A DNA stretch of 64,000 nt from assembly GCA_023382335.1 (NCBI GenBank), contig JAMCPM010000006.1:70372-134371 (forward strand), given 5' to 3'. Made by a program: the position numbers and the translations under genes. The DNA comes from Actinomycetota bacterium (lineage in GTDB: Bacteria; Actinomycetota; Thermoleophilia; BMS3ABIN01). Each line of letters starts with the position of its first letter. Positions within the stretch are counted from its first letter, which is position 1. Below the pieces are notes generated by a model. That model ran no database searches, had not been told where the DNA came from, and worked only from the letters and a program-made list of their open reading frames with translations. Shown here piece by piece: positions 1 through 64,000 of the stretch.

Positions 1-486
1 CGCAAGATCGCCCGGATCGAAGACGAGGCCTGCGTCGGCTGCGGCGAATGCGTCGCCACCTGTTTCACCGGCGCCATCGGCATCAGCTGGAAGTCCGACC
101 CCGCCATAGTCCAGCAGAAGATGGTCGAGTTCGCCGCCGCGGCGCTGACTGAGAAGCAGGGCCGCTTTGCCGCCCTCAACTTCATCCTCGACGTCACGCC
201 CGACTGCGACTGCCTCGGCTGGAGCGACAACCCAATAGTGCCCAACATCGGCATCGCCGCTTCCTTCGACCCGGTATCGGTCGACGCCGCCTCGCTGGAC
301 CTGGTCAATCAGGCCCAGGGCAACGCCATGAGCGCCCTGGCCGGCGAAGGGCTCACCAGCAGCGACAAATTCGGCTCCGTCCACCATGGCATCGACGCCA
401 CGGCACAGCTGGCTCATGGTGAGAAGATCGGCCTGGGACAGCGCGGCTACGAACTGGTCACGCTCGACAAGGACGAGGCGGAATAG
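1..486 (+). CDS. DUF362 domain protein with 4Fe-4S ferredoxin-type cluster motif (5' partial, runs off window start)
   Basis: The frame is open from base 1: RKIARIEDEACVGCGECVATCF... (CxxCxxC Fe-S motif). It continues into the 121..486 ORF, which shows DUF362-like conservation (TPDCDCLGWSD). Stop at 484-486. Confidence 0.6.
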   Translation, partial: RKIARIEDEACVGCGECVATCFTGAIGISWKSDPAIVQQKMVEFAAAALTEKQGRFAALNFILDVTPDCDCLGWSDNPIVPNIGIAASFDPVSVDAASLDLVNQAQGNAMSALAGEGLTSSDKFGSVHHGIDATAQLAHGEKIGLGQRGYELVTLDKDEAE

Positions 487-626
487 GCGATACCGCTCGC
501 CCGCTCACTGCCCCGAAGAACAATTTCCCTTGACAAAATATGGTAGGAAAAGGCATAAAGAAGTAGCGGCTTTTTACCGCCACGGCAACGCTCGACAGCA
601 ACACTGTAAAAACGGGAGGAACATCG

Positions 627-797
627 ATGGCCTTTGAAATCTCTGACGAATGCCTCGCCTGCGGCGTATGCATGGACGAATGTCCGGCTGAATGTATTTC
701 CGAAGGCGGAGATATCTTTGTGATCGACTCCAGCGCGTGCACCGACTGCGGCTCCTGCGCCGAGGTCTGTCCCAATGAAGCGATCAGTGAAGGTTAA
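627..797 (+). CDS. small 2x[4Fe-4S] ferredoxin (56 aa)
   Basis: Not in the ORF track because it is under 60 aa. ATG at 627 is preceded by GGGAGG at 614-619. Translation MAFEISDECLACGVCMDECPAECI...IDSSACTDCGSCAEVCPNEAISEG has two CxxCxxCxxxCP motifs. TAA stop at 795-797. Confidence 0.7.
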   Translation: MAFEISDECLACGVCMDECPAECISEGGDIFVIDSSACTDCGSCAEVCPNEAISEG

Positions 798-848
798 CAG
801 CGGCAAATATTTCACAGATATAGATCTCCGGGAGCAAGGGTTTGACCC

Positions 849-1706
849 TTGCTCTTTCATTTGAGGGAATTGATGCTGCGCGTCTGCCCCACTCCCATCG
901 GCAATCTCGGCGATATCACGCTGCGAGTCCTCGAGGTCCTCAAGGCTGCCGACCTCGTCGCCGCCGAGGACACCCGGCACACGCGCCAACTGCTGACCCA
1001 CTACGGCTTCAGTAAACCTCTGGTCAGCTTTTATGAACACAACGAGCTCAACCGCCTGCCGGATCTGCTGGAAAGGCTGAGGCGCGGCGAAGAGATCGCG
1101 CTGGTCTCAGACGCCGGTATGCCGGGAATCTGCGATCCCGGCTACAGCCTGATCAGCGCCGCGCTGGAGCAGGGTCTGGAGGTCGAGGTTCTCCCGGGCC
1201 CATCGGCGCTGGACACGGCCCTGGTGGCGTCGGGTTTCGCCACCGACTCTTTTGTCTTCCTCGGCTACCTGCCGCGCAAGCCCGGGGAGCTGGCAAAGGC
1301 TCTGACCTTCATCGCCGCCCAGAACCGCACCTGCGTCGCCTACGAATCGCCACATCGACTGGCCAGGACCCTCGCCGCCGCGGCAAATGTGCTCGGCGAC
1401 GAACGGATGGCCGTCTGCCGTGAGCTGACCAAGAGATTCGGGGAAGTCTCCCGCGGCGCCGCCGGCGAGCTGGCGGCGAAGCTGCCGGAAAAGGTGAAAG
1501 GAGAAATCGTGCTGGTCTTCGAGGGAACTGAGGAAAGCGGAACTGAGCCGTCTGAAAACAAAGGCCTGGCAGCAGCGATTCGCGGCATGCTCGACGAAGG
1601 CATCTCCGCCCGCCGCGCCTCGGAACTGCTCGCGCAGGCGACCGGCGCATCGCAGAACCGGATCTACAAGCTCGCCCTGGCGGTTAAAGGTGAAAAGGAA
1701 GACTAA
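849..1706 (+). CDS. rsmI: 16S rRNA (cytidine1402-2'-O)-methyltransferase RsmI
   Basis: TPIGNLGDITLRVLEVL...AAEDTRHT...LVSDAGMPGICDPGY is the typical RsmI/tetrapyrrole-methylase fold. The true start may be the internal ATG at 873 (MLRVCPTPIGN). Confidence 0.85.
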   Translation: MLFHLRELMLRVCPTPIGNLGDITLRVLEVLKAADLVAAEDTRHTRQLLTHYGFSKPLVSFYEHNELNRLPDLLERLRRGEEIALVSDAGMPGICDPGYSLISAALEQGLEVEVLPGPSALDTALVASGFATDSFVFLGYLPRKPGELAKALTFIAAQNRTCVAYESPHRLARTLAAAANVLGDERMAVCRELTKRFGEVSRGAAGELAAKLPEKVKGEIVLVFEGTEESGTEPSENKGLAAAIRGMLDEGISARRASELLAQATGASQNRIYKLALAVKGEKED

Positions 1707-1826
1707 CGCCGGGCGGGGATGTTTCCTTAAGCGAGACTGGCGAAGCCAGATAACGATAATTCAGACTGAATCAGCTACTGGCTGAGCCGTTGAGCGAAGG
1801 GGACATCCCCGCCCGGCGTTACCAGT

Positions 1827-2498
1827 CTACTTCTCCCCCACCAGCACCTCGAAAAATCCGCGCCCGGCGATATGCCGCGTCACGCCCCAAAAACCTGCTT
1901 CCATCACCTCGCGGTAGAGTCCATGAGACCACATATCGGTCAAGGTGTCAGTCTCGAACATGCGCACGAATCGCATCCCCAGCTTGGTGGAAAGAGTGTC
2001 CGGCCGTCTCATGTCGGCAAGCACCGCCAGACCGCCCGGCTTCAGCACCCGGTGCATCTCCGCCAGCGCGTTTGCCCGGCCTTGCCGGTTCATCTCGTGG
2101 ATCGCCAGTGAAGCGGTGGCGCGGTCGAAGGATTCGTCCTCGAACGGCAGAGCCTCTGCGTTGCCCTGGATGAACTCGACCTGTGACATCTTCACCTTCT
2201 GCCGCCCCATCTCCAGCATCTGCTCCGACATGTCGATGCCCACGGCACGGCCGTCCGGCCCGGTGCAGGCGGCCAGCAGCGCCAGCAGGGTGCCGGTGCC
2301 GCAGGCGACGTCGAGGACGTGCTGCCCGGGGCGCACATCCGCCGCCTCGACGATGCCGCAGCGGAAACCGATCTCGCCGCCTATCCAGCGAAAGGCGTTC
2401 TTGACGCCGAAATCATACAGGCTCGCCAGGCGGCCGAACTCATCGCGATAGTAACCGGAGGTGTGTTCCGTCATCAGATGTGCTCCCTTGTTCTCCAT
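1827..2498 (-). CDS. class I SAM-dependent methyltransferase (UbiE/COQ5-like)
   Basis: Motif I VLDVACGTGTL, followed by ...GIDMSEQML...FDRATASLAIHEM...LKPGGLAVL, a typical Rossmann methyltransferase. It lies directly downstream of the B12 radical SAM gene on the same strand, so a probable operon. Confidence 0.8.
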   Translation of the reverse strand: MENKGAHLMTEHTSGYYRDEFGRLASLYDFGVKNAFRWIGGEIGFRCGIVEAADVRPGQHVLDVACGTGTLLALLAACTGPDGRAVGIDMSEQMLEMGRQKVKMSQVEFIQGNAEALPFEDESFDRATASLAIHEMNRQGRANALAEMHRVLKPGGLAVLADMRRPDTLSTKLGMRFVRMFETDTLTDMWSHGLYREVMEAGFWGVTRHIAGRGFFEVLVGEK

Positions 2499-2546
2499 CT
2501 TGCTAAAAGAAAGTCCGTATCTCAGACTTCCCTGTCCGCCGGCGCC

Positions 2547-3779
2547 TTAATCCTCCTGGCTGACCTGGAACAGTTTGCGGTAGACGCTGCTGTTTCGTGA
2601 GAAAAGGTAGGAACGGTAGGGGTGCCGCATGTAAGACATCGATTTGAGGCCGCGCCAGGTGATCGACGGGTATGAGTAGACCTTTTTACAGGCCCACTGG
2701 TAGCCGGCCTGCAGCTCTTCCGGTGTCATCTTCTTGGGGATGAAGGCGACGTTGCCGACGTCGTATTTTTCCCAGCGGGAATGAATGATCCGGTCCTGAC
2801 TCAGCAGTTCGGCCCTTAGTGATGTGCCCGGGTAGGGCGTCAGCACCGTCAGCTGCGGGCAATCGATGTTGTTGCGGTTGATGAATTTAACAGTCTTCTT
2901 GAAGACGGACTGGTCGTCGCCGTCAAAACCAAAGACAAAGCAGCCGATCAACCCGATCTTGTGCTTGTGGAAGATGCGGATCTTGTCCTCGTATTCCGCC
3001 ACCCGGTTGGAAGCGTTCTTGCCCATCTCGGCGATGTTCTCCTCCGAGAGCGATTCGAAACCGACCAGCATGCCGGCGCAGCCGCTTGCCTGCGCCAGTT
3101 CCATCAGCTCGGCGTCGTCGGCCATATCGATCGATCCCTGGCTGAGCCAGTAGACCCCCAGCGGCGCCAGGGCCTTGAACAGGCGCTTGGCGTAGCTTTT
3201 ATTGGCGGTGATGTTGTTGTCTGTGAAGAAGACGAAGCGATGCTCGGCCGCCTTGACCTCGGCGATGACCTCCTCCACCGGACGGAACCGCATACGCGGC
3301 CCGTAGAAGATCGTGGTCGAACAGAAAGAGCAGCGGAAGGGACATCCCCTCGACGTCTCGACCTTGGGGATGTTCAGATAGGCGTCCTGCTTCATCAGGT
3401 CACGCCTGGGAATCGGCAGACCGGCCAGATCGGGCTTGGCATCGGCGCTGTAGGTCGTCTTCATGCCGCCGTTGCGGTGATCGGCCAGCAGCTGCGGCCA
3501 GGATTCTTCCGCCTCGCCGATGACCACCGAGTCCGCATGCGTCGCCGCCTCTTCAGCCATCAGCGACGGATGCACTCCACCGAGCACTACAGTGCGGCCG
3601 CGCCGCCTGAATTCGTCGGCTATCTCGTATGCCCGCGGGGCCGTCGGCGTCAGCGCCGTGATCGCTATCAGGTCGGCCTCGACGTCAAAATCGATCGGCT
3701 CCACGTTCTCGTCGACGGCGGTTACTTCATGTCCCTCAGGCGTCAACGCGCCCATCAACGGCAGAGTCAGCTGACTCAT
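2547..3779 (-). CDS. B12-binding domain radical SAM protein (conserved N-terminus extends upstream of the first ATG/GTG/TTG; may start near 3842)
   Basis: CPFRCSFCS is the radical SAM CxxxCxxC motif, preceded by a cobalamin-binding N-terminal domain (ITALTPTAPRAYEIADEFRRRGRTVVLGGVHPS). The frame stays open upstream to a stop at 3876-3878 and encodes KILLVQPYHKSNVKTRGKIY, the canonical B12-rSAM N-terminus. No ATG, GTG or TTG is present in that stretch. Confidence 0.85.
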   Translation of the reverse strand: MSQLTLPLMGALTPEGHEVTAVDENVEPIDFDVEADLIAITALTPTAPRAYEIADEFRRRGRTVVLGGVHPSLMAEEAATHADSVVIGEAEESWPQLLADHRNGGMKTTYSADAKPDLAGLPIPRRDLMKQDAYLNIPKVETSRGCPFRCSFCSTTIFYGPRMRFRPVEEVIAEVKAAEHRFVFFTDNNITANKSYAKRLFKALAPLGVYWLSQGSIDMADDAELMELAQASGCAGMLVGFESLSEENIAEMGKNASNRVAEYEDKIRIFHKHKIGLIGCFVFGFDGDDQSVFKKTVKFINRNNIDCPQLTVLTPYPGTSLRAELLSQDRIIHSRWEKYDVGNVAFIPKKMTPEELQAGYQWACKKVYSYPSITWRGLKSMSYMRHPYRSYLFSRNSSVYRKLFQVSQED

Positions 3780-3902
3780 ATAGATCTTGCCGCGGGTCTT
3801 TACGTTAGACTTATGATAGGGTTGAACGAGCAGAATCTTGATGGAAAACTCCTGATCTTTGGGGACCTTTGAACTCTAACAACAGAACCATAATGAAACA
3901 AG

Positions 3903-5336
3903 TTGCCCTCCGCTGCATCCGATAAAAGCTTGATAAAATTGGCCGACGTCGTTCCATTTAGAGGGCTGCGCTATAACCGGGAGGCGGTTTCCGACCTCTC
4001 CCAGGCGATCTCTCCTCCCTATGATATCATCAGCCCCTCCGAGCAGAGGCGTTACCACGAAAAGAACCCTTTCAACGCCATCCATCTGGATTTCGGGATG
4101 GAAAAGCCAGCCGACAGCGAAAGCGACAACCGCTATACCCGGGCCGCCGGATTACTGCGGAAATGGCTCAGCGACCGGGTTCTGTTGCCTGAAGACTCGC
4201 CCGCTTTCTACCTCTGCCGCGAAGAATTCCGGCTCGGCGACGGCTCTACCGCCAGCCGCGAAGGCTTCATCGCGCTCATCCGCCTGGCCGACTTTTCTGA
4301 GGGCGTGGTGCTTCCCCATGAGGAGACCGCCTCAGGCCCCAAGGCGGACCGGCTGCGCCTGATGCAGGCGACCGAGGCCAACCTCAGCGCCATCTACTGC
4401 CTCTACTCCGATCCCGAACATACTGTTATCGGGGAATTACGCGAAGGCGCCGGCGCCAAACCTGAGGTTCAACTGAAGGATGAGGCCGGCACCGTCCATT
4501 CTCTCTGGGTCGTTGACGATCCGGAACATACCGCCGCGGTGAATTCATTTCTTGCCGACAAGACCCTGCTGATCGCCGACGGCCACCATCGTTACGAGAC
4601 GGCGCTGGCCTATCGTGACGAACGGCGCGCTAGAGAAGAGGGCGCCGGCGGCGGCGCTGAAGACTCACCGAACGGCCGGCCCTACGATTTCCTCATGGTG
4701 TACCTGACGGACATGGACAGCACCGGCCCCGCCATCCTGCCGATCCACCGTTTTGTTTCCGGCCTGAGCGAGGGCGCCGCCGAAAATCTTCCCGCGGCCC
4801 TGTCGGAAAAGTTCGATGTTACCGAGATCGAGCGGGGCGCCGCTGCTGAAATCGCCAAGGCTGAAGACGCCGGCGGCTCGCGCCAGCGCCGCCTGCTCGC
4901 GGCCATGGCGGCCGCCGGCCCCGGCCGCAATACTTTCGGCATGTACCTTCCCGCCACCGGCGGCTACTATCTGCTCACCGGCCGTGAGCCCCGTCCCATG
5001 TTCGAGGATACGGCCGACGGCAGCAGCCAGGGCGGCAAGTCAGCGGCTTACCGCTCACTCGACGTCGCCGTCCTCGACCGCGTCATCCTGGACGAAGTCA
5101 TGGGAATCCGTCCCGGCGGCGCCAACGAGTCCGCCAGGGTGCGCTTCGTCGAGCGCACGGAAAAAGCTTTTGAGGAAATCACCAAGCCGGGGTTCGACGC
5201 CGCTTTCTTCCTAAACCCCACAAGTATGCAGGAGATCAAAGAGGTGGCCGAAGCCGGCGAGAAGATGCCGCAGAAATCGACTTATTTTTACCCCAAGCCG
5301 GTGACCGGCCTGGTCTTTCGCAGCTTTAGTTACTAG
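3903..5336 (+). CDS. DUF1015 domain-containing protein
   Basis: N-terminal VVPFRGLRYN...ISPPYDIIS, then ...ADGHHRYETALAY, the characteristic DUF1015 motifs. TTG start at 3903; alternative starts at 3930 or 3939. Confidence 0.75.
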   Translation: MPSAASDKSLIKLADVVPFRGLRYNREAVSDLSQAISPPYDIISPSEQRRYHEKNPFNAIHLDFGMEKPADSESDNRYTRAAGLLRKWLSDRVLLPEDSPAFYLCREEFRLGDGSTASREGFIALIRLADFSEGVVLPHEETASGPKADRLRLMQATEANLSAIYCLYSDPEHTVIGELREGAGAKPEVQLKDEAGTVHSLWVVDDPEHTAAVNSFLADKTLLIADGHHRYETALAYRDERRAREEGAGGGAEDSPNGRPYDFLMVYLTDMDSTGPAILPIHRFVSGLSEGAAENLPAALSEKFDVTEIERGAAAEIAKAEDAGGSRQRRLLAAMAAAGPGRNTFGMYLPATGGYYLLTGREPRPMFEDTADGSSQGGKSAAYRSLDVAVLDRVILDEVMGIRPGGANESARVRFVERTEKAFEEITKPGFDAAFFLNPTSMQEIKEVAEAGEKMPQKSTYFYPKPVTGLVFRSFSY

Positions 5337-5377
5337 CAGCAGCCACCGAAGCACAACTCCCAAGCCAGCGTCGCGCC

Positions 5378-6289
5378 CTAGTGCTGCTCGTCCAGCTCCC
5401 CGTGCGGGCAGGCCGGCTCTGCATGGATCAGCGCGTCGCTCACCGCGGGTATCTTCTTTTTGATCTCCTCCGCCAGTTCATGCGAAATGTCATGGGCCTG
5501 CCCCAGGCTGGTGCCCTCATCCAGCTCGATGCAGAGGTCCAGAAGCACCTTGCTGCCAGCCTGCCGCGCCCTCAGACTATGGAAGTTGACCACCTCGGGA
5601 TGTCCCTTGGCCAGCTCCCGTATCTGTTCGAGCAGTTGTTCGTCGGGACTTTTATCAAGCAGTATCGAGGCCGTGCGCAGGCCTGAACGCACCGCGGTGG
5701 CGCCGATGATGAGCGCCACCATTATCGCCGCGATCGGATCGGCTACCTTTATCCCCAGGGCCGCAAGCGCCAGACCCGCCACGACCGCGAGCGCGCCCCA
5801 CATGTCCGAGATGAAATGGAGCGCGTCCGCCTCCAGGGCGGCGCTGCCGCCGGCCCGGTGGGCGGATGCATGCAGAAAGTGGCTGGTGCGGAAGTCGACG
5901 GCGATGGCGATTATCATCACCGCCAGCGCGTACCAGGTGACCTGGATCTCGAAGCCCTCGATCAGTCGCCTGACCGATTCGTAAACGATGACGATGCAGG
6001 TCCCGCCCAGCAGCAGCATCTGCACCCAGCTGCTCATGTTCTCGAATTTCTCGTGGCCGAAGGCGTGGGTTTCGTCGGCCGGCCTCTCGGCCCAGCGGAT
6101 GCCCAGGTATGCCAGCAGGCTGGCGACGAGATCGAGCAAAGAATGGGTCGCTTCGGCCAGGATGCCGATGCTGCCGGTGAGAACGCCGGCCACCACCTTT
6201 AGCGCGATCAAAAAGATGTTCACCAGCACCGAGACCAGCGCTGCGCCCAGCTTGGTGCCGGTGTTCGGTTTTTCGTGGACATGCATCAA
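5378..6289 (-). CDS. cation diffusion facilitator (CDF) family divalent metal efflux transporter
   Basis: Six predicted TM helices, the HSLLDLV...HFISDMWGA CDF signature, and a C-terminal cytoplasmic domain (HSLRARQAGSKVLLDLCIELD). Confidence 0.85.
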   Translation of the reverse strand: MMHVHEKPNTGTKLGAALVSVLVNIFLIALKVVAGVLTGSIGILAEATHSLLDLVASLLAYLGIRWAERPADETHAFGHEKFENMSSWVQMLLLGGTCIVIVYESVRRLIEGFEIQVTWYALAVMIIAIAVDFRTSHFLHASAHRAGGSAALEADALHFISDMWGALAVVAGLALAALGIKVADPIAAIMVALIIGATAVRSGLRTASILLDKSPDEQLLEQIRELAKGHPEVVNFHSLRARQAGSKVLLDLCIELDEGTSLGQAHDISHELAEEIKKKIPAVSDALIHAEPACPHGELDEQH

Positions 6290-6349
6290 ACAAACTCGTG
6301 GCCGGTGTTATAATAGGTCGCCCTGGAAGCCTCCCCATAAGGACCTGAT

Positions 6350-7348
6350 TTGACACTGTTGCTGCTCGTGATAAGCCTCGCCATAATCCTCGCCGGCTGC
6401 GAGGGTTTCACCAACGGCATCGAGTGGTTCGGCAAGAAACACGGTCTGGGAGAGGGAGCCGTCGGCAGCATCCTGGCCGCGGTCGGCACCGCCCTGCCCG
6501 AGACGCTCATCCCCCTCATCGCCCTGGTCTTCGCCTCCGCTGAGAACTCAAAGGACATCGGCGTCGGCGCCATCCTCGGGGCACCCTTCATGCTCTCCAC
6601 TCTGGCGATGTTCGTCACCGGCGCCGCCCTGGTAATATTCAGCCGAACCAACGGCCGCGATATCAACCCCAGAGTCAACCACAAGATCATCAGCCGCGAC
6701 CTGGGTTTCTTCCTCATCTTTTACCTGACCGCGGTCATTGCCGGGCTTGTCCATGTGCGGCCGCTTCACTGGGTGCTGGTCGGGTTCCTTTTGATAGGTT
6801 ATGGCATTTATGTTTATGTGACGCTAAGGACCGAGGGCGACCTCGACGGCCACACCCGGCCGTTGTACCTGGCAAGCTCGCATCCGCCCAACTTTCCCCG
6901 CCTGCGGTGGATCCTGCTGCAGGTAGCGATCTCCCTCGGCGCCATCATCGCCGGGGCACATTTCTTCATCGGGGCGGTTTCTGACATATCCGGCTATCTG
7001 GGGCTGCCGGCGCTGGTCATCTCCATGCTGATCTCGCCGATCGCCACCGAGCTGCCGGAGAAGTTCAACAGCGTGCTCTGGATCCGCTCGCGGAAAGATA
7101 CCCTCGCCCTGGGGAACATCACCGGCGCGCTGGTTTTTCAGAGCACCTTCCCGGTTTCGATCGGGCTACTGCTGACCAATTGGGAACTCGACACGGTTTC
7201 CCTGGTTAGCGCCGGGATAGCGCTTGGCAGCGGCTCGTTGCTGTATTTATGGATGCGGTTCAAACGGACGCTCAGCTGGTGGATGTTGCTGCTTTGCGGG
7301 GCATGGTACTCGGCGTTTGTGGTCTACGCGCTGGCGACGAACCTGTAA
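6350..7348 (+). CDS. Ca2+/Na+ antiporter (CaCA family, YrbG-like) membrane protein
   Basis: Two alpha-repeat regions, GSILAAVGTALPETLIP and ALGNITGALVFQSTFPVSIG. About 10 TM segments. Confidence 0.8.
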   Translation: MTLLLLVISLAIILAGCEGFTNGIEWFGKKHGLGEGAVGSILAAVGTALPETLIPLIALVFASAENSKDIGVGAILGAPFMLSTLAMFVTGAALVIFSRTNGRDINPRVNHKIISRDLGFFLIFYLTAVIAGLVHVRPLHWVLVGFLLIGYGIYVYVTLRTEGDLDGHTRPLYLASSHPPNFPRLRWILLQVAISLGAIIAGAHFFIGAVSDISGYLGLPALVISMLISPIATELPEKFNSVLWIRSRKDTLALGNITGALVFQSTFPVSIGLLLTNWELDTVSLVSAGIALGSGSLLYLWMRFKRTLSWWMLLLCGAWYSAFVVYALATNL

Positions 7349-7495
7349 CCTAGCCGAACACGAAACGCCCGGCCGCCGGAAATCACAGACGCTGGCAGCC
7401 GCCCCTATTGCCGGCGCCGGCAGCGATTTCAACCATGCCGCGCGGTATGCTAGACTATTTCCCCGGCCGGTGTTTCCGGCCGATTGTGTTACAAG

Positions 7496-7571
<76 letters not shown>

Positions 7572-7606
7572 AGATTTACTTCCTGCTATAACAGGATTCC
7601 ATCAAA

Positions 7607-7641
7607 AAAGGCCACCTTTTGAAGCGGCCTTTTTTCATTTT
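7607..7641 (+). terminator. putative intrinsic terminator after tRNA-Lys
   Basis: aaaaaaGGCCaccttttgaagcGGCCtttttt: a GC stem flanked by an A-run and a T-run, just 3' of the tRNA. Confidence 0.4.
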
Positions 7642-7918
7642 TACACACACCTTTACACCCACCGGGAAACAAAATCCCCTCATTTCAGCTAAAAAGAATC
7701 CCTTCATATAATCCCTTTTACAGTGTTTGATTCTTTCCTGCGCTGATTGTAGCGGCATCGATATAGTCTGGAGCCCTTCGCCGAGCGCGGGATGGGCTTC
7801 CAGGAATTTGCGGAGTCCCTCCTGATCTAACGCCCTTAGCTACGTCAGAGTTTGGCGGAGCTCATCTGCCTTCTTCAACAGAACCTTGATAGGCGCTGTC
7901 ACTCTTCGATCAAGAATC

Positions 7919-9574
7919 TTAGTTAGAGTTTGTTGTGTCAGTACTTGCCAGGTGCTCGTCGCAATAACTATCATAATGTGAAAGATCGTAAACCTTTTTG
8001 TCTGAATCATAGTATCTAAGCTCGGCATTGTTAATCTTGCCGTTTCCCGCAATGACTACATATCGGAACCCATAGCTACAAAGTGCATCATAATTGCCTG
8101 CCTGAAAAGCTTTTTCGATCCCTTCATCTTGCCAAGCGACGCTGCCTGGTCTGCGTGAAATATAGCCGCCGAATATGGGATGGCCATGAATTAGTTGATA
8201 GTTCAACAGCTTATCGGTGGTATCATCAAAAACCGCGCCAGGAGGCATATTCTTTATCGCGTATGCATATGCTGGCTGCTCGGGAATGATCGGCCGCAAT
8301 GGCTGGGCCGGCATGTATTCGAAGACAACCAGCAATATGGTTGCACCAACAACCAGCCGTTTCTTTTTTATTTGGGAGTCCCATATACGCGCCAGCGACA
8401 TGGCGCTGATCATCGACGCGGCCAGGATGACCACGGCCATCATCCGGTTGGGCATGCCGCCAATATTGGCAATCGGCAGAACCGATTGTAGAAGCGAATA
8501 AGGTAAGGGGAGACTTATCTCATAATTCACGATATGTAAAATCGGCCCCAGGCTTAGCAAAAGAAAGAAGAAAAGGATAAAAAGCCACGCCGTGAAGAAA
8601 TCCTTGGCTGGCAACTTCTTGCGATTGATAATTGCAAAGATTATGAGACCCCAGACGCTGATCCCTATGAAACTTTGACCAAGGCCTTCCCCGAAGTGCA
8701 ACTGCTGGCTAAACCAGTCGTTCAGCGGGCCAGGAATTATAAAGCTTATCAGTTCGGTAGAAAAGACTTCCGGTATGTGTAAGTCGACGAAACCGCCTGC
8801 CTTAAAAGCACGCGACAATGCCAATAGAAAAGGGGAGATTGCGGCAACCGAAATTGTTAAGAAAATTCCGAACGAAACCAGATGTCTGATTGTAGCGAAG
8901 TACTCCGGCTTTTTCTTGATCATTACAGCAATCAGGAAAATGAATGCCAGCAGAGCGGCATAGAAAGCATAATATAGTTCTGAATAAAAAGTGAGGATGA
9001 GAAAGAGCGCAGCAATTGATGCAGTTGTGATACGTGGTCGTATTAGCATTTTGTGCCAGAAAAGCAAAAACAACGGTAGCCATTCGAGAGAAGTCAAGTT
9101 GATATGGCTGCCAAGGTGCAGAACCGAATATCCGGAAAAGGCATAGATAAAACCGGCCAGAATGCTCGGCCAGTAGTTCTCGCAAAAATAATAAGCAAGC
9201 AAAAAAGCGCTTAAGCCACTGGCGACTACTGATATAACCACAAGAATATTGTATGAAGTGAAGGGAGAGAAGAATGACTCTAAAAAAACCCCGGGAATTG
9301 AATTCACAAGACTTAAAGTATGCGCCAGCAACGAAGTCCCTTCCGGGAAATGAATCATTGAAGAAAAATACGGATTTTGCAGATTTACAATCGATTGGCG
9401 CACATGCCATATATTCCAGACGTTTTGCATGCCATCCACTTCGTCGCCGAAGAAGCGTGATGGAAGTTCCAGGATTGCAGGAAAAGAAAGAATACAAAAA
9501 CATGCGAAGTATACAAATGCGGGGAAAACGCCAAACTTAATAAAACGTGCCTTAGACAGCTTCGCTAGATTCAT
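7919..9574 (-). CDS. large polytopic membrane protein, GT-C-fold/YfhO-like (putative membrane glycosyltransferase), in AT-rich islet
   Basis: 551 aa with more than 10 predicted TM helices, an FGDEVDG acidic motif in the first extracytoplasmic loop, and a C-terminal soluble domain. Codon usage is strongly AT-biased, unlike the flanking genes. Confidence 0.6.
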   Translation of the reverse strand: MNLAKLSKARFIKFGVFPAFVYFACFCILSFPAILELPSRFFGDEVDGMQNVWNIWHVRQSIVNLQNPYFSSMIHFPEGTSLLAHTLSLVNSIPGVFLESFFSPFTSYNILVVISVVASGLSAFLLAYYFCENYWPSILAGFIYAFSGYSVLHLGSHINLTSLEWLPLFLLFWHKMLIRPRITTASIAALFLILTFYSELYYAFYAALLAFIFLIAVMIKKKPEYFATIRHLVSFGIFLTISVAAISPFLLALSRAFKAGGFVDLHIPEVFSTELISFIIPGPLNDWFSQQLHFGEGLGQSFIGISVWGLIIFAIINRKKLPAKDFFTAWLFILFFFLLLSLGPILHIVNYEISLPLPYSLLQSVLPIANIGGMPNRMMAVVILAASMISAMSLARIWDSQIKKKRLVVGATILLVVFEYMPAQPLRPIIPEQPAYAYAIKNMPPGAVFDDTTDKLLNYQLIHGHPIFGGYISRRPGSVAWQDEGIEKAFQAGNYDALCSYGFRYVVIAGNGKINNAELRYYDSDKKVYDLSHYDSYCDEHLASTDTTNSN

Positions 9575-9606
9575 CTTATCATTCCGCGGTTACAAGCAAT
9601 TCAGGA

Positions 9607-9831
9607 TTATACTGCCCGGAGAAAGCAAAAATCCAAGCAGCAATACTTTTTAATTAAGAAAACAAAAAAAGATTCGTGGCGGGAATAAATGGTCTCATCG
9701 GTTTCCAGAATCACTGAAAGTACGCTCAATAAAATGAGAGTAACGATAGAGACATTGAAAATTTTTCCAGGCAGGTCCTCAGATTTAAAATCTAAGATCT
9801 CGAATACGATGCTATGCACTTTTTTTCGCAT
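9607..9831 (-). CDS. hypothetical small protein (AT-rich islet)
   Basis: 74-aa ORF with a hydrophobic stretch, in the AT-rich segment between the lipoprotein gene and the membrane protein gene. Supported by the ORF call only. Confidence 0.25.
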   Translation of the reverse strand: MRKKVHSIVFEILDFKSEDLPGKIFNVSIVTLILLSVLSVILETDETIYSRHESFFVFLIKKYCCLDFCFLRAV

Positions 9832-9837
9832 CAGGAT

Positions 9838-10422
9838 CTATTCTCGTTCGATCGAATAGATTGGATGTAATTCATTCCAGCCATGCTCCGCATCCAAAAC
9901 ATAGTCGCCTAACACTTTGACACGATCTCCTGCTTTTGGTGTAAGAATTGGATAGGTAAAGCCCCTACACGCATCTTTTGCGTCCTCTTGCGTAATATTG
10001 TTCTGGCAAACCGGCTCGAGCACCAAATCGCCATGCTGACCGTCAACGTTCTTTTGGTTCAACATGCCTGAATACTGTGAGTCTAAAGTTAGACGGATGT
10101 GATAATCACCATCCGCTTCCTTCTTTACTGCTGCGACTGTCCCGGTGACCGTTTTGCAATTCTCAATCCTGTGAAGGCGTTGAGGGTTGTACACATGGTT
10201 CCAAAGACTTTCGTCGCACTCACTGGAACTGGGAGATGTTGCAGTGACTGACAATGGTGGTGTGATTGCGCCGGTCGTGGAAGCAAGTGGCGCCATACCC
10301 TGATCAGATTTAAGTGTCGAGGAGCCTGATTCAGCGCAGCCTATGATTAGAACAACAGCAAAAGGCAGAATTAGAAAGATTCTCCGGAAAGAAAGTAGGA
10401 ACACAATTCCGATCCTGGCCAA
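9838..10422 (-). CDS. hypothetical secreted lipoprotein (Cys-rich, unknown function), AT-rich islet
   Basis: N-terminal signal peptide with a lipobox (LIIGC), Ser/Thr-rich linker and several conserved Cys. No recognisable domain. Confidence 0.55.
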   Translation of the reverse strand: MARIGIVFLLSFRRIFLILPFAVVLIIGCAESGSSTLKSDQGMAPLASTTGAITPPLSVTATSPSSSECDESLWNHVYNPQRLHRIENCKTVTGTVAAVKKEADGDYHIRLTLDSQYSGMLNQKNVDGQHGDLVLEPVCQNNITQEDAKDACRGFTYPILTPKAGDRVKVLGDYVLDAEHGWNELHPIYSIERE

Positions 10423-10605
10423 TTTTGATAGGAAGATTATTTTAACGCCTGATCGCAGTCATGTATATAGATAGACCCAGACGGAAAAGGCCGCCTGGAG
10501 GGCGGCCCAATAGTTGCAATCAACTTCACATCAAGTCAGGCAGGGGCCAAAGACTCACGAAAGCGATCAGAGTCCACACAGTTCGTCAGGCGTACCAGCT
10601 CCCTC

Positions 10606-12240
10606 CTAGAACCAGTGCCGCAGCCACCACTTCTCGAAAGCTACCTTGCCCCAGTGCGCGGGATGCGTCGGCGGGTATAACCGCACCGCCGGCTCGGGTT
10701 CCGCGTAGAAGTTGCCCGCGGCAAATCCGGCCTTGCCGCCGCCAAGCTCCAGCCAGCAGTAGCCGTGGCCCTCGAATGTCGCCTCCGGCGTCTTGCCTTC
10801 GATCTCGGCGACGATCCTGTCGGCTACGACCCCGGCTTCAGAGTGGGCGAAGACGCCCGCCATGGGAAGATTCTTGCCGTTCGCCAGCCGGATATTGTTG
10901 ACGTCGCCGATGGCGTATACGCCCTCGTGCTCGGTCTGAAGCGTATTCGCGTCTACATGTATCCACCCGGAGGAGCCGAGCAGGCCGGAGTAACCCACAA
11001 CCTCGGGCGCCCGGTGAGGAGGAACGGCCAGGAGCAGGTCGACCTCCTGGGGATCACCGCTGGATTGAGTGATGGTGTGGTCGCCGGGGCTTATCCACTC
11101 GAAGGTGAACAGCGGATGGTAGCCGATGCCGCGCTTCTTGAGCACTTTTGATATGGCGTCGCCCATCGCCGCTCCTGCTATGGGCATTGGCTGATGCTCG
11201 GGAGTATAGATATCAACCTTCGACCTTTCCCGCACACCCTTTTTCCGCAGGAAGGAATCCACCAGAAGCGCAGCTTCGTACGGCGCCGCCGGGCATTTGA
11301 AAGGCATGTCGGTGACAAGCACTCCGACCTTGCCGCCGGAAAAATCGTCCAGGGCGGCCTGTATCCTTGCCGTTCCTTCCAGGTCGTAGAGGTTGAGGGC
11401 CATCTCATCAAAACCCAACACTTCCTGCGGAGCCAGCTCCGCCCCCAGCGCCACTATCAGGAAGTCAAAATCGACTTCCTGCGACGGGGTTCTCACCAGC
11501 TTGCGGTCCATATCTATCTGCACCGCCGGCTCGTTGATGAACTCGACTCCCTTTTTAACCAGGTCCGACAGTGGACGCTGGATCTGCTCGGCGCTGCGCA
11601 GGCCGACCGCGCGCCAGAGCAGCGATGACTGGAAGAGGTGATTGGGTTCGCGGTCCATGACGATGATCCGATGGCCCTTGGGAAGCTTCTTGCGCAGGTG
11701 ATAGGCAGCCACCAGGCCGCCGGCCCCTCCACCGAGGATGAGGATGTTGGCGCCCCATGCCCGCCCGGAGCGCCGCGGTGCTGCCTGGGGCGCAGGCTTC
11801 GCTTCGCCCGGCGCCACCGGCTCCTCGTATATTTTTTCTACCGCGGCCGTGAAGCCGGCCTCGTTAAACTCGCTCTCCCACAAGATCACCTTGCCGTCGG
11901 GACCTACGAGAATAGAGTATGGCACCCAACCATTGCTGAGCTGCTTGAACAGCGTTCCGTCTTCGTCGGGGATAACGTCGAAAGGAAGACCGTACTCTTC
12001 CTTCCATTGATCGCAGGCTTCCTTCGTTTCATACGGGCCCACGTAAACGGCCGAGAATCCTTTGGAGGAGAAGCGCTCATACAGGCGCTTTACAGCGGGG
12101 GCCTCCCGCCTGCAACCCTGTCACTGCCCTTTCCAGAAAACGATGAGCAACCCCTTGTCGGGAGCAGGCAGACCCAGCTCCTGTAAAGCGATAGCCTGCC
12201 CTTCGGAAACGCCTTTTTGGCCTTCATCGATGACTTTCAT
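10606..12240 (-). CDS. candidate selenoprotein: TlpA/ResA-like thioredoxin domain (UxxC redox motif, TGA at 12121-12123) fused to sulfide:quinone oxidoreductase (SQR)-type flavoprotein
   Basis: ATG at 12240 with RBS AGGGGA. The frame reads MKVIDEGQKGVSEGQAIALQELGLPAPDKGLLIVFWKGQ-TGA-QGCRREAPAVKRLYERFSSKGFSAVYV.... This aligns to the TlpA/ResA motif FWASWCGPCRAEAP, with the TGA exactly at the first Cys. The frame then continues without interruption into the 478-aa ORF (GGGAGGLVAAYHL FAD-binding site, SQR catalytic Cys in FKCPAAPYE and GYCWLE). A stem-loop lies 6-31 nt downstream of the TGA (+ coordinates 12090-12115). Confidence 0.65.
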
Positions 12241-12291
12241 TCGATCCCCTTTCCGTAATGCCAGGTCGCGGTCCTGGCCATGAATTCGTGT

Positions 12292-12648
12292 TTAATGCTT
12301 CCTGTCCCCAGGGTATTTCCCCGTCTTCGTCACCGGGCAGCACGCCGGCGCTTCCAGGTCTCCCTCGTATAGTTTCCTTAAGAGTTTCAGGAGGTCCGGC
12401 ACGATCGGATCGACCAGGAAGTAGCAGCGCAGGCGGCCGTCCACGTAATAATCGATCAAGCCGTTCCTTCGGAGCATCCCCAGGTGCTGGGAGATATTCG
12501 GTTGACTTGCCTCCAGAAGCTCGTCAAAGTCGCTGACGCACCTGACGCCGTCCTCGAGCTGCTCGAGGATCTGGATCCTCAAAGGATGCCCCATTATCTT
12601 GAGCAGCTCGATCCGGTCGCGCTCGATATTTTTCGCTTTTGGTTTCAT
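12292..12648 (-). CDS. ArsR/SmtB-family HTH transcriptional regulator, SqrR/BigR-like (candidate persulfide sensor)
   Basis: HTH region HPLRIQILEQLEDGVRCVSDFDELLEASQPNISQHLGMLRRNGLI. Cys37 in helix alpha2 and C-terminal Cys103/104 (ACCPV) match the positions of the reactive Cys pair in SqrR/BigR. It sits directly upstream of the SQR-fusion gene on the same strand. Confidence 0.85.
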   Translation of the reverse strand: MKPKAKNIERDRIELLKIMGHPLRIQILEQLEDGVRCVSDFDELLEASQPNISQHLGMLRRNGLIDYYVDGRLRCYFLVDPIVPDLLKLLRKLYEGDLEAPACCPVTKTGKYPGDRKH

Positions 12649-12670
12649 CCCTCAGCTCCGTCAGCCGGAA

Positions 12671-12702
12671 ATATATAATGACATTATTACATGATTATAT
12701 AT
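12671..12702. promoter_or_regulatory. AT-rich imperfect inverted repeat (candidate ArsR-family operator / promoter) upstream of the regulator gene
   Basis: ATATATAATGACAT-TATTA-CATGATTATATAT, 23 nt upstream of the regulator ATG (minus strand). It also contains TATAAT-like hexamers. Confidence 0.35.
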
Positions 12703-12845
12703 CGTGTCAAGTCATGGATGCGCATCGTGGAATCGAAGCCCCGGCAAAAGGCCAAAGCCCCGGCCAAAGGCGATCCGGCCGGGGCGTAATTGGCAAGCTT
12801 GGGAGTAACTGACAAAGAAAGAAGAACAGGAAAAGCCCGGGGGGG

Positions 12846-13046
12846 CTATCCCTCCTCCTTGTCGTTCCATTGCCATTCTATATCTGCCCACCGCTCCCCT
12901 GAATCTTGCCGTGGCTCCCGAGAATCGTTCCTGACCGGCTCCTGCCTCTTCATCCTGGCGATAGAACCGGTAATGATGCAGATAACCGCGGTCATCACAT
13001 AGATGCCGATGGAAACCCCCGTGATCGGTAACATGGCCCCGTACAT
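12846..13046 (-). CDS. small membrane protein with LPxTG-like motif + TM + basic tail (paralog of 23831..23950)
   Basis: MYGAMLPITGVSIGIYVMTAVICIITGSIARMKRQEP.... A strong RBS (AGGGAAGGGG) precedes the ATG. It shares about half its residues with the mini-ORF at 23831. Confidence 0.45.
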   Translation of the reverse strand: MYGAMLPITGVSIGIYVMTAVICIITGSIARMKRQEPVRNDSREPRQDSGERWADIEWQWNDKEEG

Positions 13047-13168
13047 GATTACCCCTTCCCTCGAAACATTATCAATTTAGCTGTATCCGGAATATTCCAA
13101 TCCAAACTTCCCCGGACGATCCGGAGCCGGATAGGGTGGTAAATCCGAATATTGGGTATTAGAAAATC

Positions 13169-15229
13169 ATGGAACTGGACCGATTGTGCATCACCACCAT
13201 CCGGATGCTGGCCCTGGACGCCGTCGAGTGGGCAAACTCCGGCCACCCCGGCCTGCCGCTGGGCGCGGCGCCGTCAGCCTATGTTCTCTGGAGCCGATTT
13301 CTAAAATTTAATCCGTCCGACCCCTTCTGGCCCGACCGCGACCGCTTTGTCCTCTCCGCAGGGCATGGCTCCGCGCTGCTTTACGCCATGCTGCACCTGA
13401 CCGGCTACAAACTCTCGCTCAAGGAACTAAAGAACTTCCGCCAGTGGGGCAGCAAGACCCCGGGCCACCCCGAATACACGCCGGAAAATGGAATCGAGAC
13501 AACCACGGGCCCGCTGGGCCAGGGCTTCGCCGCCGGAGTAGGCATGGCCATGGCCGAGCGCCATCTTGCGGCCATCTTCAATCACGAAGAGCATCAAATC
13601 GTCGACCACCGCACCTACGCGATCGTCAGCGACGGCGATCTCATGGAAGGTATCAGCAGCGAGGCCGCTTCGCTGGCCGGCCACCTTGCCCTCGGAAAGC
13701 TCATATATATCTATGATAACAACCACATCTCACTCGCCGCCGACACGCGGCTGACATTCACCGAGGATGTTCGCAAACGTTTCCAAGCCTATGGATGGCA
13801 GGTCATCGATGTCGATGACGCCAACGACACCGCCAAGATTGAAAAAGCACTGACAAAGGCGCGCGATAACGAGCGCCAGCCCTCGCTGGTCATGATCGCC
13901 TCACACATTGGGTACGGCAGCCCCAAACAGGATACATTCGAGGTCCATGGCAGCCCCCTGAGCGCCGAAGATACCGCCGCTACGAAAGAATTCTACGGCT
14001 GGCCGCAGGAGCCCGCCTTCTTCATCCCCGGGGAAGTCCAGGCCCACATGAAAGAACCGGGTCAAAAAGGCAAGCTGCGCCAGGCGCAGTGGACTTCCAA
14101 TCTGGCTTCATATGGCGACAAGAATCCCGGGCTGATGAAACAATGGGACCTGATGATGAACGGCAAGCTTCCCAGAGGCTGGGACAAAGACATCCCTGTC
14201 TTCGAAGCCGGAACCGAGATCGCAACCAGAAAGGCTGCCGGCCAGGTGCTGAACGCCATCGCCGCCCGCGTTCCCTCGATCGTAGGCGGCTCGGCTGACC
14301 TCGACCCATCGACCAACACCGCTATCAAGGGTAAGGGTAGTTATCAACCACCCGGCACCGGTGACGATAGCATCCAGGGGGCGGTTCCGGGAGTCTGGGG
14401 CTACGCGGGCGCCAACATCGCCTACGGGGTGCGAGAACATGCCATGGCCGGCATAACCAGCGGGCTGGCGGTCCACGGCGGCCTGAGGCCCTTTGCCGCC
14501 ACCTTCTTCATCTTTTCCGATTACATGCGTCCGGCGATGCGCCTGGCGGCGATGATGAAGCTGCCCGCCATCTACGTATTTACTCACGATTCCGTCGGAC
14601 TGGGCCAGGACGGCCCCACCCATGAACCTGTCGAGCACCTGGCTTCCTTCAGAGCCATGCCCGGCATGACGGTGATCCGTCCATCCGACGCCAACGAGGC
14701 CGCCGAAGCCTGGCGTCTGACGCTCAAACGCAAAAGCGGCCCCATCGCGCTCATCCTGACCCGTCAGGGGCTGCCGGTCCTGGATCGCGGCAAATACGCA
14801 GCCGCCAGCGGCCTTGCCCGCGGCGCCTACATTCTCGCCGACACCTCTCCCGCCCATGGAGTTCCCGACCTGATCATAATCGCCACCGGCTCCGAAGTGC
14901 ATGTCGCCCTGGAGGCGTACGAAAGGCTGGCGAAAGAGGGCGACTGGGTCAGGCTCGTATCGATGCCCTCCTGGGAAATATTCGAGGAGCAGGATGTCGA
15001 CTACCGGCAGGAGGTCCTGCCTCCCGCCGTGACCCGGCGGCTGTCGGTCGAAGCCGGCGCCAGCCTCGGATGGCAGAAATACGTCGGCGACTCCGGCGAC
15101 ATCATCTCCATCGATCGCTTCGGGGCCTCGGCGCCTGGCGCCACGGTTCTGGAAAAATTGGGTATCTCTGCAGAAAACGTCTACGCGCATGCCCGAGCGC
15201 TGCTGAAAGACATAAAAGTAAAATCTTAG
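13169..15229 (+). CDS. tkt: transketolase
   Basis: [12 protein letters not shown]...[16 protein letters not shown] is the TPP-binding region; GEDGPTHEP appears as GQDGPTHEP. 686 aa. Confidence 0.95.
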
Positions 15230-15241
15230 GAGGAAAAGATA

Positions 15242-16393
15242 ATGAGCGAAAACGCGAATCCAATGCTGGCTCTGGAACAAATCGGACAGAGCGTCTGGAT
15301 CGATTATCTCAGCCGCGATCTGATCGAATCCGGCAGGCTGAAAAAACTGATGGACGAAGATGGCGTCAAGGGGGTCACTTCCAATCCAACGATCTTTCAA
15401 AAAGCGATCTCGGGAAGCAGGCTCTATGACGCATCGCTCCAGAAAACGGTGGCCGACGGCATCCTTGATGACAGGGAGATATTCCTGCGGCTGGAGATCG
15501 AGGACATCGTCGCCGCGGCCGACCTGCTGAGGCCCAAGTACGATGCCTCCGGGGGATGGGACGGTTTCGTCAGTATCGAGACCTCGCCCGATCTCGCCTA
15601 TGACGTCGACGCCACCATCAGGGAAGTAATGCGCCTCGCGGGCGCCGTCGGCCGTGAGAATGTCTTGATCAAGGTGCCGGCCACGGAAGCTGGACCGGCG
15701 GCCATCGAGCAGTTGGTCAGCGAGGGCTTCAACATCAACGTCACACTGCTCTTTTCCGTCTTCCGCTACCGGCAGGTCGTGGAAGCCTACATGAGCGGTC
15801 TGGAAAAGCGTCTGCACCGCGGCGATCCCATCGATGGGATCATGTCTGTGGCGAGCTTCTTTGTCAGCCGCGTTGATACTCTGGTGGACAATTGCTTAAA
15901 TAGCATGGCTGATGACGCCGAATCCACCCAGGAGCAGGAAACTCTTAAAGGCCTTATGGGCCTGGCGGCGGTAGCCAACGCCAGGCTCGCTTACCAGGAC
16001 TACAAGAAGATCTGCTCCAGCGACCGCTTCCAGAGGCTGGAAGCCGCCGGCGCCAACAAGCAGCGCCTGCTCTGGGCCAGCTCCAGCACCAAGAACCCGG
16101 AATACAGCGACATCAAGTACATCGAGGAACTGATCGCCCCGGAGACAATCAACACGATGACCGAGGACACCATCGAGGCCTTCCGCGATCACGGCCAGGT
16201 CCGCATCTCCATAGAGGACCACCTCGATGAGGCGCACGGCATCTTTGACCGTCTGGGCGATCTCGGCATCCAGGCCAGGCTCGTCGGCGAACAGCTCGAG
16301 AAAGAAGGCGTTAAAGCTTTTTCCGATTCCTTCCACAACCTGCTTGACGAGATCGATGACAGAAAAAAGCAAATACTCAACGAAGCCGCGTGA
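15242..16393 (+). CDS. tal: transaldolase (long actinobacterial/cyanobacterial-type)
   Basis: GVTSNPTIF motif, and the active-site Lys region IKVPATEAG. Confidence 0.9.
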   Translation: MSENANPMLALEQIGQSVWIDYLSRDLIESGRLKKLMDEDGVKGVTSNPTIFQKAISGSRLYDASLQKTVADGILDDREIFLRLEIEDIVAAADLLRPKYDASGGWDGFVSIETSPDLAYDVDATIREVMRLAGAVGRENVLIKVPATEAGPAAIEQLVSEGFNINVTLLFSVFRYRQVVEAYMSGLEKRLHRGDPIDGIMSVASFFVSRVDTLVDNCLNSMADDAESTQEQETLKGLMGLAAVANARLAYQDYKKICSSDRFQRLEAAGANKQRLLWASSSTKNPEYSDIKYIEELIAPETINTMTEDTIEAFRDHGQVRISIEDHLDEAHGIFDRLGDLGIQARLVGEQLEKEGVKAFSDSFHNLLDEIDDRKKQILNEAA

Positions 16394-16426
16394 GCAGATC
16401 ACGAATCTTGCTAGGCAGGCATCGCC

Positions 16427-17089
16427 ATGAGACTTGGTTTCGTCGGACTGGGAAAGATGGGCGGCAACATTGTCCAGAGGCTGCTGGAAGATGGTCACGA
16501 GATCGTAGCCCATGACCCCGACGCGCAAGCACTGAAACCGGCCGCCGCACGGGGAGCAATAGCAGTGGGGAACCTGGAATCCCTGGCCGCAACTCTGCAA
16601 GCGCCGCGCCTGGTCTGGCTCATGGTCCCTTCCGGACACGTTGCCGGGCAGGCGATCGCCGGACTCCAGCCACATCTCGAATCCGGCGACGTCATCGTCG
16701 ATGGCGGCAATTCTTACTACCGGGAGGTCGAAGGCTATGCTGAAGGATTCGAGCTGCTCCATTCCAAAACTGAATTCGATCTCGACCTGAAACAGGTCTC
16801 GGAGCTATGGACGCACGGCAGCGTCATCAGGTCCTGGCTGCTGGACCTGGCGATACTGGCATTCGGGCAGGACCCCAGCCTGGAGTCCATCGAGGGTTAC
16901 GTCGACGACACCGGCGAGGGACGCTGGACCGCCATCGAGTCGATCGAGTCGGCGATCCCGGCCCCGGCGCTCGTCCTCTCGCTGCAGCAAAGGTTCCGAT
17001 CGCGTCAGCAGAGTTCCTTTGCCGCCAGATTCATCGCCGCCGAAAGACAGCAGTTCGGCGGCCACGCGGTGAGAAAAAAGGGGAGCTGA
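16427..17089 (+). CDS. 6-phosphogluconate dehydrogenase (YqeC-type, NAD-binding) homolog with in-frame internal deletion; probable pseudogene/remnant
   Basis: N-terminal Rossmann domain MRLGFVGLGKMGGNIVQRL...VIVDGGNSYY joins directly to the C-terminal ...AEGFELL...GSVIRSWLLDL segment. The central substrate and catalytic region (the VKMVHNGIEYG block, about 90-110 aa) is missing. Confidence 0.5.
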   Translation: MRLGFVGLGKMGGNIVQRLLEDGHEIVAHDPDAQALKPAAARGAIAVGNLESLAATLQAPRLVWLMVPSGHVAGQAIAGLQPHLESGDVIVDGGNSYYREVEGYAEGFELLHSKTEFDLDLKQVSELWTHGSVIRSWLLDLAILAFGQDPSLESIEGYVDDTGEGRWTAIESIESAIPAPALVLSLQQRFRSRQQSSFAARFIAAERQQFGGHAVRKKGS

Positions 17090-17094
17090 GCCTC

Positions 17095-18633
17095 ATGGAC
17101 GATGTACAGCAGGCCACCGACGCACCCCCGATCCAGACGCAATACTGCGAGATCCCTCTGAAGCAGTACACCATGGAACCATTCGCGATGATGATCTTCG
17201 GCGGCGCCGGCGACCTCAGCCAGAACATGCTCATGCCAGCCTTGTATCACCTCTACCTCGACGGCGAGCTGCCAAAAGATTTCTTTGTTGCCGGCGCCGG
17301 CCTGCCAGCCATGTCCGATGAGGAATACCGCAACCTCATGTCGGAGGCCATGAAACGCAACGAGGAAAAATTAGACCAGAAGAAGTGGACGGAATTTAAG
17401 GAGCGTCTCTACTACATTTCCGGCGATTTCTCGAATAATGAAACCTATGAACAGCTTCGCGTCCTTGCGACCGAACTGGGAAAAAAATGCGGCAACAACA
17501 TCATTTACTATCTCGCCGTGGCTCCTTCATTCACCGAACAGGTCGTGAAGAAGCTCAAAGAGTTCAACCTTTGCCGTGGCGCTTTCAGGACCAAGCTTAT
17601 CCTGGAAAAACCATTCGGCCGCGACCACGCTTCAGCGGTCGAATTGAACACTGTGCTTCTGGAGGCTTTTGACGAGAGGCAGATCTACCGCATAGACCAT
17701 TATCTCGGCAAGGAGACCGTACAAAACATAACCTTTTTCCGCTTCTCCAACACTATCTTCGAAGAGCTCTGGAATCAGCATCACATCGACAACGTCCAGA
17801 TCACCGTGGCCGAATCTGAGGGCATCCGCCACCGCGGCGAGTTTTACGAAGGGACCGGCGTCGTGCGCGATATCGTCCAGAACCACTTGCTGCAACTGGT
17901 TTCTCTCATAGCCATGGAGCCACCGGCTTCGTTTGAGGCCGAGTCCCTGCGGGATGAGAAGGTGAAGGTGCTTCGCTCCATGGTCCCACTCGACCCCGAA
18001 GACGTGGATCGAAATTGCGTCCGGGGCCAGTTCGGGCCGGGTTTGCTCGATGGCAAAAAACTCAAAGGCTACAGGCAATCGGAAGGGATTCGCGAGGACT
18101 CCGTCACGCCGACCTTTTTCGCCGGGAAATTCCTGATCGCCAACTGGCGCTGGGCCGGGGTCCCGTTTTACGTGCGCACGGGAAAGAGGATGCCCAGACG
18201 CACAACCGAGATAGTGATCCAGTTCAAGCAGCCACCGCTTAAACTCTTTGACGCCAACTGCAACCAGCTTGAGCCCAACCTGCTGGTGCTAAAGATCCAG
18301 CCGGACGAAGATATCTTCCTGCGCTTCGGAGTCAAATATCCTTTCTCACCAAATCAGATCCATCCTGTCAAATTGGAGTTCAGCTCCCAGCGGACGTTCC
18401 ATGCCGAGCCACACCCGGTATACGAGAAGTTGCTGGTCGACTGCATGGAGGGAGATCCGACCCTGTTTGTCAGGCAGGATGCCGTACTGGCAATGTGGGA
18501 CGCCGTCGATCCCATCAACAAACGCTGGGAAGTAAAAAGGCCGGCTTTCCCCAACTACGAGTCCGGCACCTGGGGTCCTCCCGAGGCCGATCATCTGCTC
18601 GAGCGTGACGGCAGGCGCTGGCTCTCAGTCTGA
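17095..18633 (+). CDS. zwf: glucose-6-phosphate 1-dehydrogenase
   Basis: GGAGDL...P (GxxGDLA NADP site), RIDHYLGKE active site and Zwf C-terminal domain; 512 aa. ATG at 17095 has an AAGGGGAG RBS. The longer 16807 ORF is an upstream read-through over gnd and is rejected. Confidence 0.9.
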   Translation: MDDVQQATDAPPIQTQYCEIPLKQYTMEPFAMMIFGGAGDLSQNMLMPALYHLYLDGELPKDFFVAGAGLPAMSDEEYRNLMSEAMKRNEEKLDQKKWTEFKERLYYISGDFSNNETYEQLRVLATELGKKCGNNIIYYLAVAPSFTEQVVKKLKEFNLCRGAFRTKLILEKPFGRDHASAVELNTVLLEAFDERQIYRIDHYLGKETVQNITFFRFSNTIFEELWNQHHIDNVQITVAESEGIRHRGEFYEGTGVVRDIVQNHLLQLVSLIAMEPPASFEAESLRDEKVKVLRSMVPLDPEDVDRNCVRGQFGPGLLDGKKLKGYRQSEGIREDSVTPTFFAGKFLIANWRWAGVPFYVRTGKRMPRRTTEIVIQFKQPPLKLFDANCNQLEPNLLVLKIQPDEDIFLRFGVKYPFSPNQIHPVKLEFSSQRTFHAEPHPVYEKLLVDCMEGDPTLFVRQDAVLAMWDAVDPINKRWEVKRPAFPNYESGTWGPPEADHLLERDGRRWLSV

Positions 18634-19080
18634 CCCCTGCTGCTCCAGCTCCCTGACCTTCAACAGGCGCCTCCGGAAGCGCTCTTCGTCCTTGAAGTCA
18701 GCGGTGAGGAATATCTCCACAAGATCCATCGCCAGGGCATTGCCCACCACACGCCCGCCCAGGCAGATGACATTCATGTCATCGTCCTCCACCCCCTGGT
18801 GCGCGGAAAAAGCGTCGGTTATCAGCCCCGCGCGAGCGCCCGGCACCTTGTTGGCGGCGACGCAGGCACCAACGCCGCTGCCACAAACAACCACGCCTCT
18901 CGCCACTTCGCCTGCGGCAACAGCCCTTGCCAGCGGCACAACATAATCCGGATAATCATCAAGCGCCTCAAAATTGTCAGCGCCGAAGTCCACGACTTCA
19001 AAGTCGAGCGCCAGCAGAAACTCCTTCAGCCTCTGCTTGAGTTCAAAGCCTCCGTGGTCGGCGGCGATACCTACTTTCAA
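18625..19080 (-). CDS. rpiB: ribose-5-phosphate isomerase B
   Basis: KVGIAADHGGFELK...VVCGSGVGACVAANK is the RpiB/LacAB signature. TTG start at 19080 has an ideal AGGAGG RBS 5 nt upstream; the longer ATG-started ORF adds a non-conserved N-terminus. Confidence 0.85.
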   Translation of the reverse strand: MKVGIAADHGGFELKQRLKEFLLALDFEVVDFGADNFEALDDYPDYVVPLARAVAAGEVARGVVVCGSGVGACVAANKVPGARAGLITDAFSAHQGVEDDDMNVICLGGRVVGNALAMDLVEIFLTADFKDEERFRRRLLKVRELEQQGSD

Positions 19081-19229
19081 GTCATCCTCCTGATTCGTGC
19101 CTACCGGCGTGCGCCAGCAGAAAAGGGCATTTGACATCGCTCTTTCATTAAAGGGAATCTGGAATACTCAATACCCGGGAAGGGCATGAGCCTAACGGTG
19201 AATGACCACGAAACCGCGTGCCCGCCAGT

Positions 19230-21662
19230 TTACCTGATCAGCATGCCCGGCAGCTCGTCGAAGGAATTGTTGAAGGTGGTGCGCTGGCTAACCACCAGTT
19301 CTGGCTGGCCGCTGGTGCTGACAACCTGGACCGGACCGCTCATCACGCCGGGGAACAGTGGAGTCACGCGGCCACCCGCCGGAATCGAGTAGTGGCCGAT
19401 CAGACTGCCGCCGATCCTGATATCGACCTCGGCGGTAGACTGACTTTGGTTGCCGACCAGGATCCACGTGTGCATTCCTGCAGATGCACTGTCATACCAT
19501 GTGAACCATTGTTCGCTGGCAAGATCCTGGGTCTCGGTTCCGGATACCTCTGCGAAGGAACCTCTGAACACCGATCTCTGACCGACGATAAGCGGCTGGC
19601 TGTTTGAGCAGACGACCCGTACCGGCCCGTTCATCAGGCTGGGATATTCCGGGGTGATCCTGCCGCCGGCCGGTATCGAATAAACTCCGATGAGACGGTC
19701 AGCTACGTAAATCGCCACGTCGGCGGGCTGTGCTCCCTGGTTGCCGACCAGAACCCATGTCCTCATGCCGAGGCTCTGCTCGTCATACCAGGTGAAGTGA
19801 TATTCGGAGGTGAGTTGCGACGCCGCCTTACCGCCGACCTCGTTGAAGCTGCCGCTGTAGATAACCCTGTTGCTCACGTTCAGCGGCTGTCCGTTGGTCG
19901 AGACAACGCGAACCGGCCCATTCATGGTGCCGGGGAACTCAGGCAGAACAACACCGCCCGCAGGTATCACATAGTGACCCTTCACTTGACCGGCGACGTA
20001 CACATCGACCTGGGCCGCTTCATTGCCCTGGTTGCCGATGACAACCCAGTCCTTCATCCCTGCTGAGACTTCGTCGTACCACGTCAGGATCTGATCGCTG
20101 GAAAGATCGGCCTGGGCCACCGCCGGCAGTTCGGCAAATGTGCCGTTATAAGTCACACGCTCGCTGACCAGTAGATCGCCGCCGGTCGTCGACACCACTT
20201 TCACCGGACCGGCTGAAAGGCCGGCATAGAAAGGAGTCGCCCTTTGCTTCGGCGCGATGTCATAGCTTCCCCGCAAGACTCCGCCGATATATACCTCGGC
20301 ATGCTGCGTCACATCGCCCGGATTGCCAAGGATCACCCATGTTCTCATGGAAGCGCTGTCATACCATCCGAAATAGTAGTTGAGATCGCTGCTATTATCG
20401 ACGTTCACTGGCACTGTTGACGTAGTTACCAGGCCGGCCTGGTCATAAGCCTTGGCAATCAGACTGTAAGGGCCGTTGGCAAGATTCCTCGAGTTGAAGC
20501 TAAAATTAAACGGACCCGCAGCGCTGGTTCCCATCAGAGTGTCGCCGACATACAGCTCCACCTTCGAAAGGGCGACGTTATCCGAGGCGTTCACGGCGAC
20601 CTGGGCGGTGCCATTCAACGTTGCTCCCGATACCGGAGAATTAATAGCGACCGTGGGCGGCGTGGTGTCCGGAGGAGCTACCGCTGCCCGAAACGCGTTC
20701 AGGCTGGCCTCGGAACTATTGATCCTCCAGTCGGTCTCTTTGTTTATGTCGAACCATGTGAGCATGGCGATCCGCGGGAACCTTGTCGGAAGACTGCTGA
20801 ACGCATCTGTTATCCACTTGGCTTTGCCGCCGTTTTGTGAGTTGCCGCCGACTTCCGTTGTCGCGGTCTCGCTGATAACTACCGGCTTGCTGGTGTTGGC
20901 CACAGCGACGTCATAACTGGGGCCGATTACCTGTTCGAAGCTCTGCCAGGTAGAGGTCCATTCCGGAGTGTTGTACATCGTCCCCCAGTTGTATCCATCG
21001 ATTCCGACGTAGTCCACATAATTATCGCCGGGATAGTAGGTGTCAAAAGTAGCCTGCGCGTCTGCGGTGGATCCGTCACGGTTGGGTGACCAGACCCACT
21101 TCACATTGGTCGCGCCTTCCTGGACGAAAATATCGTGCACGTGCCTCCATGCGGGAATGTAATCCTGGGGCGAATTGCCGTTGGCCGTGCCGCTCCAGGT
21201 TACCCAGTTACCGTTCATCTCGCACATCGGACGGAAGTAAACCGGATAACCGAAATCCTTCAATTGCCGGGCCCAGCGCCTGATGTCATTGTCAAAATTG
21301 CCAGCTGTGATATTTATTAGCCGGTAAGCCGGCTGGTTGGTCGGGTCGAGGGAGAAGTCGTGCGGCTCCCAGGCCAACTGGATCGTGCGTCCTTCGGCAG
21401 CCATGGGCCGGAAGGCGTCCGCGTAGAAATCTTCGCTGATGGATTCGTACCAGAGAAATACGTCGGTCTGCCGTCCGATCGTTGTCTCCAGATTGTGCAG
21501 ATCGTCAACTGAGGGAAGCTGCTCGTTCGGTAACTGGGGATCAGGGAAGAAGACTCCGACCTGGACCGGTTGAGATGTTGCCCAAGCCGTGCCAACGCCC
21601 GCACCAGCGAACAGAACAGCAAACAGGGAAAAAACGATTATTGCAACTGCAAGACGAAACAC
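19230..21662 (-). CDS. secreted GH26-like (beta-mannanase-type) glycoside hydrolase with Ig-like domain and four tandem ~95-aa C-terminal repeats
   Basis: Signal peptide FRLAVAIIVFSLFAVLFAGAGVGTAWA (GTG start at 21662 after GAGGAGG). Catalytic motifs FRPMCEMNGNW and VVISETATT. Then PTVAINSPVSGA..., an Ig-like domain. Then four repeats of the pattern FTWYD..S.GM.TWVLVGNQG...V.IY..G...G.Y.IPAGGR.TP.FP..MNGPVRVVS.NGQPL.VS.R. Confidence 0.7.
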   Translation of the reverse strand: MFRLAVAIIVFSLFAVLFAGAGVGTAWATSQPVQVGVFFPDPQLPNEQLPSVDDLHNLETTIGRQTDVFLWYESISEDFYADAFRPMAAEGRTIQLAWEPHDFSLDPTNQPAYRLINITAGNFDNDIRRWARQLKDFGYPVYFRPMCEMNGNWVTWSGTANGNSPQDYIPAWRHVHDIFVQEGATNVKWVWSPNRDGSTADAQATFDTYYPGDNYVDYVGIDGYNWGTMYNTPEWTSTWQSFEQVIGPSYDVAVANTSKPVVISETATTEVGGNSQNGGKAKWITDAFSSLPTRFPRIAMLTWFDINKETDWRINSSEASLNAFRAAVAPPDTTPPTVAINSPVSGATLNGTAQVAVNASDNVALSKVELYVGDTLMGTSAAGPFNFSFNSRNLANGPYSLIAKAYDQAGLVTTSTVPVNVDNSSDLNYYFGWYDSASMRTWVILGNPGDVTQHAEVYIGGVLRGSYDIAPKQRATPFYAGLSAGPVKVVSTTGGDLLVSERVTYNGTFAELPAVAQADLSSDQILTWYDEVSAGMKDWVVIGNQGNEAAQVDVYVAGQVKGHYVIPAGGVVLPEFPGTMNGPVRVVSTNGQPLNVSNRVIYSGSFNEVGGKAASQLTSEYHFTWYDEQSLGMRTWVLVGNQGAQPADVAIYVADRLIGVYSIPAGGRITPEYPSLMNGPVRVVCSNSQPLIVGQRSVFRGSFAEVSGTETQDLASEQWFTWYDSASAGMHTWILVGNQSQSTAEVDIRIGGSLIGHYSIPAGGRVTPLFPGVMSGPVQVVSTSGQPELVVSQRTTFNNSFDELPGMLIR

Positions 21663-22050
21663 GAGCCAAGCCTCCTCGGCGGCAGCCAGGCTGTTATAGT
21701 CACAAGACCTTAGACCCTTGGCTTTGCGCCACTCAGTTTCCTGAGCTTTGCCCTTATCACCTGGACTTGGCCTCTCCCCCACCAACCACGTACCAGAGCG
21801 CGGCTACACTAATAGCCACTATTTGTATCGACCCACGCGTGTAGATGTTTGAATTCCGACCGATGGGAAAGGCATTAAATGAAGCAAAACACCGGATTAC
21901 CAGCAGGGGTAATCGGGTAGGAATAAGGGATGTTATTGTTTGAAAAGAGCTCGTCTTTGTGCAATTATTACGATGGACCTAACCGCGGACAGTTAGTATT
22001 GTGGGCGCTCGAGTTGACGCGGGGGGAGGCGGGAAGGTTGATCCCCAGCC

Positions 22051-23697
22051 TTGAAAAAACTTAAAACAATGACAATTTTCGGGACCAGGCCCGAGGTAAT
22101 CAAGCTGGCCCCGGTCATAAGTGAGCTGGAAACGTCACCAAACTTCGAACCAGTTTTGGTGACAACTGGGCAACACCGTGAGATGCTAGGTCAAGCCCTC
22201 GACCAGTTTGGCATAATCCCCGATTACAACCTCGACATCATGCAGCCCGACCAGGGCGTAAGCGATGTCATCATCAGTTCCCTCCGCGGAGTCGAAGAGC
22301 TTATCTCGACTGAAAAACCGGACCTCGTCCTGGTCCAGGGGGACACCACCACCGCCTTCGCCGGCTGTCTGGCCGCATTCTATCAACAAACCGCTGTCGG
22401 CCACATAGAAGCAGGCCTGCGAACCTACGATAAATACAAGCCCTTCCCTGAGGAAATCAACCGCTCCATGATCACACAGTTGGCGGACATCCATTTCGTC
22501 CCCACGGTTACCGCCTGGGAGAGCCTCAGAAACGAAGGTGTCGATGCGGAAAAGATCTTTATCACCGGGAACACCGTGATTGACGCTTTGTTCCAGGTAG
22601 TCCAGCCGGATTACAACTTCTCCAATGCGGCTCTGGACGGCATAGGCAGCGAAGCCGGGCGTCTGATAGTCGTCACTTCGCACCGCCGGGAGAATTTCGG
22701 CCAGCCGCTTCTCGACATCTGCTCAGGGTTAATGGAGATAATCGACCGTTTCGACGATGTCGAGATCGTTTTTTCCGTCCACCGCAACCCCAAGGTCCGT
22801 GTGCCGGTTCAGGCGCTGCTTGGAGACAAGGAACGGATACATCTGGTGGAGCCTCTCGACTATATGGATATGGCCAACCTGCTGGCCCGATGTTTTCTGG
22901 TGATGACGGATTCCGGCGGACTGCAGGAGGAAGCTCCCGCTCTTGCCAAACCCGTTCTGGTCCTCAGGGAGGTAACAGAACGACCTGAGGCCGTACAGTC
23001 GGGTCAGGCAAAAATTGTTGGCACCTCGAAGCATGCCATCATAAGCGTCGCATCAGATCTACTCTTCAATGACGCCAGCTATGTTGCCATGACACATGGT
23101 GTAAGCCCGTATGGAGATGGAAAAGCAGCTTCCAGAATCATAAGCGCCATCGAATACGTCAATGGTATGCGCGAGAACAAGCCGGCACCGTTCATGAGCA
23201 GGCTCATCAGTCCGCTCAGCGGCGATCAGTTCGTGGCTGAGAAGCCGGTCAGCGATACCCTTTTCTACAACCAGTTGGACGAGCGCATCCGGCGCGCCAA
23301 AAGGGCGCGGCAACGCGTCTCGGTTGCCACGATAGATATGCGGGAGATCAGCAAACAGCAGTTCGCTGAAGCTTTCAGAACCATTACACGCAGCCTGAGG
23401 AAAACCGACACGGCGGCGGCGCTCGACGGTAGGCGAATGGTTCTCGTCCTTCCCGGAGCCAATAACGATCAGGCAAAAACTACAACAAGCCGGCTCCTCG
23501 GCAATCTTGCCGCCCCTTCTCTGGGCCGTCGCGAAGAAGACCGGGCCGCGCGTTTGTCCGCGGACCAGGTCCAGGATCTGATCAAAGCCGTAAATGTGAA
23601 TATCAAGACCTTCGACGAAGACGACGGTGCAGATATACCGGTTGCGGCCGAAACAGAGAATGAAGGTTATTCCAAGGCGGAAGAGGTGCCCGGATGA
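22051..23697 (+). CDS. UDP-N-acetylglucosamine 2-epimerase (non-hydrolysing, MnaA/WecB-like) with ~170-aa C-terminal degenerate GGDEF-like extension
   Basis: TTG start gives MKKLKTMTIFGTRPEVIKLAPV, which matches the MnaA N-terminus. A full epimerase domain runs to about residue 370. The tail (...DMREISKQQFAEAFRTITRSLRKTDTAAALDGRRMVLVLPGANNDQAKTTTSRLL) resembles a GGDEF domain with GGDEF replaced by DGRRM. Confidence 0.85.
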   Translation: MKKLKTMTIFGTRPEVIKLAPVISELETSPNFEPVLVTTGQHREMLGQALDQFGIIPDYNLDIMQPDQGVSDVIISSLRGVEELISTEKPDLVLVQGDTTTAFAGCLAAFYQQTAVGHIEAGLRTYDKYKPFPEEINRSMITQLADIHFVPTVTAWESLRNEGVDAEKIFITGNTVIDALFQVVQPDYNFSNAALDGIGSEAGRLIVVTSHRRENFGQPLLDICSGLMEIIDRFDDVEIVFSVHRNPKVRVPVQALLGDKERIHLVEPLDYMDMANLLARCFLVMTDSGGLQEEAPALAKPVLVLREVTERPEAVQSGQAKIVGTSKHAIISVASDLLFNDASYVAMTHGVSPYGDGKAASRIISAIEYVNGMRENKPAPFMSRLISPLSGDQFVAEKPVSDTLFYNQLDERIRRAKRARQRVSVATIDMREISKQQFAEAFRTITRSLRKTDTAAALDGRRMVLVLPGANNDQAKTTTSRLLGNLAAPSLGRREEDRAARLSADQVQDLIKAVNVNIKTFDEDDGADIPVAAETENEGYSKAEEVPG

Positions 23698-23830
23698 GCA
23701 ATATCACACCGGGATTCCGTCTCGGGACGCAGGACGCGGGTATTATCATAGTGGAGGGTTTTCCCGGACGGGCCGTGGGAGAAATCCGTCAGGCACCCAG
23801 GGGAATTATAGAAACGAGGGGGTGTAGGAC

Positions 23831-23950
23831 ATGTATGGAGTATTGCTACCAGTAACAGGCGTTGCGATCGGACTCTATGCCCTCGTTGCAGTTACAGCCG
23901 TAATCGTGGGTTCGCTAATGCGGATGAGGGGTAAGAAGACTGAACGGTGA
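23831..23950 (+). CDS. 39-aa membrane peptide with LPxTG-like motif + TM + basic tail (paralog of 12846..13046)
   Basis: Not in the ORF track because it is under 60 aa. ATG at 23831 is preceded by GAGGGGG. Translation MYGVLLPVTGVAIGLYALVAVTAVIVGSLMRMRGKKTER. An 8-bp hairpin follows (23951-23983). Confidence 0.4.
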   Translation: MYGVLLPVTGVAIGLYALVAVTAVIVGSLMRMRGKKTER

Positions 23951-24050
23951 TTCGGCTAAGATTATCATTGTTTCGTAGCCGAAATGATGATTCATGATTC
24001 CCCGATTCGAACCGAATAATGAGCGATCCGGAAATTGACAAAGATGTGAA

Positions 24051-26900
24051 ATGAATCCATCCCAAATATTTAGTTGGTTGAGAGTAACGCTACTTTTTGT
24101 AGGGTTACTCTTTTTATTGTCTTCTATCCCGATCGCGACCGCGGCTGGCGAAGCAATCGCACCGGAAAATCCGGCGTCAGCAGCTGCGGCTCCGGCCGGC
24201 CCCAAAGTACTGATCGTTCACGACCAGATCGACGACCCACAACTCGGGCAGGAACTAGCGGCGCTGCTGGGCCACTTCTCAGCCCAAAGCACGATTGTCG
24301 AGCAGCAGTTCTATGAAGCGGCCAGTCTGCAGAACTATGACATTATCTTCTATATGGGAGGTTCCCACCGGGAGATCAATCCAGACTTTCTGAAAGACGT
24401 CTCCACAACCGGCAAGACCGTCGTCTGGATGGGTCGCGGACTCGACTGGCTGGGGAACGTCTATCCTCTGAAAAATCTGGGTTTCGAGTATGCCCGGGTC
24501 GACGGTTCGGGAGCTTTCAATACCGTAACCTACGACAACACCCAGCTTGCAAGAACCAACCCTGTAACCAACGTCACTTATGTTACCGACGAATCCCGCG
24601 CTGAAGTGCCCGCATGGACCGAAGGAGATGGCGACCGGGCACCCTATGTCATTCACAGCGGTAGCTTCTGGTATTTCGCTGACATTCCGATGGTCGGAAC
24701 TGACGCCAATAGTGTCTACTCCGCTGTCGGCGCTACTGAAGACAGTGCCTACCTCGTCCTGGCGGATCTGCTTCACGACATCACCGGTCAGGACCACCCT
24801 TCACAACACGCGGCGCTGGTCCGCATCGAGGACATGCATCCCAACTCCGACGTCAACCGTCTGAACTCAGTCGTCGATTACCTCTACCACAAGCAGGTCC
24901 CCTTCGGCATCGCCCTGGTTCCGGTATACAAGAATCCGGCAACCGGCGAGCAAGTCCACCTGAGCGACCGCCCTGAATTTGTAGCCGCGATCAAGGACGC
25001 CGAGGCAAAGGGCGCTGTAATCGTGATGCACGGATATACCCATCAGCTAAACGGGGAGACGGTGGTCGATTACGAGTTCTGGGACGGGCAGACCCACGCC
25101 CCGCCTGCCAACGAAACCCCGGAATCGGTTAGCGCCAGGGTCGAGGCCGGCCTCAGGGAAACCGCGGCGGTAGGCATCTATCCGCAGATTTGGGAAACGC
25201 CCCACTATGCCGCATCCGACATGGCTCACAGCGTCATCTCACGCTATTTCAATGTAGTCTGGGAGCGAAGTGACGCTCCCTTCTTCCCCTATCTGGTAAC
25301 TCTGCCAAAAACCGGCCAGACCGACCTGCCCGAAACGTTGGGCTATGTGAACCCGACTGAAGGCTTTCCCGGTCAGGGCCATTCTGCTGACACGCTGGTC
25401 AGTGTCGCCGGCCAGCAGAAAGTAGTCAGGGACGGAACCGCCGCCTTCTTCTTCCATCCGATGGTAGACGGCAGCCAGTTACGAAAGACGGTCGAAGGGC
25501 TGCAGGATGAAGGTTTCACATTCGTCTCGCCCTTACAGATGGCCGGGCTGCCCTATACACCACCCGACCCGCCATCCTGGTTTTCGAATGCCCTATGGCA
25601 TATTGACAACCAGGTAGGCAGCCTGACGCCGGACGGCACCCTGGATACCAAGGTAATAACGCTCATCGCCTTTTTTATCATCTTCTACTATTGGGGAATG
25701 TTCCTGCTGTCACGGAAGCCCGCGCCTGTCACCGACCCGCCGGATGACAAGCTGCGCTTCGTCATCGTTGTTCCCTGTCTGAATGAAGAGCTGGTCATCG
25801 GCAGGACGCTCGACCATCTATTGGCATTGCCAAACCCGAATCTCAGCATCCTTGTAGTCGACGACAATTCCGATGACCGCACGCGGGAGATAGCGATGTC
25901 TTATCCGCGCGAGCGCGTTACCGTGATAGATCACCCGCCGAAAATAGCAAGACAGGGAAAGGGACGTGTGCTGAACTACGCTTTCCGGTCGCTCATGCAC
26001 GTGGCCTCCATGGAAAATCGTCGTACGGACAAAATCGTCCTGGGAGTAATCGACGCCGACGGCCGCGTCGAGAAAAATGTGATCGATTCCGTCAATCCAT
26101 ATTTCACCAATCCTAAGACTGGAGCCGTTCAGGTCGGAGTCAGAATTTCCAATGCCAATACCAACACGCTGACCAAGTGGCAAAATTTCGAATTCCTCAC
26201 CTTCGCGCGCATCTCGCAAAAGGCCAGAGAGCACCTCGGCAGCGTCGGTCTGGGCGGCAACGGCCAGTTCGTCCGCCTTTCGGCGCTTGCATCTCTGGGG
26301 GACGATCCCTGGACCGACTGCCTGACGGAAGATCTCGATCTCGGCATCCGGCTGATGCTGAAGGGATGGAATAACCGCTACTGCCCGGACAGCTTTGTCT
26401 CCCAGCAGGGAGTTCCCAAGATGAGGCCGCTGGTGCGGCAACGCACGCGCTGGTTCCAGGGTCACATTACCTGTTGGCGTCACATCCCCTCGCTACTGGC
26501 AGGCAAGACGTCGACCATGGCTCGGACAGATACTATTTATTATCTGCTGGCGCCCATCCTGGTATTCATGTTCCTGCCCAGTTCAATACTGTTCATATTC
26601 TGGTCGATATATTTTCTTGTGTCCGGCGCCTCAACAGTTGTGCTCTCGCCCCTCAGCTACATTCCAGTGCTGGTCGTCTGGTATCTATTCTCCTTTGGAG
26701 CCCTGCCGACGGTCGTCTGGACTTTTTGGCGTGAGGAAAAAGAGATCAGCGCCTGGAAGGCGTTCCTATGGGCCCATGTTTTTTCATTCTTTTACGTGAT
26801 CTGGTTTGTTGCAGGCTGCATCGCGGTGTATCGACTCGCCCGGGGACAGGGATCCTGGGCCAAGACTGCCAGGACTGAGGAATCGTTTCCAGCTCATTAA
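24051..26900 (+). CDS. bifunctional polysaccharide deacetylase-like (DUF2334/NodB-type) / family-2 processive glycosyltransferase (exopolysaccharide synthase, PNAG/cellulose-synthase-like)
   Basis: N-terminal signal/TM segment. ...VRIEDMHPNSD...VIVMHGYTHQ is DUF2334 deacetylase-like. A TM segment follows, then the GT2 domain (VIVVPCLNEE, VVDDNSDD, IDADG) and the processive QRTRWFQG (QxxRW) motif, plus C-terminal TM helices. Confidence 0.8.
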   Translation: MNPSQIFSWLRVTLLFVGLLFLLSSIPIATAAGEAIAPENPASAAAAPAGPKVLIVHDQIDDPQLGQELAALLGHFSAQSTIVEQQFYEAASLQNYDIIFYMGGSHREINPDFLKDVSTTGKTVVWMGRGLDWLGNVYPLKNLGFEYARVDGSGAFNTVTYDNTQLARTNPVTNVTYVTDESRAEVPAWTEGDGDRAPYVIHSGSFWYFADIPMVGTDANSVYSAVGATEDSAYLVLADLLHDITGQDHPSQHAALVRIEDMHPNSDVNRLNSVVDYLYHKQVPFGIALVPVYKNPATGEQVHLSDRPEFVAAIKDAEAKGAVIVMHGYTHQLNGETVVDYEFWDGQTHAPPANETPESVSARVEAGLRETAAVGIYPQIWETPHYAASDMAHSVISRYFNVVWERSDAPFFPYLVTLPKTGQTDLPETLGYVNPTEGFPGQGHSADTLVSVAGQQKVVRDGTAAFFFHPMVDGSQLRKTVEGLQDEGFTFVSPLQMAGLPYTPPDPPSWFSNALWHIDNQVGSLTPDGTLDTKVITLIAFFIIFYYWGMFLLSRKPAPVTDPPDDKLRFVIVVPCLNEELVIGRTLDHLLALPNPNLSILVVDDNSDDRTREIAMSYPRERVTVIDHPPKIARQGKGRVLNYAFRSLMHVASMENRRTDKIVLGVIDADGRVEKNVIDSVNPYFTNPKTGAVQVGVRISNANTNTLTKWQNFEFLTFARISQKAREHLGSVGLGGNGQFVRLSALASLGDDPWTDCLTEDLDLGIRLMLKGWNNRYCPDSFVSQQGVPKMRPLVRQRTRWFQGHITCWRHIPSLLAGKTSTMARTDTIYYLLAPILVFMFLPSSILFIFWSIYFLVSGASTVVLSPLSYIPVLVVWYLFSFGALPTVVWTFWREEKEISAWKAFLWAHVFSFFYVIWFVAGCIAVYRLARGQGSWAKTARTEESFPAH

Positions 26901-27081
26901 GAACCGTTAAATATCTGAACAGCAGGTGCTTGCCGTCAATAAGTGTTTTAAGCTGTTCAAATGCGGGTATATAAGCATCTTGGATAGCTCCTAACGGAAT
27001 TTCAACTCACCCCTTTAGCTCCCTTCATGGTCAAAACATTATGACCACCTGCGCCATGCGGGGGAAAAAGGTTGATTACTG

Positions 27082-27090
27082 TGCTACAAT
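27082..27090 (+). promoter_or_regulatory. extended -10 element (TGcTACAAT) upstream of rpoD
   Basis: tgctacaat lies about 70 nt upstream of the rpoD start. No good -35 is present. Confidence 0.3.
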
Positions 27091-27159
27091 GGCCGCTTGG
27101 CATTTGTCCGAAATGGGCAAATAAAGGATAAGACAACCGCAACTAGAAAGATAAATTAA

Positions 27160-28233
27160 GTGACATCAATGACTGAATTACCGACTGAATTGACTCAAAG
27201 CCTCATAACACAAGGACAAGATAAAGGGTTCCTCACCCTTGATGATATCGCCGACGCCTTACAGGAAGCAGACCTGACGACGGAGCAGATCGAAGAGGTC
27301 TATTCGCGCATCGCCGATACCGGCATAGATATCGTCGAGCACGACGAGACCGAGGATGCCCTGGAAGAGCCCCCTGAGGTCGTTGAGCATGTAGAACGCC
27401 CCGCAGCAGCCACCGACGATTCCCTGCGCATGTATCTGCGCGATATCGGCCGGATACCGCTGCTTTCGGCGGCTGAAGAGGTATCTCTCGCCAAACGCAT
27501 GGAGCGCGGCGACATGGAGGCCAAAAGCCGCCTGGTCGAAGCCAACCTCCGCCTGGTCGTGAGTATCGCCAAGCGTTATCTGGGCCGAGGCCTGTCTTTT
27601 CTGGACCTGATCCAGGAAGGAAACCTGGGACTCATCCGCGCGGTTGAAAAATTCGATTACCGCCGCGGATACAAATTCTCGACTTATGCCACCTGGTGGA
27701 TACGCCAGGCGGTGACCCGCGCCATCGCCGACCAGGCACGCACCATCAGAATTCCCGTGCATATGGTCGAAAAACTCAATCATCTCGTCCGTGCCAAGCG
27801 GCAACTGGTCCAGGATATGGGCCGCGAACCGACTCCCGAAGAGATCGCCAAGGTCATGGATACCTCCGTCGATAAGGTGCAGCATCTGATCAAGATCTCA
27901 CAGAGCCCGGTCAGCCTCGAGAAGCCAGTGGGCGATGAGGAAGAAGCTGAACTCGGAGATTTCCTCGAGGATGAAGGCACGCCCAAGCCCATGGAAGCGG
28001 CGATGACCGAGATCAAGAAAGACGATCTCAACAAGGTGCTGGATTCATTGCCCCACCGGGAAAGAAAGATACTCGAGTTACGTTATGGTTTAAACGGCGA
28101 GCATCCGCGGACACTGGAGCAGATTGGGCGCCGGTTTGGCGTTACCCGAGAGCGCATCCGCCAGATCGAAGCCAATACACTGGCCCGCTTGAAAGAGTTG
28201 CAGGAAACGCAGCACCTGCGCGAAAGCGCCTGA
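27160..28233 (+). CDS. rpoD: RNA polymerase principal sigma factor (sigma-70 family, SigA/RpoD, short Gram-positive-type)
   Basis: Region 1.2 through region 4 are present: [44 protein letters not shown], and the region 4 [25 protein letters not shown] start at 27160 or ATG at 27169. Confidence 0.9.
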
Positions 28234-28251
28234 TAAAACCCGAAATAATGC

Positions 28252-28284
28252 AAAAAAAGGGACGGCGAAAGCCGTCCCTTTGCA
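28252..28284. terminator. bidirectional intrinsic terminator (rpoD on +, TPR gene on -)
   Basis: aaaaaaaGGGACGGCgaaaGCCGTCCCtttg is a perfect 9-bp GC stem with a GAAA loop. It has a T7 run on the minus strand and a weaker T-tract on the plus strand. Confidence 0.6.
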
Positions 28285-28353
28285 GTTCTATCCATGGCCG
28301 TGCGGTTCTATATAGGATGGCTTGGGGTGCGCTGTTGTCCCGGTTTGTCCCGG

Positions 28354-29001
28354 TTAGGGTGTGCCGGCGCCTGGGACTGCCAGCGATTGCCCGGCGAATT
28401 CATCCAGGAATGACTTTGACTCCTGGCCAATCGGCGTACTCGGATTCAGATCGTAGGATTTCTGCCAGGCGTCCTTGGCCGCAGTCAGATTGCCGGCGCC
28501 GTTGTATTGAACCCATCCAAGTGAATGCCAGGCCCTCTGGTTATCGGGCGCCGCAGTAACACATGTGTTAAGTTCGCGCAGTGAGATATCGATCATCTGC
28601 AGATATGAATATGACAGTCCCATGTCTATCCGCACCTCGACAAAATCTGGCTTGATGGCAAGATATTTCCGATACTGATCGACCGCATTCTTGTAGCTGC
28701 GGTATGAGTCGTTCGTCTGGTTATTCTCCCCCTGGGCCTGTCCTTCCTCGAGATAGCTGTCACCAAGGCCCCTGAGAGCGTCAAGATCGCCAGGATTGCG
28801 CTGAAGCAACGCTTCATACGCGGTTATGCGGTCCCGTATGTCAGCTAGCTGCACCTGCAGCGCCGGATTCTTCTGCTTGTCCGCACTCGCGTCAGCGCTA
28901 CCACTGTCACCGCTAAGAAGTTTTGTGGGAATCAGATAGCCAAGCGCCAGCGCCACCGCCAGGACGGGAATCAGTAAAAGCCATTTCATATTGACCTTCA
29001 T
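28354..29001 (-). CDS. tetratricopeptide-repeat protein with N-terminal signal/anchor (possible CcmH/CycH-like accessory of cytochrome c maturation)
   Basis: Signal/TM segment MKWLLLIPVLAVALALG, followed by TPR-like repeats (AYEALLQRNPGDLDALRGLGDSYL, AVDQYRKYLAIKPDF, AWHSLGWVQY). It is the last gene of the lgt-ccdA-resA operon. Confidence 0.65.
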   Translation of the reverse strand: MKVNMKWLLLIPVLAVALALGYLIPTKLLSGDSGSADASADKQKNPALQVQLADIRDRITAYEALLQRNPGDLDALRGLGDSYLEEGQAQGENNQTNDSYRSYKNAVDQYRKYLAIKPDFVEVRIDMGLSYSYLQMIDISLRELNTCVTAAPDNQRAWHSLGWVQYNGAGNLTAAKDAWQKSYDLNPSTPIGQESKSFLDEFAGQSLAVPGAGTP

Positions 29002-29016
29002 TTTATCTTTTACCTC

Positions 29017-29643
29017 TTATTGAGCTTGCAGCAGATGCTGGATCAGCTGGTTTTCGGGTGCCTGGGAACTGGTCCAGTTGACCGGACCGAGGATGTGATC
29101 CCGGACCACCCCGTTCTTGTCGATGATGAAGCTCTCCGGAACGCCGGTTGCCTGATACATGCCGTTAACCTTCTTGTCGGAATCGAGAAGTATGGGGAAG
29201 GTCAGACCCAGCTGTTTTACAAATGGCTGGACATCAGTGGAACCACGGGTATCGATGCTGGCGGCGAGGATCTCGAAGGGCTTGCCCTTCATATTCTGAT
29301 AAAGCTGGTTCATCGAAGGCATTTCCTCCCGGCAGGGGTTGCACCAGGTGGCCCAGATGTTGAGCAGCACTACCTTGCCGCGATAATCTGAAAGGGTAGC
29401 TTCCCCGCCGCTCATCAGCGGAAGAGTGAAATCAGGCGCGGCGGTCCCTGCTTCCACAGGCGGAGTTTTTCGTGACTGCCAAAAGAAAAATGCGCCGACG
29501 GCAATACCGATGATGACCAGGAAAACGGCCACGGCGATGCCGACATCCTTTGCCGTCCAGCCATCGTCGGCCACCGGCAACGATAAGTTCTCAGTCTTTT
29601 CTTCGATCTGGTTCAATGCGTGAGAAGTCCAGAGCCTTTGCAT
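29017..29643 (-). CDS. resA: TlpA/ResA-family thiol:disulfide oxidoreductase (cytochrome c biogenesis), membrane-anchored
   Basis: TM anchor, then KVVLLNIWATWCNPCREEMP, the canonical WCxPC redox motif. It is a Cys-containing paralog of the Sec-containing domain at 12.1 kb. Confidence 0.85.
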   Translation of the reverse strand: MQRLWTSHALNQIEEKTENLSLPVADDGWTAKDVGIAVAVFLVIIGIAVGAFFFWQSRKTPPVEAGTAAPDFTLPLMSGGEATLSDYRGKVVLLNIWATWCNPCREEMPSMNQLYQNMKGKPFEILAASIDTRGSTDVQPFVKQLGLTFPILLDSDKKVNGMYQATGVPESFIIDKNGVVRDHILGPVNWTSSQAPENQLIQHLLQAQ

Positions 29644-29797
29644 CCATGCCCCCGAGGGCGGAAATCGCTTGATGAGAATCTAACAGGCGAAGAGTGAGAG
29701 CTGAACAGTCACCTCAGAGCGGGGGCGTCTTGATTTCTGAATCCATACTAGCATCTGATGCACCCCATCGACAACACGGGGAAAGAGCCGGCCGGCG

Positions 29798-30556
29798 TCA
29801 TACATTTACCGACGGAAGCCACCGTTGCATCCATTCGGTCATCACTTCGATCTGGCCGGTGGCCAGCAGAACTCCGAACAGGATCAAGAGACTGCCTGAA
29901 GCGATCTTGATGGCTCCAAAGTGATTTTTCACGAATGAGAAGGTGCCGATTGCCTTGGCAAAAAGGAAGCCGGAAAGAACGAAAGGCAAGCCCATCCCAA
30001 GCGCATAAACGAAAAGCAGGCTGGCCCCGGCCGCAGGGTCCTGCGTTCCTATCGCCAGCATGTATATCGATCCCAGCAGCGGCCCGGTGCAAGGACCGAT
30101 GCCCACCGAAAAAACCATGCCCGCGCCCAGGATTCCCAGGAGCCCAGCAGGTTTGCTGAGCATGCGCAGCCGTCTCTCCTTCTGTAACCAGAGAGGATTG
30201 AAGATGCCCAGGGCAAAGATGCCAAAGCCAATGAGAAATATTCCGGCCAGTATTTCCAGGAATCGTTTGCCCTCGCTGCCGTTGCCGGTAAAGAACGACA
30301 GAAACGAGCCAAGCTCACTGCCGGCGAGACCCGCCGCGGCCCCTTGCAGGCTGAAAAACACCACGAAGCCGATGACGAAAGCCACACTGGCGATGGCGAC
30401 CTTGCGAACGTTCGCGCCAAGTTGATCGACACCGACTCCGGAAACATACGATAAATAGCCGGGAAGCAGCGGTAAAACGCAAGGAGAGAGGAATGAGGCT
30501 AGACCGGCTATGAAAGCCCAGACAAACGCGAGAAATGTTACTTCGGTGATTTCCAA
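29798..30556 (-). CDS. ccdA: cytochrome c biogenesis protein CcdA (DsbD-like transmembrane thiol-disulfide electron transporter)
   Basis: Six TM helices. Conserved Cys in LSPCVLPLLP and GIGPCTGPLL. Confidence 0.85.
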   Translation of the reverse strand: MEITEVTFLAFVWAFIAGLASFLSPCVLPLLPGYLSYVSGVGVDQLGANVRKVAIASVAFVIGFVVFFSLQGAAAGLAGSELGSFLSFFTGNGSEGKRFLEILAGIFLIGFGIFALGIFNPLWLQKERRLRMLSKPAGLLGILGAGMVFSVGIGPCTGPLLGSIYMLAIGTQDPAAGASLLFVYALGMGLPFVLSGFLFAKAIGTFSFVKNHFGAIKIASGSLLILFGVLLATGQIEVMTEWMQRWLPSVNV

Positions 30557-30623
30557 GAAAAGCAGGTGGCAGAAAACCCGTTATTGCAGCGATAATTCAA
30601 TATAGCAGAGGCACGAAAAACTA

Positions 30624-31391
30624 TCAACGCACCTTGGGCTTGCCCTCCGGACGCGTTTGGATCCAGACAAACGCCGCCAGGGCGATGATGGCGGTTCCTA
30701 AAGCCAACAGCTGCTGCTGAAGCTGTCCTTCACGCTGCATGCGAACGAATTCCACGAGGAAACGCTCTGTTCCGGCTATGGCCAGGTAGAGGCAGGCCAT
30801 GGACCAGTCCCGTTTGAGCCGCGGCCGCAGATACATGATTATTGCGAAGATCGCGAGCGATGAAAACGACTCGTAAAGCTGCGTCGGCTGCACTGAAACG
30901 CCCTGCCCGAATTGAATCGTGGTCGGTGGCGATCCCTTGGGGAATTGCATGGACCAGGGAAGAGTCGATGGGCGCCCATAGTCATCTCCGTTGAGAAAAC
31001 AGCCCATGCGGCCGAAGGCGTAACCGATCGCCAAGGCCGGGGCGCATGCGTCCAGGGCCTTGCCCAGGGGCAGATGGTAGAGGAAGATCACAATGACCGC
31101 GGCGATGGCGCCGCCGATCAGACCGCCGTACCAGACCAGCCCCGCGCCGCTGAAGGCGGAAGCGAGCGGATCATTCCTTAATTCGTCCATGTGAAGCAAG
31201 AGGTAATGGACCTTGCTACCTATAAGTCCACCCACAGCCGCGGCAATGGTCAGCCAGTAAACGTGTTCAGGGTTGAGGCCCTTCCGTTTAAACTCAAAGT
31301 AGGCGACAGTCCCGGCCGCCACGAAGCCAAGGGCCATCATCAGACCGAAAGTGTGTATGGTCAAAGGCCCGATGGAAAAGTCTGGATACAT
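30624..31391 (-). CDS. lgt: prolipoprotein diacylglyceryl transferase
   Basis: Lgt signature GRMGCFLNGDDYG. Polytopic membrane protein of 255 aa. Confidence 0.9.
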   Translation of the reverse strand: MYPDFSIGPLTIHTFGLMMALGFVAAGTVAYFEFKRKGLNPEHVYWLTIAAAVGGLIGSKVHYLLLHMDELRNDPLASAFSGAGLVWYGGLIGGAIAAVIVIFLYHLPLGKALDACAPALAIGYAFGRMGCFLNGDDYGRPSTLPWSMQFPKGSPPTTIQFGQGVSVQPTQLYESFSSLAIFAIIMYLRPRLKRDWSMACLYLAIAGTERFLVEFVRMQREGQLQQQLLALGTAIIALAAFVWIQTRPEGKPKVR

Positions 31392-31773
31392 CGTATAAAG
31401 GTCCCTTAATCGTTAATATAAATCAATCAATCGGTCAAGACAAACAAAGGAGTTTTGATAAACAAAATGCTAAAGCTATTTTGCACTCTTCCGATAAGGG
31501 TTTTCGAACGCATCATATACGAAAAGGCAAACCCGCCGCGAGGCGGGGACGCAAAGCCAGGGGTCTCACGAAGACAGCCCAGCCGCCGAAGCTTTTGAAC
31601 GCAAGCTCTTAGGTTTTGGTCCTGGGCTTTATTACGGCCTATGGCGAGCATAGCTCAATCGCTTTGGCATTTCCAAGGTCGTTGAGCTTTTTTGTTGGAT
31701 GCGACGGGCACTAGGGATGAGGTCAGTCAATCTTCCTCGGCGGGAGGAAGGCAACAGCGAAAGGGGGTACCAG

Positions 31774-32319
31774 GTGATATTTTCAGCAAAGATAACCGCT
31801 CTAGCCGCGATATCGTTGATTTTGGTCCTGGTTCTTGCATCAGCCGTGTACGGAAAAACAAATTCCGACCCGGTAACCGTCAGTGCAACAGTCGATAATT
31901 TTATCTCCATCAGCCATCCCGGAAGCGTATCCCTGGGAACAATCCTGGGAACAGGCGGGTCTTCGGAAAACAGCGCCACCTGGAATGTGGCCACCAATAA
32001 CGCACTGGGATACACTCTGAATATTTCGGCCGCCGGTTCGCCGGCGATGAACAAGGGCGCCGATTCGTTCACAGACTACAGCGGCCCGGCTGTGTGGTCC
32101 ATAGCCGCAACCGATTCAGCTTTCGGTTTCAGCGTCAATGATAATGCACACTATCAGGGTTTCACCACACCCGGAACGCCTGTCCAGATTGTAAACTCCC
32201 CAAATCCGACCTCAGGACAGGATACCGCAATATTCTTCAAGGCTGAAGTTGGCGCCAGCCATCTGCAGCCCAGCGGCAGCTACGCCGCCAGTCTGACAGT
32301 TACAGCCACGACCCTGTGA
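31774..32319 (+). CDS. small secreted beta-rich protein (putative surface fibre/adhesin subunit), first gene of surface-protein cluster
   Basis: GTG at 31774 is preceded by AAAGGGGG. Signal peptide MIFSAKITALAAISLILVLVLASAVYG, and a Ser/Thr/Asn-rich mature region of about 155 aa with alternating beta-strand patterns. The ATG-started 31699 ORF has no RBS. Confidence 0.55.
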   Translation: MIFSAKITALAAISLILVLVLASAVYGKTNSDPVTVSATVDNFISISHPGSVSLGTILGTGGSSENSATWNVATNNALGYTLNISAAGSPAMNKGADSFTDYSGPAVWSIAATDSAFGFSVNDNAHYQGFTTPGTPVQIVNSPNPTSGQDTAIFFKAEVGASHLQPSGSYAASLTVTATTL

Positions 32320-32490
32320 TTGCATATAACTGAATAGGTAAAACCAAACGCAAGGTTCACGACGGAAGCCCTGAAAGAGGGCTTTCGCCGTTGTGCGGCG
32401 CCAGTAATTTTGACGCTACTTAGAACGCCGCATTGCGTACGATAATTCCTCTGAATTGCAGGAAAAGCAATGTGCGAAAGCGAAGTCTAG

Positions 32491-33897
32491 GTGTCGAATC
32501 CGGTTAGCTTGGTATCAGACTCCCGGCAACCGGATCCCTATCCCATGCCATTCGATCAAGACATCCGTCAGCCCGGGACAGAAAGCCGCTCAGCGGTATT
32601 CTCGAGACTGTCCGGCCCAATCACCAAACTGACCTTTTCCATCGCCCTGATCTTGCTTTTATTCCTGACTCATCAACCAGCAAGAGCTCTTGCATATACG
32701 GTGGAGAAACACGACGATCCGGTCACCGGTCAGTTTGTGATCTCCCCTACCAAAGTAGAGTTGGACGTAAAACAGGGAGACATCATCTCGAGGAACATCG
32801 AGATCTCAAATCGGACCGGCTCGACTTTGACCATCGAATTCTCGGTTGAGGATTTCGAGGGTTCGAGCGACCCGTCGCAGGCAACAGTCTTCAAGGGTGA
32901 TGAGGACAGCGCCTGGGGAGCGCGGCGCTGGTTACAGCCGGAGATATCGAGCATCGTCCTCAAGCAGGGCGAGACAGTAAATTTCAAAACCAAGATTGTC
33001 ATCCCCAAGGATGCCGAGGCAGGCGGCCATTATGCAGCTTTGTTCGCCTCATCGACTTACGCCTCCGAGAACGGCGAAGGCTCGGCGATAAACATCACCA
33101 GCAGAGTCGGTTCCCTTTTCCTGATCAGGGTAGAAGGCGCCGTAGTTGAGGTCGGTTCGCTTGAAAAACCGGAAGTGCCGCCCTTCTCCGAATATGGCCC
33201 GATCAATATCGGCCTGGTGTTCAACAATCAGGGCAACGTTCACCTGAAGCCTTCAGGCCACGTCTTCGTTACGAATTTTCTCGGCCAGACCGTCGCCGAC
33301 ATCCCGGTTCCGGAATGGGTGGTGCTTCCCGAATCGGTTCGCCGAAGCGTCGTCACCTGGGACAGCAAGTATCTGTTCGGCCGCTACACGGCCCGGGCGG
33401 AGATCGGGTATACGGAGGACGGCTCGCCTATTATCGTCTCAACCACTTTCTGGGTTATTCCCTGGAAGATCATTTTGGGAATATCCGCGGTAATAATAGC
33501 GATCATTGCCCTGGTTTCCTGGCTGGTGCGCAGGAGGCGCGGCGAACGCCGGGAGCTACAGGAAGAACTCGCGGACTTACGAGCCGCAAAGGTGACCTCT
33601 GAACTCGAACGCGCCGACATATCTTCCGGCCCACTTGCCGGTGAGAAGCAAATGGTGGCGCTCAATGAACTCTTCCCATCCATGGGGGACGCCGGGACGG
33701 TTGACTTGCGCGACGAAGAGACGCAGGCCTTGATCCGGGACATCATCGGTCAAGAGGTTGATCTGGGGCGCACTTTCATCGGCGAGGGAAGGATCGAAGA
33801 AGCTCGGGCCGAGCTCGAGGAAGCCCGAGCGGCGGCGAGGCGCATCGGTCTGCTTGCGGTTATCGGCATGATCGATGACCTGTTACGCGAGATTTGA
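32491..33897 (+). CDS. cell-surface protein: signal peptide, two beta-sandwich-like domains, C-terminal TM anchor and cytoplasmic coiled-coil tail (DUF916/DUF3324-like architecture)
   Basis: N-terminal signal region FSIALILLLFLTHQPARALA. Beta-rich ectodomain. TM segment WVIPWKIILGISAVIIAIIALVSWLVRRRRG, then about 110 aa of charged helical tail. Paralogous to 37654..38559 (shared RVGSL/RVGMEL and xIPWKx-TM motifs). Confidence 0.6.
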   Translation: MSNPVSLVSDSRQPDPYPMPFDQDIRQPGTESRSAVFSRLSGPITKLTFSIALILLLFLTHQPARALAYTVEKHDDPVTGQFVISPTKVELDVKQGDIISRNIEISNRTGSTLTIEFSVEDFEGSSDPSQATVFKGDEDSAWGARRWLQPEISSIVLKQGETVNFKTKIVIPKDAEAGGHYAALFASSTYASENGEGSAINITSRVGSLFLIRVEGAVVEVGSLEKPEVPPFSEYGPINIGLVFNNQGNVHLKPSGHVFVTNFLGQTVADIPVPEWVVLPESVRRSVVTWDSKYLFGRYTARAEIGYTEDGSPIIVSTTFWVIPWKIILGISAVIIAIIALVSWLVRRRRGERRELQEELADLRAAKVTSELERADISSGPLAGEKQMVALNELFPSMGDAGTVDLRDEETQALIRDIIGQEVDLGRTFIGEGRIEEARAELEEARAAARRIGLLAVIGMIDDLLREI

Positions 33898-34184
33898 TTC
33901 TGCTGCGGTTGCCCGTTTCAATGGCAGAGCCAGCTTCTTTCCGGTTGATAAATTGATTCTTTCATGAGACCATTGCCTCCGTTATATCGTGCATTGGGCC
34001 GGGAGGTCCACGGTCCACGCTGACGCTGCCTCTTCCTCAATCGAGGTCACACTGGGAGTCCGAAACTCCCTCGCTGTTGTTCTTGATGGTGAACCTTCGT
34101 CTTCAGGCAGGGTTATCAAGGTGGGCGATCCTGATGAGGGCTGCGTGACCTATGTGGTCCTGGACGACTAGAGCCCGGATAACC

Positions 34185-37100
34185 TCAGGAGGGAAAGGCC
34201 GTATAGACAATCGAGGCCGAGTAGTTCCCCGATGTCGCCAGCAGAGGCACTGACAACCGGTAGTCGAAGAAGAGTTGATAGCCGTCTGTCGCGGGTTGCA
34301 TGTTGGCAATTACCGTCTCGGCGGGGCTCTTGACCACAGTTTGAAAGGCTCCCGGCGCTTCACCGTCTTTTTTCCACTTCAGGTTTGAGATGTCTATGAC
34401 GTTACCGGGATTCGACTGAGCCAGATCGCCGGCCGCGGCCATCCCTATCCCCCAGCTCGTGTTCGACTTCACTGTCAGCTTCACCGCGTAGGCGGGCGGG
34501 CCTGTTTCGCCGACGTCGTAAGTAGTGCCGGGACTGACGTTTCCGAAGCCCACAGCTCCGCCTCCCGGTGTTTCGTCGCGATTAAATGTCTCGTTCACGG
34601 TAAGAGTCATCGATCCGGGAGCGGGTACGTACTCGATCGCCAGCTTCGGCCTCAAGGACGTGTCCGACAGATAATCCGATGAGAAGAAAAACTTGGCATC
34701 ATTGGCTGCAGGATTCTCCGCTGTTTTTTTGATAAAGGCTCCCTCGTTGGCAATGCTCCCGTTTATCCAGTTCTGAGCCAGATCCTTGATCGCAAAATCG
34801 ACCCATGCTCCCGATGCCGAGTTGGGAGCAATCGCCGTGGGCGGCGAGACGTTATTGAAATCGCCACCCGGCGTCGACCAGCCGTGGTTGCCATCCCAGG
34901 TCGCCCACGTCGCACCGTCTCCGGTAGCCGCGCCATTTCCAATGCCTTCAGCCCAGGAACGGCTTGCGTAGTCAAGCTCGAGGGGTACCGTGACCGGACT
35001 CTGTTGCCCGTGCTGGTAAAGCGACAGCGTGGCGCTGTTTACCGTTGACCCGGCCGGGATGGAGGAAAGATCAAACTTGATGAGGCCCCGGCGCGACTCC
35101 GCGGATCCGCTGACATTGCCGGCGGCGATGTCGGTCGACCCTCCGTAGTTGAGGCCGGCGCCCGAGCTCGATATCCAGGCATCCTGACCGGCGACCGGAG
35201 CGGGCTGGATGACCAGCATCCTGGCCGTCTGGAAGACATGGTCGCCGGAGACCGAGGTGTTGCCGAAGCTGTCGGTGGACCTCACGCGGTAGTGAAAAAC
35301 GGTGTCTTCCGTCAGACCGGTGAGCGGTACCGAATGCTGGTTTACCTGTGAGGGGTCTGTTGTCGTTGTCGAGCCATAGCTCGTGGTTGTTCCGTACTCC
35401 ACTTGCGAATCAGCCTGCGTGTCCGTCGACCATTTGATGCCGGCTGCATTTCGCGAAACGTTCTCCGTCCGGACCTCGCCAATGACCGGCGGGGTTGAAT
35501 CGTTGCCAAACCACTCGATCACCAGCTTTGGCCTCAGCGACGCGTCCGCAGCGTATTCCGCCGAATAAAAACTCTTGGCGTCGCTGCCTCCCGGATTTTC
35601 CGTCGCCTGTTTGATCAGGGCGCCATAGTTGTTGATGCCGCCATGGGCGGGTGTATTTATCCATGATTGAGCCAGTGCTGTGATATCCCAGTTGACCCAT
35701 GACGCCGTTGAGCTGGGGGCAACGCTGCCGGCGCTGGCCGTGGCGTTGTAATCTCCGCCGGCAGGCCAACTGCCGACGCCATCGGACGTAAGCCAGGTGA
35801 CGCCGTCGCCCGTGGCCGACCCCAAGCCGGTGCCCTCCGACCAGTCACGATTGAGGTAATGGATGTTAAGTGGCCGGGGACTGGCGTCTTCCTGGCCCAT
35901 CTGGTACAGAGAAAAGGTGGCGCTGCTCACGGTGGCATCGGTGGGAAAGCCGGAAAGGTCGAAGCCGATGACGCTGCGCATGGTTCCAAAACCGGGCGAC
36001 GCGATGTCACCAGCGCTGAGAATGCTTTCGGCTCCACGGTTCCAGGTTGGCTGGCTGGAACCGATGTATGTGTCTTTGCCGGATGCCGGAAAAAGCTGGA
36101 TCACGGTGATGTTGGCGGTACTGAAACTATATTCAGGCGATACCGATGTGTTGCCGCCGCGGTCGGTTGAAATCACCTGATAGTAGTAAGTGGTGGATGG
36201 CTGCAGGCCGGTCAATCCCTGGCTGTGTGACGTGATCATCGACGGATCCAGCGTCGTCGAGCTTGTGTAGCTTCCCGTGCTGGTGCCGTAACTGACCTGG
36301 GAGTCTGCCACCTCGTCGGTGGTCCAGCCGATCGAGGCACTGCCGCTTCTCACCTGTGAAGCGCCCACCCCGGAGATTGCCGGAGGATTGTTGTCCACAT
36401 AGACCTGCCGGGTTACCACCGTCTGATTTCCAGGATTGCCTGCCCGGTCGGTAACTGTCAGGCGGAGAGTGTAGAGCTGCCCGTCTGTGAGGCCGGTCGT
36501 ATCCCAACTGCCGAGCAGATTGTTCCGAACCGGCGGGCTATTGGTGGCGGAAGCTATCGTGGTCCAGGAAGAAGGAGAGGCTCCAGCGCCGTAATCGAGC
36601 ACGTATTTATAATAGCTGTAGGCGTCATCGGCGGTGCCGGTTACGGGAACCGCGCCCTTGACGAAAGCCGATGCCGATGGCAAGTCGATGGAAGCCACGG
36701 GCGGCGAGTCATCGATGAGGATCATCCGGGACATGTCAAAATCCAGGGCGCGAGCTGAACGCATGATATGCGAATTTATGGAGTACCACTGCCCGTCAGT
36801 CAGCCCACTGGCCGGCAACTGCAGCGTAAATCGATGATAGTTGTTTGAAACGCGCGAGTAGCCCGCCATGGTCAGGGGGGAGCTGACGCCGGAGTCAATA
36901 TCCTTTAGGGAATTAGTGGTATATGCGGCGCTGTAGTTAGCAGCGGCTCCATAACCCATAACGTTAACAGTGGCGCCGGAATGAAAGACATATGATTCGT
37001 CGGGCGCATTAGGGGGATAAGGCTGCGGGCCCGTCCAGTAGTAGTTCATGAACCTCGCCGGCTGTGTCGTCAGCTCGATTTCGTTCTGGAAAGTAATCTG

Positions 37101-37583
37101 GTTGCTCCCGCTGACGATCTGTCCGTACAGCCTCATGTAGTACGCTTGCGATGCCGGGATCAGCAGCGAGGAATAGTAATCGGAGCCAACCTGGGTCCAG
37201 ACCAGGTTTCGTCTGACGTAACCGGTTCCGGGCGGTGAGGCATTCCTGAAGTAATTGTATAGGTAAAGATAACCGGTGCCACCGCTGAACCGCGTGGTAT
37301 GCACCCTTACATACACTGTGGACCCGGGTGCGAAGGTCACGGTGTCCTGATTGCCGGCGCCGCTGCACCGGTTGGTGGTGCAGAATTCGATGACGTCGCC
37401 GTTGCTGAAGTTGTACAGACCGGCTGAAGTTTCGCCATATGCCTGCGCCCGCTCCACCCTGAGGCCTAGAATCGCAATGGCGGCAACAACCAGTGCGGCA
37501 AACAGCACTGATGAAGGGATAAGCAGCGCCAAATGTTTGCGCGCGCCGGTAAGGCCGACGAATCCTTTTGCAGGATTCTTCAT
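34185..37583 (-). CDS. giant secreted protein (~1131 aa) with signal peptide, two fibronectin-III-like domains and two tandem ~170-aa repeats carrying an R-x-W-[SA]-E-G motif
   Basis: Probable ATG at 37583 (MKNPAKGFVGLTGARKHLALLIPSSVLFAALVVAAIAILG). FN3-like blocks PPAISGVGASQV...TTYYYQVISTDRGGN and PPVIGEVRTENV...TVFHYRVRSTDSFGN. Repeats ...SATFSLYQMGQ...NIHYLNRDWSEGTG...RPKLVIEW and ...SATLSLYQHGQ...ELDYASRSWAEGIG...RPKLAIEY. Confidence 0.7.
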   Translation of the reverse strand: MKNPAKGFVGLTGARKHLALLIPSSVLFAALVVAAIAILGLRVERAQAYGETSAGLYNFSNGDVIEFCTTNRCSGAGNQDTVTFAPGSTVYVRVHTTRFSGGTGYLYLYNYFRNASPPGTGYVRRNLVWTQVGSDYYSSLLIPASQAYYMRLYGQIVSGSNQITFQNEIELTTQPARFMNYYWTGPQPYPPNAPDESYVFHSGATVNVMGYGAAANYSAAYTTNSLKDIDSGVSSPLTMAGYSRVSNNYHRFTLQLPASGLTDGQWYSINSHIMRSARALDFDMSRMILIDDSPPVASIDLPSASAFVKGAVPVTGTADDAYSYYKYVLDYGAGASPSSWTTIASATNSPPVRNNLLGSWDTTGLTDGQLYTLRLTVTDRAGNPGNQTVVTRQVYVDNNPPAISGVGASQVRSGSASIGWTTDEVADSQVSYGTSTGSYTSSTTLDPSMITSHSQGLTGLQPSTTYYYQVISTDRGGNTSVSPEYSFSTANITVIQLFPASGKDTYIGSSQPTWNRGAESILSAGDIASPGFGTMRSVIGFDLSGFPTDATVSSATFSLYQMGQEDASPRPLNIHYLNRDWSEGTGLGSATGDGVTWLTSDGVGSWPAGGDYNATASAGSVAPSSTASWVNWDITALAQSWINTPAHGGINNYGALIKQATENPGGSDAKSFYSAEYAADASLRPKLVIEWFGNDSTPPVIGEVRTENVSRNAAGIKWSTDTQADSQVEYGTTTSYGSTTTTDPSQVNQHSVPLTGLTEDTVFHYRVRSTDSFGNTSVSGDHVFQTARMLVIQPAPVAGQDAWISSSGAGLNYGGSTDIAAGNVSGSAESRRGLIKFDLSSIPAGSTVNSATLSLYQHGQQSPVTVPLELDYASRSWAEGIGNGAATGDGATWATWDGNHGWSTPGGDFNNVSPPTAIAPNSASGAWVDFAIKDLAQNWINGSIANEGAFIKKTAENPAANDAKFFFSSDYLSDTSLRPKLAIEYVPAPGSMTLTVNETFNRDETPGGGAVGFGNVSPGTTYDVGETGPPAYAVKLTVKSNTSWGIGMAAAGDLAQSNPGNVIDISNLKWKKDGEAPGAFQTVVKSPAETVIANMQPATDGYQLFFDYRLSVPLLATSGNYSASIVYTAFPS

Positions 37584-37653
37584 ATTGAGATACCCGCCTC
37601 CCTGTGGCATTCATGAACGGCGCGAATGCGTTTGAACAGCGGGAAAACGCCCT

Positions 37654-38559
37654 TTATTTTCCCGCCTTGCCACGTTGCGCCTTGACCGTTTCTCGCCCAT
37701 TCGGCGCCAAAACCTTAGCGATTATGGGCTGAAAACGCGCGCCCGTGGCAGCCGTCGCCGCCATGAGCGCCAGCATCAGGGAGAGTTTCCAGGGAAATAT
37801 TATGAAGAATGCCGTGGCTTTGACCGGAGTGCCGACTCCCGATCCCAGCCCCAGGACCCCCCGCTGCACGGAAAAAAGCGGCGCCTCATCCCAGAGAGCC
37901 CTGACAGTGGCGGTCTGGCCGACCGGCAGCGGATCGCTGGCGCCGGCGAGGTTGGTGTCCCTGCCGGTAAGTCCAGTCAGATCAACCTTTTCTTCCAGCC
38001 GGGTGGTGAAATTACCAGAATTGCGCCCCGAAGCATCGAAAACTACTTCCTCGGAGGAATCGATAATATGCGGAAACGACCAGCGGACATCCGCCACCGG
38101 ATGGATGACGTTGAGATCCAGCTCCATGCCGACCCTGCCGACGATTGCAACGTCGTTCCCGGAGGAGGACGCCGAGTCGAACAGTATCGTCTGTTGCCGG
38201 CGGCCCGCCGGGGCATTTTCCGGAACATTAATAGTGATGTAAACCACGGCCGACTCCCCCGGCTTGAGCGATACCTGTTCCCGGTCGAGGCTGATCGTCG
38301 CGCCGGGCTCGCCGGATGGTCCTATCCGGGAATTGACAATAATTTGATATGCGGATGAATTTTGAAGAGTTACGGCTTCCCGGGTTTCGTCACCGACGGC
38401 AATCGTGGGATTAACGTAAGTGGGGCTGACGCGGAAGCCGAGATCCGAGGCGGCGGCTGCCGGTGCGGCCGGCAACAGAAAGCTGGCGGGCAGCAGAATA
38501 CAGACCGGAAGCAGAAATATGGCAAAACGGACGATGGCGGCTGTGCGGGTGCTTGACAC
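37654..38559 (-). CDS. cell-surface protein paralog (signal peptide, beta-rich domain, C-terminal TM anchor)
   Basis: Signal peptide AIVRFAIFLLPVCILLPASFLLPAAPAAAA. ...IVGRVGMELDLNV..., then a C-terminal FFIIFPWKLSLMLALMAATAA TM segment and a basic tail. Same architecture as 32491..33897. Confidence 0.6.
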   Translation of the reverse strand: MSSTRTAAIVRFAIFLLPVCILLPASFLLPAAPAAAASDLGFRVSPTYVNPTIAVGDETREAVTLQNSSAYQIIVNSRIGPSGEPGATISLDREQVSLKPGESAVVYITINVPENAPAGRRQQTILFDSASSSGNDVAIVGRVGMELDLNVIHPVADVRWSFPHIIDSSEEVVFDASGRNSGNFTTRLEEKVDLTGLTGRDTNLAGASDPLPVGQTATVRALWDEAPLFSVQRGVLGLGSGVGTPVKATAFFIIFPWKLSLMLALMAATAATGARFQPIIAKVLAPNGRETVKAQRGKAGK

Positions 38560-38652
38560 GATAGAATACCTTCGCCATGAGTATCCTTTTTCCCTGTAAA
38601 GCGGCGTCTTTTCCAGGGACGGGGGTACCGCCTCAGGACGCGTTGAGGGAGC

Positions 38653-41439
<2,787 letters not shown>

Positions 41440-41441
41440 GG

Positions 41442-43427
41442 TTACCTGGCTGCCCGCTGGCGGACGAGTTCCTTGACCTGATCGCGCAGCTTGGCGGCGT
41501 ATTCGAAACGGAGCTCTTCGGCCGCGGCAAACATCTCTTCCTCGAGCAGCAGGATGGCGTCGTCGATCTCCTTCTGGCTCATCTTCCTGGCGGCGTGGCG
41601 CACGCGGGTCGCGGTGTAGGGCACCGGTTGCTCGCCGAGCATGGCGGCCATGTCGGATACGCCTTTGACGATGGTTCGAGGCGTGATGTCATTCTCCACG
41701 TTGTAAGCCGTCTGCAGGGTACGGCGGCGGTTGGTCTCCTCGATGGCGCGTGTCATGGCCCTGGTTATCTTGTCCGCGTACATGATCACCTTGCCGCGGA
41801 CGTTGCGCGCGGCGCGGCCGATGGTCTGTATCAGCGCGATCTCGCCACGCAGGAAACCTTCCTTGTCGGCGTCCATGATCGCCACCAGGGTCACTTCCGG
41901 CAGGTCGAGCCCTTCCCGGAGAAGATTGACTCCGACAAGCACATCGAATTCTCCCAGGCGCAGATCACGGACGATCTCGATCCGCTGCAGGGTGTCGATG
42001 TCGGAGTGCAGGTAGCGCACCTTGAAGCCCATCTCCAGCAGGTAGTCGGTGAGATCCTCGGCCATCTTTTTCGTCAGGGTGGTGACCAGCACGCGCTCAT
42101 GTGCTTCGACGCGCTTGCGCACCTCGTTCATGAGGTCGTCGACCTGGTGCTCGGTCGGACGCACCTCGACCTCCGGATCGATCAGGCCCGTAGGCCGGAT
42201 CACCTGCTCCACCACCTGCGAACTATGATTGAGCTCCCACGGCCCCGGGGTGGCGCTGACGAAAACGATCTGCGGCACCCGGTCGAGGAATTCCTCGAAA
42301 CGCAGGGGCCGGTTGTCCAGAGCCGAGGGCAGGCGAAATCCGTAATCGATCAGGGTCTGCTTGCGGGAGCGGTCTCCATTATACATACCGCCGATCTGCG
42401 GCACTGTATTGTGTGACTCGTCGATGAAGCAGAGGAAATCGTCGGGGAAGAAATCAAGCAGCGTGTGTGGCGGCTCGCCGGCGGCGCGCCCGTCGAGTAT
42501 GCGCGAGTAATTCTCGATGCCGGAGCAAAAACCGGTCTCGCGCAGCATTTCCATGTCGTAGCGCGTGCGCATCAGCAGGCGATGGGCTTCGAGCTCCTTG
42601 CCTTCCCGCTTCAGCTCAGCCAGCCGCCGGTTGAGTTCCGCCTGGATATCCACGAGCGCCCGCTCTATCGCCTCGGGGCTGGTGACGAAATGGGTGGCGG
42701 GATATACGGCGACATGTTTCATTTCCTCGAAGACCTCACCGGTCATGGCGTCGATCCTCTGGATGCGCTCGACCTCATCGCCGTAAAAACCGATCCTCAG
42801 GACCGTGTCTTCATAGGCCGGATGCACCTCGAGCACATCGCCGCGCAGCCGGAATTGCCCGCGGCCGAAGTCGAAGTCGCCGCGGCTGTACTGGATGTCC
42901 ACCAGGCGGCGGGTGACCGCTTCGAGGCCGGGCTCGTCACCCACCTTCAGCAGCACCATCTTGGCCAGGTATTCTTCCGGAGAGCCCAGGCCGTAGATGC
43001 AGGAGACGCTGGCGACGATAACGACGTCACGGCGTGAGAGCAGGGCCGCCGTGGCGGAGTGGCGCAGGCGGTCGATCTCCTGATTGATGGCGCTGTCTTT
43101 TTCAATATAGGTGTCGCTGGCCGGCAGGTAGGCTTCAGGCTGGTAGTAATCGTAGTAGCTGACGAAGTACTCGACGGCGTTGTCCGGCAGAAACTCCTTG
43201 AATTCATTGCACAGCTGGGCGGCGAGGGTCTTGTTGTGAGCCATGACGAGCGCCGGCTTCCCGGCCCGCGCGATCACCTGCGCCATGGTGAAGGTCTTGC
43301 CGGAGCCGGTCACGCCCAGGAGCGTCTGGTAACGGTTGCCGCGAACGATTCCGCCCGAGAGGGCCTTGATCGCTTCGGGCTGGTCGCCAGTGGGCTGATA
43401 AGTTGAATTGATCTTGAAAATGGACAT
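41442..43427 (-). CDS. uvrB: excinuclease ABC subunit B
   Basis: GVTGSGKT Walker A, helicase motifs, and the C-terminal UvrC-interaction domain ([20 protein letters not shown]). Confidence 0.95.
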
Positions 43428-43475
43428 GCTAAATGCTGGTTCCTGGTTCCTGGTTCCTGGTTCTATGTGCCGGCT

Positions 43476-44057
43476 CTATGTTCCCAGCTCGGATGAATAG
43501 GCATCTACATAGACTTCCCTGGTGTGGTCGACACGGGCGACATATTCCCTGGTTTCCTTCCAGGGGATGTCAGTGATCGAACTGAACGGCCGGTTTTCTT
43601 TTTTGGCGTCCGCCAGCCACCGGTCCACGTTCTCGGTGCCGCCGTTGTAGGCTGCAAGCGCCACCTCGGCGTTGCCGTATCGTTCCATGAGGTAACCGAG
43701 ATACCAGCAGCCGTAGGCGATGTTAATATCCGGGTTTTTGAGGTCGGCGATAACAAAATCGGCGCCTCCGGTCTTGGCGGCGATCCAGGTCGCCGTAGTC
43801 GGCATCAGCTGCATGAGCCCTACCGCACCCGCCGTGGACCGCGAGCCGTCCTCAAAGCCGCTCTCCTCGAAGATCACAGCCGCCACCAGGGCCGGATCGA
43901 GGTGGTTCTGGCTGGCGGAGCGATTGATGAGGTCGGCGTGATCGAGCGGGTACCATATGCGGGCATACCATCCGGGCATCGTCATCTGCACCGCGACGAC
44001 TCCGGCCACAGCCAGAACCGTAAGAATGACGAGCGCCAGTATGATCTTTTTCAGCAA
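43476..44057 (-). CDS. lytic transglycosylase (SLT) domain protein, membrane-anchored
   Basis: N-terminal TM, then the SLT motifs EESGF...S..GAVGLMQLMP.TA...AYNGG. Confidence 0.8.
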   Translation of the reverse strand: MLKKIILALVILTVLAVAGVVAVQMTMPGWYARIWYPLDHADLINRSASQNHLDPALVAAVIFEESGFEDGSRSTAGAVGLMQLMPTTATWIAAKTGGADFVIADLKNPDINIAYGCWYLGYLMERYGNAEVALAAYNGGTENVDRWLADAKKENRPFSSITDIPWKETREYVARVDHTREVYVDAYSSELGT

Positions 44058-44060
44058 TGC

Positions 44061-44696
44061 TCAGGGGTCCTTCCTGGAGACTGCGGCTTCGTCGGCGATC
44101 GCGGCTACCGTCGCGGATATGAATTCATCAAGCTCTTCCGGAGAACGGACATTGTCATAGACGTAGTCACTGCGTTTACGCTTTTCGGACTCCGGGAGCT
44201 GGCGGGAGGCGCGGCGTTCGAAGTCCGCCAGACCCACCCTTCCCTCATGACGAGTCATGCGAACATCTTCGGAGGCCGTCACCAGGACGATGCGGTCGAA
44301 ATCCTTTTCCATTCCCGCCTCGAACAGCATCGGCAGCTCGACTACGGCCATGGGCGCGGATCGGACCTCATCGGTCGCCAGCCAGCCATCGATCTCCTTC
44401 CTGACCAGGGGGAAGAGGATCTGTTCGAGACGCTTCAGTTGCTCGTCCCTGGCGAAGACGATCTCGCTGATCAAGCCGCGGCCTGCTTCTCCGGAGGGAA
44501 TAGCATCCATGCCAAGGTTTTCCGCGACCCTGGCGCGAACCTCGGGGCGCTCGAGCAGATCATGGACCACGCTGTCGGAATTGAGCACGGCGGCGCCCCG
44601 CGCCGCGAACATGAGCAGCGCGGTGCTCTTGCCGGAGCCGATGCCCCCTGTCAGGGCGATGCGAATCGGTGTTTGTCTTTTGGGCTGTCCACTCAT
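44061..44696 (-). CDS. coaE: dephospho-CoA kinase
   Basis: IALTGGIGSGKST P-loop with CoaE topology. Follows polA, as in Firmicutes. Confidence 0.85.
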   Translation of the reverse strand: MSGQPKRQTPIRIALTGGIGSGKSTALLMFAARGAAVLNSDSVVHDLLERPEVRARVAENLGMDAIPSGEAGRGLISEIVFARDEQLKRLEQILFPLVRKEIDGWLATDEVRSAPMAVVELPMLFEAGMEKDFDRIVLVTASEDVRMTRHEGRVGLADFERRASRQLPESEKRKRSDYVYDNVRSPEELDEFISATVAAIADEAAVSRKDP

Positions 44697-44765
44697 ATCT
44701 TGCTCCTGAATAAAAAAGCGCCCCGCCGAAGGCGGGGCGCGTAATCGCTTGGGCTATGAAAAAGC

Positions 44766-46268
44766 TTACGCTTTTTCAGCTCCACCGCCTTCGGTTTGCT
44801 CTTCCGCCGGTGCTTCGGATTCGGTCTCAGCCGTTGCTTCTGCTTCGACTTCGACTTCTGCCTCGGCCGGGGCTTCAGTTTCCTCATCTACAGTATCTTT
44901 CAGTTCCGGCGCGGCGGCAAGTTCGGTCTCGCTGTCGGCTTCCGGCAGGCTGTCGGTGAGGGTGGCTTCTTCTATAGCTTCCTCTTCGACTGGCGGCTCG
45001 TAGCCGGGCCTGTCCGGGAAGACTTCATCACTGAGGCCCAGGTTGGATGCGTCGGCGTAATTTTCCTCTTCCTCGGGAGCGGCGGTTTCAGCAGCCGGGG
45101 CTGCAACGGCTTCGGTCTCCTCGCCCGCTTCCCCTTCTTCCGCACCTTCCTCTTCATGAAGGCGCTTTATGCTCAGGGACAGGCGGCGGCGCTGGGCGTC
45201 GATCTCGATCACCTTGACCTCGATCTCATCACCGACAGCGACGACCTCCTCGGGCTTCTCAACGTGATGGCTGGCCAGCTCGGAGATGTGGACCAGGCCC
45301 TCGATACCCTCGCTGATCTGCACGAAAGCGCCGAAGCTTACCAGTTTGGTGACGGTGCCGGTCATGATGTCGCCGACCTGATGAGCGTCGACCAGGCTCT
45401 TCCAGGGATCTTCCTGTGTCTGCTTGAGACCCAGGGAGACGCGCTGGCGATCGCGGTCGATGTCAAGGACCTTGACGTTGACCTTCTGTCCGACGGTGAG
45501 TACCTCGGACGGATGGTTGACGTGGCCCCATGAAAGTTCTGAGATATGGATGAGTCCGTCGATGCCTTCCAGATCCACGAAGGCGCCGAAGTCGACGATG
45601 TTGGAGATGATGCCCTCGACGACGTCTCCCGGCTGTAGCTTGCCCAGGATCTGTTCCCGGACTTCCTTGCGCTCCTCTTCGAGGACGGCGCGGCGCGAGA
45701 GCACGACGTTGTTGCGGCTGCGGTTGAGTTCTATCACCTTGCAGGTAAGGACGCGGCCCATGTATTCGTCAAGGTTCTGGATTCGCCTGATGTCAACCAG
45801 TGACGCCGGCAGGAAGCCGCGGACTCCGAGGTCCAGGATCAGGCCGCCCTTGACGACCTCGATGACGGTGCCGTCGATGGTGCCGCCCCTCTGCTCGACC
45901 TCTTCGATCTTCTTCCAGGCCTGCTCGAAACGGGCGCGTTTCTTGGAGAGGATGAGACGCCCCTCGGCGTCTTCCTTCTGCATGACCAGCGCGTCGATCC
46001 TGTCGCCGACGCTCACTTCATCTTCGGTGCTGACGGATTTGCGGATCGACAGCTCGCTCGCCGGGATAACGCCTTCCGACTTGTAGCCTATATCCACCAG
46101 GATCTCGTCCTTGTCGATCCGGACAACCTCGCCGGAGACAATGTCGCCTTCCTGGAACTCCGTGATGGTGGCGTCGTAGTTGGGTTCTTCCTTCCCGTCT
46201 ACGATCTTGAGCAGTCCCCCACTCCCTTCAACCAGAGTAATCTCTTCTTCTTCGTTTGTTTTTTGCAT
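44766..46268 (-). CDS. rpsA: 30S ribosomal protein S1 with long acidic C-terminal extension
   Basis: Four S1 domains (GxV....G.F motifs repeated) and an about 110-aa Glu/Ala-rich tail. Confidence 0.9.
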
Positions 46269-46440
46269 TTAGTTGTTGGTTTCCTTTCACAAAAATTTGG
46301 CGCGCAGGCGCAGCAGCGCTTTGCGTGCCAGAAGTAATTATACATAAGCGAAGAAAGGTATGGAAGCTGTGATAGTCAGTAATGCTGATTCCGGGTTATG
46401 TCGCATTGATGCCGGATGGCTCACGCAGAGGCATTGTGGG

Positions 46441-49092
46441 CTACTTTGCCTCCACCCAGGTGTCGCCGACGCCGACATCGACCTCCAGCGGCGGATCGAG
46501 CTGCCAGGCGCCCGCCATCTCCCGCCGCGCCAGCTCGGCGACGGCATCGGTCTCTCCGTCGGGCGCCTCGAAGACCAGCTCATCGTGCACCTGCAGGACC
46601 AGCCGGGCGGTGAGGCCTTCGCTTGCCAGAGCGCGATCAGCGTTGATCATCGCGATCTTCATGATGTCGGCGGCGCTGCCCTGGATGACGGTGTTGACCG
46701 CCAGGCGCTCGCCAAGGCTGCGGATGCGGTTGTCGCTGGAGCGCAGCTCCGGGATCGGCCGGCGCCGGCCGAGCATGGTGCCGACATAACCTTCTTCCCG
46801 AGCCTGTTCGATTATCTGGTCACGGAAGGCGGCCACCCGCGGATAACGGGCGAGATAGGTCTCGATGTAGCCGGCGGCCTCCTCGCGGGAGATCCCCAGC
46901 TGCTCGGAAAGGCCGAAGCCGCTGATGCCGTACATGATGCCGAAGTTGACGGCTTTGGCGCGGCCCCGCTCGGTGCTTGTCACTTCGGCTGGTTTGAGGT
47001 TGAACACTTCAGCCGCCGTGTCGCGATGGACGTCCTCGCCGGCGGCGAATGCCTGGCGCAATTTCGGCTCTCCGGAGAGATGGGCCATGATGCGCAGCTC
47101 GACCTGTGAGTAATCGGCGACCACCAGGCGCGAGCCTTCCTCGGCGACGAAGCAGTCCCTGATCTTCTCGCCCATCGGGGTCCGTATGGGAATGTTCTGC
47201 AGGTTCGGGTCGCTTGAAGAGATGCGGCCGGTTGTGGTCACGGTCTGGTTGAAAGTCGTATGGATGCGCCAGGTGTCGGGGTCCGCGATCTGCGGCAGCG
47301 CCTGCAGGTAGGTGCCCGACAGCTTGGCCAGCTCCCGGTAGGTCTCGATCTTGGCGACGATCGGGTTGAGATCGCGCAGGTTTTTGAGGACGGAAGCGTC
47401 GGTGGAGTAGCCGCTCTTGGTCTTCTTCCCGTGAGGAAGCTGCAGCTTTTCAAAGAGTATGATCGCCAGTTGCTGGGGCGAGTCGATGTTGAAGTCTTCT
47501 TCCCCGGCCAGTTTGTGGATCTCGTCGGCCAGCTGGTCGAGCTGATCGGCCACTCGCGAGGCCAGCTCACCCAACCGCGGCAGATCGATCCGTATGCCGG
47601 TCCGCTCCATGCCGGCCAGCACGGCGATCAGAGGCATCTCCACCTCGGTGAAAAGTCTGGCCAGGCCCAGTTCTCCGAGTTGCAGGCGCTGGCTCTGCGC
47701 CAACTGAAAGGTCTCGGCAGCCTCCCTGGCCAGGTGGCTGTCGCCCGGATGCAGATCGGCCGGTATCTCGATGCGGATGTTCGCGGCTGCCGCCAGCTGG
47801 TCGAGATTGTAAGTCCGTGCTGTCGGCTTGAGAAGATAGGCGGCGACCATGGTGTCATGGGCGCATCGAGGCGCCCCTGGGGCCCGCGCCAGCAGCTCTT
47901 TATAGTTATGACAGCTGAAGGTGGCGGCGCCCTTCGCCGCATCCGCGCCGCCGGAGAGAGCATCCGCCACCCCGGCTCCATCCGTGGTTGCCAGTCGAAC
48001 CGGCCTGCCTTCGCCGGTAAAGACGGCGATGCGGAACTGGTCGCGGCGTCTTTCCCAGGCCAGAGCCGGTTGAATCTGCTCTTTGCGGGCTGTCTGGAGC
48101 GAGGCGGCCAGCCCGCCGGGTGAGACCACGGCCAGGCTCACGGCGGCGGTAGCCTCCGTGGGAGGCGGCGGTTCGAGCATGCCCAGATCTTCCAAGCGGC
48201 GCATGAGGCTGTTGAATTCAAAATGGGAAAGGAACTCCCTCAGCTTCCCGGCATCGGGACAGGCCGGCTGGGCGTCGAGCGATACGTTCTCCACCGGCAC
48301 CTCATCATTCATGGTGGCCAGGCTTTTTGACATGATCGCCTGCTCCCGGTATTCCTCGATCAGCTCGCGGCGCTTGCCCTTGACCTCGTCGAGATGCGCC
48401 AGCAGATCTTCCAGGGAGTCGCGGCCGGCCAGGAGGGTGGCGGCGGTCTTGTCGCCGATGCCGGGAATGCCGGGGATGTTGTCGGAGCTGTCGCCCTTGA
48501 GGCCGATGAAGTCAGGCACCTTCTCGGGAGTGATGCCGTAACGTGCCTCGACCGCGGCCCGGTCATAGACTTTCACCTCGGAGATGCCCTTGCTGTTTGA
48601 CATGATGAAGATGTTGTCGCTGACCAGCTGCAGGGCGTCGCGATCGGCGGTGACGATGACCGCCTTGCGCCCACCCTCACGGGCCTCCCGTGCCAGCGTC
48701 GCCAGGATGTCATCAGCTTCGTAGCCTTCCTTCTTCAGGTTCTCGAAACCAAATGCGTTGACAAGTTCATCGAAATGTACGAACTGCAGCGAGAGGTTGT
48801 CGGGCATCGGCTTGCGGCCGGCTTTGTATTCCTTGAATTCCTCATGGCGGAAAACCTTCTTGCCGGCGTCCCAGGCGACGATGATGTTGGCCGGTTTGTA
48901 GTCATTGAGAATCTTGATCAACATCGAGGTGAAGCCGTACAGTGCGTTCGTCGGAAAGCCGTCGCTGGTGGCGATGGTCTCCGGCAACGCGTAAAAAGCG
49001 CGATAAGCCAGGCTGTTGCCGTCGATCAGGAAGAGGGCGTCGGTGAGGTCGGGTTGCGGGCCGGACGGAGCGCCCCTGGCGGATTCCTTCAT
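46441..49092 (-). CDS. polA: DNA polymerase I
   Basis: 5'-3' exonuclease N-terminus (LFLIDGNSLAYRAFYAL) and the pol A family palm/fingers motifs (DYSQIELRI, RRxAKxxNFGxxYG). 883 aa. Confidence 0.95.
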   Translation of the reverse strand: MKESARGAPSGPQPDLTDALFLIDGNSLAYRAFYALPETIATSDGFPTNALYGFTSMLIKILNDYKPANIIVAWDAGKKVFRHEEFKEYKAGRKPMPDNLSLQFVHFDELVNAFGFENLKKEGYEADDILATLAREAREGGRKAVIVTADRDALQLVSDNIFIMSNSKGISEVKVYDRAAVEARYGITPEKVPDFIGLKGDSSDNIPGIPGIGDKTAATLLAGRDSLEDLLAHLDEVKGKRRELIEEYREQAIMSKSLATMNDEVPVENVSLDAQPACPDAGKLREFLSHFEFNSLMRRLEDLGMLEPPPPTEATAAVSLAVVSPGGLAASLQTARKEQIQPALAWERRRDQFRIAVFTGEGRPVRLATTDGAGVADALSGGADAAKGAATFSCHNYKELLARAPGAPRCAHDTMVAAYLLKPTARTYNLDQLAAAANIRIEIPADLHPGDSHLAREAAETFQLAQSQRLQLGELGLARLFTEVEMPLIAVLAGMERTGIRIDLPRLGELASRVADQLDQLADEIHKLAGEEDFNIDSPQQLAIILFEKLQLPHGKKTKSGYSTDASVLKNLRDLNPIVAKIETYRELAKLSGTYLQALPQIADPDTWRIHTTFNQTVTTTGRISSSDPNLQNIPIRTPMGEKIRDCFVAEEGSRLVVADYSQVELRIMAHLSGEPKLRQAFAAGEDVHRDTAAEVFNLKPAEVTSTERGRAKAVNFGIMYGISGFGLSEQLGISREEAAGYIETYLARYPRVAAFRDQIIEQAREEGYVGTMLGRRRPIPELRSSDNRIRSLGERLAVNTVIQGSAADIMKIAMINADRALASEGLTARLVLQVHDELVFEAPDGETDAVAELARREMAGAWQLDPPLEVDVGVGDTWVEAK

Positions 49093-49094
49093 AT

Positions 49095-50090
49095 TTATTC
49101 CGGGCGGGGGGTGCGGGTCATCAGCTCGGTCACGGCCAGGCGGACTTCCTTCCCCTCATAGATGACCGCGCAGACCTGCTCCGTGATCGGCATCTCGACG
49201 CCGTTGGCCCCGGCGAGCTCGCGCACGGACCGCGCGCTGGTCAGACCCTCGGCTATCATGCCCATCTCCGCCTCGGCTTCTTCCGGGGTCCTGCCCGCGG
49301 CGATGAGCTCGCCCGCCCGGCGGTTGCGGCTGTGACGGCTAGTGCAGGTCGCGATGAGGTCGCCCATGCCGGCAAGGCCGGAGAAGGTGGCGGCGTCGGC
49401 GCCCAGTCTTTCACCGAGGCGGGCCATCTCAGCCAGCCCGCGGGTTATGAGGCTGGCCTTGGTGTTGTCGCCAAAACCCAGTCCGTCGCTCATGCCGGCG
49501 GCCAGGGCGATTACGTTCTTGGCGGCCGCGCAGAGCTCGACGCCCATGAGGTCCGGGTTGATATATACACGGAAACTTTCGGTAGAGATCTGGTGCTGCA
49601 CCCAGGCCGCCAGCTCCAGATCGGCTGAGGCGATCGTGGTGGCGGTGGGAATGTCGCAAGCGACTTCCTCGGCGTGGTTGGGACCGGAGAGCACCATCAC
49701 CCGGGAACGGGCCGGCTGGGGAAGTTCCTCGGTGAGGACCTCCGACAGGCGTTTGAGCGTGCCCGGCTCCAGCCCCTTGGTGAGACTGAGTACCGCGGCC
49801 TCGGGATTGATGACCGCTCCCACCGCCCTCGCAGCTTCGCGATAGGCCCTGCTGGGAACGGCGATGACGGCCAGCTCGGCTTCGCCAAGGCGGTTCTGTT
49901 CGAATGTGGCTGCCGCCAGGGCCGCCGGCAGCTCGACGTCGCTGAGGTAATCCGGGTTTCGATGGCTTTCGTTGATTGCCGCGGCCTGTTCGGCGCGGCG
50001 GCAGATGAGCTCGGTATCGATGCCGGCTCCGGCAAGCAGGCGCGCGAATGCCGTTCCCCAGCTGCCTCCACCGACGACGGATGCCCTCAT
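49095..50090 (-). CDS. gpsA: NAD(P)H-dependent glycerol-3-phosphate dehydrogenase
   Basis: MRASVVGGGSWGTAFA Rossmann N-terminus with GGAGGG RBS 8 nt upstream of the ATG at 50090. The ORF track's 50132 start adds 14 non-conserved residues. Confidence 0.9.
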   Translation of the reverse strand: MRASVVGGGSWGTAFARLLAGAGIDTELICRRAEQAAAINESHRNPDYLSDVELPAALAAATFEQNRLGEAELAVIAVPSRAYREAARAVGAVINPEAAVLSLTKGLEPGTLKRLSEVLTEELPQPARSRVMVLSGPNHAEEVACDIPTATTIASADLELAAWVQHQISTESFRVYINPDLMGVELCAAAKNVIALAAGMSDGLGFGDNTKASLITRGLAEMARLGERLGADAATFSGLAGMGDLIATCTSRHSRNRRAGELIAAGRTPEEAEAEMGMIAEGLTSARSVRELAGANGVEMPITEQVCAVIYEGKEVRLAVTELMTRTPRPE

Positions 50091-50138
50091 ATCAATGTCC
50101 CTCCGTACGGAATGGAAAGATGTTAAATCCACGGTCCA

Positions 50139-50747
50139 CTAGTTGCGGTTCCAGGGAAATTCGACCCGGTTCTCATTGCCGCCAGCCAGGCGCGCGATGT
50201 TAGCCCGGTGAGCGTAGAATATCACGGCCGTGCCCGCCAGCGTGAAGACGATATATGGCCTGGGCTGACCGGTTACAAAGACCGCCACTGAAAGGAATGC
50301 CGCCGCTGCCAGCGAGGCCACCGATACGAAACGGCCGGCGAGAAGCACCAGCCAGAAACAGGCGAAAGCCAGGAGGAACAGGATCGGCATCAGCGCCAGG
50401 ACGGCGCCGCCGCCGGTCGCGACCCCCTTGCCTCCCTTGAATCTCAGGAAGACGGAAAAGGTATGCCCGGCGATCGCCGCGCCCGCGGCCAGGACCGCCA
50501 CCAGGGCGGCGCTGTCGGCCGAGATCAGCCTCAGCGCCAGGAACACGGGCACGAAACCCTTGAGCAGATCGAGGACAAAGACCAGCGCCCCGGCTTTCTT
50601 CCCCAGGACCCGGAAGACATTGGTGGTGCCGATGTTGCCGGAGCCGCTCTCGCGGACGTCGACCCGGTAGATCCCCTTGCCGATCACCAGGGCGAAGGGG
50701 ACCGAACCGAGGACGTAGGCTCCGACGATCAGTGCAAAAGCAATCAT
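50139..50747 (-). CDS. plsY: glycerol-3-phosphate acyltransferase PlsY
   Basis: GSGNIGTTNVFR motif, five TM helices, 202 aa. In der-plsY-gpsA synteny. Confidence 0.9.
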   Translation of the reverse strand: MIAFALIVGAYVLGSVPFALVIGKGIYRVDVRESGSGNIGTTNVFRVLGKKAGALVFVLDLLKGFVPVFLALRLISADSAALVAVLAAGAAIAGHTFSVFLRFKGGKGVATGGGAVLALMPILFLLAFACFWLVLLAGRFVSVASLAAAAFLSVAVFVTGQPRPYIVFTLAGTAVIFYAHRANIARLAGGNENRVEFPWNRN

Positions 50748-50751
50748 CAGG

Positions 50752-52062
50752 TCAACCCTTTTTGCCTCGGAACTCTATCACCAGGGGGCAGCCGTAATAA
50801 TTGAACTGCTCGCGCAGCGTATTTTCCACGTAGGTGGCATAAGGCCTGGTGATCAATCCCTTGTTGTTGACCTGAATTACTATTCTTGGTGGGTTTGTCT
50901 GCGGCTGGCTGATGTAGTACATCTTCAGTTGCCGTCCGCGCACGATCGGCGGCGAGTGCGCCGCCTTGATTTCCTGCAGAAAATTGTTTAATTCGCGGGT
51001 AGAGATGTGAGATGTGTAGAGTTCGTGAAGATGGCGCACCAGAGGCAGGATGTCGGCCACGCCGCGGCCGGTTACCGCCGACGTCGCCAGGAAGGGCGGC
51101 TTGAGCGTGGTCTTGCGCCCCAGCTTCCACTTGAGATCTTCGAGGTCCAGCTTCTGCAAATCCCATTTGTTCAGCAGGATAGCCGTGGCGCAGTTGCGCT
51201 TCATGGCCTCGTCGATGATCGTGAGATCGTAGTCGGTCAGGCCCACGAGGCAGTCGACCAGCACCAGGGCGACCTGGGCCTTTTCCAGAGCCGCCAGCGC
51301 CCGTACGCGGCTGTAATATTCGACGTCGCTGTCCAGCTTGCCCGGACGCCTCAGACCGGCTGTATCCACGAAGCGGAAGACAGAACCGCCTGCCTCGACC
51401 ACCGTATCGATAGAATCACGGGTGGTGCCGGGCTCAGCGGAGACGATCACCCGTTCCTGCCCGAGCAGACGGTTGAGCATGGACGATTTGCCGGCGTTGG
51501 GCTTGCCGACGAAAGCGACGCGGATCTCCTGCCGCCGTTCGGCCTCGGCCATCGCCCCCATCTCCTCGAGCTGCCCGACGATCACGTCCAGCAGATCACC
51601 CGACCCGGTGCCATGCAGGGCGCTCACAGGGACCGGTTCGCCCATGCCCAGGGCATGGAATTCGTGGATGAGGTCGACGCGGTCAAAATCATCGATCTTG
51701 TTGGCGACAAGGATGGCTGGGCGCTTGCTGCGCCGGACTATCTGCGCCAGGTCCTCGTCACCGGGGCCGATGCCGGTAAGCCCGTCGACGACCAGCAGCA
51801 CCAGCGCCGCTTCCTGAAGGGCGGCCTCGACCTGGGCGCGCACCTGGCGAGCCATCTGGCGGCGGTCGGCCGTGTCGACGCCGCCGGTGTCGATCATGGT
51901 GAAGGACCGGCCTATCCAGTCCACCTCGATCTCCTTGCGGTCGCGGGTGACGCCTGCTTCACTATGCACGACCGCCTCCCGGCGCCCGGACAGGCGGTTG
52001 AGAAGCGTTGATTTGCCCACGTTTGGATATCCGACAATGGCTACTTTGGGAAGTATTGGCAT
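50752..52062 (-). CDS. der: ribosome biogenesis GTPase Der (EngA)
   Basis: Two tandem GTPase domains (GYPNVGKSTL, GKPNAGKSSM) and a KH-like C-terminus. Confidence 0.95.
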   Translation of the reverse strand: MPILPKVAIVGYPNVGKSTLLNRLSGRREAVVHSEAGVTRDRKEIEVDWIGRSFTMIDTGGVDTADRRQMARQVRAQVEAALQEAALVLLVVDGLTGIGPGDEDLAQIVRRSKRPAILVANKIDDFDRVDLIHEFHALGMGEPVPVSALHGTGSGDLLDVIVGQLEEMGAMAEAERRQEIRVAFVGKPNAGKSSMLNRLLGQERVIVSAEPGTTRDSIDTVVEAGGSVFRFVDTAGLRRPGKLDSDVEYYSRVRALAALEKAQVALVLVDCLVGLTDYDLTIIDEAMKRNCATAILLNKWDLQKLDLEDLKWKLGRKTTLKPPFLATSAVTGRGVADILPLVRHLHELYTSHISTRELNNFLQEIKAAHSPPIVRGRQLKMYYISQPQTNPPRIVIQVNNKGLITRPYATYVENTLREQFNYYGCPLVIEFRGKKG

Positions 52063-52135
52063 GGCAGTAAGTCTATCAGGAAAGGGGTGGCGGCTGATGG
52101 CAAGGACCGCCCGAATCCATTAACATCCATGTACC

Positions 52136-52876
52136 ATGGCTTCCGTCAAACAGCATTACGACAGCTTTCTGGGCCGGAATTACTCGTGGATGTGCGGCGA
52201 CTTCGGGAAAAGGACGAACGAGAATCTGGAGTTCTTTCGCAGTCTGGAGGTTGCGGCGTCTCCCGGTGAGCGAGCGCTCGATCTCGGGTGCGGCCCGGGC
52301 TTTCAGTCGATCGCGCTGGCGGCGCTCGGCTTCGAGGTGACCGCCGTGGACCTATGCGCTGTTTTGCTGGAGGAACTGGCGACCCGGAACCAGGGCGGCG
52401 GCATCAAGACCGTTGAGTCGGACCTGTTGGAGTTCCTGCGTGATTGTCCGCATGAAAGCGTCAGCGTCATAACCTGCATGGGCGATACGGTCACGCATCT
52501 TGGATCGTTGGACGAGGTATCGTCGCTGCTGGCGATGTCTTACGAGCTCCTAGCGGAGGGCGGCATGCTGGTGCTTTCATATCGGGACCTGACCGCGGAA
52601 CTGACTGGGGCCGGGCGCGCCATCCCCGTCTACAGCGATGAAAACCGCATTTTGACTACATTCCTGGAATACGGTCCGGAACTGGTCACGGTCAATGACA
52701 TGCTCTATGAACGATCAGGGAGCGGCTGGAGCTTCTGCAGCAGCAGCTTCAACAAGTTAAGGGTCGGAGCGGAATGGATGACGCCGAAATCCGGCGAGCT
52801 GGGCTTCAGGCTGGTTTATGAAGATGCAGACAAAGGCTTCGTCAGGCTGGCGCTGTTGAAACAGGTGACAGGCTAG
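52136..52876 (+). CDS. class I SAM-dependent methyltransferase
   Basis: Motif I ALDLGCGPGFQ, motif II region, Rossmann fold. 246 aa. Confidence 0.75.
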   Translation: MASVKQHYDSFLGRNYSWMCGDFGKRTNENLEFFRSLEVAASPGERALDLGCGPGFQSIALAALGFEVTAVDLCAVLLEELATRNQGGGIKTVESDLLEFLRDCPHESVSVITCMGDTVTHLGSLDEVSSLLAMSYELLAEGGMLVLSYRDLTAELTGAGRAIPVYSDENRILTTFLEYGPELVTVNDMLYERSGSGWSFCSSSFNKLRVGAEWMTPKSGELGFRLVYEDADKGFVRLALLKQVTG

Positions 52877-54174
52877 ACGACTTCAATCCCGCAATCGAGC
52901 GCCTCGTGCAGCTCTTCCAGGCTGATATCGTCCAGAAAGCGCTCGCCGGCGCTGTCGAGAGACAGTGACGGAATCAGCAGCAGATCGGTCCGTCTGAGCC
53001 CGCAGCCGTTAGCTGCGCGGATGACGTCTCTGCCGCCAAGCAGCCCGGTGACGGTGACATGGGAACCGAAGAGTTCGTTTTCCGCTACCAGCGGCAGCAA
53101 CTCCCTGCCCAGGGATCTGCCGAACCGGACACAGGCCGACGCCACCAGCTCCGCTGCCAGGACGCCGGTCAGCAGGAAGACACGGCCTGCCGCCGACGCT
53201 TCGGCCAGCCTATCCCCGATCGCGGCCTTTGCCTCTTCCAGGAAGCTGCGGGCAATGCCTATTCCGTTTTCGTACTGGGAGAAGTCGTCGTAATATTCCA
53301 CCGGCGGCGGTTCGCTTCCACTTTTGAGAAAGAACTCGTCGGCGGCGTAGACGAAGCCTTTGCCTTCCTTCAGACGAAACTGTTGCTGCATGGCAGCTAT
53401 GGCGCCGATCGCGTCGCGGCAATCCGCAACGGTCACCGGGCGAACGCCGGCGCTGACCTTCTGGGCGAAATGGCTCTCGCCCAGCGCCACCGGTACGACG
53501 CCGACGCTTTTGATTCCCCGGTAGATTTCAGAAAGTTCAGCCGCGGTCCGCTCCAGCACCTTGCCGTCATTCAGGCCGGGACAAAATACGACCTGTGCGT
53601 GCAGCTCGATTCCAGCTTCTCCCAGACGCCTGAGATTATCGAGCCCGCGGGCAGCGGTCCCGGCGCCGCAGCCCATCAGACGTCCGCGGACTTCAGCGTC
53701 CGTAGAGTGCACAGAGACGTGAAGCGGGCTCAGGCGCTGGGCGATGACGCGCTCCATGTCCTCGCGGCTGATATTGTTGAGCGTGATGAAGTTCCCGTGG
53801 AGGAAGGAGAGTCGAAAGTCGTCGTCTTTTAAATAGAGCGGTTGCCGCAATCCCGCGGGAACCTGATCGATGAAGCAGAAAACGCAGCGATTGGAACAGG
53901 TGCGGACACGGTCGAAAATCACGCTCTTGAAAAGTATGCCGGGATCGGCGGCGTCGCCACAATCAGCCTCGATTTCGAGCCGCTTGCCATCCCGCTCGAC
54001 TTCGAAGCGCTGCAGGCCTGATTCAAGATAGAACTGGTAATCGATGACGTCATGGAGGGGTTGACCGTTGAGTGAAACAATGATATCCCCCGCCAGAATG
54101 CCTGCATCGCCCGCGGGTGAGCCGACCTCGACCGAGTCGACAACGCCGCCCTGGTGCCTGCTGGAAGTCTTCAA
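52873..54174 (-). CDS. DUF512 domain radical SAM protein with N-terminal PDZ domain
   Basis: PDZ-like N-terminus (VGSPAGDAGILAGDIIVSLNG), radical SAM CSNRCVFCF motif, and a DUF512-type C-terminal domain. A Firmicutes-typical family. Confidence 0.8.
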   Translation of the reverse strand: MKTSSRHQGGVVDSVEVGSPAGDAGILAGDIIVSLNGQPLHDVIDYQFYLESGLQRFEVERDGKRLEIEADCGDAADPGILFKSVIFDRVRTCSNRCVFCFIDQVPAGLRQPLYLKDDDFRLSFLHGNFITLNNISREDMERVIAQRLSPLHVSVHSTDAEVRGRLMGCGAGTAARGLDNLRRLGEAGIELHAQVVFCPGLNDGKVLERTAAELSEIYRGIKSVGVVPVALGESHFAQKVSAGVRPVTVADCRDAIGAIAAMQQQFRLKEGKGFVYAADEFFLKSGSEPPPVEYYDDFSQYENGIGIARSFLEEAKAAIGDRLAEASAAGRVFLLTGVLAAELVASACVRFGRSLGRELLPLVAENELFGSHVTVTGLLGGRDVIRAANGCGLRRTDLLLIPSLSLDSAGERFLDDISLEELHEALDCGIEVV

Positions 54175-54182
54175 GCCCTTGA

Positions 54183-56543
54183 TCAGGGCGTGGCGTACGG
54201 GGCCGGATAGGAGTAAGTCACGCCACAGACGTCCTGGACGGTCGAATAGACCGTGGATCTGAAATCAGAGACGCCCTGGGGAACGCTGTATTTGACGGTG
54301 ACCGGCACCGTGCTGCCCGGATTGCCGGCGGCGGCGAGATTGCCTACGTTGACCGGCGGAATCGTCGATAACAGGGTGCCGTTGGTGTTGACACTTCCGA
54401 CAACGTTGAGATTGAAGGCTTCATCGGCGCCGGTGTTGCTGAATATGAACGTCACCGAGAGCTCTCCCAGCACGTAATCGGCATAGGAAGCCCAGAACGG
54501 GTCGGGCGAGCCCAGGCTGAGCTGTGGTTTGCTGCAGGCGACAGTGAAAGAACCACTGATGGGGGCCGTGTTGCCGGCCTTGTCGGCAACGCTGCCGCCG
54601 ATGGTGTGCGCTCCGGTCGCAAGCCCCGTCGCCGGGCAGCTTACCTGCGATGCAGTCACCGTGCAGCCAGCCAGCGTGGATCCATCGAGGGTCACGCTGA
54701 CGGCGCCTGTATTGACGCCGCTGCCGGCGTCAGAGTAATTGGCGACGATCGATGCGTTGATGGCATAGATCGTGCCGCTCGGCTGCACCGAGGAGACTAT
54801 CGGCGGAGTGCTGTCAGGAAGCGCTCCCAACCAGAGCTTGCCGCTGCCAAAGACATTGTCCTTGCCCGCGGCGCCGAGGTCGGTGGCCCTTGCCTCGAGC
54901 TGGGACTGGACCTGCGCGGGAGTAAATGTTGGATTCGCCCCTTTGACCAGCGCCGCCGCGCCGGCCGCATGCGGAGTCGATGCCGAAGTCCCGTAGAAAC
55001 CGTGATAACCATAGGTGACCGTGGATACCCCATCCGGCCCCACGAGGTCCGGCTTGGTGCGGCCGTCGAGGGTTGGTCCCTGGGAACTGAAATACTCGAT
55101 GTTGGTGCTGCCGAAGGGAACCGCGCCAACAGTCATGGCGTAAGCGGAGTCGGCCGGCTGTCCGCCAAGGCTGCTGGCGGCGACCTGATACTGGAACGAA
55201 TTTGGATAAGAATAAAGCTGGAAAACGGCGTCGCCGGTGGCGCTATATTTTTTGATCATGACGGAGTAGGTTCCGCTCTTCCCCGCCGGGACCGTATAGT
55301 GTATCTCTTCCGAGGGAGGAGTGCTGCCGTTTTGCCACCCGGTGCTTGTTGCTACCGGCGTCGTCATGTCCGGGCTCTTGTAGAGATAAAGATCGTAATC
55401 CTGATCGGTTGCAGGCCACTTGTTCCAGGTCAGGTAAAGATCGATCTGCCCGCCGGCCGTGGCGGAGATGTTGTTCGTCTGGACACCGGGAGCGAACTCG
55501 CTCCAGGTGTCGGCGTTGGCGTCTGTGTATGGTCCGCTCCAGTGCGTCTGAGCGGCATTGCCGGAAGCATTCGCCCAGGTGATGCCCGCGGTGTTGGCCT
55601 GCTGCACCAGGTTATCGATGCTCCCCTGACCGTTCCCCTGGAACTGGCTGTAGAAGCCCCATGAGGCCGAGATCACGTTGACGCCCTGGGAGATGAGGTA
55701 ATTGACGGCGTTGCCGAGTTCGACATCGGTGCTGAAATTGACTAGATACAGCTGGGCGCCGGGAGCGGTGTCATAGACTATTTCCGCGCACGCTGCCCCA
55801 TGGACCTGACCGCCACCATTGATGTCACCGCCGGCAACGAAGGACTGGGTGATGACATTGGCGGGAAGCTCGCCCGCTGTGATCAGATTCTGGTAACCGG
55901 TGAAGCCCGGGTCAAGAACGGCGATTTTCGCGCCGGCTCCGTTATAGCCGGCGCCCTGCCAGATGTTTGCTCCGATATCCGCCACACCCTCACTGGTCGT
56001 AAAAGCAACCGGTTTGCGCGGCTGGCGGATGTAATTGATATCAGCAGAGGCAGCAAGTTGTGACAGATTGTCAACCGGAACATCGGCCTGGATGAGGCCG
56101 TTGTAGGTCGTTTCGACAACGGCGCCGGCGCCATCAGCGGCCAGCAGAGCTGAGTCCGCGGATCCGGGCGCCGATTCAAGCACGACCTTCACCTTGCCGT
56201 CCTTGACGTCGAGATCGTTGGAAGAAGCAAAATCCGCGGCGGCGCCAGCACCCTTTTGCGTTTGCGTCGAGGCAAGATCGCCGATGACGGATTCGACCTT
56301 GGGATTGGTTTTGGAAGGAGTCCCGGATGGGGATGGAGAGGTGCTCACATCCGGAGCCATGGCGCCTCCGGGCGGTCCACCAGCCGAAGACATGAACGAG
56401 CCCGCATCGCCGGATGTCTGGACCACGGCATTCTGAGGTTCGAGCGAGGCTCCGGAACCGGAGCTAAAAATAAAAAAAACGCCAATTACCAGCGTTATTA
56501 GCGCCAGGGCAGCAATTGATGCGTAAGGTACCCACCGTTTCAT
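54183..56543 (-). CDS. secreted S8-family (subtilisin-like) serine peptidase with C-terminal Ig-like domains
   Basis: Signal anchor. Catalytic Asp (KIAVLDPGF), His (GGQVHGAACAE) and Ser (GTSASTPHAAGAAALV). Two or more Big-like beta domains at the C-terminus. Confidence 0.85.
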   Translation of the reverse strand: MKRWVPYASIAALALITLVIGVFFIFSSGSGASLEPQNAVVQTSGDAGSFMSSAGGPPGGAMAPDVSTSPSPSGTPSKTNPKVESVIGDLASTQTQKGAGAAADFASSNDLDVKDGKVKVVLESAPGSADSALLAADGAGAVVETTYNGLIQADVPVDNLSQLAASADINYIRQPRKPVAFTTSEGVADIGANIWQGAGYNGAGAKIAVLDPGFTGYQNLITAGELPANVITQSFVAGGDINGGGQVHGAACAEIVYDTAPGAQLYLVNFSTDVELGNAVNYLISQGVNVISASWGFYSQFQGNGQGSIDNLVQQANTAGITWANASGNAAQTHWSGPYTDANADTWSEFAPGVQTNNISATAGGQIDLYLTWNKWPATDQDYDLYLYKSPDMTTPVATSTGWQNGSTPPSEEIHYTVPAGKSGTYSVMIKKYSATGDAVFQLYSYPNSFQYQVAASSLGGQPADSAYAMTVGAVPFGSTNIEYFSSQGPTLDGRTKPDLVGPDGVSTVTYGYHGFYGTSASTPHAAGAAALVKGANPTFTPAQVQSQLEARATDLGAAGKDNVFGSGKLWLGALPDSTPPIVSSVQPSGTIYAINASIVANYSDAGSGVNTGAVSVTLDGSTLAGCTVTASQVSCPATGLATGAHTIGGSVADKAGNTAPISGSFTVACSKPQLSLGSPDPFWASYADYVLGELSVTFIFSNTGADEAFNLNVVGSVNTNGTLLSTIPPVNVGNLAAAGNPGSTVPVTVKYSVPQGVSDFRSTVYSTVQDVCGVTYSYPAPYATP

Positions 56544-56678
56544 TCCAATGCCTCCGGAACGTTTATTCTAAATGTTCCCTACCCCCTATGTCTGCCCGCC
56601 AAGCGCAAAACTTGAGTATTTTAGTATTGTAGCAGCGATATTGCTGATGGAACAGCCCCGCGGCGCCGGCCCGGGATT

Positions 56679-57527
56679 GTGCGGGACCAAGCGATGAAGG
56701 GCCTTACGGTTTCGCCATGCCCTAAGCCGGGCATCCTCATAGAAATACGTAACGGGGAATCTTCCATGAAAAGCAGTATCGGCAGGGATCTGATCATGGT
56801 CCGCCAGCCCGACAGCATCTTCCAGGCTCACGGCATCATCGAAAACGGCACCTTTGACGGCCGCTGGCACTTTTCTTTTGATCAGTATTTCGACCGCGAC
56901 TTCAGCCATTTCGGGACCCTGCGCGTATTTAACGATGACACTCTTTCTCCGGGAGCCACCTGGCCGCTTCATTCGCATCGAAACATCGAAGTAGTCACTT
57001 ATTGTGCTGCCGGCGTTTTTCGTCACGCTGACCAGGATGGCCGGGGCAACATCCTGCGGAAAGGCTGGGTGCAACATACTACCGTCGGCCGGGGCATGTC
57101 CCATTCCGAGATCAATGACAACGCCGGCGAGCCCATGCGATTTATCCAGATGTGGTTCCTTCCCCGGGAGACCGACCTGGAACCGTCGCTGCAGCAAAAG
57201 CCCGTCGAACGCGCGGAGCGGACCAGCAAGCTTCTGGCGTTGGTGTCAAACCAGGATGAGGGGGCGTTGCCGATCGCCTCGGACGCGAGGGTATTTTCCT
57301 CATTCCTGGGAAGGGATATGGCGGTCGGATTCGAACTGGACATCGGCCGCGCCGCTTATCTTTACGTCATTGAAGGCGGCCCGGTGCGGATAAACGGACA
57401 CGAGGTGCCGGCGCTGGGCGCGGCGCGGATCATTGGCGGACAGGACCTGCGGATCAAGGGAGAGGCCGGCGCGGAGCTGCTCTTCGTGGAAGTGCCCTTG
57501 GCGGTCAGCAACCGCGCGATGATCTAG
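56679..57527 (+). CDS. pirin family protein (cupin)
   Basis: HSHRNIEVVTY...GRGMSHSE metal-binding His motifs. The start may be the ATG at 56763 (MKSSIGRDL). Confidence 0.85.
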   Translation: MRDQAMKGLTVSPCPKPGILIEIRNGESSMKSSIGRDLIMVRQPDSIFQAHGIIENGTFDGRWHFSFDQYFDRDFSHFGTLRVFNDDTLSPGATWPLHSHRNIEVVTYCAAGVFRHADQDGRGNILRKGWVQHTTVGRGMSHSEINDNAGEPMRFIQMWFLPRETDLEPSLQQKPVERAERTSKLLALVSNQDEGALPIASDARVFSSFLGRDMAVGFELDIGRAAYLYVIEGGPVRINGHEVPALGAARIIGGQDLRIKGEAGAELLFVEVPLAVSNRAMI

Positions 57528-58367
57528 TTACCCTATGGATGAGATCCAGGCGGCGGCGTCTTCCATCTGCTCCGGTGGTGTCGACGCGCCCGCCGTGATC
57601 GCCACGGTCTCTACCCCTTCAAACCATTCCCGCTTCAGCTCGCCCACGTCTTCGATGTGGTGCGTCTTTGGCTGGACCTCGGTGCAAAGCTGCGCCAGAC
57701 GCGTCGTGTTGGCGCTGTTGCGTCCGCCGATGACGATGACCGCGCCTGCCTGGCGCGCAAGGCTGAGCGCCTCGTCCTGACATTTCTGGGTGGCGTTGCA
57801 CATGGTATTGAAGATGAGCAGTTCGCGGCACGTCGATGAAAGCCGGCTGGCCAGGGCCGCAAGGTTGGCGCTGGCCTGGGTGGTCTGCACGACGACGCCG
57901 ACGCGTTTGCCGCTCACCTGCCTGAGCTCGAGTTCATCGGCGTTTTCCACGACGATGGTCTTCTCACCGGCGTTGGCGACAAGCGCCACGACCTCGGGAT
58001 GCTCGTGCTCGCCGAGGATAACGGTCAGATATCCCTGCCCTCCGAGGAATGATGCCTTCTCCTGAGCAACCTTGACGTAGGGGCAGGTGGCATCGACGAT
58101 GGCGAGCCCCAGGCTGCGGGCATCGGTGATGACGGCCGGGGTGACGCCGTGAGTCCTGAGAATGATCGTGCCTTCAGTGACTTCCTCGAGTCTTTCCACC
58201 GGTGAGACGCCGGCTTCGGCCAGTTCCCGGACGACACCGGGGTTATGGATGATCGGGCCCATGGTATGGATCGGCCCGGGGGAATCCTTGGCCGCGCGCT
58301 GGGCGATGTCGAGCGCGCGTTGCACGCCGTAGCAGTAGCCACCGCGTTTGGAGATGAGAATTTTCAT
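57528..58367 (-). CDS. ispH: 4-hydroxy-3-methylbut-2-enyl diphosphate reductase
   Basis: Three conserved Cys (GYCYGV, ATCPYV, FNTMCNAT). 279 aa. Confidence 0.9.
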   Translation of the reverse strand: MKILISKRGGYCYGVQRALDIAQRAAKDSPGPIHTMGPIIHNPGVVRELAEAGVSPVERLEEVTEGTIILRTHGVTPAVITDARSLGLAIVDATCPYVKVAQEKASFLGGQGYLTVILGEHEHPEVVALVANAGEKTIVVENADELELRQVSGKRVGVVVQTTQASANLAALASRLSSTCRELLIFNTMCNATQKCQDEALSLARQAGAVIVIGGRNSANTTRLAQLCTEVQPKTHHIEDVGELKREWFEGVETVAITAGASTPPEQMEDAAAWISSIG

Positions 58368-58415
58368 GGGAATATCATTGCCTGCCTTGCTCTTCCGGAG
58401 GGGCCCCTGTCGACA

Positions 58416-59039
58416 TTATAGCGCGTCGATCGCAGCCATGATGCGCCGGCTGGCCTCGCGGTACGCTTTTCCTTTTGACATGCCGGTGATGTCCAGATCG
58501 ATCGGCGGCCCCACCGTGACCGTGACCTTGGGACGATGCGGTCTGCCGTTGCTGACAATCTTCTCGTCGCCGCGAATGCGTATCGGAAACACGGGCACGC
58601 CCGGCGTCATCGCCAGCAAGCCCACGCCTGGCTGGGGCTCGCCGAGCATGCCGTTCCGCTGGCGCGTTCCCTCCGGAAACATGCCCACGATGTAGCCCTG
58701 CTCCAGCAGCTCGCGGGCGCGGCGGATAGCTTCGCGGTCGGACTCGCCGCGCCTGACGGGAAAGGCGCCGAGTTTCATCAGCAGCCAGCCGAGCACCGGC
58801 GCCTTCAAAAGCTCTATCTTCGCCATCCAGCGGATGTGACCGAAATACGAGAGGCAGACCAGCGGCGGATCCATATTGCTGGCGTGGTTCGAGGCGAAGA
58901 TGGCCGGACCCTGCCGCGGCCAGTTCTCGCCGCCGATCAGTTCCATGTGGTACGTCCATTGCAGCGGCCTGGTAATCAGGACCCTGACGATGGCGTAAAC
59001 CCTTGGCGAAAATTCGTATGTCTTGATTTCAGTGGTCAT
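58416..59039 (-). CDS. plsC: 1-acyl-sn-glycerol-3-phosphate acyltransferase
   Basis: NHASNMD (HxxxxD) and FPEGTR motifs. Confidence 0.85.
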   Translation of the reverse strand: MTTEIKTYEFSPRVYAIVRVLITRPLQWTYHMELIGGENWPRQGPAIFASNHASNMDPPLVCLSYFGHIRWMAKIELLKAPVLGWLLMKLGAFPVRRGESDREAIRRARELLEQGYIVGMFPEGTRQRNGMLGEPQPGVGLLAMTPGVPVFPIRIRGDEKIVSNGRPHRPKVTVTVGPPIDLDITGMSKGKAYREASRRIMAAIDAL

Positions 59040-59184
59040 TTTTATTCCGCTGCCGAGGAAGTTTCCTGAGCGAGACCGGCGAAGCCAGATAAGGATTCAT
59101 CAGACCGAACGGGAAACTGGCTGAGCCGTCTAAGCGATGGGAACTTCCCGGCGGCCGATAAAATGTGCCCGAACGAGAGAGTCA

Positions 59185-59853
59185 CTACACTACCGATTTT
59201 TGGTCGATGATTTCCACAACCCTGTCAACCACCTGTTCGATTGAAAGATCGGTGGTGTCGACCATGACCGCGTCGATGGCAGCCTTCAGCGGCGCCACCT
59301 CGCGGCTGGAATCGTAATCGTCGCGCGCGGCGATATCCTTTTCCATCTGAGCCTGGGCGACGTGAACGCCCTTGCCGTCGAGCTCCAGCCGGCGGCGCTT
59401 TGCCCGCTCACCCACGGATGCTGTCAGAAAAATCTTCACTTCCGCTTCCGGGAATACGACCGTGCCGATATCGCGGCCGTCGACGACGACGTTACCGCCC
59501 GCGGCGCACTGCCGCTGCATCTTGAGCAGCGCCTCCCGGACCTGCCTCTGGGCTGAGACTTCCGACACGTTTCCGGTGACTTCAAGCGAGCGGATCTCGG
59601 CCGTGACCTCACGGCAGCCGGCAAAGACGCGCGGAGCGCCTCCAGGGCCGGGCTGAAAACCGATCTCGGCGTTTCGGGCCAGCTGTCCCAGATCGTCGCC
59701 GTTTCCAGGCGGGATTCCCTGTTCCAGGGCCAGCAGCGTGACGGCCCGGTAGATGGCGCCGGTGTCCAGATAGGTCCAGCCGTAGCGGTCGGCGATCATG
59801 CGCGCGATGGTGCTCTTGCCGGCTCCGGCCGGTCCGTCGATGGCGACAATCAT
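59185..59853 (-). CDS. cmk: (d)CMP kinase
   Basis: IAIDGPAGAGKST P-loop with the cytidylate kinase fold. In cmk-plsC-ispH synteny. Confidence 0.9.
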   Translation of the reverse strand: MIVAIDGPAGAGKSTIARMIADRYGWTYLDTGAIYRAVTLLALEQGIPPGNGDDLGQLARNAEIGFQPGPGGAPRVFAGCREVTAEIRSLEVTGNVSEVSAQRQVREALLKMQRQCAAGGNVVVDGRDIGTVVFPEAEVKIFLTASVGERAKRRRLELDGKGVHVAQAQMEKDIAARDDYDSSREVAPLKAAIDAVMVDTTDLSIEQVVDRVVEIIDQKSVV

Positions 59854-61202
59854 TGCAGGCCTCCAGCCAGCAACCGCAGGTCGACGGCGAAAAGAGGATA
59901 TGACACAGAAACGCTCTCGAATCCCTGAACGACGACTCCCGAGCGGGAAGCGAGGCCGGCGATCGCGCCCAGCATGGCCAGGCGGTGGTCGCCAAAACTT
60001 TTGAATCTGGAAATGCCGCCCTCGACGCCGTTGCCGCCATGAACGATGAAACCATCCGGAGTAGCCTTGATGTCGACGCCTATGAGGCTCATGTTCTCCA
60101 CCAGGCCGGCGATGCGATCTGATTCCTTTACCTTCAGCTCCGCCGCGCCGCTCACGACCGTGTCGCCCTCGGCGAACGCCCCCGCCAGGGCCAGCAGCGG
60201 CAGCTCGTCGATCGCTCTACCGGAAATATCAGCGCCCGCCTTCACTCCTCGCAAGGCGCTTGACCGAACGCGCAGATCGGCGACCGGCTCGCCGCCGGCT
60301 TCGTACGCGTTTTCGATAATGATGTCCGCTCCCATCTCCTTGAGGATATCGATCAGGCCCGTGCGTGTGGGATTGATGCCGACATCGGGCAGTATTATCT
60401 CGGAACCGGGGATCACACAGGCGGCCACGATGAAAAAAGCAGCAGAGGATAGATCACCGGGTATGGTCAGATCGTCAAGCTGGAGCCGGCTGGCCGGCTT
60501 GATGATTGTGGTCAGCCCCTTCTTCTCGATGTCAGCGCCGGCGGCCGCGAGCATGCGCTCGGTGTGGTCGCGGCAGACGGAGGGCTCGGTGACCCGGACG
60601 GGACTTTCGGAGAACAGCCCCGCCAGCAGCAGCGCCGATTTTACCTGCGCGCTGGCAACCGGCATCTCATAGTCGATGCCGTGAACCTTGCCCGCGTTCA
60701 CGACCAGCGGAGCGAAACGCCCCTGGCTGGCCTTGATGTCCACGCCCATCGAGCGTAGCGGGTTGACGATCCGGTCCATCGGCCGCAGCCGCAGGCTCAG
60801 GTCACCGTCCAGCTTGTAGCTGTGATGGTCCTGCCCGCAAAGGATGCCTGGCAGTAGCCGCATGGTGGTGCCGGAGTTGCCGGCGTCGAGCATTCCCTTG
60901 GGCCGGTGGAAGCCTCGAAGGCCCATTCCCTCGATGACCATGACGCCATCCGGCTGTTCTGAAGCTGCGATGGATCCGGCCCCGGTTTCCTCCCGGGACT
61001 CTACACCACAAACCTGGAGCGCATGCAAAGTGGACAAGGTGTCAGCGGCCTGCAGAAAGTTTTTTATGCGGACGGGACGGTCGGAGATCGCAGCGATCAT
61101 CGCCGCCCGGTGAGAGATGGATTTGTCGGCGGGCACGATCACCGTGCCGCGCAGGCCGGCCTTTGCCGGTTCAAACAGGATACTGCCGGAGCCGCCCGCC
61201 AA
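59850..61202 (-). CDS. aroA: 3-phosphoshikimate 1-carboxyvinyltransferase (EPSP synthase)
   Basis: PADKSISHRAAMIAA, LDAGNSGTTMRLL and the two-domain EPSPS fold. 450 aa. Confidence 0.9.
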   Translation of the reverse strand: MAGGSGSILFEPAKAGLRGTVIVPADKSISHRAAMIAAISDRPVRIKNFLQAADTLSTLHALQVCGVESREETGAGSIAASEQPDGVMVIEGMGLRGFHRPKGMLDAGNSGTTMRLLPGILCGQDHHSYKLDGDLSLRLRPMDRIVNPLRSMGVDIKASQGRFAPLVVNAGKVHGIDYEMPVASAQVKSALLLAGLFSESPVRVTEPSVCRDHTERMLAAAGADIEKKGLTTIIKPASRLQLDDLTIPGDLSSAAFFIVAACVIPGSEIILPDVGINPTRTGLIDILKEMGADIIIENAYEAGGEPVADLRVRSSALRGVKAGADISGRAIDELPLLALAGAFAEGDTVVSGAAELKVKESDRIAGLVENMSLIGVDIKATPDGFIVHGGNGVEGGISRFKSFGDHRLAMLGAIAGLASRSGVVVQGFESVSVSYPLFAVDLRLLAGGLQ

Positions 61203-62330
61203 CTATCCCGCCTCGGCATCGGTGAAGGGCACCAGGACGGCGTCATATCCCAGACCGCGCAACAGCTCGACGGCCCGGCCGCCGGTCTCGCTTCCCGAAA
61301 CGACCAGGGACAGTACGCCGCCCTGCTCGATGCTGATGCGATGGAAGGCCAGGTCCTCGATGTTGATGCCGGCGTTGCCCAGAGCCACGGTCACCTGGCT
61401 CAGCACTCCCGGCTTGTCAAAGACGGGCACCTTGACCACGAACAGATCGCTGGGCGCCAGGTTCTCGGCCTCCAGCATGCGGTCGCGATTGGCGGCCGCT
61501 TCATTGATCATGGCCGCAAGCGCGGCTTCGTCCCCGGATTCCACCGCGGCGGTAATACTGTCGATGCTCTCGCGGTGCTCCTTGAGGGCTTCGACCAGCC
61601 AGCGGCTGTTTTCCATGAAGATGTCAGTCCAGACACGGGGATTGCTGCCCGCGATGCGGGTAAGGTCACGGAAACTGGGCCCGGCGGAGAGCAGCGCCTC
61701 ACGACCGTCGAGATTGACGCCTCCGACCTGGTTCATGGCCGAGTTCGCCAGCACATGCGGCAAATGGCTGACCAGGGCCATGATGCGGTCGTGAGCATCG
61801 GGATCGATGGCTGTGGGAATGGCGCCGATCCTGGCGATGAATCCATGCAGCCGCTCGTAATTGGAAGGATCGACTCCCCGGCCGGATGTCAAAAACCAGG
61901 TAGCGTTGTCAAAGAGGTCCTCGCGGGAGTTGCCGACGCCGGCGGTCTCGGAGCCGCAAACGGGATGGCCGCCGATGAAACGTTTTTCTTCGGCGGCGGT
62001 CAGGGCCGCCATCAGGCTCGACTTGGTGCTGCCCATGTCGGTGACGATACTTCCGGGTTTTGAAGCAGCCAGGGCCCGGCGGGCGCTCTCCAGAATCGAG
62101 CGCACCGGTGTGGCCACGAAGATGATATCCGCGCCGGCCGCCGCTTCTTCGATACTGCCGGCCTCGTCGGTGATGGCGCCAAGCTCGAGCGCCCGCTGCA
62201 GCGTGCGCTCGGTGCGGCTGTATCCGGTCACGCGCGCCACTTCCAGGCGCTCCTGCGCAGCCAGTCCCAGCGAGCCGCCCATGAGGCCGACGCCGATGAT
62301 GGCGATGGAGGTGTTGGAGAAATCAGGCAT
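61203..62330 (-). CDS. tyrA: prephenate dehydrogenase with C-terminal ACT domain
   Basis: IAIIGVGLMGGSLG Rossmann N-terminus, HPVCGSE active-site region and a C-terminal ACT domain. Confidence 0.85.
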   Translation of the reverse strand: MPDFSNTSIAIIGVGLMGGSLGLAAQERLEVARVTGYSRTERTLQRALELGAITDEAGSIEEAAAGADIIFVATPVRSILESARRALAASKPGSIVTDMGSTKSSLMAALTAAEEKRFIGGHPVCGSETAGVGNSREDLFDNATWFLTSGRGVDPSNYERLHGFIARIGAIPTAIDPDAHDRIMALVSHLPHVLANSAMNQVGGVNLDGREALLSAGPSFRDLTRIAGSNPRVWTDIFMENSRWLVEALKEHRESIDSITAAVESGDEAALAAMINEAAANRDRMLEAENLAPSDLFVVKVPVFDKPGVLSQVTVALGNAGINIEDLAFHRISIEQGGVLSLVVSGSETGGRAVELLRGLGYDAVLVPFTDAEAG

Positions 62331-62393
62331 CAGATATGGCCTTCCTCGCGGTCCGGCCCCGGGCTGGCAAGCCGGCCCCGCGCCACCCCCGCA

Positions 62394-63410
62394 TCAGGAG
62401 ATCTGTTTGCCGGCTACTTCCACATAGCGGCCGACTTCGGCCGCGAAGGCCTTGAAGTCTTCGGCGGGAAGCGATTGCGATCCGTCGCAGAGCGCTGCTT
62501 CCGGGTCGGGGTGGGTTTCGATGATGAGGCCGTCGGCGCCCACCGCCACTGAAGCCAGCGACAGCGGCAGCACCAGCTCACGCTTGCCGCAGGCATGGCT
62601 GGGATCCACCACTACGGGCAGATGGCTCTGCTTCTTGAGTACCGGGATGGCGGAAATGTCCAGTGTGAACCGGGTCGAGGTCTCGAAAGTGCGGATGCCG
62701 CGCTCGCAGAGGATGACGTCGGAGTTGCCTTCCTTGAGGATGTATTCCGCCGCCATCAGCAGCTCCTCGATGGTGGCGCTCATGCCGCGCTTTAGCAGCA
62801 CCGGACGCTCCACCTTGCCCACTTCCGAGAGAAGCTGGAAATTTTGCATGTTGCGGGTCCCGATCTGGATGACGTCTGCGTACTTGAGCACGGTCTCGAC
62901 ATCGCGCGGGTCCATCAGCTCGGTGACTATCGGCAGGCCGGTCTCCTCGCGGGCAGCGGCCATGATCTTCAACCCGGCCTCGCCCATTCCCTGGAAGCTG
63001 TAAGGAGAGGTGCGCGGCTTGAAGGCGCCGCCGCGCAGCATCGAGGCCCCGGCTGCCTTGGCCTGGCGCGCAGCCAGCATGTATTGCTCTTCACTCTCTA
63101 CCGAGCAGGGCCCGGCGATGAGGGCAAAGGCGTTGCCGCCCAGGGCGCGTCCGCGCACCTCGACGATCGTGTCTTCGGGATGGGCCTGACGGCTGGCAAG
63201 CTTGTACGGCTTGAGGATGGGCATGACCTTGTCCACGCCGGCCATGGCGTCCAGAGGCAGCTGCTGTATCTCTTCCCGGTCGCCGATGGCGCCGACGATT
63301 GCCACGAATTCGCCATGCGAGATATGGGAGCGAGCGCCGACGCTCGCCAGCCGGTCCACGACATGCTGGATCTGCTCATCGGTTGCGTCTGGCTTCATCA
63401 CAATCATCAT
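62394..63410 (-). CDS. aroF: 3-deoxy-7-phosphoheptulonate (DAHP) synthase, type I-beta with N-terminal ferredoxin-like regulatory domain
   Basis: KDO8PS/DAHPS-Ibeta motifs (LIAGPCSVES, KPRTSPY, GADGLIIETHPDP) with an about 80-aa N-terminal extension. Confidence 0.85.
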   Translation of the reverse strand: MMIVMKPDATDEQIQHVVDRLASVGARSHISHGEFVAIVGAIGDREEIQQLPLDAMAGVDKVMPILKPYKLASRQAHPEDTIVEVRGRALGGNAFALIAGPCSVESEEQYMLAARQAKAAGASMLRGGAFKPRTSPYSFQGMGEAGLKIMAAAREETGLPIVTELMDPRDVETVLKYADVIQIGTRNMQNFQLLSEVGKVERPVLLKRGMSATIEELLMAAEYILKEGNSDVILCERGIRTFETSTRFTLDISAIPVLKKQSHLPVVVDPSHACGKRELVLPLSLASVAVGADGLIIETHPDPEAALCDGSQSLPAEDFKAFAAEVGRYVEVAGKQIS

Positions 63411-63780
63411 CGTGGCTTTACCTCCACCGTAAAATAGGAAAAAAATCCGGCGCCCCCGGCCAAAAACACCTTGCTGACGGCGCCAACAGATAGTAATTCT
63501 AACACTACGCTGCCATAAGGAAAAACATGAGGGGGATCACGACATAGCGAAGCCCCAAGAAACCTTCAGACTTTTTCCGGCCTTCCAGGGTTCTTAACCC
63601 TGTCCGCTGACGATATTCTCACACCGTCTCTTTTGGCCAGTCCCTTGTCTTCCGACTTCTTGGGGCTCTTTCATCTTCCTCTGTCTCTGATCTCACGATC
63701 CGACTATGAAAGATGTCTCCTATTTATACCCGGCGGAAGAATAGCTAAACCCTTCCATTGGCCCTGAACAAATAAAGAAC

Positions 63781-63905
63781 CCGGGCCCTGCTAGCGGGCC
63801 CGGGTCAATCTCAGCCACCCGGCAGACAGCTCCCCAGCTGCCGCTGCCGGGTGGCTCAGGATGTAGCGCGGGCTAGCCGTCCCGCGCTACATCGCTACAT
63901 CAGTC
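63781..63905. repeat. three consecutive GC-rich perfect hairpins (REP-like / terminator cluster)
   Basis: Three hairpins: cccgggccc-tgctagc-gggcccggg; agccacccggcag...ctgccgggtggct; gatgtagcgcgg-gctagccgtc-ccgcgctacatc. Confidence 0.4.
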
Positions 63906-64000
63906 CTTGTCTCCCATAGGGGGGGGTGGAAGACAGGTGGCGTGCGCCGGTTCCTGAAGCGGACCCCGAGGTCTGGCCTTGTTCCTGGCCTTCGTCGTTC

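What the first reader, a model, noticed from the sequence alone, without database searches (positions are those of the whole stretch)
31774..38559. Cluster of secreted and C-terminally anchored surface proteins with a 1131-aa FN3 protein
Four adjacent genes encode: a small secreted beta-rich protein; two paralogous proteins with a signal peptide, a beta-sandwich ectodomain, a conserved xIPWK motif entering a C-terminal TM helix and a basic or coiled-coil cytoplasmic tail; and a giant secreted protein with two FN3 domains and two about 170-aa repeats sharing an R-x-W-[SA]-E-G motif. The architecture recalls the WxL/DUF916-type surface-complex clusters of Gram-positive bacteria. However, there are no WxL or LPxTG motifs. 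This may be an adhesin or surface-fibre assembly system particular to this lineage.
Basis: partly seen in the sequence, partly recalled or inferred. Interest (0 to 1): 0.55.

Follow-up and report, generated by a model that had tools for sequence, protein, structure and literature searches.

The report
Usher-less pilus-like surface protein cluster
This gene cluster from an uncultured actinobacterium encodes two membrane-anchored chaperone-like proteins, a small pilin-like subunit and a giant sugar-binding protein; it is related both to the WxL surface complexes of lactic acid bacteria and to the newly described "Pam" pili of ultra-small CPR (candidate phyla radiation) bacteria, which were reported to be exclusive to CPR.

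Summary
The two anchored paralogues (B, D) are true homologues of Firmicutes WxL-interacting proteins (WxLIP; DUF916/DUF3324 plus a TM helix). hhalign gives E=1e-12 for B and 1.5e-7 for D, and the best PDB fold match for B is E. faecium WxLIP. They share the PapD-like fold of chaperone-usher chaperones. The small protein A is not a recognisable WxL domain. Its family has 1,074 clusters at 50% identity. The domain occurs alone or as the extreme C-terminal domain of large proteins. Family members match NCBIfam models for the CPR Pam pilus (PamT, Pam pilin). A's model weakly resembles donor-strand pilins. The giant protein C carries two DNRLRE/CBM96 and two FN3 modules and ends with the A-family terminal strand (Gly -14, Tyr -12). 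A-B and D-C are co-conserved at the same lgt/uvrA site in at least seven related genomes, and A-type genes flank B-type genes in 7 of 7 Patescibacteria cassettes examined. Best reading: a Sec-dependent, usher-less, donor-strand surface system with anchored chaperones, a pilin-like subunit and a glycan-binding adhesin. It is a new variant of a known kind, outside CPR and Firmicutes. Binding, polymerisation and the ligand are inferred, not shown.

The parts
31774..32319 (+). Gene A: small secreted pilin-like subunit. The longest ORF starts at 31699; the likely start is the GTG at 31774. It has a signal peptide, then a conserved N-terminal strand with alternating hydrophobic residues (DPVTVSATV), then a beta-sandwich ending G-S-Y-A-A-S-L-T-V-T-A-T-T-L.
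   Evidence: ORF. Homologues start near 31774. AlphaFold model pLDDT 72.8, all-beta. Foldseek PDB hits are dominated by chaperone-usher pilins and TasA, but are weak. The family has 1,074 clusters. 20 of 69 family members match NCBIfam PamT and 4 of 69 match the Pam pilin model. No WxL match. Gly -14 / Tyr -12 motif in 130 of 137 members.
32491..33897 (+). Gene B: membrane-anchored WxLIP-like / PapD-like chaperone-fold protein. It comprises a signal peptide, two beta-sandwich domains (aa 69-214 and 222-322), FWVIPWK, a TM helix (about aa 325-348), a basic stretch and a folded helical cytoplasmic domain (aa ~385-468).
   Evidence: Model pLDDT 87.8. Top PDB fold hits are WxLIP 9i1y/9i25 (E~1e-10), then CsuC, CfaA, Caf1M, FimC and PapD. 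The family profile matches EfmWxLIP1 at E=5.8e-10. hhalign against six authentic WxLIPs gives 97.8% probability, E=1e-12. tblastn to an annotated Clavibacter DUF916 protein gives E=6e-11.
33643..33894 (+). Cytoplasmic C-terminal domain of B: a helical hairpin bundle, lineage-specific and absent from the CPR and Firmicutes homologues.
   Evidence: pLDDT above 90 for aa 390-468. Conserved in Thermoleophilia-type homologues only. TIGR03504 FimV/HubP C-terminal domain is matched by 4 family members, E=4.4e-4. No solved relative by sequence.
33989..34171 (+). Gene E: small conserved ORF (60 aa) downstream of B. Orthologues encode a signal peptide plus a ~45-aa beta-strand-rich mature peptide ending VTYxVLDG. 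The window copy lacks the signal peptide.
   Evidence: Protein-level conservation in 11 of 11 lineage loci that carry C (HMM E from 1e-13 to 1e-32), while the DNA is conserved only in the closest relatives. Weak colinear similarity to A's mature N-terminal ~50 aa (hhalign E=0.0046 against controls of 0.15-0.77).
34185..37610 (-). Gene C: giant secreted multi-domain protein. It comprises a signal peptide, an unassigned N-terminal region, an Ig-like domain, FN3, DNRLRE/CBM96, FN3, DNRLRE/CBM96 and a ~145-aa C-terminal domain.
   Evidence: 49-64% identical orthologues lie convergent to B in 10 related loci.
35514..36077 (-). C, first DNRLRE/CBM96 module (aa 512-699).
   Evidence: NF033679 at 176 bits with 2 stretches; PF24517 at E=9e-24. 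CBM96 was founded on an alginate-specific module (PMC9971899).
34635..35114 (-). C, second DNRLRE/CBM96 / disaggregatase-repeat module (aa ~833-992).
   Evidence: PF06848 at E=1.8e-16, best stretch 833-992; second stretch of NF033679. SRSWAEG at residue 883.
36117..36350 (-). C, first FN3-like domain (aa 421-498).
   Evidence: PF16656 at E=3e-13 with two stretches, best stretch 421-498; fn3 at 411-493.
35241..35459 (-). C, second FN3-like domain (aa ~718-790).
   Evidence: Second stretch of PF16656 and fn3 (coordinates not printed). Weak Arylsulfotran_N and DUF7800 matches and the NCBIfam MXAN_2561 match (726-788) place it at about 718-790.
34188..34622 (-). C, C-terminal domain (aa ~997-1141) ending SGNYSASIVYTAFPS. 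It is the candidate client/pilin-type domain, because its last strand has the A-family register.
   Evidence: The A-domain HMM matches only the last 16 residues (p~5e-4 against 0.08-0.24 for controls). Gly at -14 and Tyr at -12 in 10 of 10 orthologues. hhalign against the A domain gives E=0.014 and against WxL 0.23-0.47, neither significant.
37654..38559 (-). Gene D: second membrane-anchored WxLIP-like / PapD-like protein with a short basic tail. It lies 43 bp upstream of C on the same strand.
   Evidence: The D orthologue group scores 99.4%, E=5e-21 against B-only profiles and 93.9%, E=1.5e-7 against authentic WxLIPs. tblastn to the Clavibacter DUF916 protein gives E=1.6e-6. D-type genes are present in 7 loci.

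Best explanation
The locus encodes a Sec-dependent, usher-less donor-strand surface system of the Pam/WxL type in a monoderm actinobacterium. B and D are type-I membrane proteins whose two-beta-sandwich ectodomains are PapD-like chaperones, homologous to Firmicutes WxLIP and matching the published description of the CPR chaperones PamC and PamD. I propose the following sequence. As A and C leave the Sec channel, the anchored chaperone encoded beside each of them (B for A, D for C) inserts a beta-strand into the incomplete Ig-like client domain, next to its conserved C-terminal strand. This keeps the client folded and holds it at the outer face of the membrane. A subunits then polymerise head-to-tail by exchanging the chaperone strand for the N-terminal strand of the next subunit, forming a short fibre or stalk. 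C joins through its C-terminal domain as the distal adhesin and presents two CBM96 and two FN3 modules that bind a polysaccharide. The small protein E may supply a capping strand. Shown here: the folds, the homologies, the domain content and the co-conservation. Inferred: chaperone-client pairing, strand insertion, polymerisation, the glycan ligand and the role of E.
For: B and D are homologous to WxLIP and have a PapD-like chaperone fold: Foldseek gives 9i1y/9i25 at E~1e-10, followed by CsuC, CfaA, Caf1M, FimC and PapD; the profile matches EfmWxLIP1 at E=5.8e-10; hhalign gives 97.8% and 93.9%. A C-terminal TM with a basic or folded cytoplasmic tail places the ectodomain outside the cell. The A family matches curated Pam pilus models (20 of 69 PamT, best 1.5e-14; 4 of 69 Pam pilin), and in P0164 the PamT match overlaps the A domain. 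A's model gives consistent, though weak, hits to donor-strand pilins. The A family has an invariant Gly 14 residues from the C-terminus, Tyr at -12 and alternating hydrophobic residues (130 of 137), and C shares this register in 10 of 10 orthologues. A's mature N-terminus has a conserved alternating V-x-V-x-V strand that the monomer model leaves unpaired. The A domain occurs alone or as the extreme C-terminal module of proteins with many different passenger domains. Co-conservation: the full A-B / C-D layout occurs in 7 loci, and C and E accompany B in 10-11 loci. In 7 of 7 Patescibacteria cassettes an A-type gene lies directly beside a B-type gene, in most followed by a PamT-like gene and a TM-anchored protein (FN3-containing in some). 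Published Pam model: pilins joined by donor-strand exchange, TM-anchored PapD-like chaperones, no usher. Published WxLIP model: a WxLIP strand completes the WxL sandwich.
Against: Window A itself does not match the PamT or Pam pilin models; the link is transitive and below NCBIfam's equivalog cut-off of 240 bits. PamC and PamD sequences and the Pam structures were not available, so B and D were never compared with them directly. A's model has only moderate confidence and the pilin matches have TM-scores of 0.3-0.5. C's C-terminal domain resembles A only in its last strand. The window has no two-domain PamA/B-type pilin and no PamR-like FnIII-TM terminator. No complex prediction could be run, so no contact is shown. 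L003, L004 and L013 keep B alone, so B may also have a client-independent role. The window copy of E lacks a signal peptide.
Confidence: 0.5

Rival explanations
1. Same parts and same chaperone-like strand complementation, but no polymer: a static WxL-type display complex. B holds A and D holds C permanently at the membrane or wall as 1:1 (or 2:2) complexes. A serves as a platform or stabiliser and C as the exposed glycan-binding adhesin.
For: B and D are homologous to WxLIP, which has been crystallised as a stable complex with long WxL (9i25). WxL clusters are interpreted as surface platforms rather than fibres. The gene order small client -> anchored protein -> large protein is the same as in six Firmicutes loci. 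The window lacks a PamA/B-type two-domain pilin and a PamR-type terminator. C's C-terminal domain differs from A.
Against: A and C are not detectable WxL domains. The A family matches pilus subunit models from a system shown by cryo-EM to form filaments. A has a conserved, exposed N-terminal strand typical of donor strands.
Confidence: 0.33
2. B and/or D are not chaperones but matrix scaffolds or terminators of the RbmA/PamR type: tandem Ig/FnIII domains on a TM anchor. They would tether the cell's own exopolysaccharide and the CBM96 protein C to the envelope, with A as an accessory matrix protein.
For: Foldseek also returns V. cholerae RbmA for B (E~5e-9), and PamR is described as RbmA-like with a C-terminal TM. 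An exopolysaccharide-type gene set lies 5-12 kb upstream, and its epimerase and DUF2334-GT2 synthase genes are syntenic in relatives. CBM96 binds an acidic polysaccharide.
Against: TM-scores to RbmA (0.33-0.35, rmsd ~14-15 A) are clearly worse than to chaperone-usher chaperones and WxLIP (0.44-0.54, rmsd 7-9 A). Sequence-profile homology is to WxLIP. The tight A-B pairing across phyla is not explained by this model.
Confidence: 0.1
3. The genes are functionally unrelated neighbours: C is a free secreted polysaccharide-binding or -degrading protein, B and D are generic 'COG1470-type' membrane proteins, and A is an unrelated secreted protein.
For: NCBI names some B homologues only as 'COG1470 family protein'. 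A has no annotated domain. B persists alone in L003, L004 and L013.
Against: Co-conservation of A, B, E, C and D at one site across genomes with only 37-64% protein identity. A-B adjacency recurs in a different phylum. When the cluster decays, A, C and D are lost together. C shares the A-family terminal motif.
Confidence: 0.04

Closest known systems
Pam pilus of CPR bacteria (Ca. Mycosynbacter amalyticus; Troman et al. 2026, bioRxiv 10.64898/2026.03.03.709456; NCBIfam NF058579 PamT, NF058581 Pam pilin)
   Same: All parts are Sec-exported. There are two paralogous PapD/FimC-like chaperones carrying a C-terminal TM helix, small Ig-like subunits related at family level to PamT and the Pam pilin, and no usher or envelope-spanning machine. 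The CPR relatives of this locus (A - B - A' - TM-anchored protein, FN3-containing in some) reproduce the logic of the pam operon.
   Different: The host is an actinobacterium, not CPR, whereas the preprint reports Pam pilins as exclusive to CPR but searched only a CPR database. The subunit A is single-domain, not NTD + linker + CTD. There is no PamR-like terminator. A 1,141-aa CBM96/FN3 protein and a ~45-aa secreted mini-protein take part instead. B has an extra cytoplasmic domain. Matches to the Pam models are far below the equivalog cut-offs, and window A does not match directly.
WxL / Csc cell-surface clusters of Lactobacillales and Bacillales (small WxL + large WxL + WxLIP = DUF916-DUF3324-TM; Siezen 2006; Hassan & Williamson 2022, 2023; PDB 9i1y, 9i25)
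   Same: The anchored protein is homologous over the whole ectodomain plus TM. The gene order small client -> anchored protein -> large multi-domain protein is the same. The client domain occurs either alone or at the extreme C-terminus of large adhesin-like proteins. The mode of binding predicted in the literature is a strand from the anchored protein completing the client's sandwich.
   Different: There is no WxL domain: no Trp-x-Leu motifs, no PF13731 match in 69 family members, and hhalign E=0.09-0.47 against 1.4e-17 for the positive control. There is no LPXTG partner and no sortase. There are two anchored paralogues instead of one. The phyla differ. PF11797 (DUF3324) is not matched.
Classical chaperone-usher pili of Gram-negative bacteria (Pap, Fim, Csu, CFA/I, Caf1)
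   Same: B has the two-domain PapD-like chaperone fold. A gives pilin-like fold hits. The subunit C-terminal motif has Gly 14 residues from the end and alternating hydrophobic residues; that this is a hallmark of PapD-dependent pilins is from my own knowledge of the field, not tested here.
   Different: There is no outer membrane and no usher. The chaperone is tethered by a TM helix. There is no penultimate Tyr. No sequence-level relationship was detected; only faint SCPU, DUF4402, TafC and SafA echoes appeared.
DNRLRE / CBM96 domain proteins (NF033679; PF24517)
   Same: C contains two full copies well above the curated cut-offs.
   Different: The founding CBM96 is an appendage of an alginate lyase. 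Here no catalytic domain is detected, and the modules sit in a surface-display or adhesin context.

Membership tests
WxL cluster (Hassan & Williamson definition, PMC10599100) | At least one WxLIP: DUF916 (PGBD) + DUF3324 (HBD) + C-terminal TM helix | tested here: met
   B: hhalign against six authentic WxLIPs gives 97.8%, E=1e-12 over 214-307 columns. D group: 93.9%, E=1.5e-7. The best PDB fold hit for B is WxLIP 9i1y/9i25. The profile matches EfmWxLIP1 at E=5.8e-10. 16 of 25 family members match PF06030. Caveat: B and D themselves are below Pfam thresholds, and PF11797 is not matched.
WxL cluster (Hassan & Williamson definition, PMC10599100) | At least two WxL-domain proteins with the dual Trp-x-Leu motif (PF13731) | tested here: not met
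   No W-x-L in A or C. No PF13731 hit for A, 18 close or 69 broad family members. hhalign of the A domain against small and large WxL gives E=0.086 and 0.16; C's C-terminus gives 0.23 and 0.47; the positive control gives 1.4e-17.
WxL cluster (Hassan & Williamson definition, PMC10599100) | Small client protein plus large protein carrying the client domain at its extreme C-terminus, adjacent to the WxLIP gene | tested here: inconclusive
   The architecture is parallel (A next to B; C next to D; the A domain is terminal in many large proteins). But C shares only the last strand and its Gly -14 / Tyr -12 register with A.
Pam pilus system (CPR) | Subunits belonging to the Pam pilin / PamT family (truncated Ig-like acceptor domain) | tested here: inconclusive
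   Family level: 20 of 69 A-family members match NF058579 (best 1.5e-14) and 4 of 69 match NF058581, and the PamT match overlaps the A domain in P0164. Window A gives no direct hit, and all scores are far below the 240-bit equivalog cut-off. Whether the fold has an open groove could not be checked.
Pam pilus system (CPR) | Two-domain major pilins (nine-strand NTD + linker donor strand + CTD) such as PamA, PamB and PamE | tested here: not met
   A is a single ~150-aa domain. C has a different, CBM96/FN3-based architecture.
Pam pilus system (CPR) | PapD/FimC-like chaperones carrying a C-terminal TM helix (PamC, PamD) | tested here: met
   B: two beta-sandwich domains plus TM. Foldseek hits to CsuC, CfaA, Caf1M, FimC and PapD at E from 1e-10 to 1e-6. 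D is a paralogue. Direct comparison with PamC/PamD sequences was not possible, because neither sequences nor structures were available.
Pam pilus system (CPR) | PamR-type terminator/anchor (tandem FnIII + C-terminal TM + N-terminal strand) | tested here: not met
   No such gene lies between lgt and uvrA in the window. Candidate equivalents exist only in the CPR cassettes.
Pam pilus system (CPR) | Filament assembled by donor-strand exchange | not testable with these tools
   This needs multimer prediction or experiment.
Classical chaperone-usher pathway | Outer-membrane usher | tested here: not met
   None of the genes of the cluster or its conserved flanks is an usher. The host lineage is Actinomycetota.
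DNRLRE / CBM96 domain family | Match to NF033679 / PF24517 above the curated cut-off | tested here: met
   176.3 bits against 34, and 84.6 bits against 26, with two copies.

The most novel reading that the evidence does not exclude
WxL clusters of Firmicutes, Pam pili of Patescibacteria and this actinobacterial locus are branches of one ancient family of usher-less donor-strand systems in bacteria lacking a Gram-negative outer membrane. All are built around a membrane-tethered PapD-like chaperone (WxLIP = PamC/D = B/D), with interchangeable client domains. The unannotated A domain (over 1,000 clusters at 50% identity) would then be a general C-terminal 'attach-me-to-the-anchored-chaperone' tag that displays very diverse passenger domains. 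In these actinobacteria it would build a glycan-binding fibre capped by a ~45-residue strand-donor mini-protein.
Probability: 0.3. Interest if true: 0.8.

Novelty: new variant of a known kind. Interest (0 to 1): 0.6.

Why it matters
If correct, it does three things. First, it takes the Pam-type pilus, reported in 2026 as exclusive to CPR bacteria, into free-living Actinomycetota. Second, it links that pilus by demonstrable homology of the anchored chaperone to the long-known but mechanistically unclear WxL/DUF916 clusters of lactobacilli, enterococci and Listeria; this suggests WxLIP works as a tethered chaperone in the chaperone-usher sense. Third, it defines a large unannotated protein domain that marks surface-displayed proteins in Patescibacteria, organisms whose attachment to hosts is central to their biology. 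It also gives testable predictions for how bacteria without an outer membrane could assemble donor-strand fibres without an usher.

Tried and rejected
1. A as a WxL domain: rejected at sequence level. There are no Pfam hits in 18 and 69 relatives, and hhalign is no better than the negative controls. Only the pattern of the last strand is shared.
2. C's C-terminal domain as a full A domain: rejected. The HMM and hhalign match the last strand only.
3. Sortase/LPXTG anchoring: none. The only hit, LPASG at C residue 265, is internal.
4. Sequence relatives of A in the PDB: none at E<=10 with two profiles.
5. Solved relatives of B's cytoplasmic domain: none.
6. Curated Pam chaperone models for the B family: no hit.
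7. Promoter and terminator scans: not above shuffled expectation (7 against 3.1±1.8; 10 against 7.0±2.8).
10. The Pam preprint's supplement holds no sequences, so B/D could not be compared with PamC/PamD.
11. The Nat Commun 2025 'signal-strapping' paper mentions WxLIP only in passing.

Full report
OBSERVATION. The ORFs are as described. A is at 31699/31774-32319 (+), B at 32491-33897 (+), C at 34185-37610 (-) and D at 37654-38559 (-). They lie between lgt/ccdA/tlpA and uvrA/uvrB. A-B and D-C form two convergent pairs, with gaps of 171 bp and 43 bp. All four proteins start with a hydrophobic export segment. Only B and D have a C-terminal TM, entered through FWVIPWK or FIIFPWK. C reaches curated cut-offs for two DNRLRE/CBM96 domains (176 bits against 34) and has two FN3-like domains. 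There is no terminal LPxTG, and no W-x-L motif in A, B or C. B is 100% identical to a hypothetical protein of an 'Actinobacteria bacterium' MAG. Its relatives are labelled Thermoleophilia, Gaiellales or Actinomycetes.

THE ANCHORED PARALOGUES. B and D are weakly similar as single sequences (E=5e-4) but clearly related as orthologue profiles (99.4%, E=5e-21, 240 columns). B's family extends to ~320-aa proteins of Patescibacteria. 16 of 25 aligned members match PF06030 WxLIP_PGBD. The AlphaFold model of B (pLDDT 87.8) has two beta-sandwich domains, a TM helix and a folded cytoplasmic helical domain. Its best matches in the PDB are E. faecium WxLIP, free and bound to long WxL (9i1y, 9i25; E~1e-10). 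The chaperone-usher chaperones CsuC, CfaA, Caf1M, FimC and PapD follow immediately; RbmA matches with much poorer superposition. The family profile matches EfmWxLIP1 at E=5.8e-10, with the next PDB sequence at 0.047. Against six authentic Firmicutes WxLIPs harvested from annotated plasmid loci, hhalign gives 97.8% (E~1e-12) for the B family and 93.9% (E=1.5e-7) for the D group. B also matches a PGAP-annotated Clavibacter DUF916 protein by tblastn (E=6e-11). B and D are therefore homologues of WxL-interacting proteins and have a PapD-like chaperone fold.

THE SMALL SUBUNIT. A has no Pfam, NCBIfam or PDB sequence match. An exhaustive HMMER search found 1,074 representative clusters at E<=1e-3. 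The domain is either a stand-alone ~200-260-aa protein or the extreme C-terminal domain of 400-1,500-aa proteins. Those large proteins carry unrelated passengers: beta-propellers, Laminin_G/DUF2341, DUF285, PKD, Big_5, FG-GAP and disaggregatase repeats. None of 69 diverse members matches Pfam WxL. Profile-profile comparison with authentic small and large WxL domains is no better than the negative controls (E=0.086-0.47 against 0.14-0.31), while the positive control gives 1.4e-17. A is thus not a recognisable WxL domain. Instead, 20 of 69 members match NCBIfam NF058579 'CPR-type pilus protein PamT' (best 1.5e-14) and 4 match NF058581 'Pam pilus system pilin subunit'. In P0164 the PamT match overlaps the A domain. 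Window A itself is too divergent to match directly. A's model (pLDDT 72.8) gives weak but one-sided Foldseek hits to donor-strand pilins: CS20, FimA/F/G, PapE, CfaB, CsuA/B and TasA, with TM-scores of 0.3-0.5. The family has an invariant Gly exactly 14 residues from the C-terminus in 130 of 137 members, an invariant Tyr at -12 and alternating hydrophobic residues. The mature N-terminus carries a conserved V-x-V-x-V strand that the monomer model leaves unpaired.

THE GIANT PROTEIN. C's modules are listed above. CBM96 was founded on an alginate-specific binding module (PMC9971899). No catalytic domain is detected. Its ~145-aa C-terminal domain matches the A-domain HMM only over the last strand. 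However, all 10 orthologues with an intact end have Gly at -14 and Tyr at -12, the A-family register. Authentic WxL tails have a different and variable register.

A FIFTH GENE. A 60-aa ORF between B and C (33989-34171, +) is conserved at protein level downstream of B in 11 of 11 lineage loci that carry C (HMM E from 1e-13 to 1e-32). The DNA is conserved only in the nearest relatives. Orthologues encode a signal peptide plus a ~45-aa beta-rich peptide ending VTYxVLDG. The window copy and L010 lack the signal peptide. It aligns weakly and colinearly with A's mature N-terminal ~50 residues (E=0.0046 against controls of 0.15-0.77).

CO-CONSERVATION. The full layout (A->B, then D->C convergent) at the same lgt/uvrA site is present in the window and in L001, L012, L015, L017, L018 and L020. 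C is also present in L010, L011, L014 and L019, which are truncated contigs. In L003 and L004, B is intact but A survives only as a C-terminal fragment, D as a 44-residue remnant, and C is gone. L013 also keeps B only. Starting from A-domain proteins on five long Patescibacteria contigs chosen without knowledge of their neighbours, a B-family gene follows immediately in 5 of 5 (E from 1e-84 to 1e-100). In 4 of 5 a PamT-like A' gene comes next. In 4 of the 5, the next gene ends in a C-terminal TM anchor. L002 and L032 show the same cassette. Some distant B-type loci (L007, L008) have no A domain, and L009 has only a weak match. Actinomycetes plasmids pair a DUF916 gene with a small WxL-like protein (PF13731 E=5.5e-4). 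The anchored chaperone-like protein is therefore the constant element and the client domain varies.

COMPARISON WITH KNOWN SYSTEMS. Hassan & Williamson define a WxL cluster as at least one WxLIP plus two WxL proteins. They predict that a WxLIP strand completes the WxL sandwich. Troman et al. (2026) solved Pam pili of a CPR bacterium. Their features are Ig-like pilins joined by donor-strand exchange, a single-domain tip pilin PamT, two PapD-like chaperones with C-terminal TM helices (PamC, PamD), a TM-anchored FnIII terminator PamR, and no usher. The pilins were reported as exclusive to CPR, but only a CPR genome database was searched, and WxL and DUF916 are not mentioned. The present locus shares the anchored-chaperone core with both systems, and at family level shares the subunit type with Pam. 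It fails the WxL-domain criterion and lacks PamA/B-type two-domain pilins and PamR.

VERDICT. This is a real, co-conserved five-gene surface system. It is a new variant of a known kind (Pam/WxL-type anchored-chaperone systems), found in a phylum where neither has been described. It provides evidence that WxLIP-type proteins and the anchored, PapD-like chaperone-fold proteins encoded in Pam-related cassettes belong to one family.

Noticed in passing
window 33989-34171 (+); orthologues e.g. L001 11399-11713, L015 2552-2800, L011 1851-2159: Unannotated small gene between B and C, conserved at protein level in 11 of 11 related loci. Orthologues have a signal peptide plus a ~45-aa beta-rich peptide ending VTYxVLDG. 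The window and L010 copies have lost the signal-peptide part. Weak similarity to the N-terminal third of A.
   Followed up: partly
window 33643-33894 (B residues ~385-468): B carries a confidently folded cytoplasmic helical domain that is absent from CPR and Firmicutes homologues. In four family members it matches TIGR03504 (FimV/HubP C-terminal domain, E=4.4e-4). This hints at coupling to a cytoplasmic or polar-landmark partner.
   Followed up: partly
window 19230-26900: An exopolysaccharide-type gene set lies upstream: GH26 + Big_7 (19230-21785, -), UDP-GlcNAc 2-epimerase (22051-23697, +) and a DUF2334-GT2 fusion synthase (24051-26900, +). The epimerase and DUF2334-GT2 genes are syntenic in L001, L003 and L004. 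Its product could be the ligand of C's CBM96 modules.
   Followed up: partly
window 7919-9574 (-), within the 8001-10000 low-GC patch: GC drops to 0.44 against about 0.55-0.63 elsewhere. The 551-aa ORF there has no Pfam match. It is possibly foreign DNA.
   Followed up: no
L003 / L004 9437-9757 and 11620-11889; L013: Decayed versions of the cluster: B is intact, A is reduced to its C-terminal half, D to a 44-residue remnant, and C is deleted. B is thus retained when its presumed clients are lost.
   Followed up: partly
L005 6227-7804 (Arthrobacter plasmid); L006 6101-7915 (Clavibacter plasmid): Actinomycetes plasmids carry a small secreted protein directly upstream of an annotated DUF916 gene. 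The Arthrobacter one matches Pfam WxL below threshold (E=5.5e-4). In Clavibacter the pair sits between two GH43 genes. WxL-like pairs therefore exist outside Firmicutes.
   Followed up: partly
L002 1-8609; L030 11181-14642; L032 1-5054 and 10600-16702: The CPR A-B-A'-X cassettes are flanked by giant proteins of 2,200 to over 3,500 aa (Peptidase_S74, Laminin_G_3/Gly-rich, or unannotated). The Pam preprint also notes a tail-fibre-like protein in pam neighbourhoods.
   Followed up: no
L008 7986-10083; L007 6887-11092: Some distant B-family loci have two tandem B-type genes (L008) or runs of unannotated co-oriented ORFs with no A domain. This suggests further, still unrecognised client families.
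   Followed up: no
A'-type proteins, e.g. L002 11049-11849 residues ~20-75; P0155 N-terminus: PamT-like A' proteins carry an N-terminal extension with repeated S-x-N-Y-x-L...G motifs (QSNNFQIQSDSVNVGG...SSNYRLESTVGE) ahead of the A domain. Its role is unknown.
   Followed up: no
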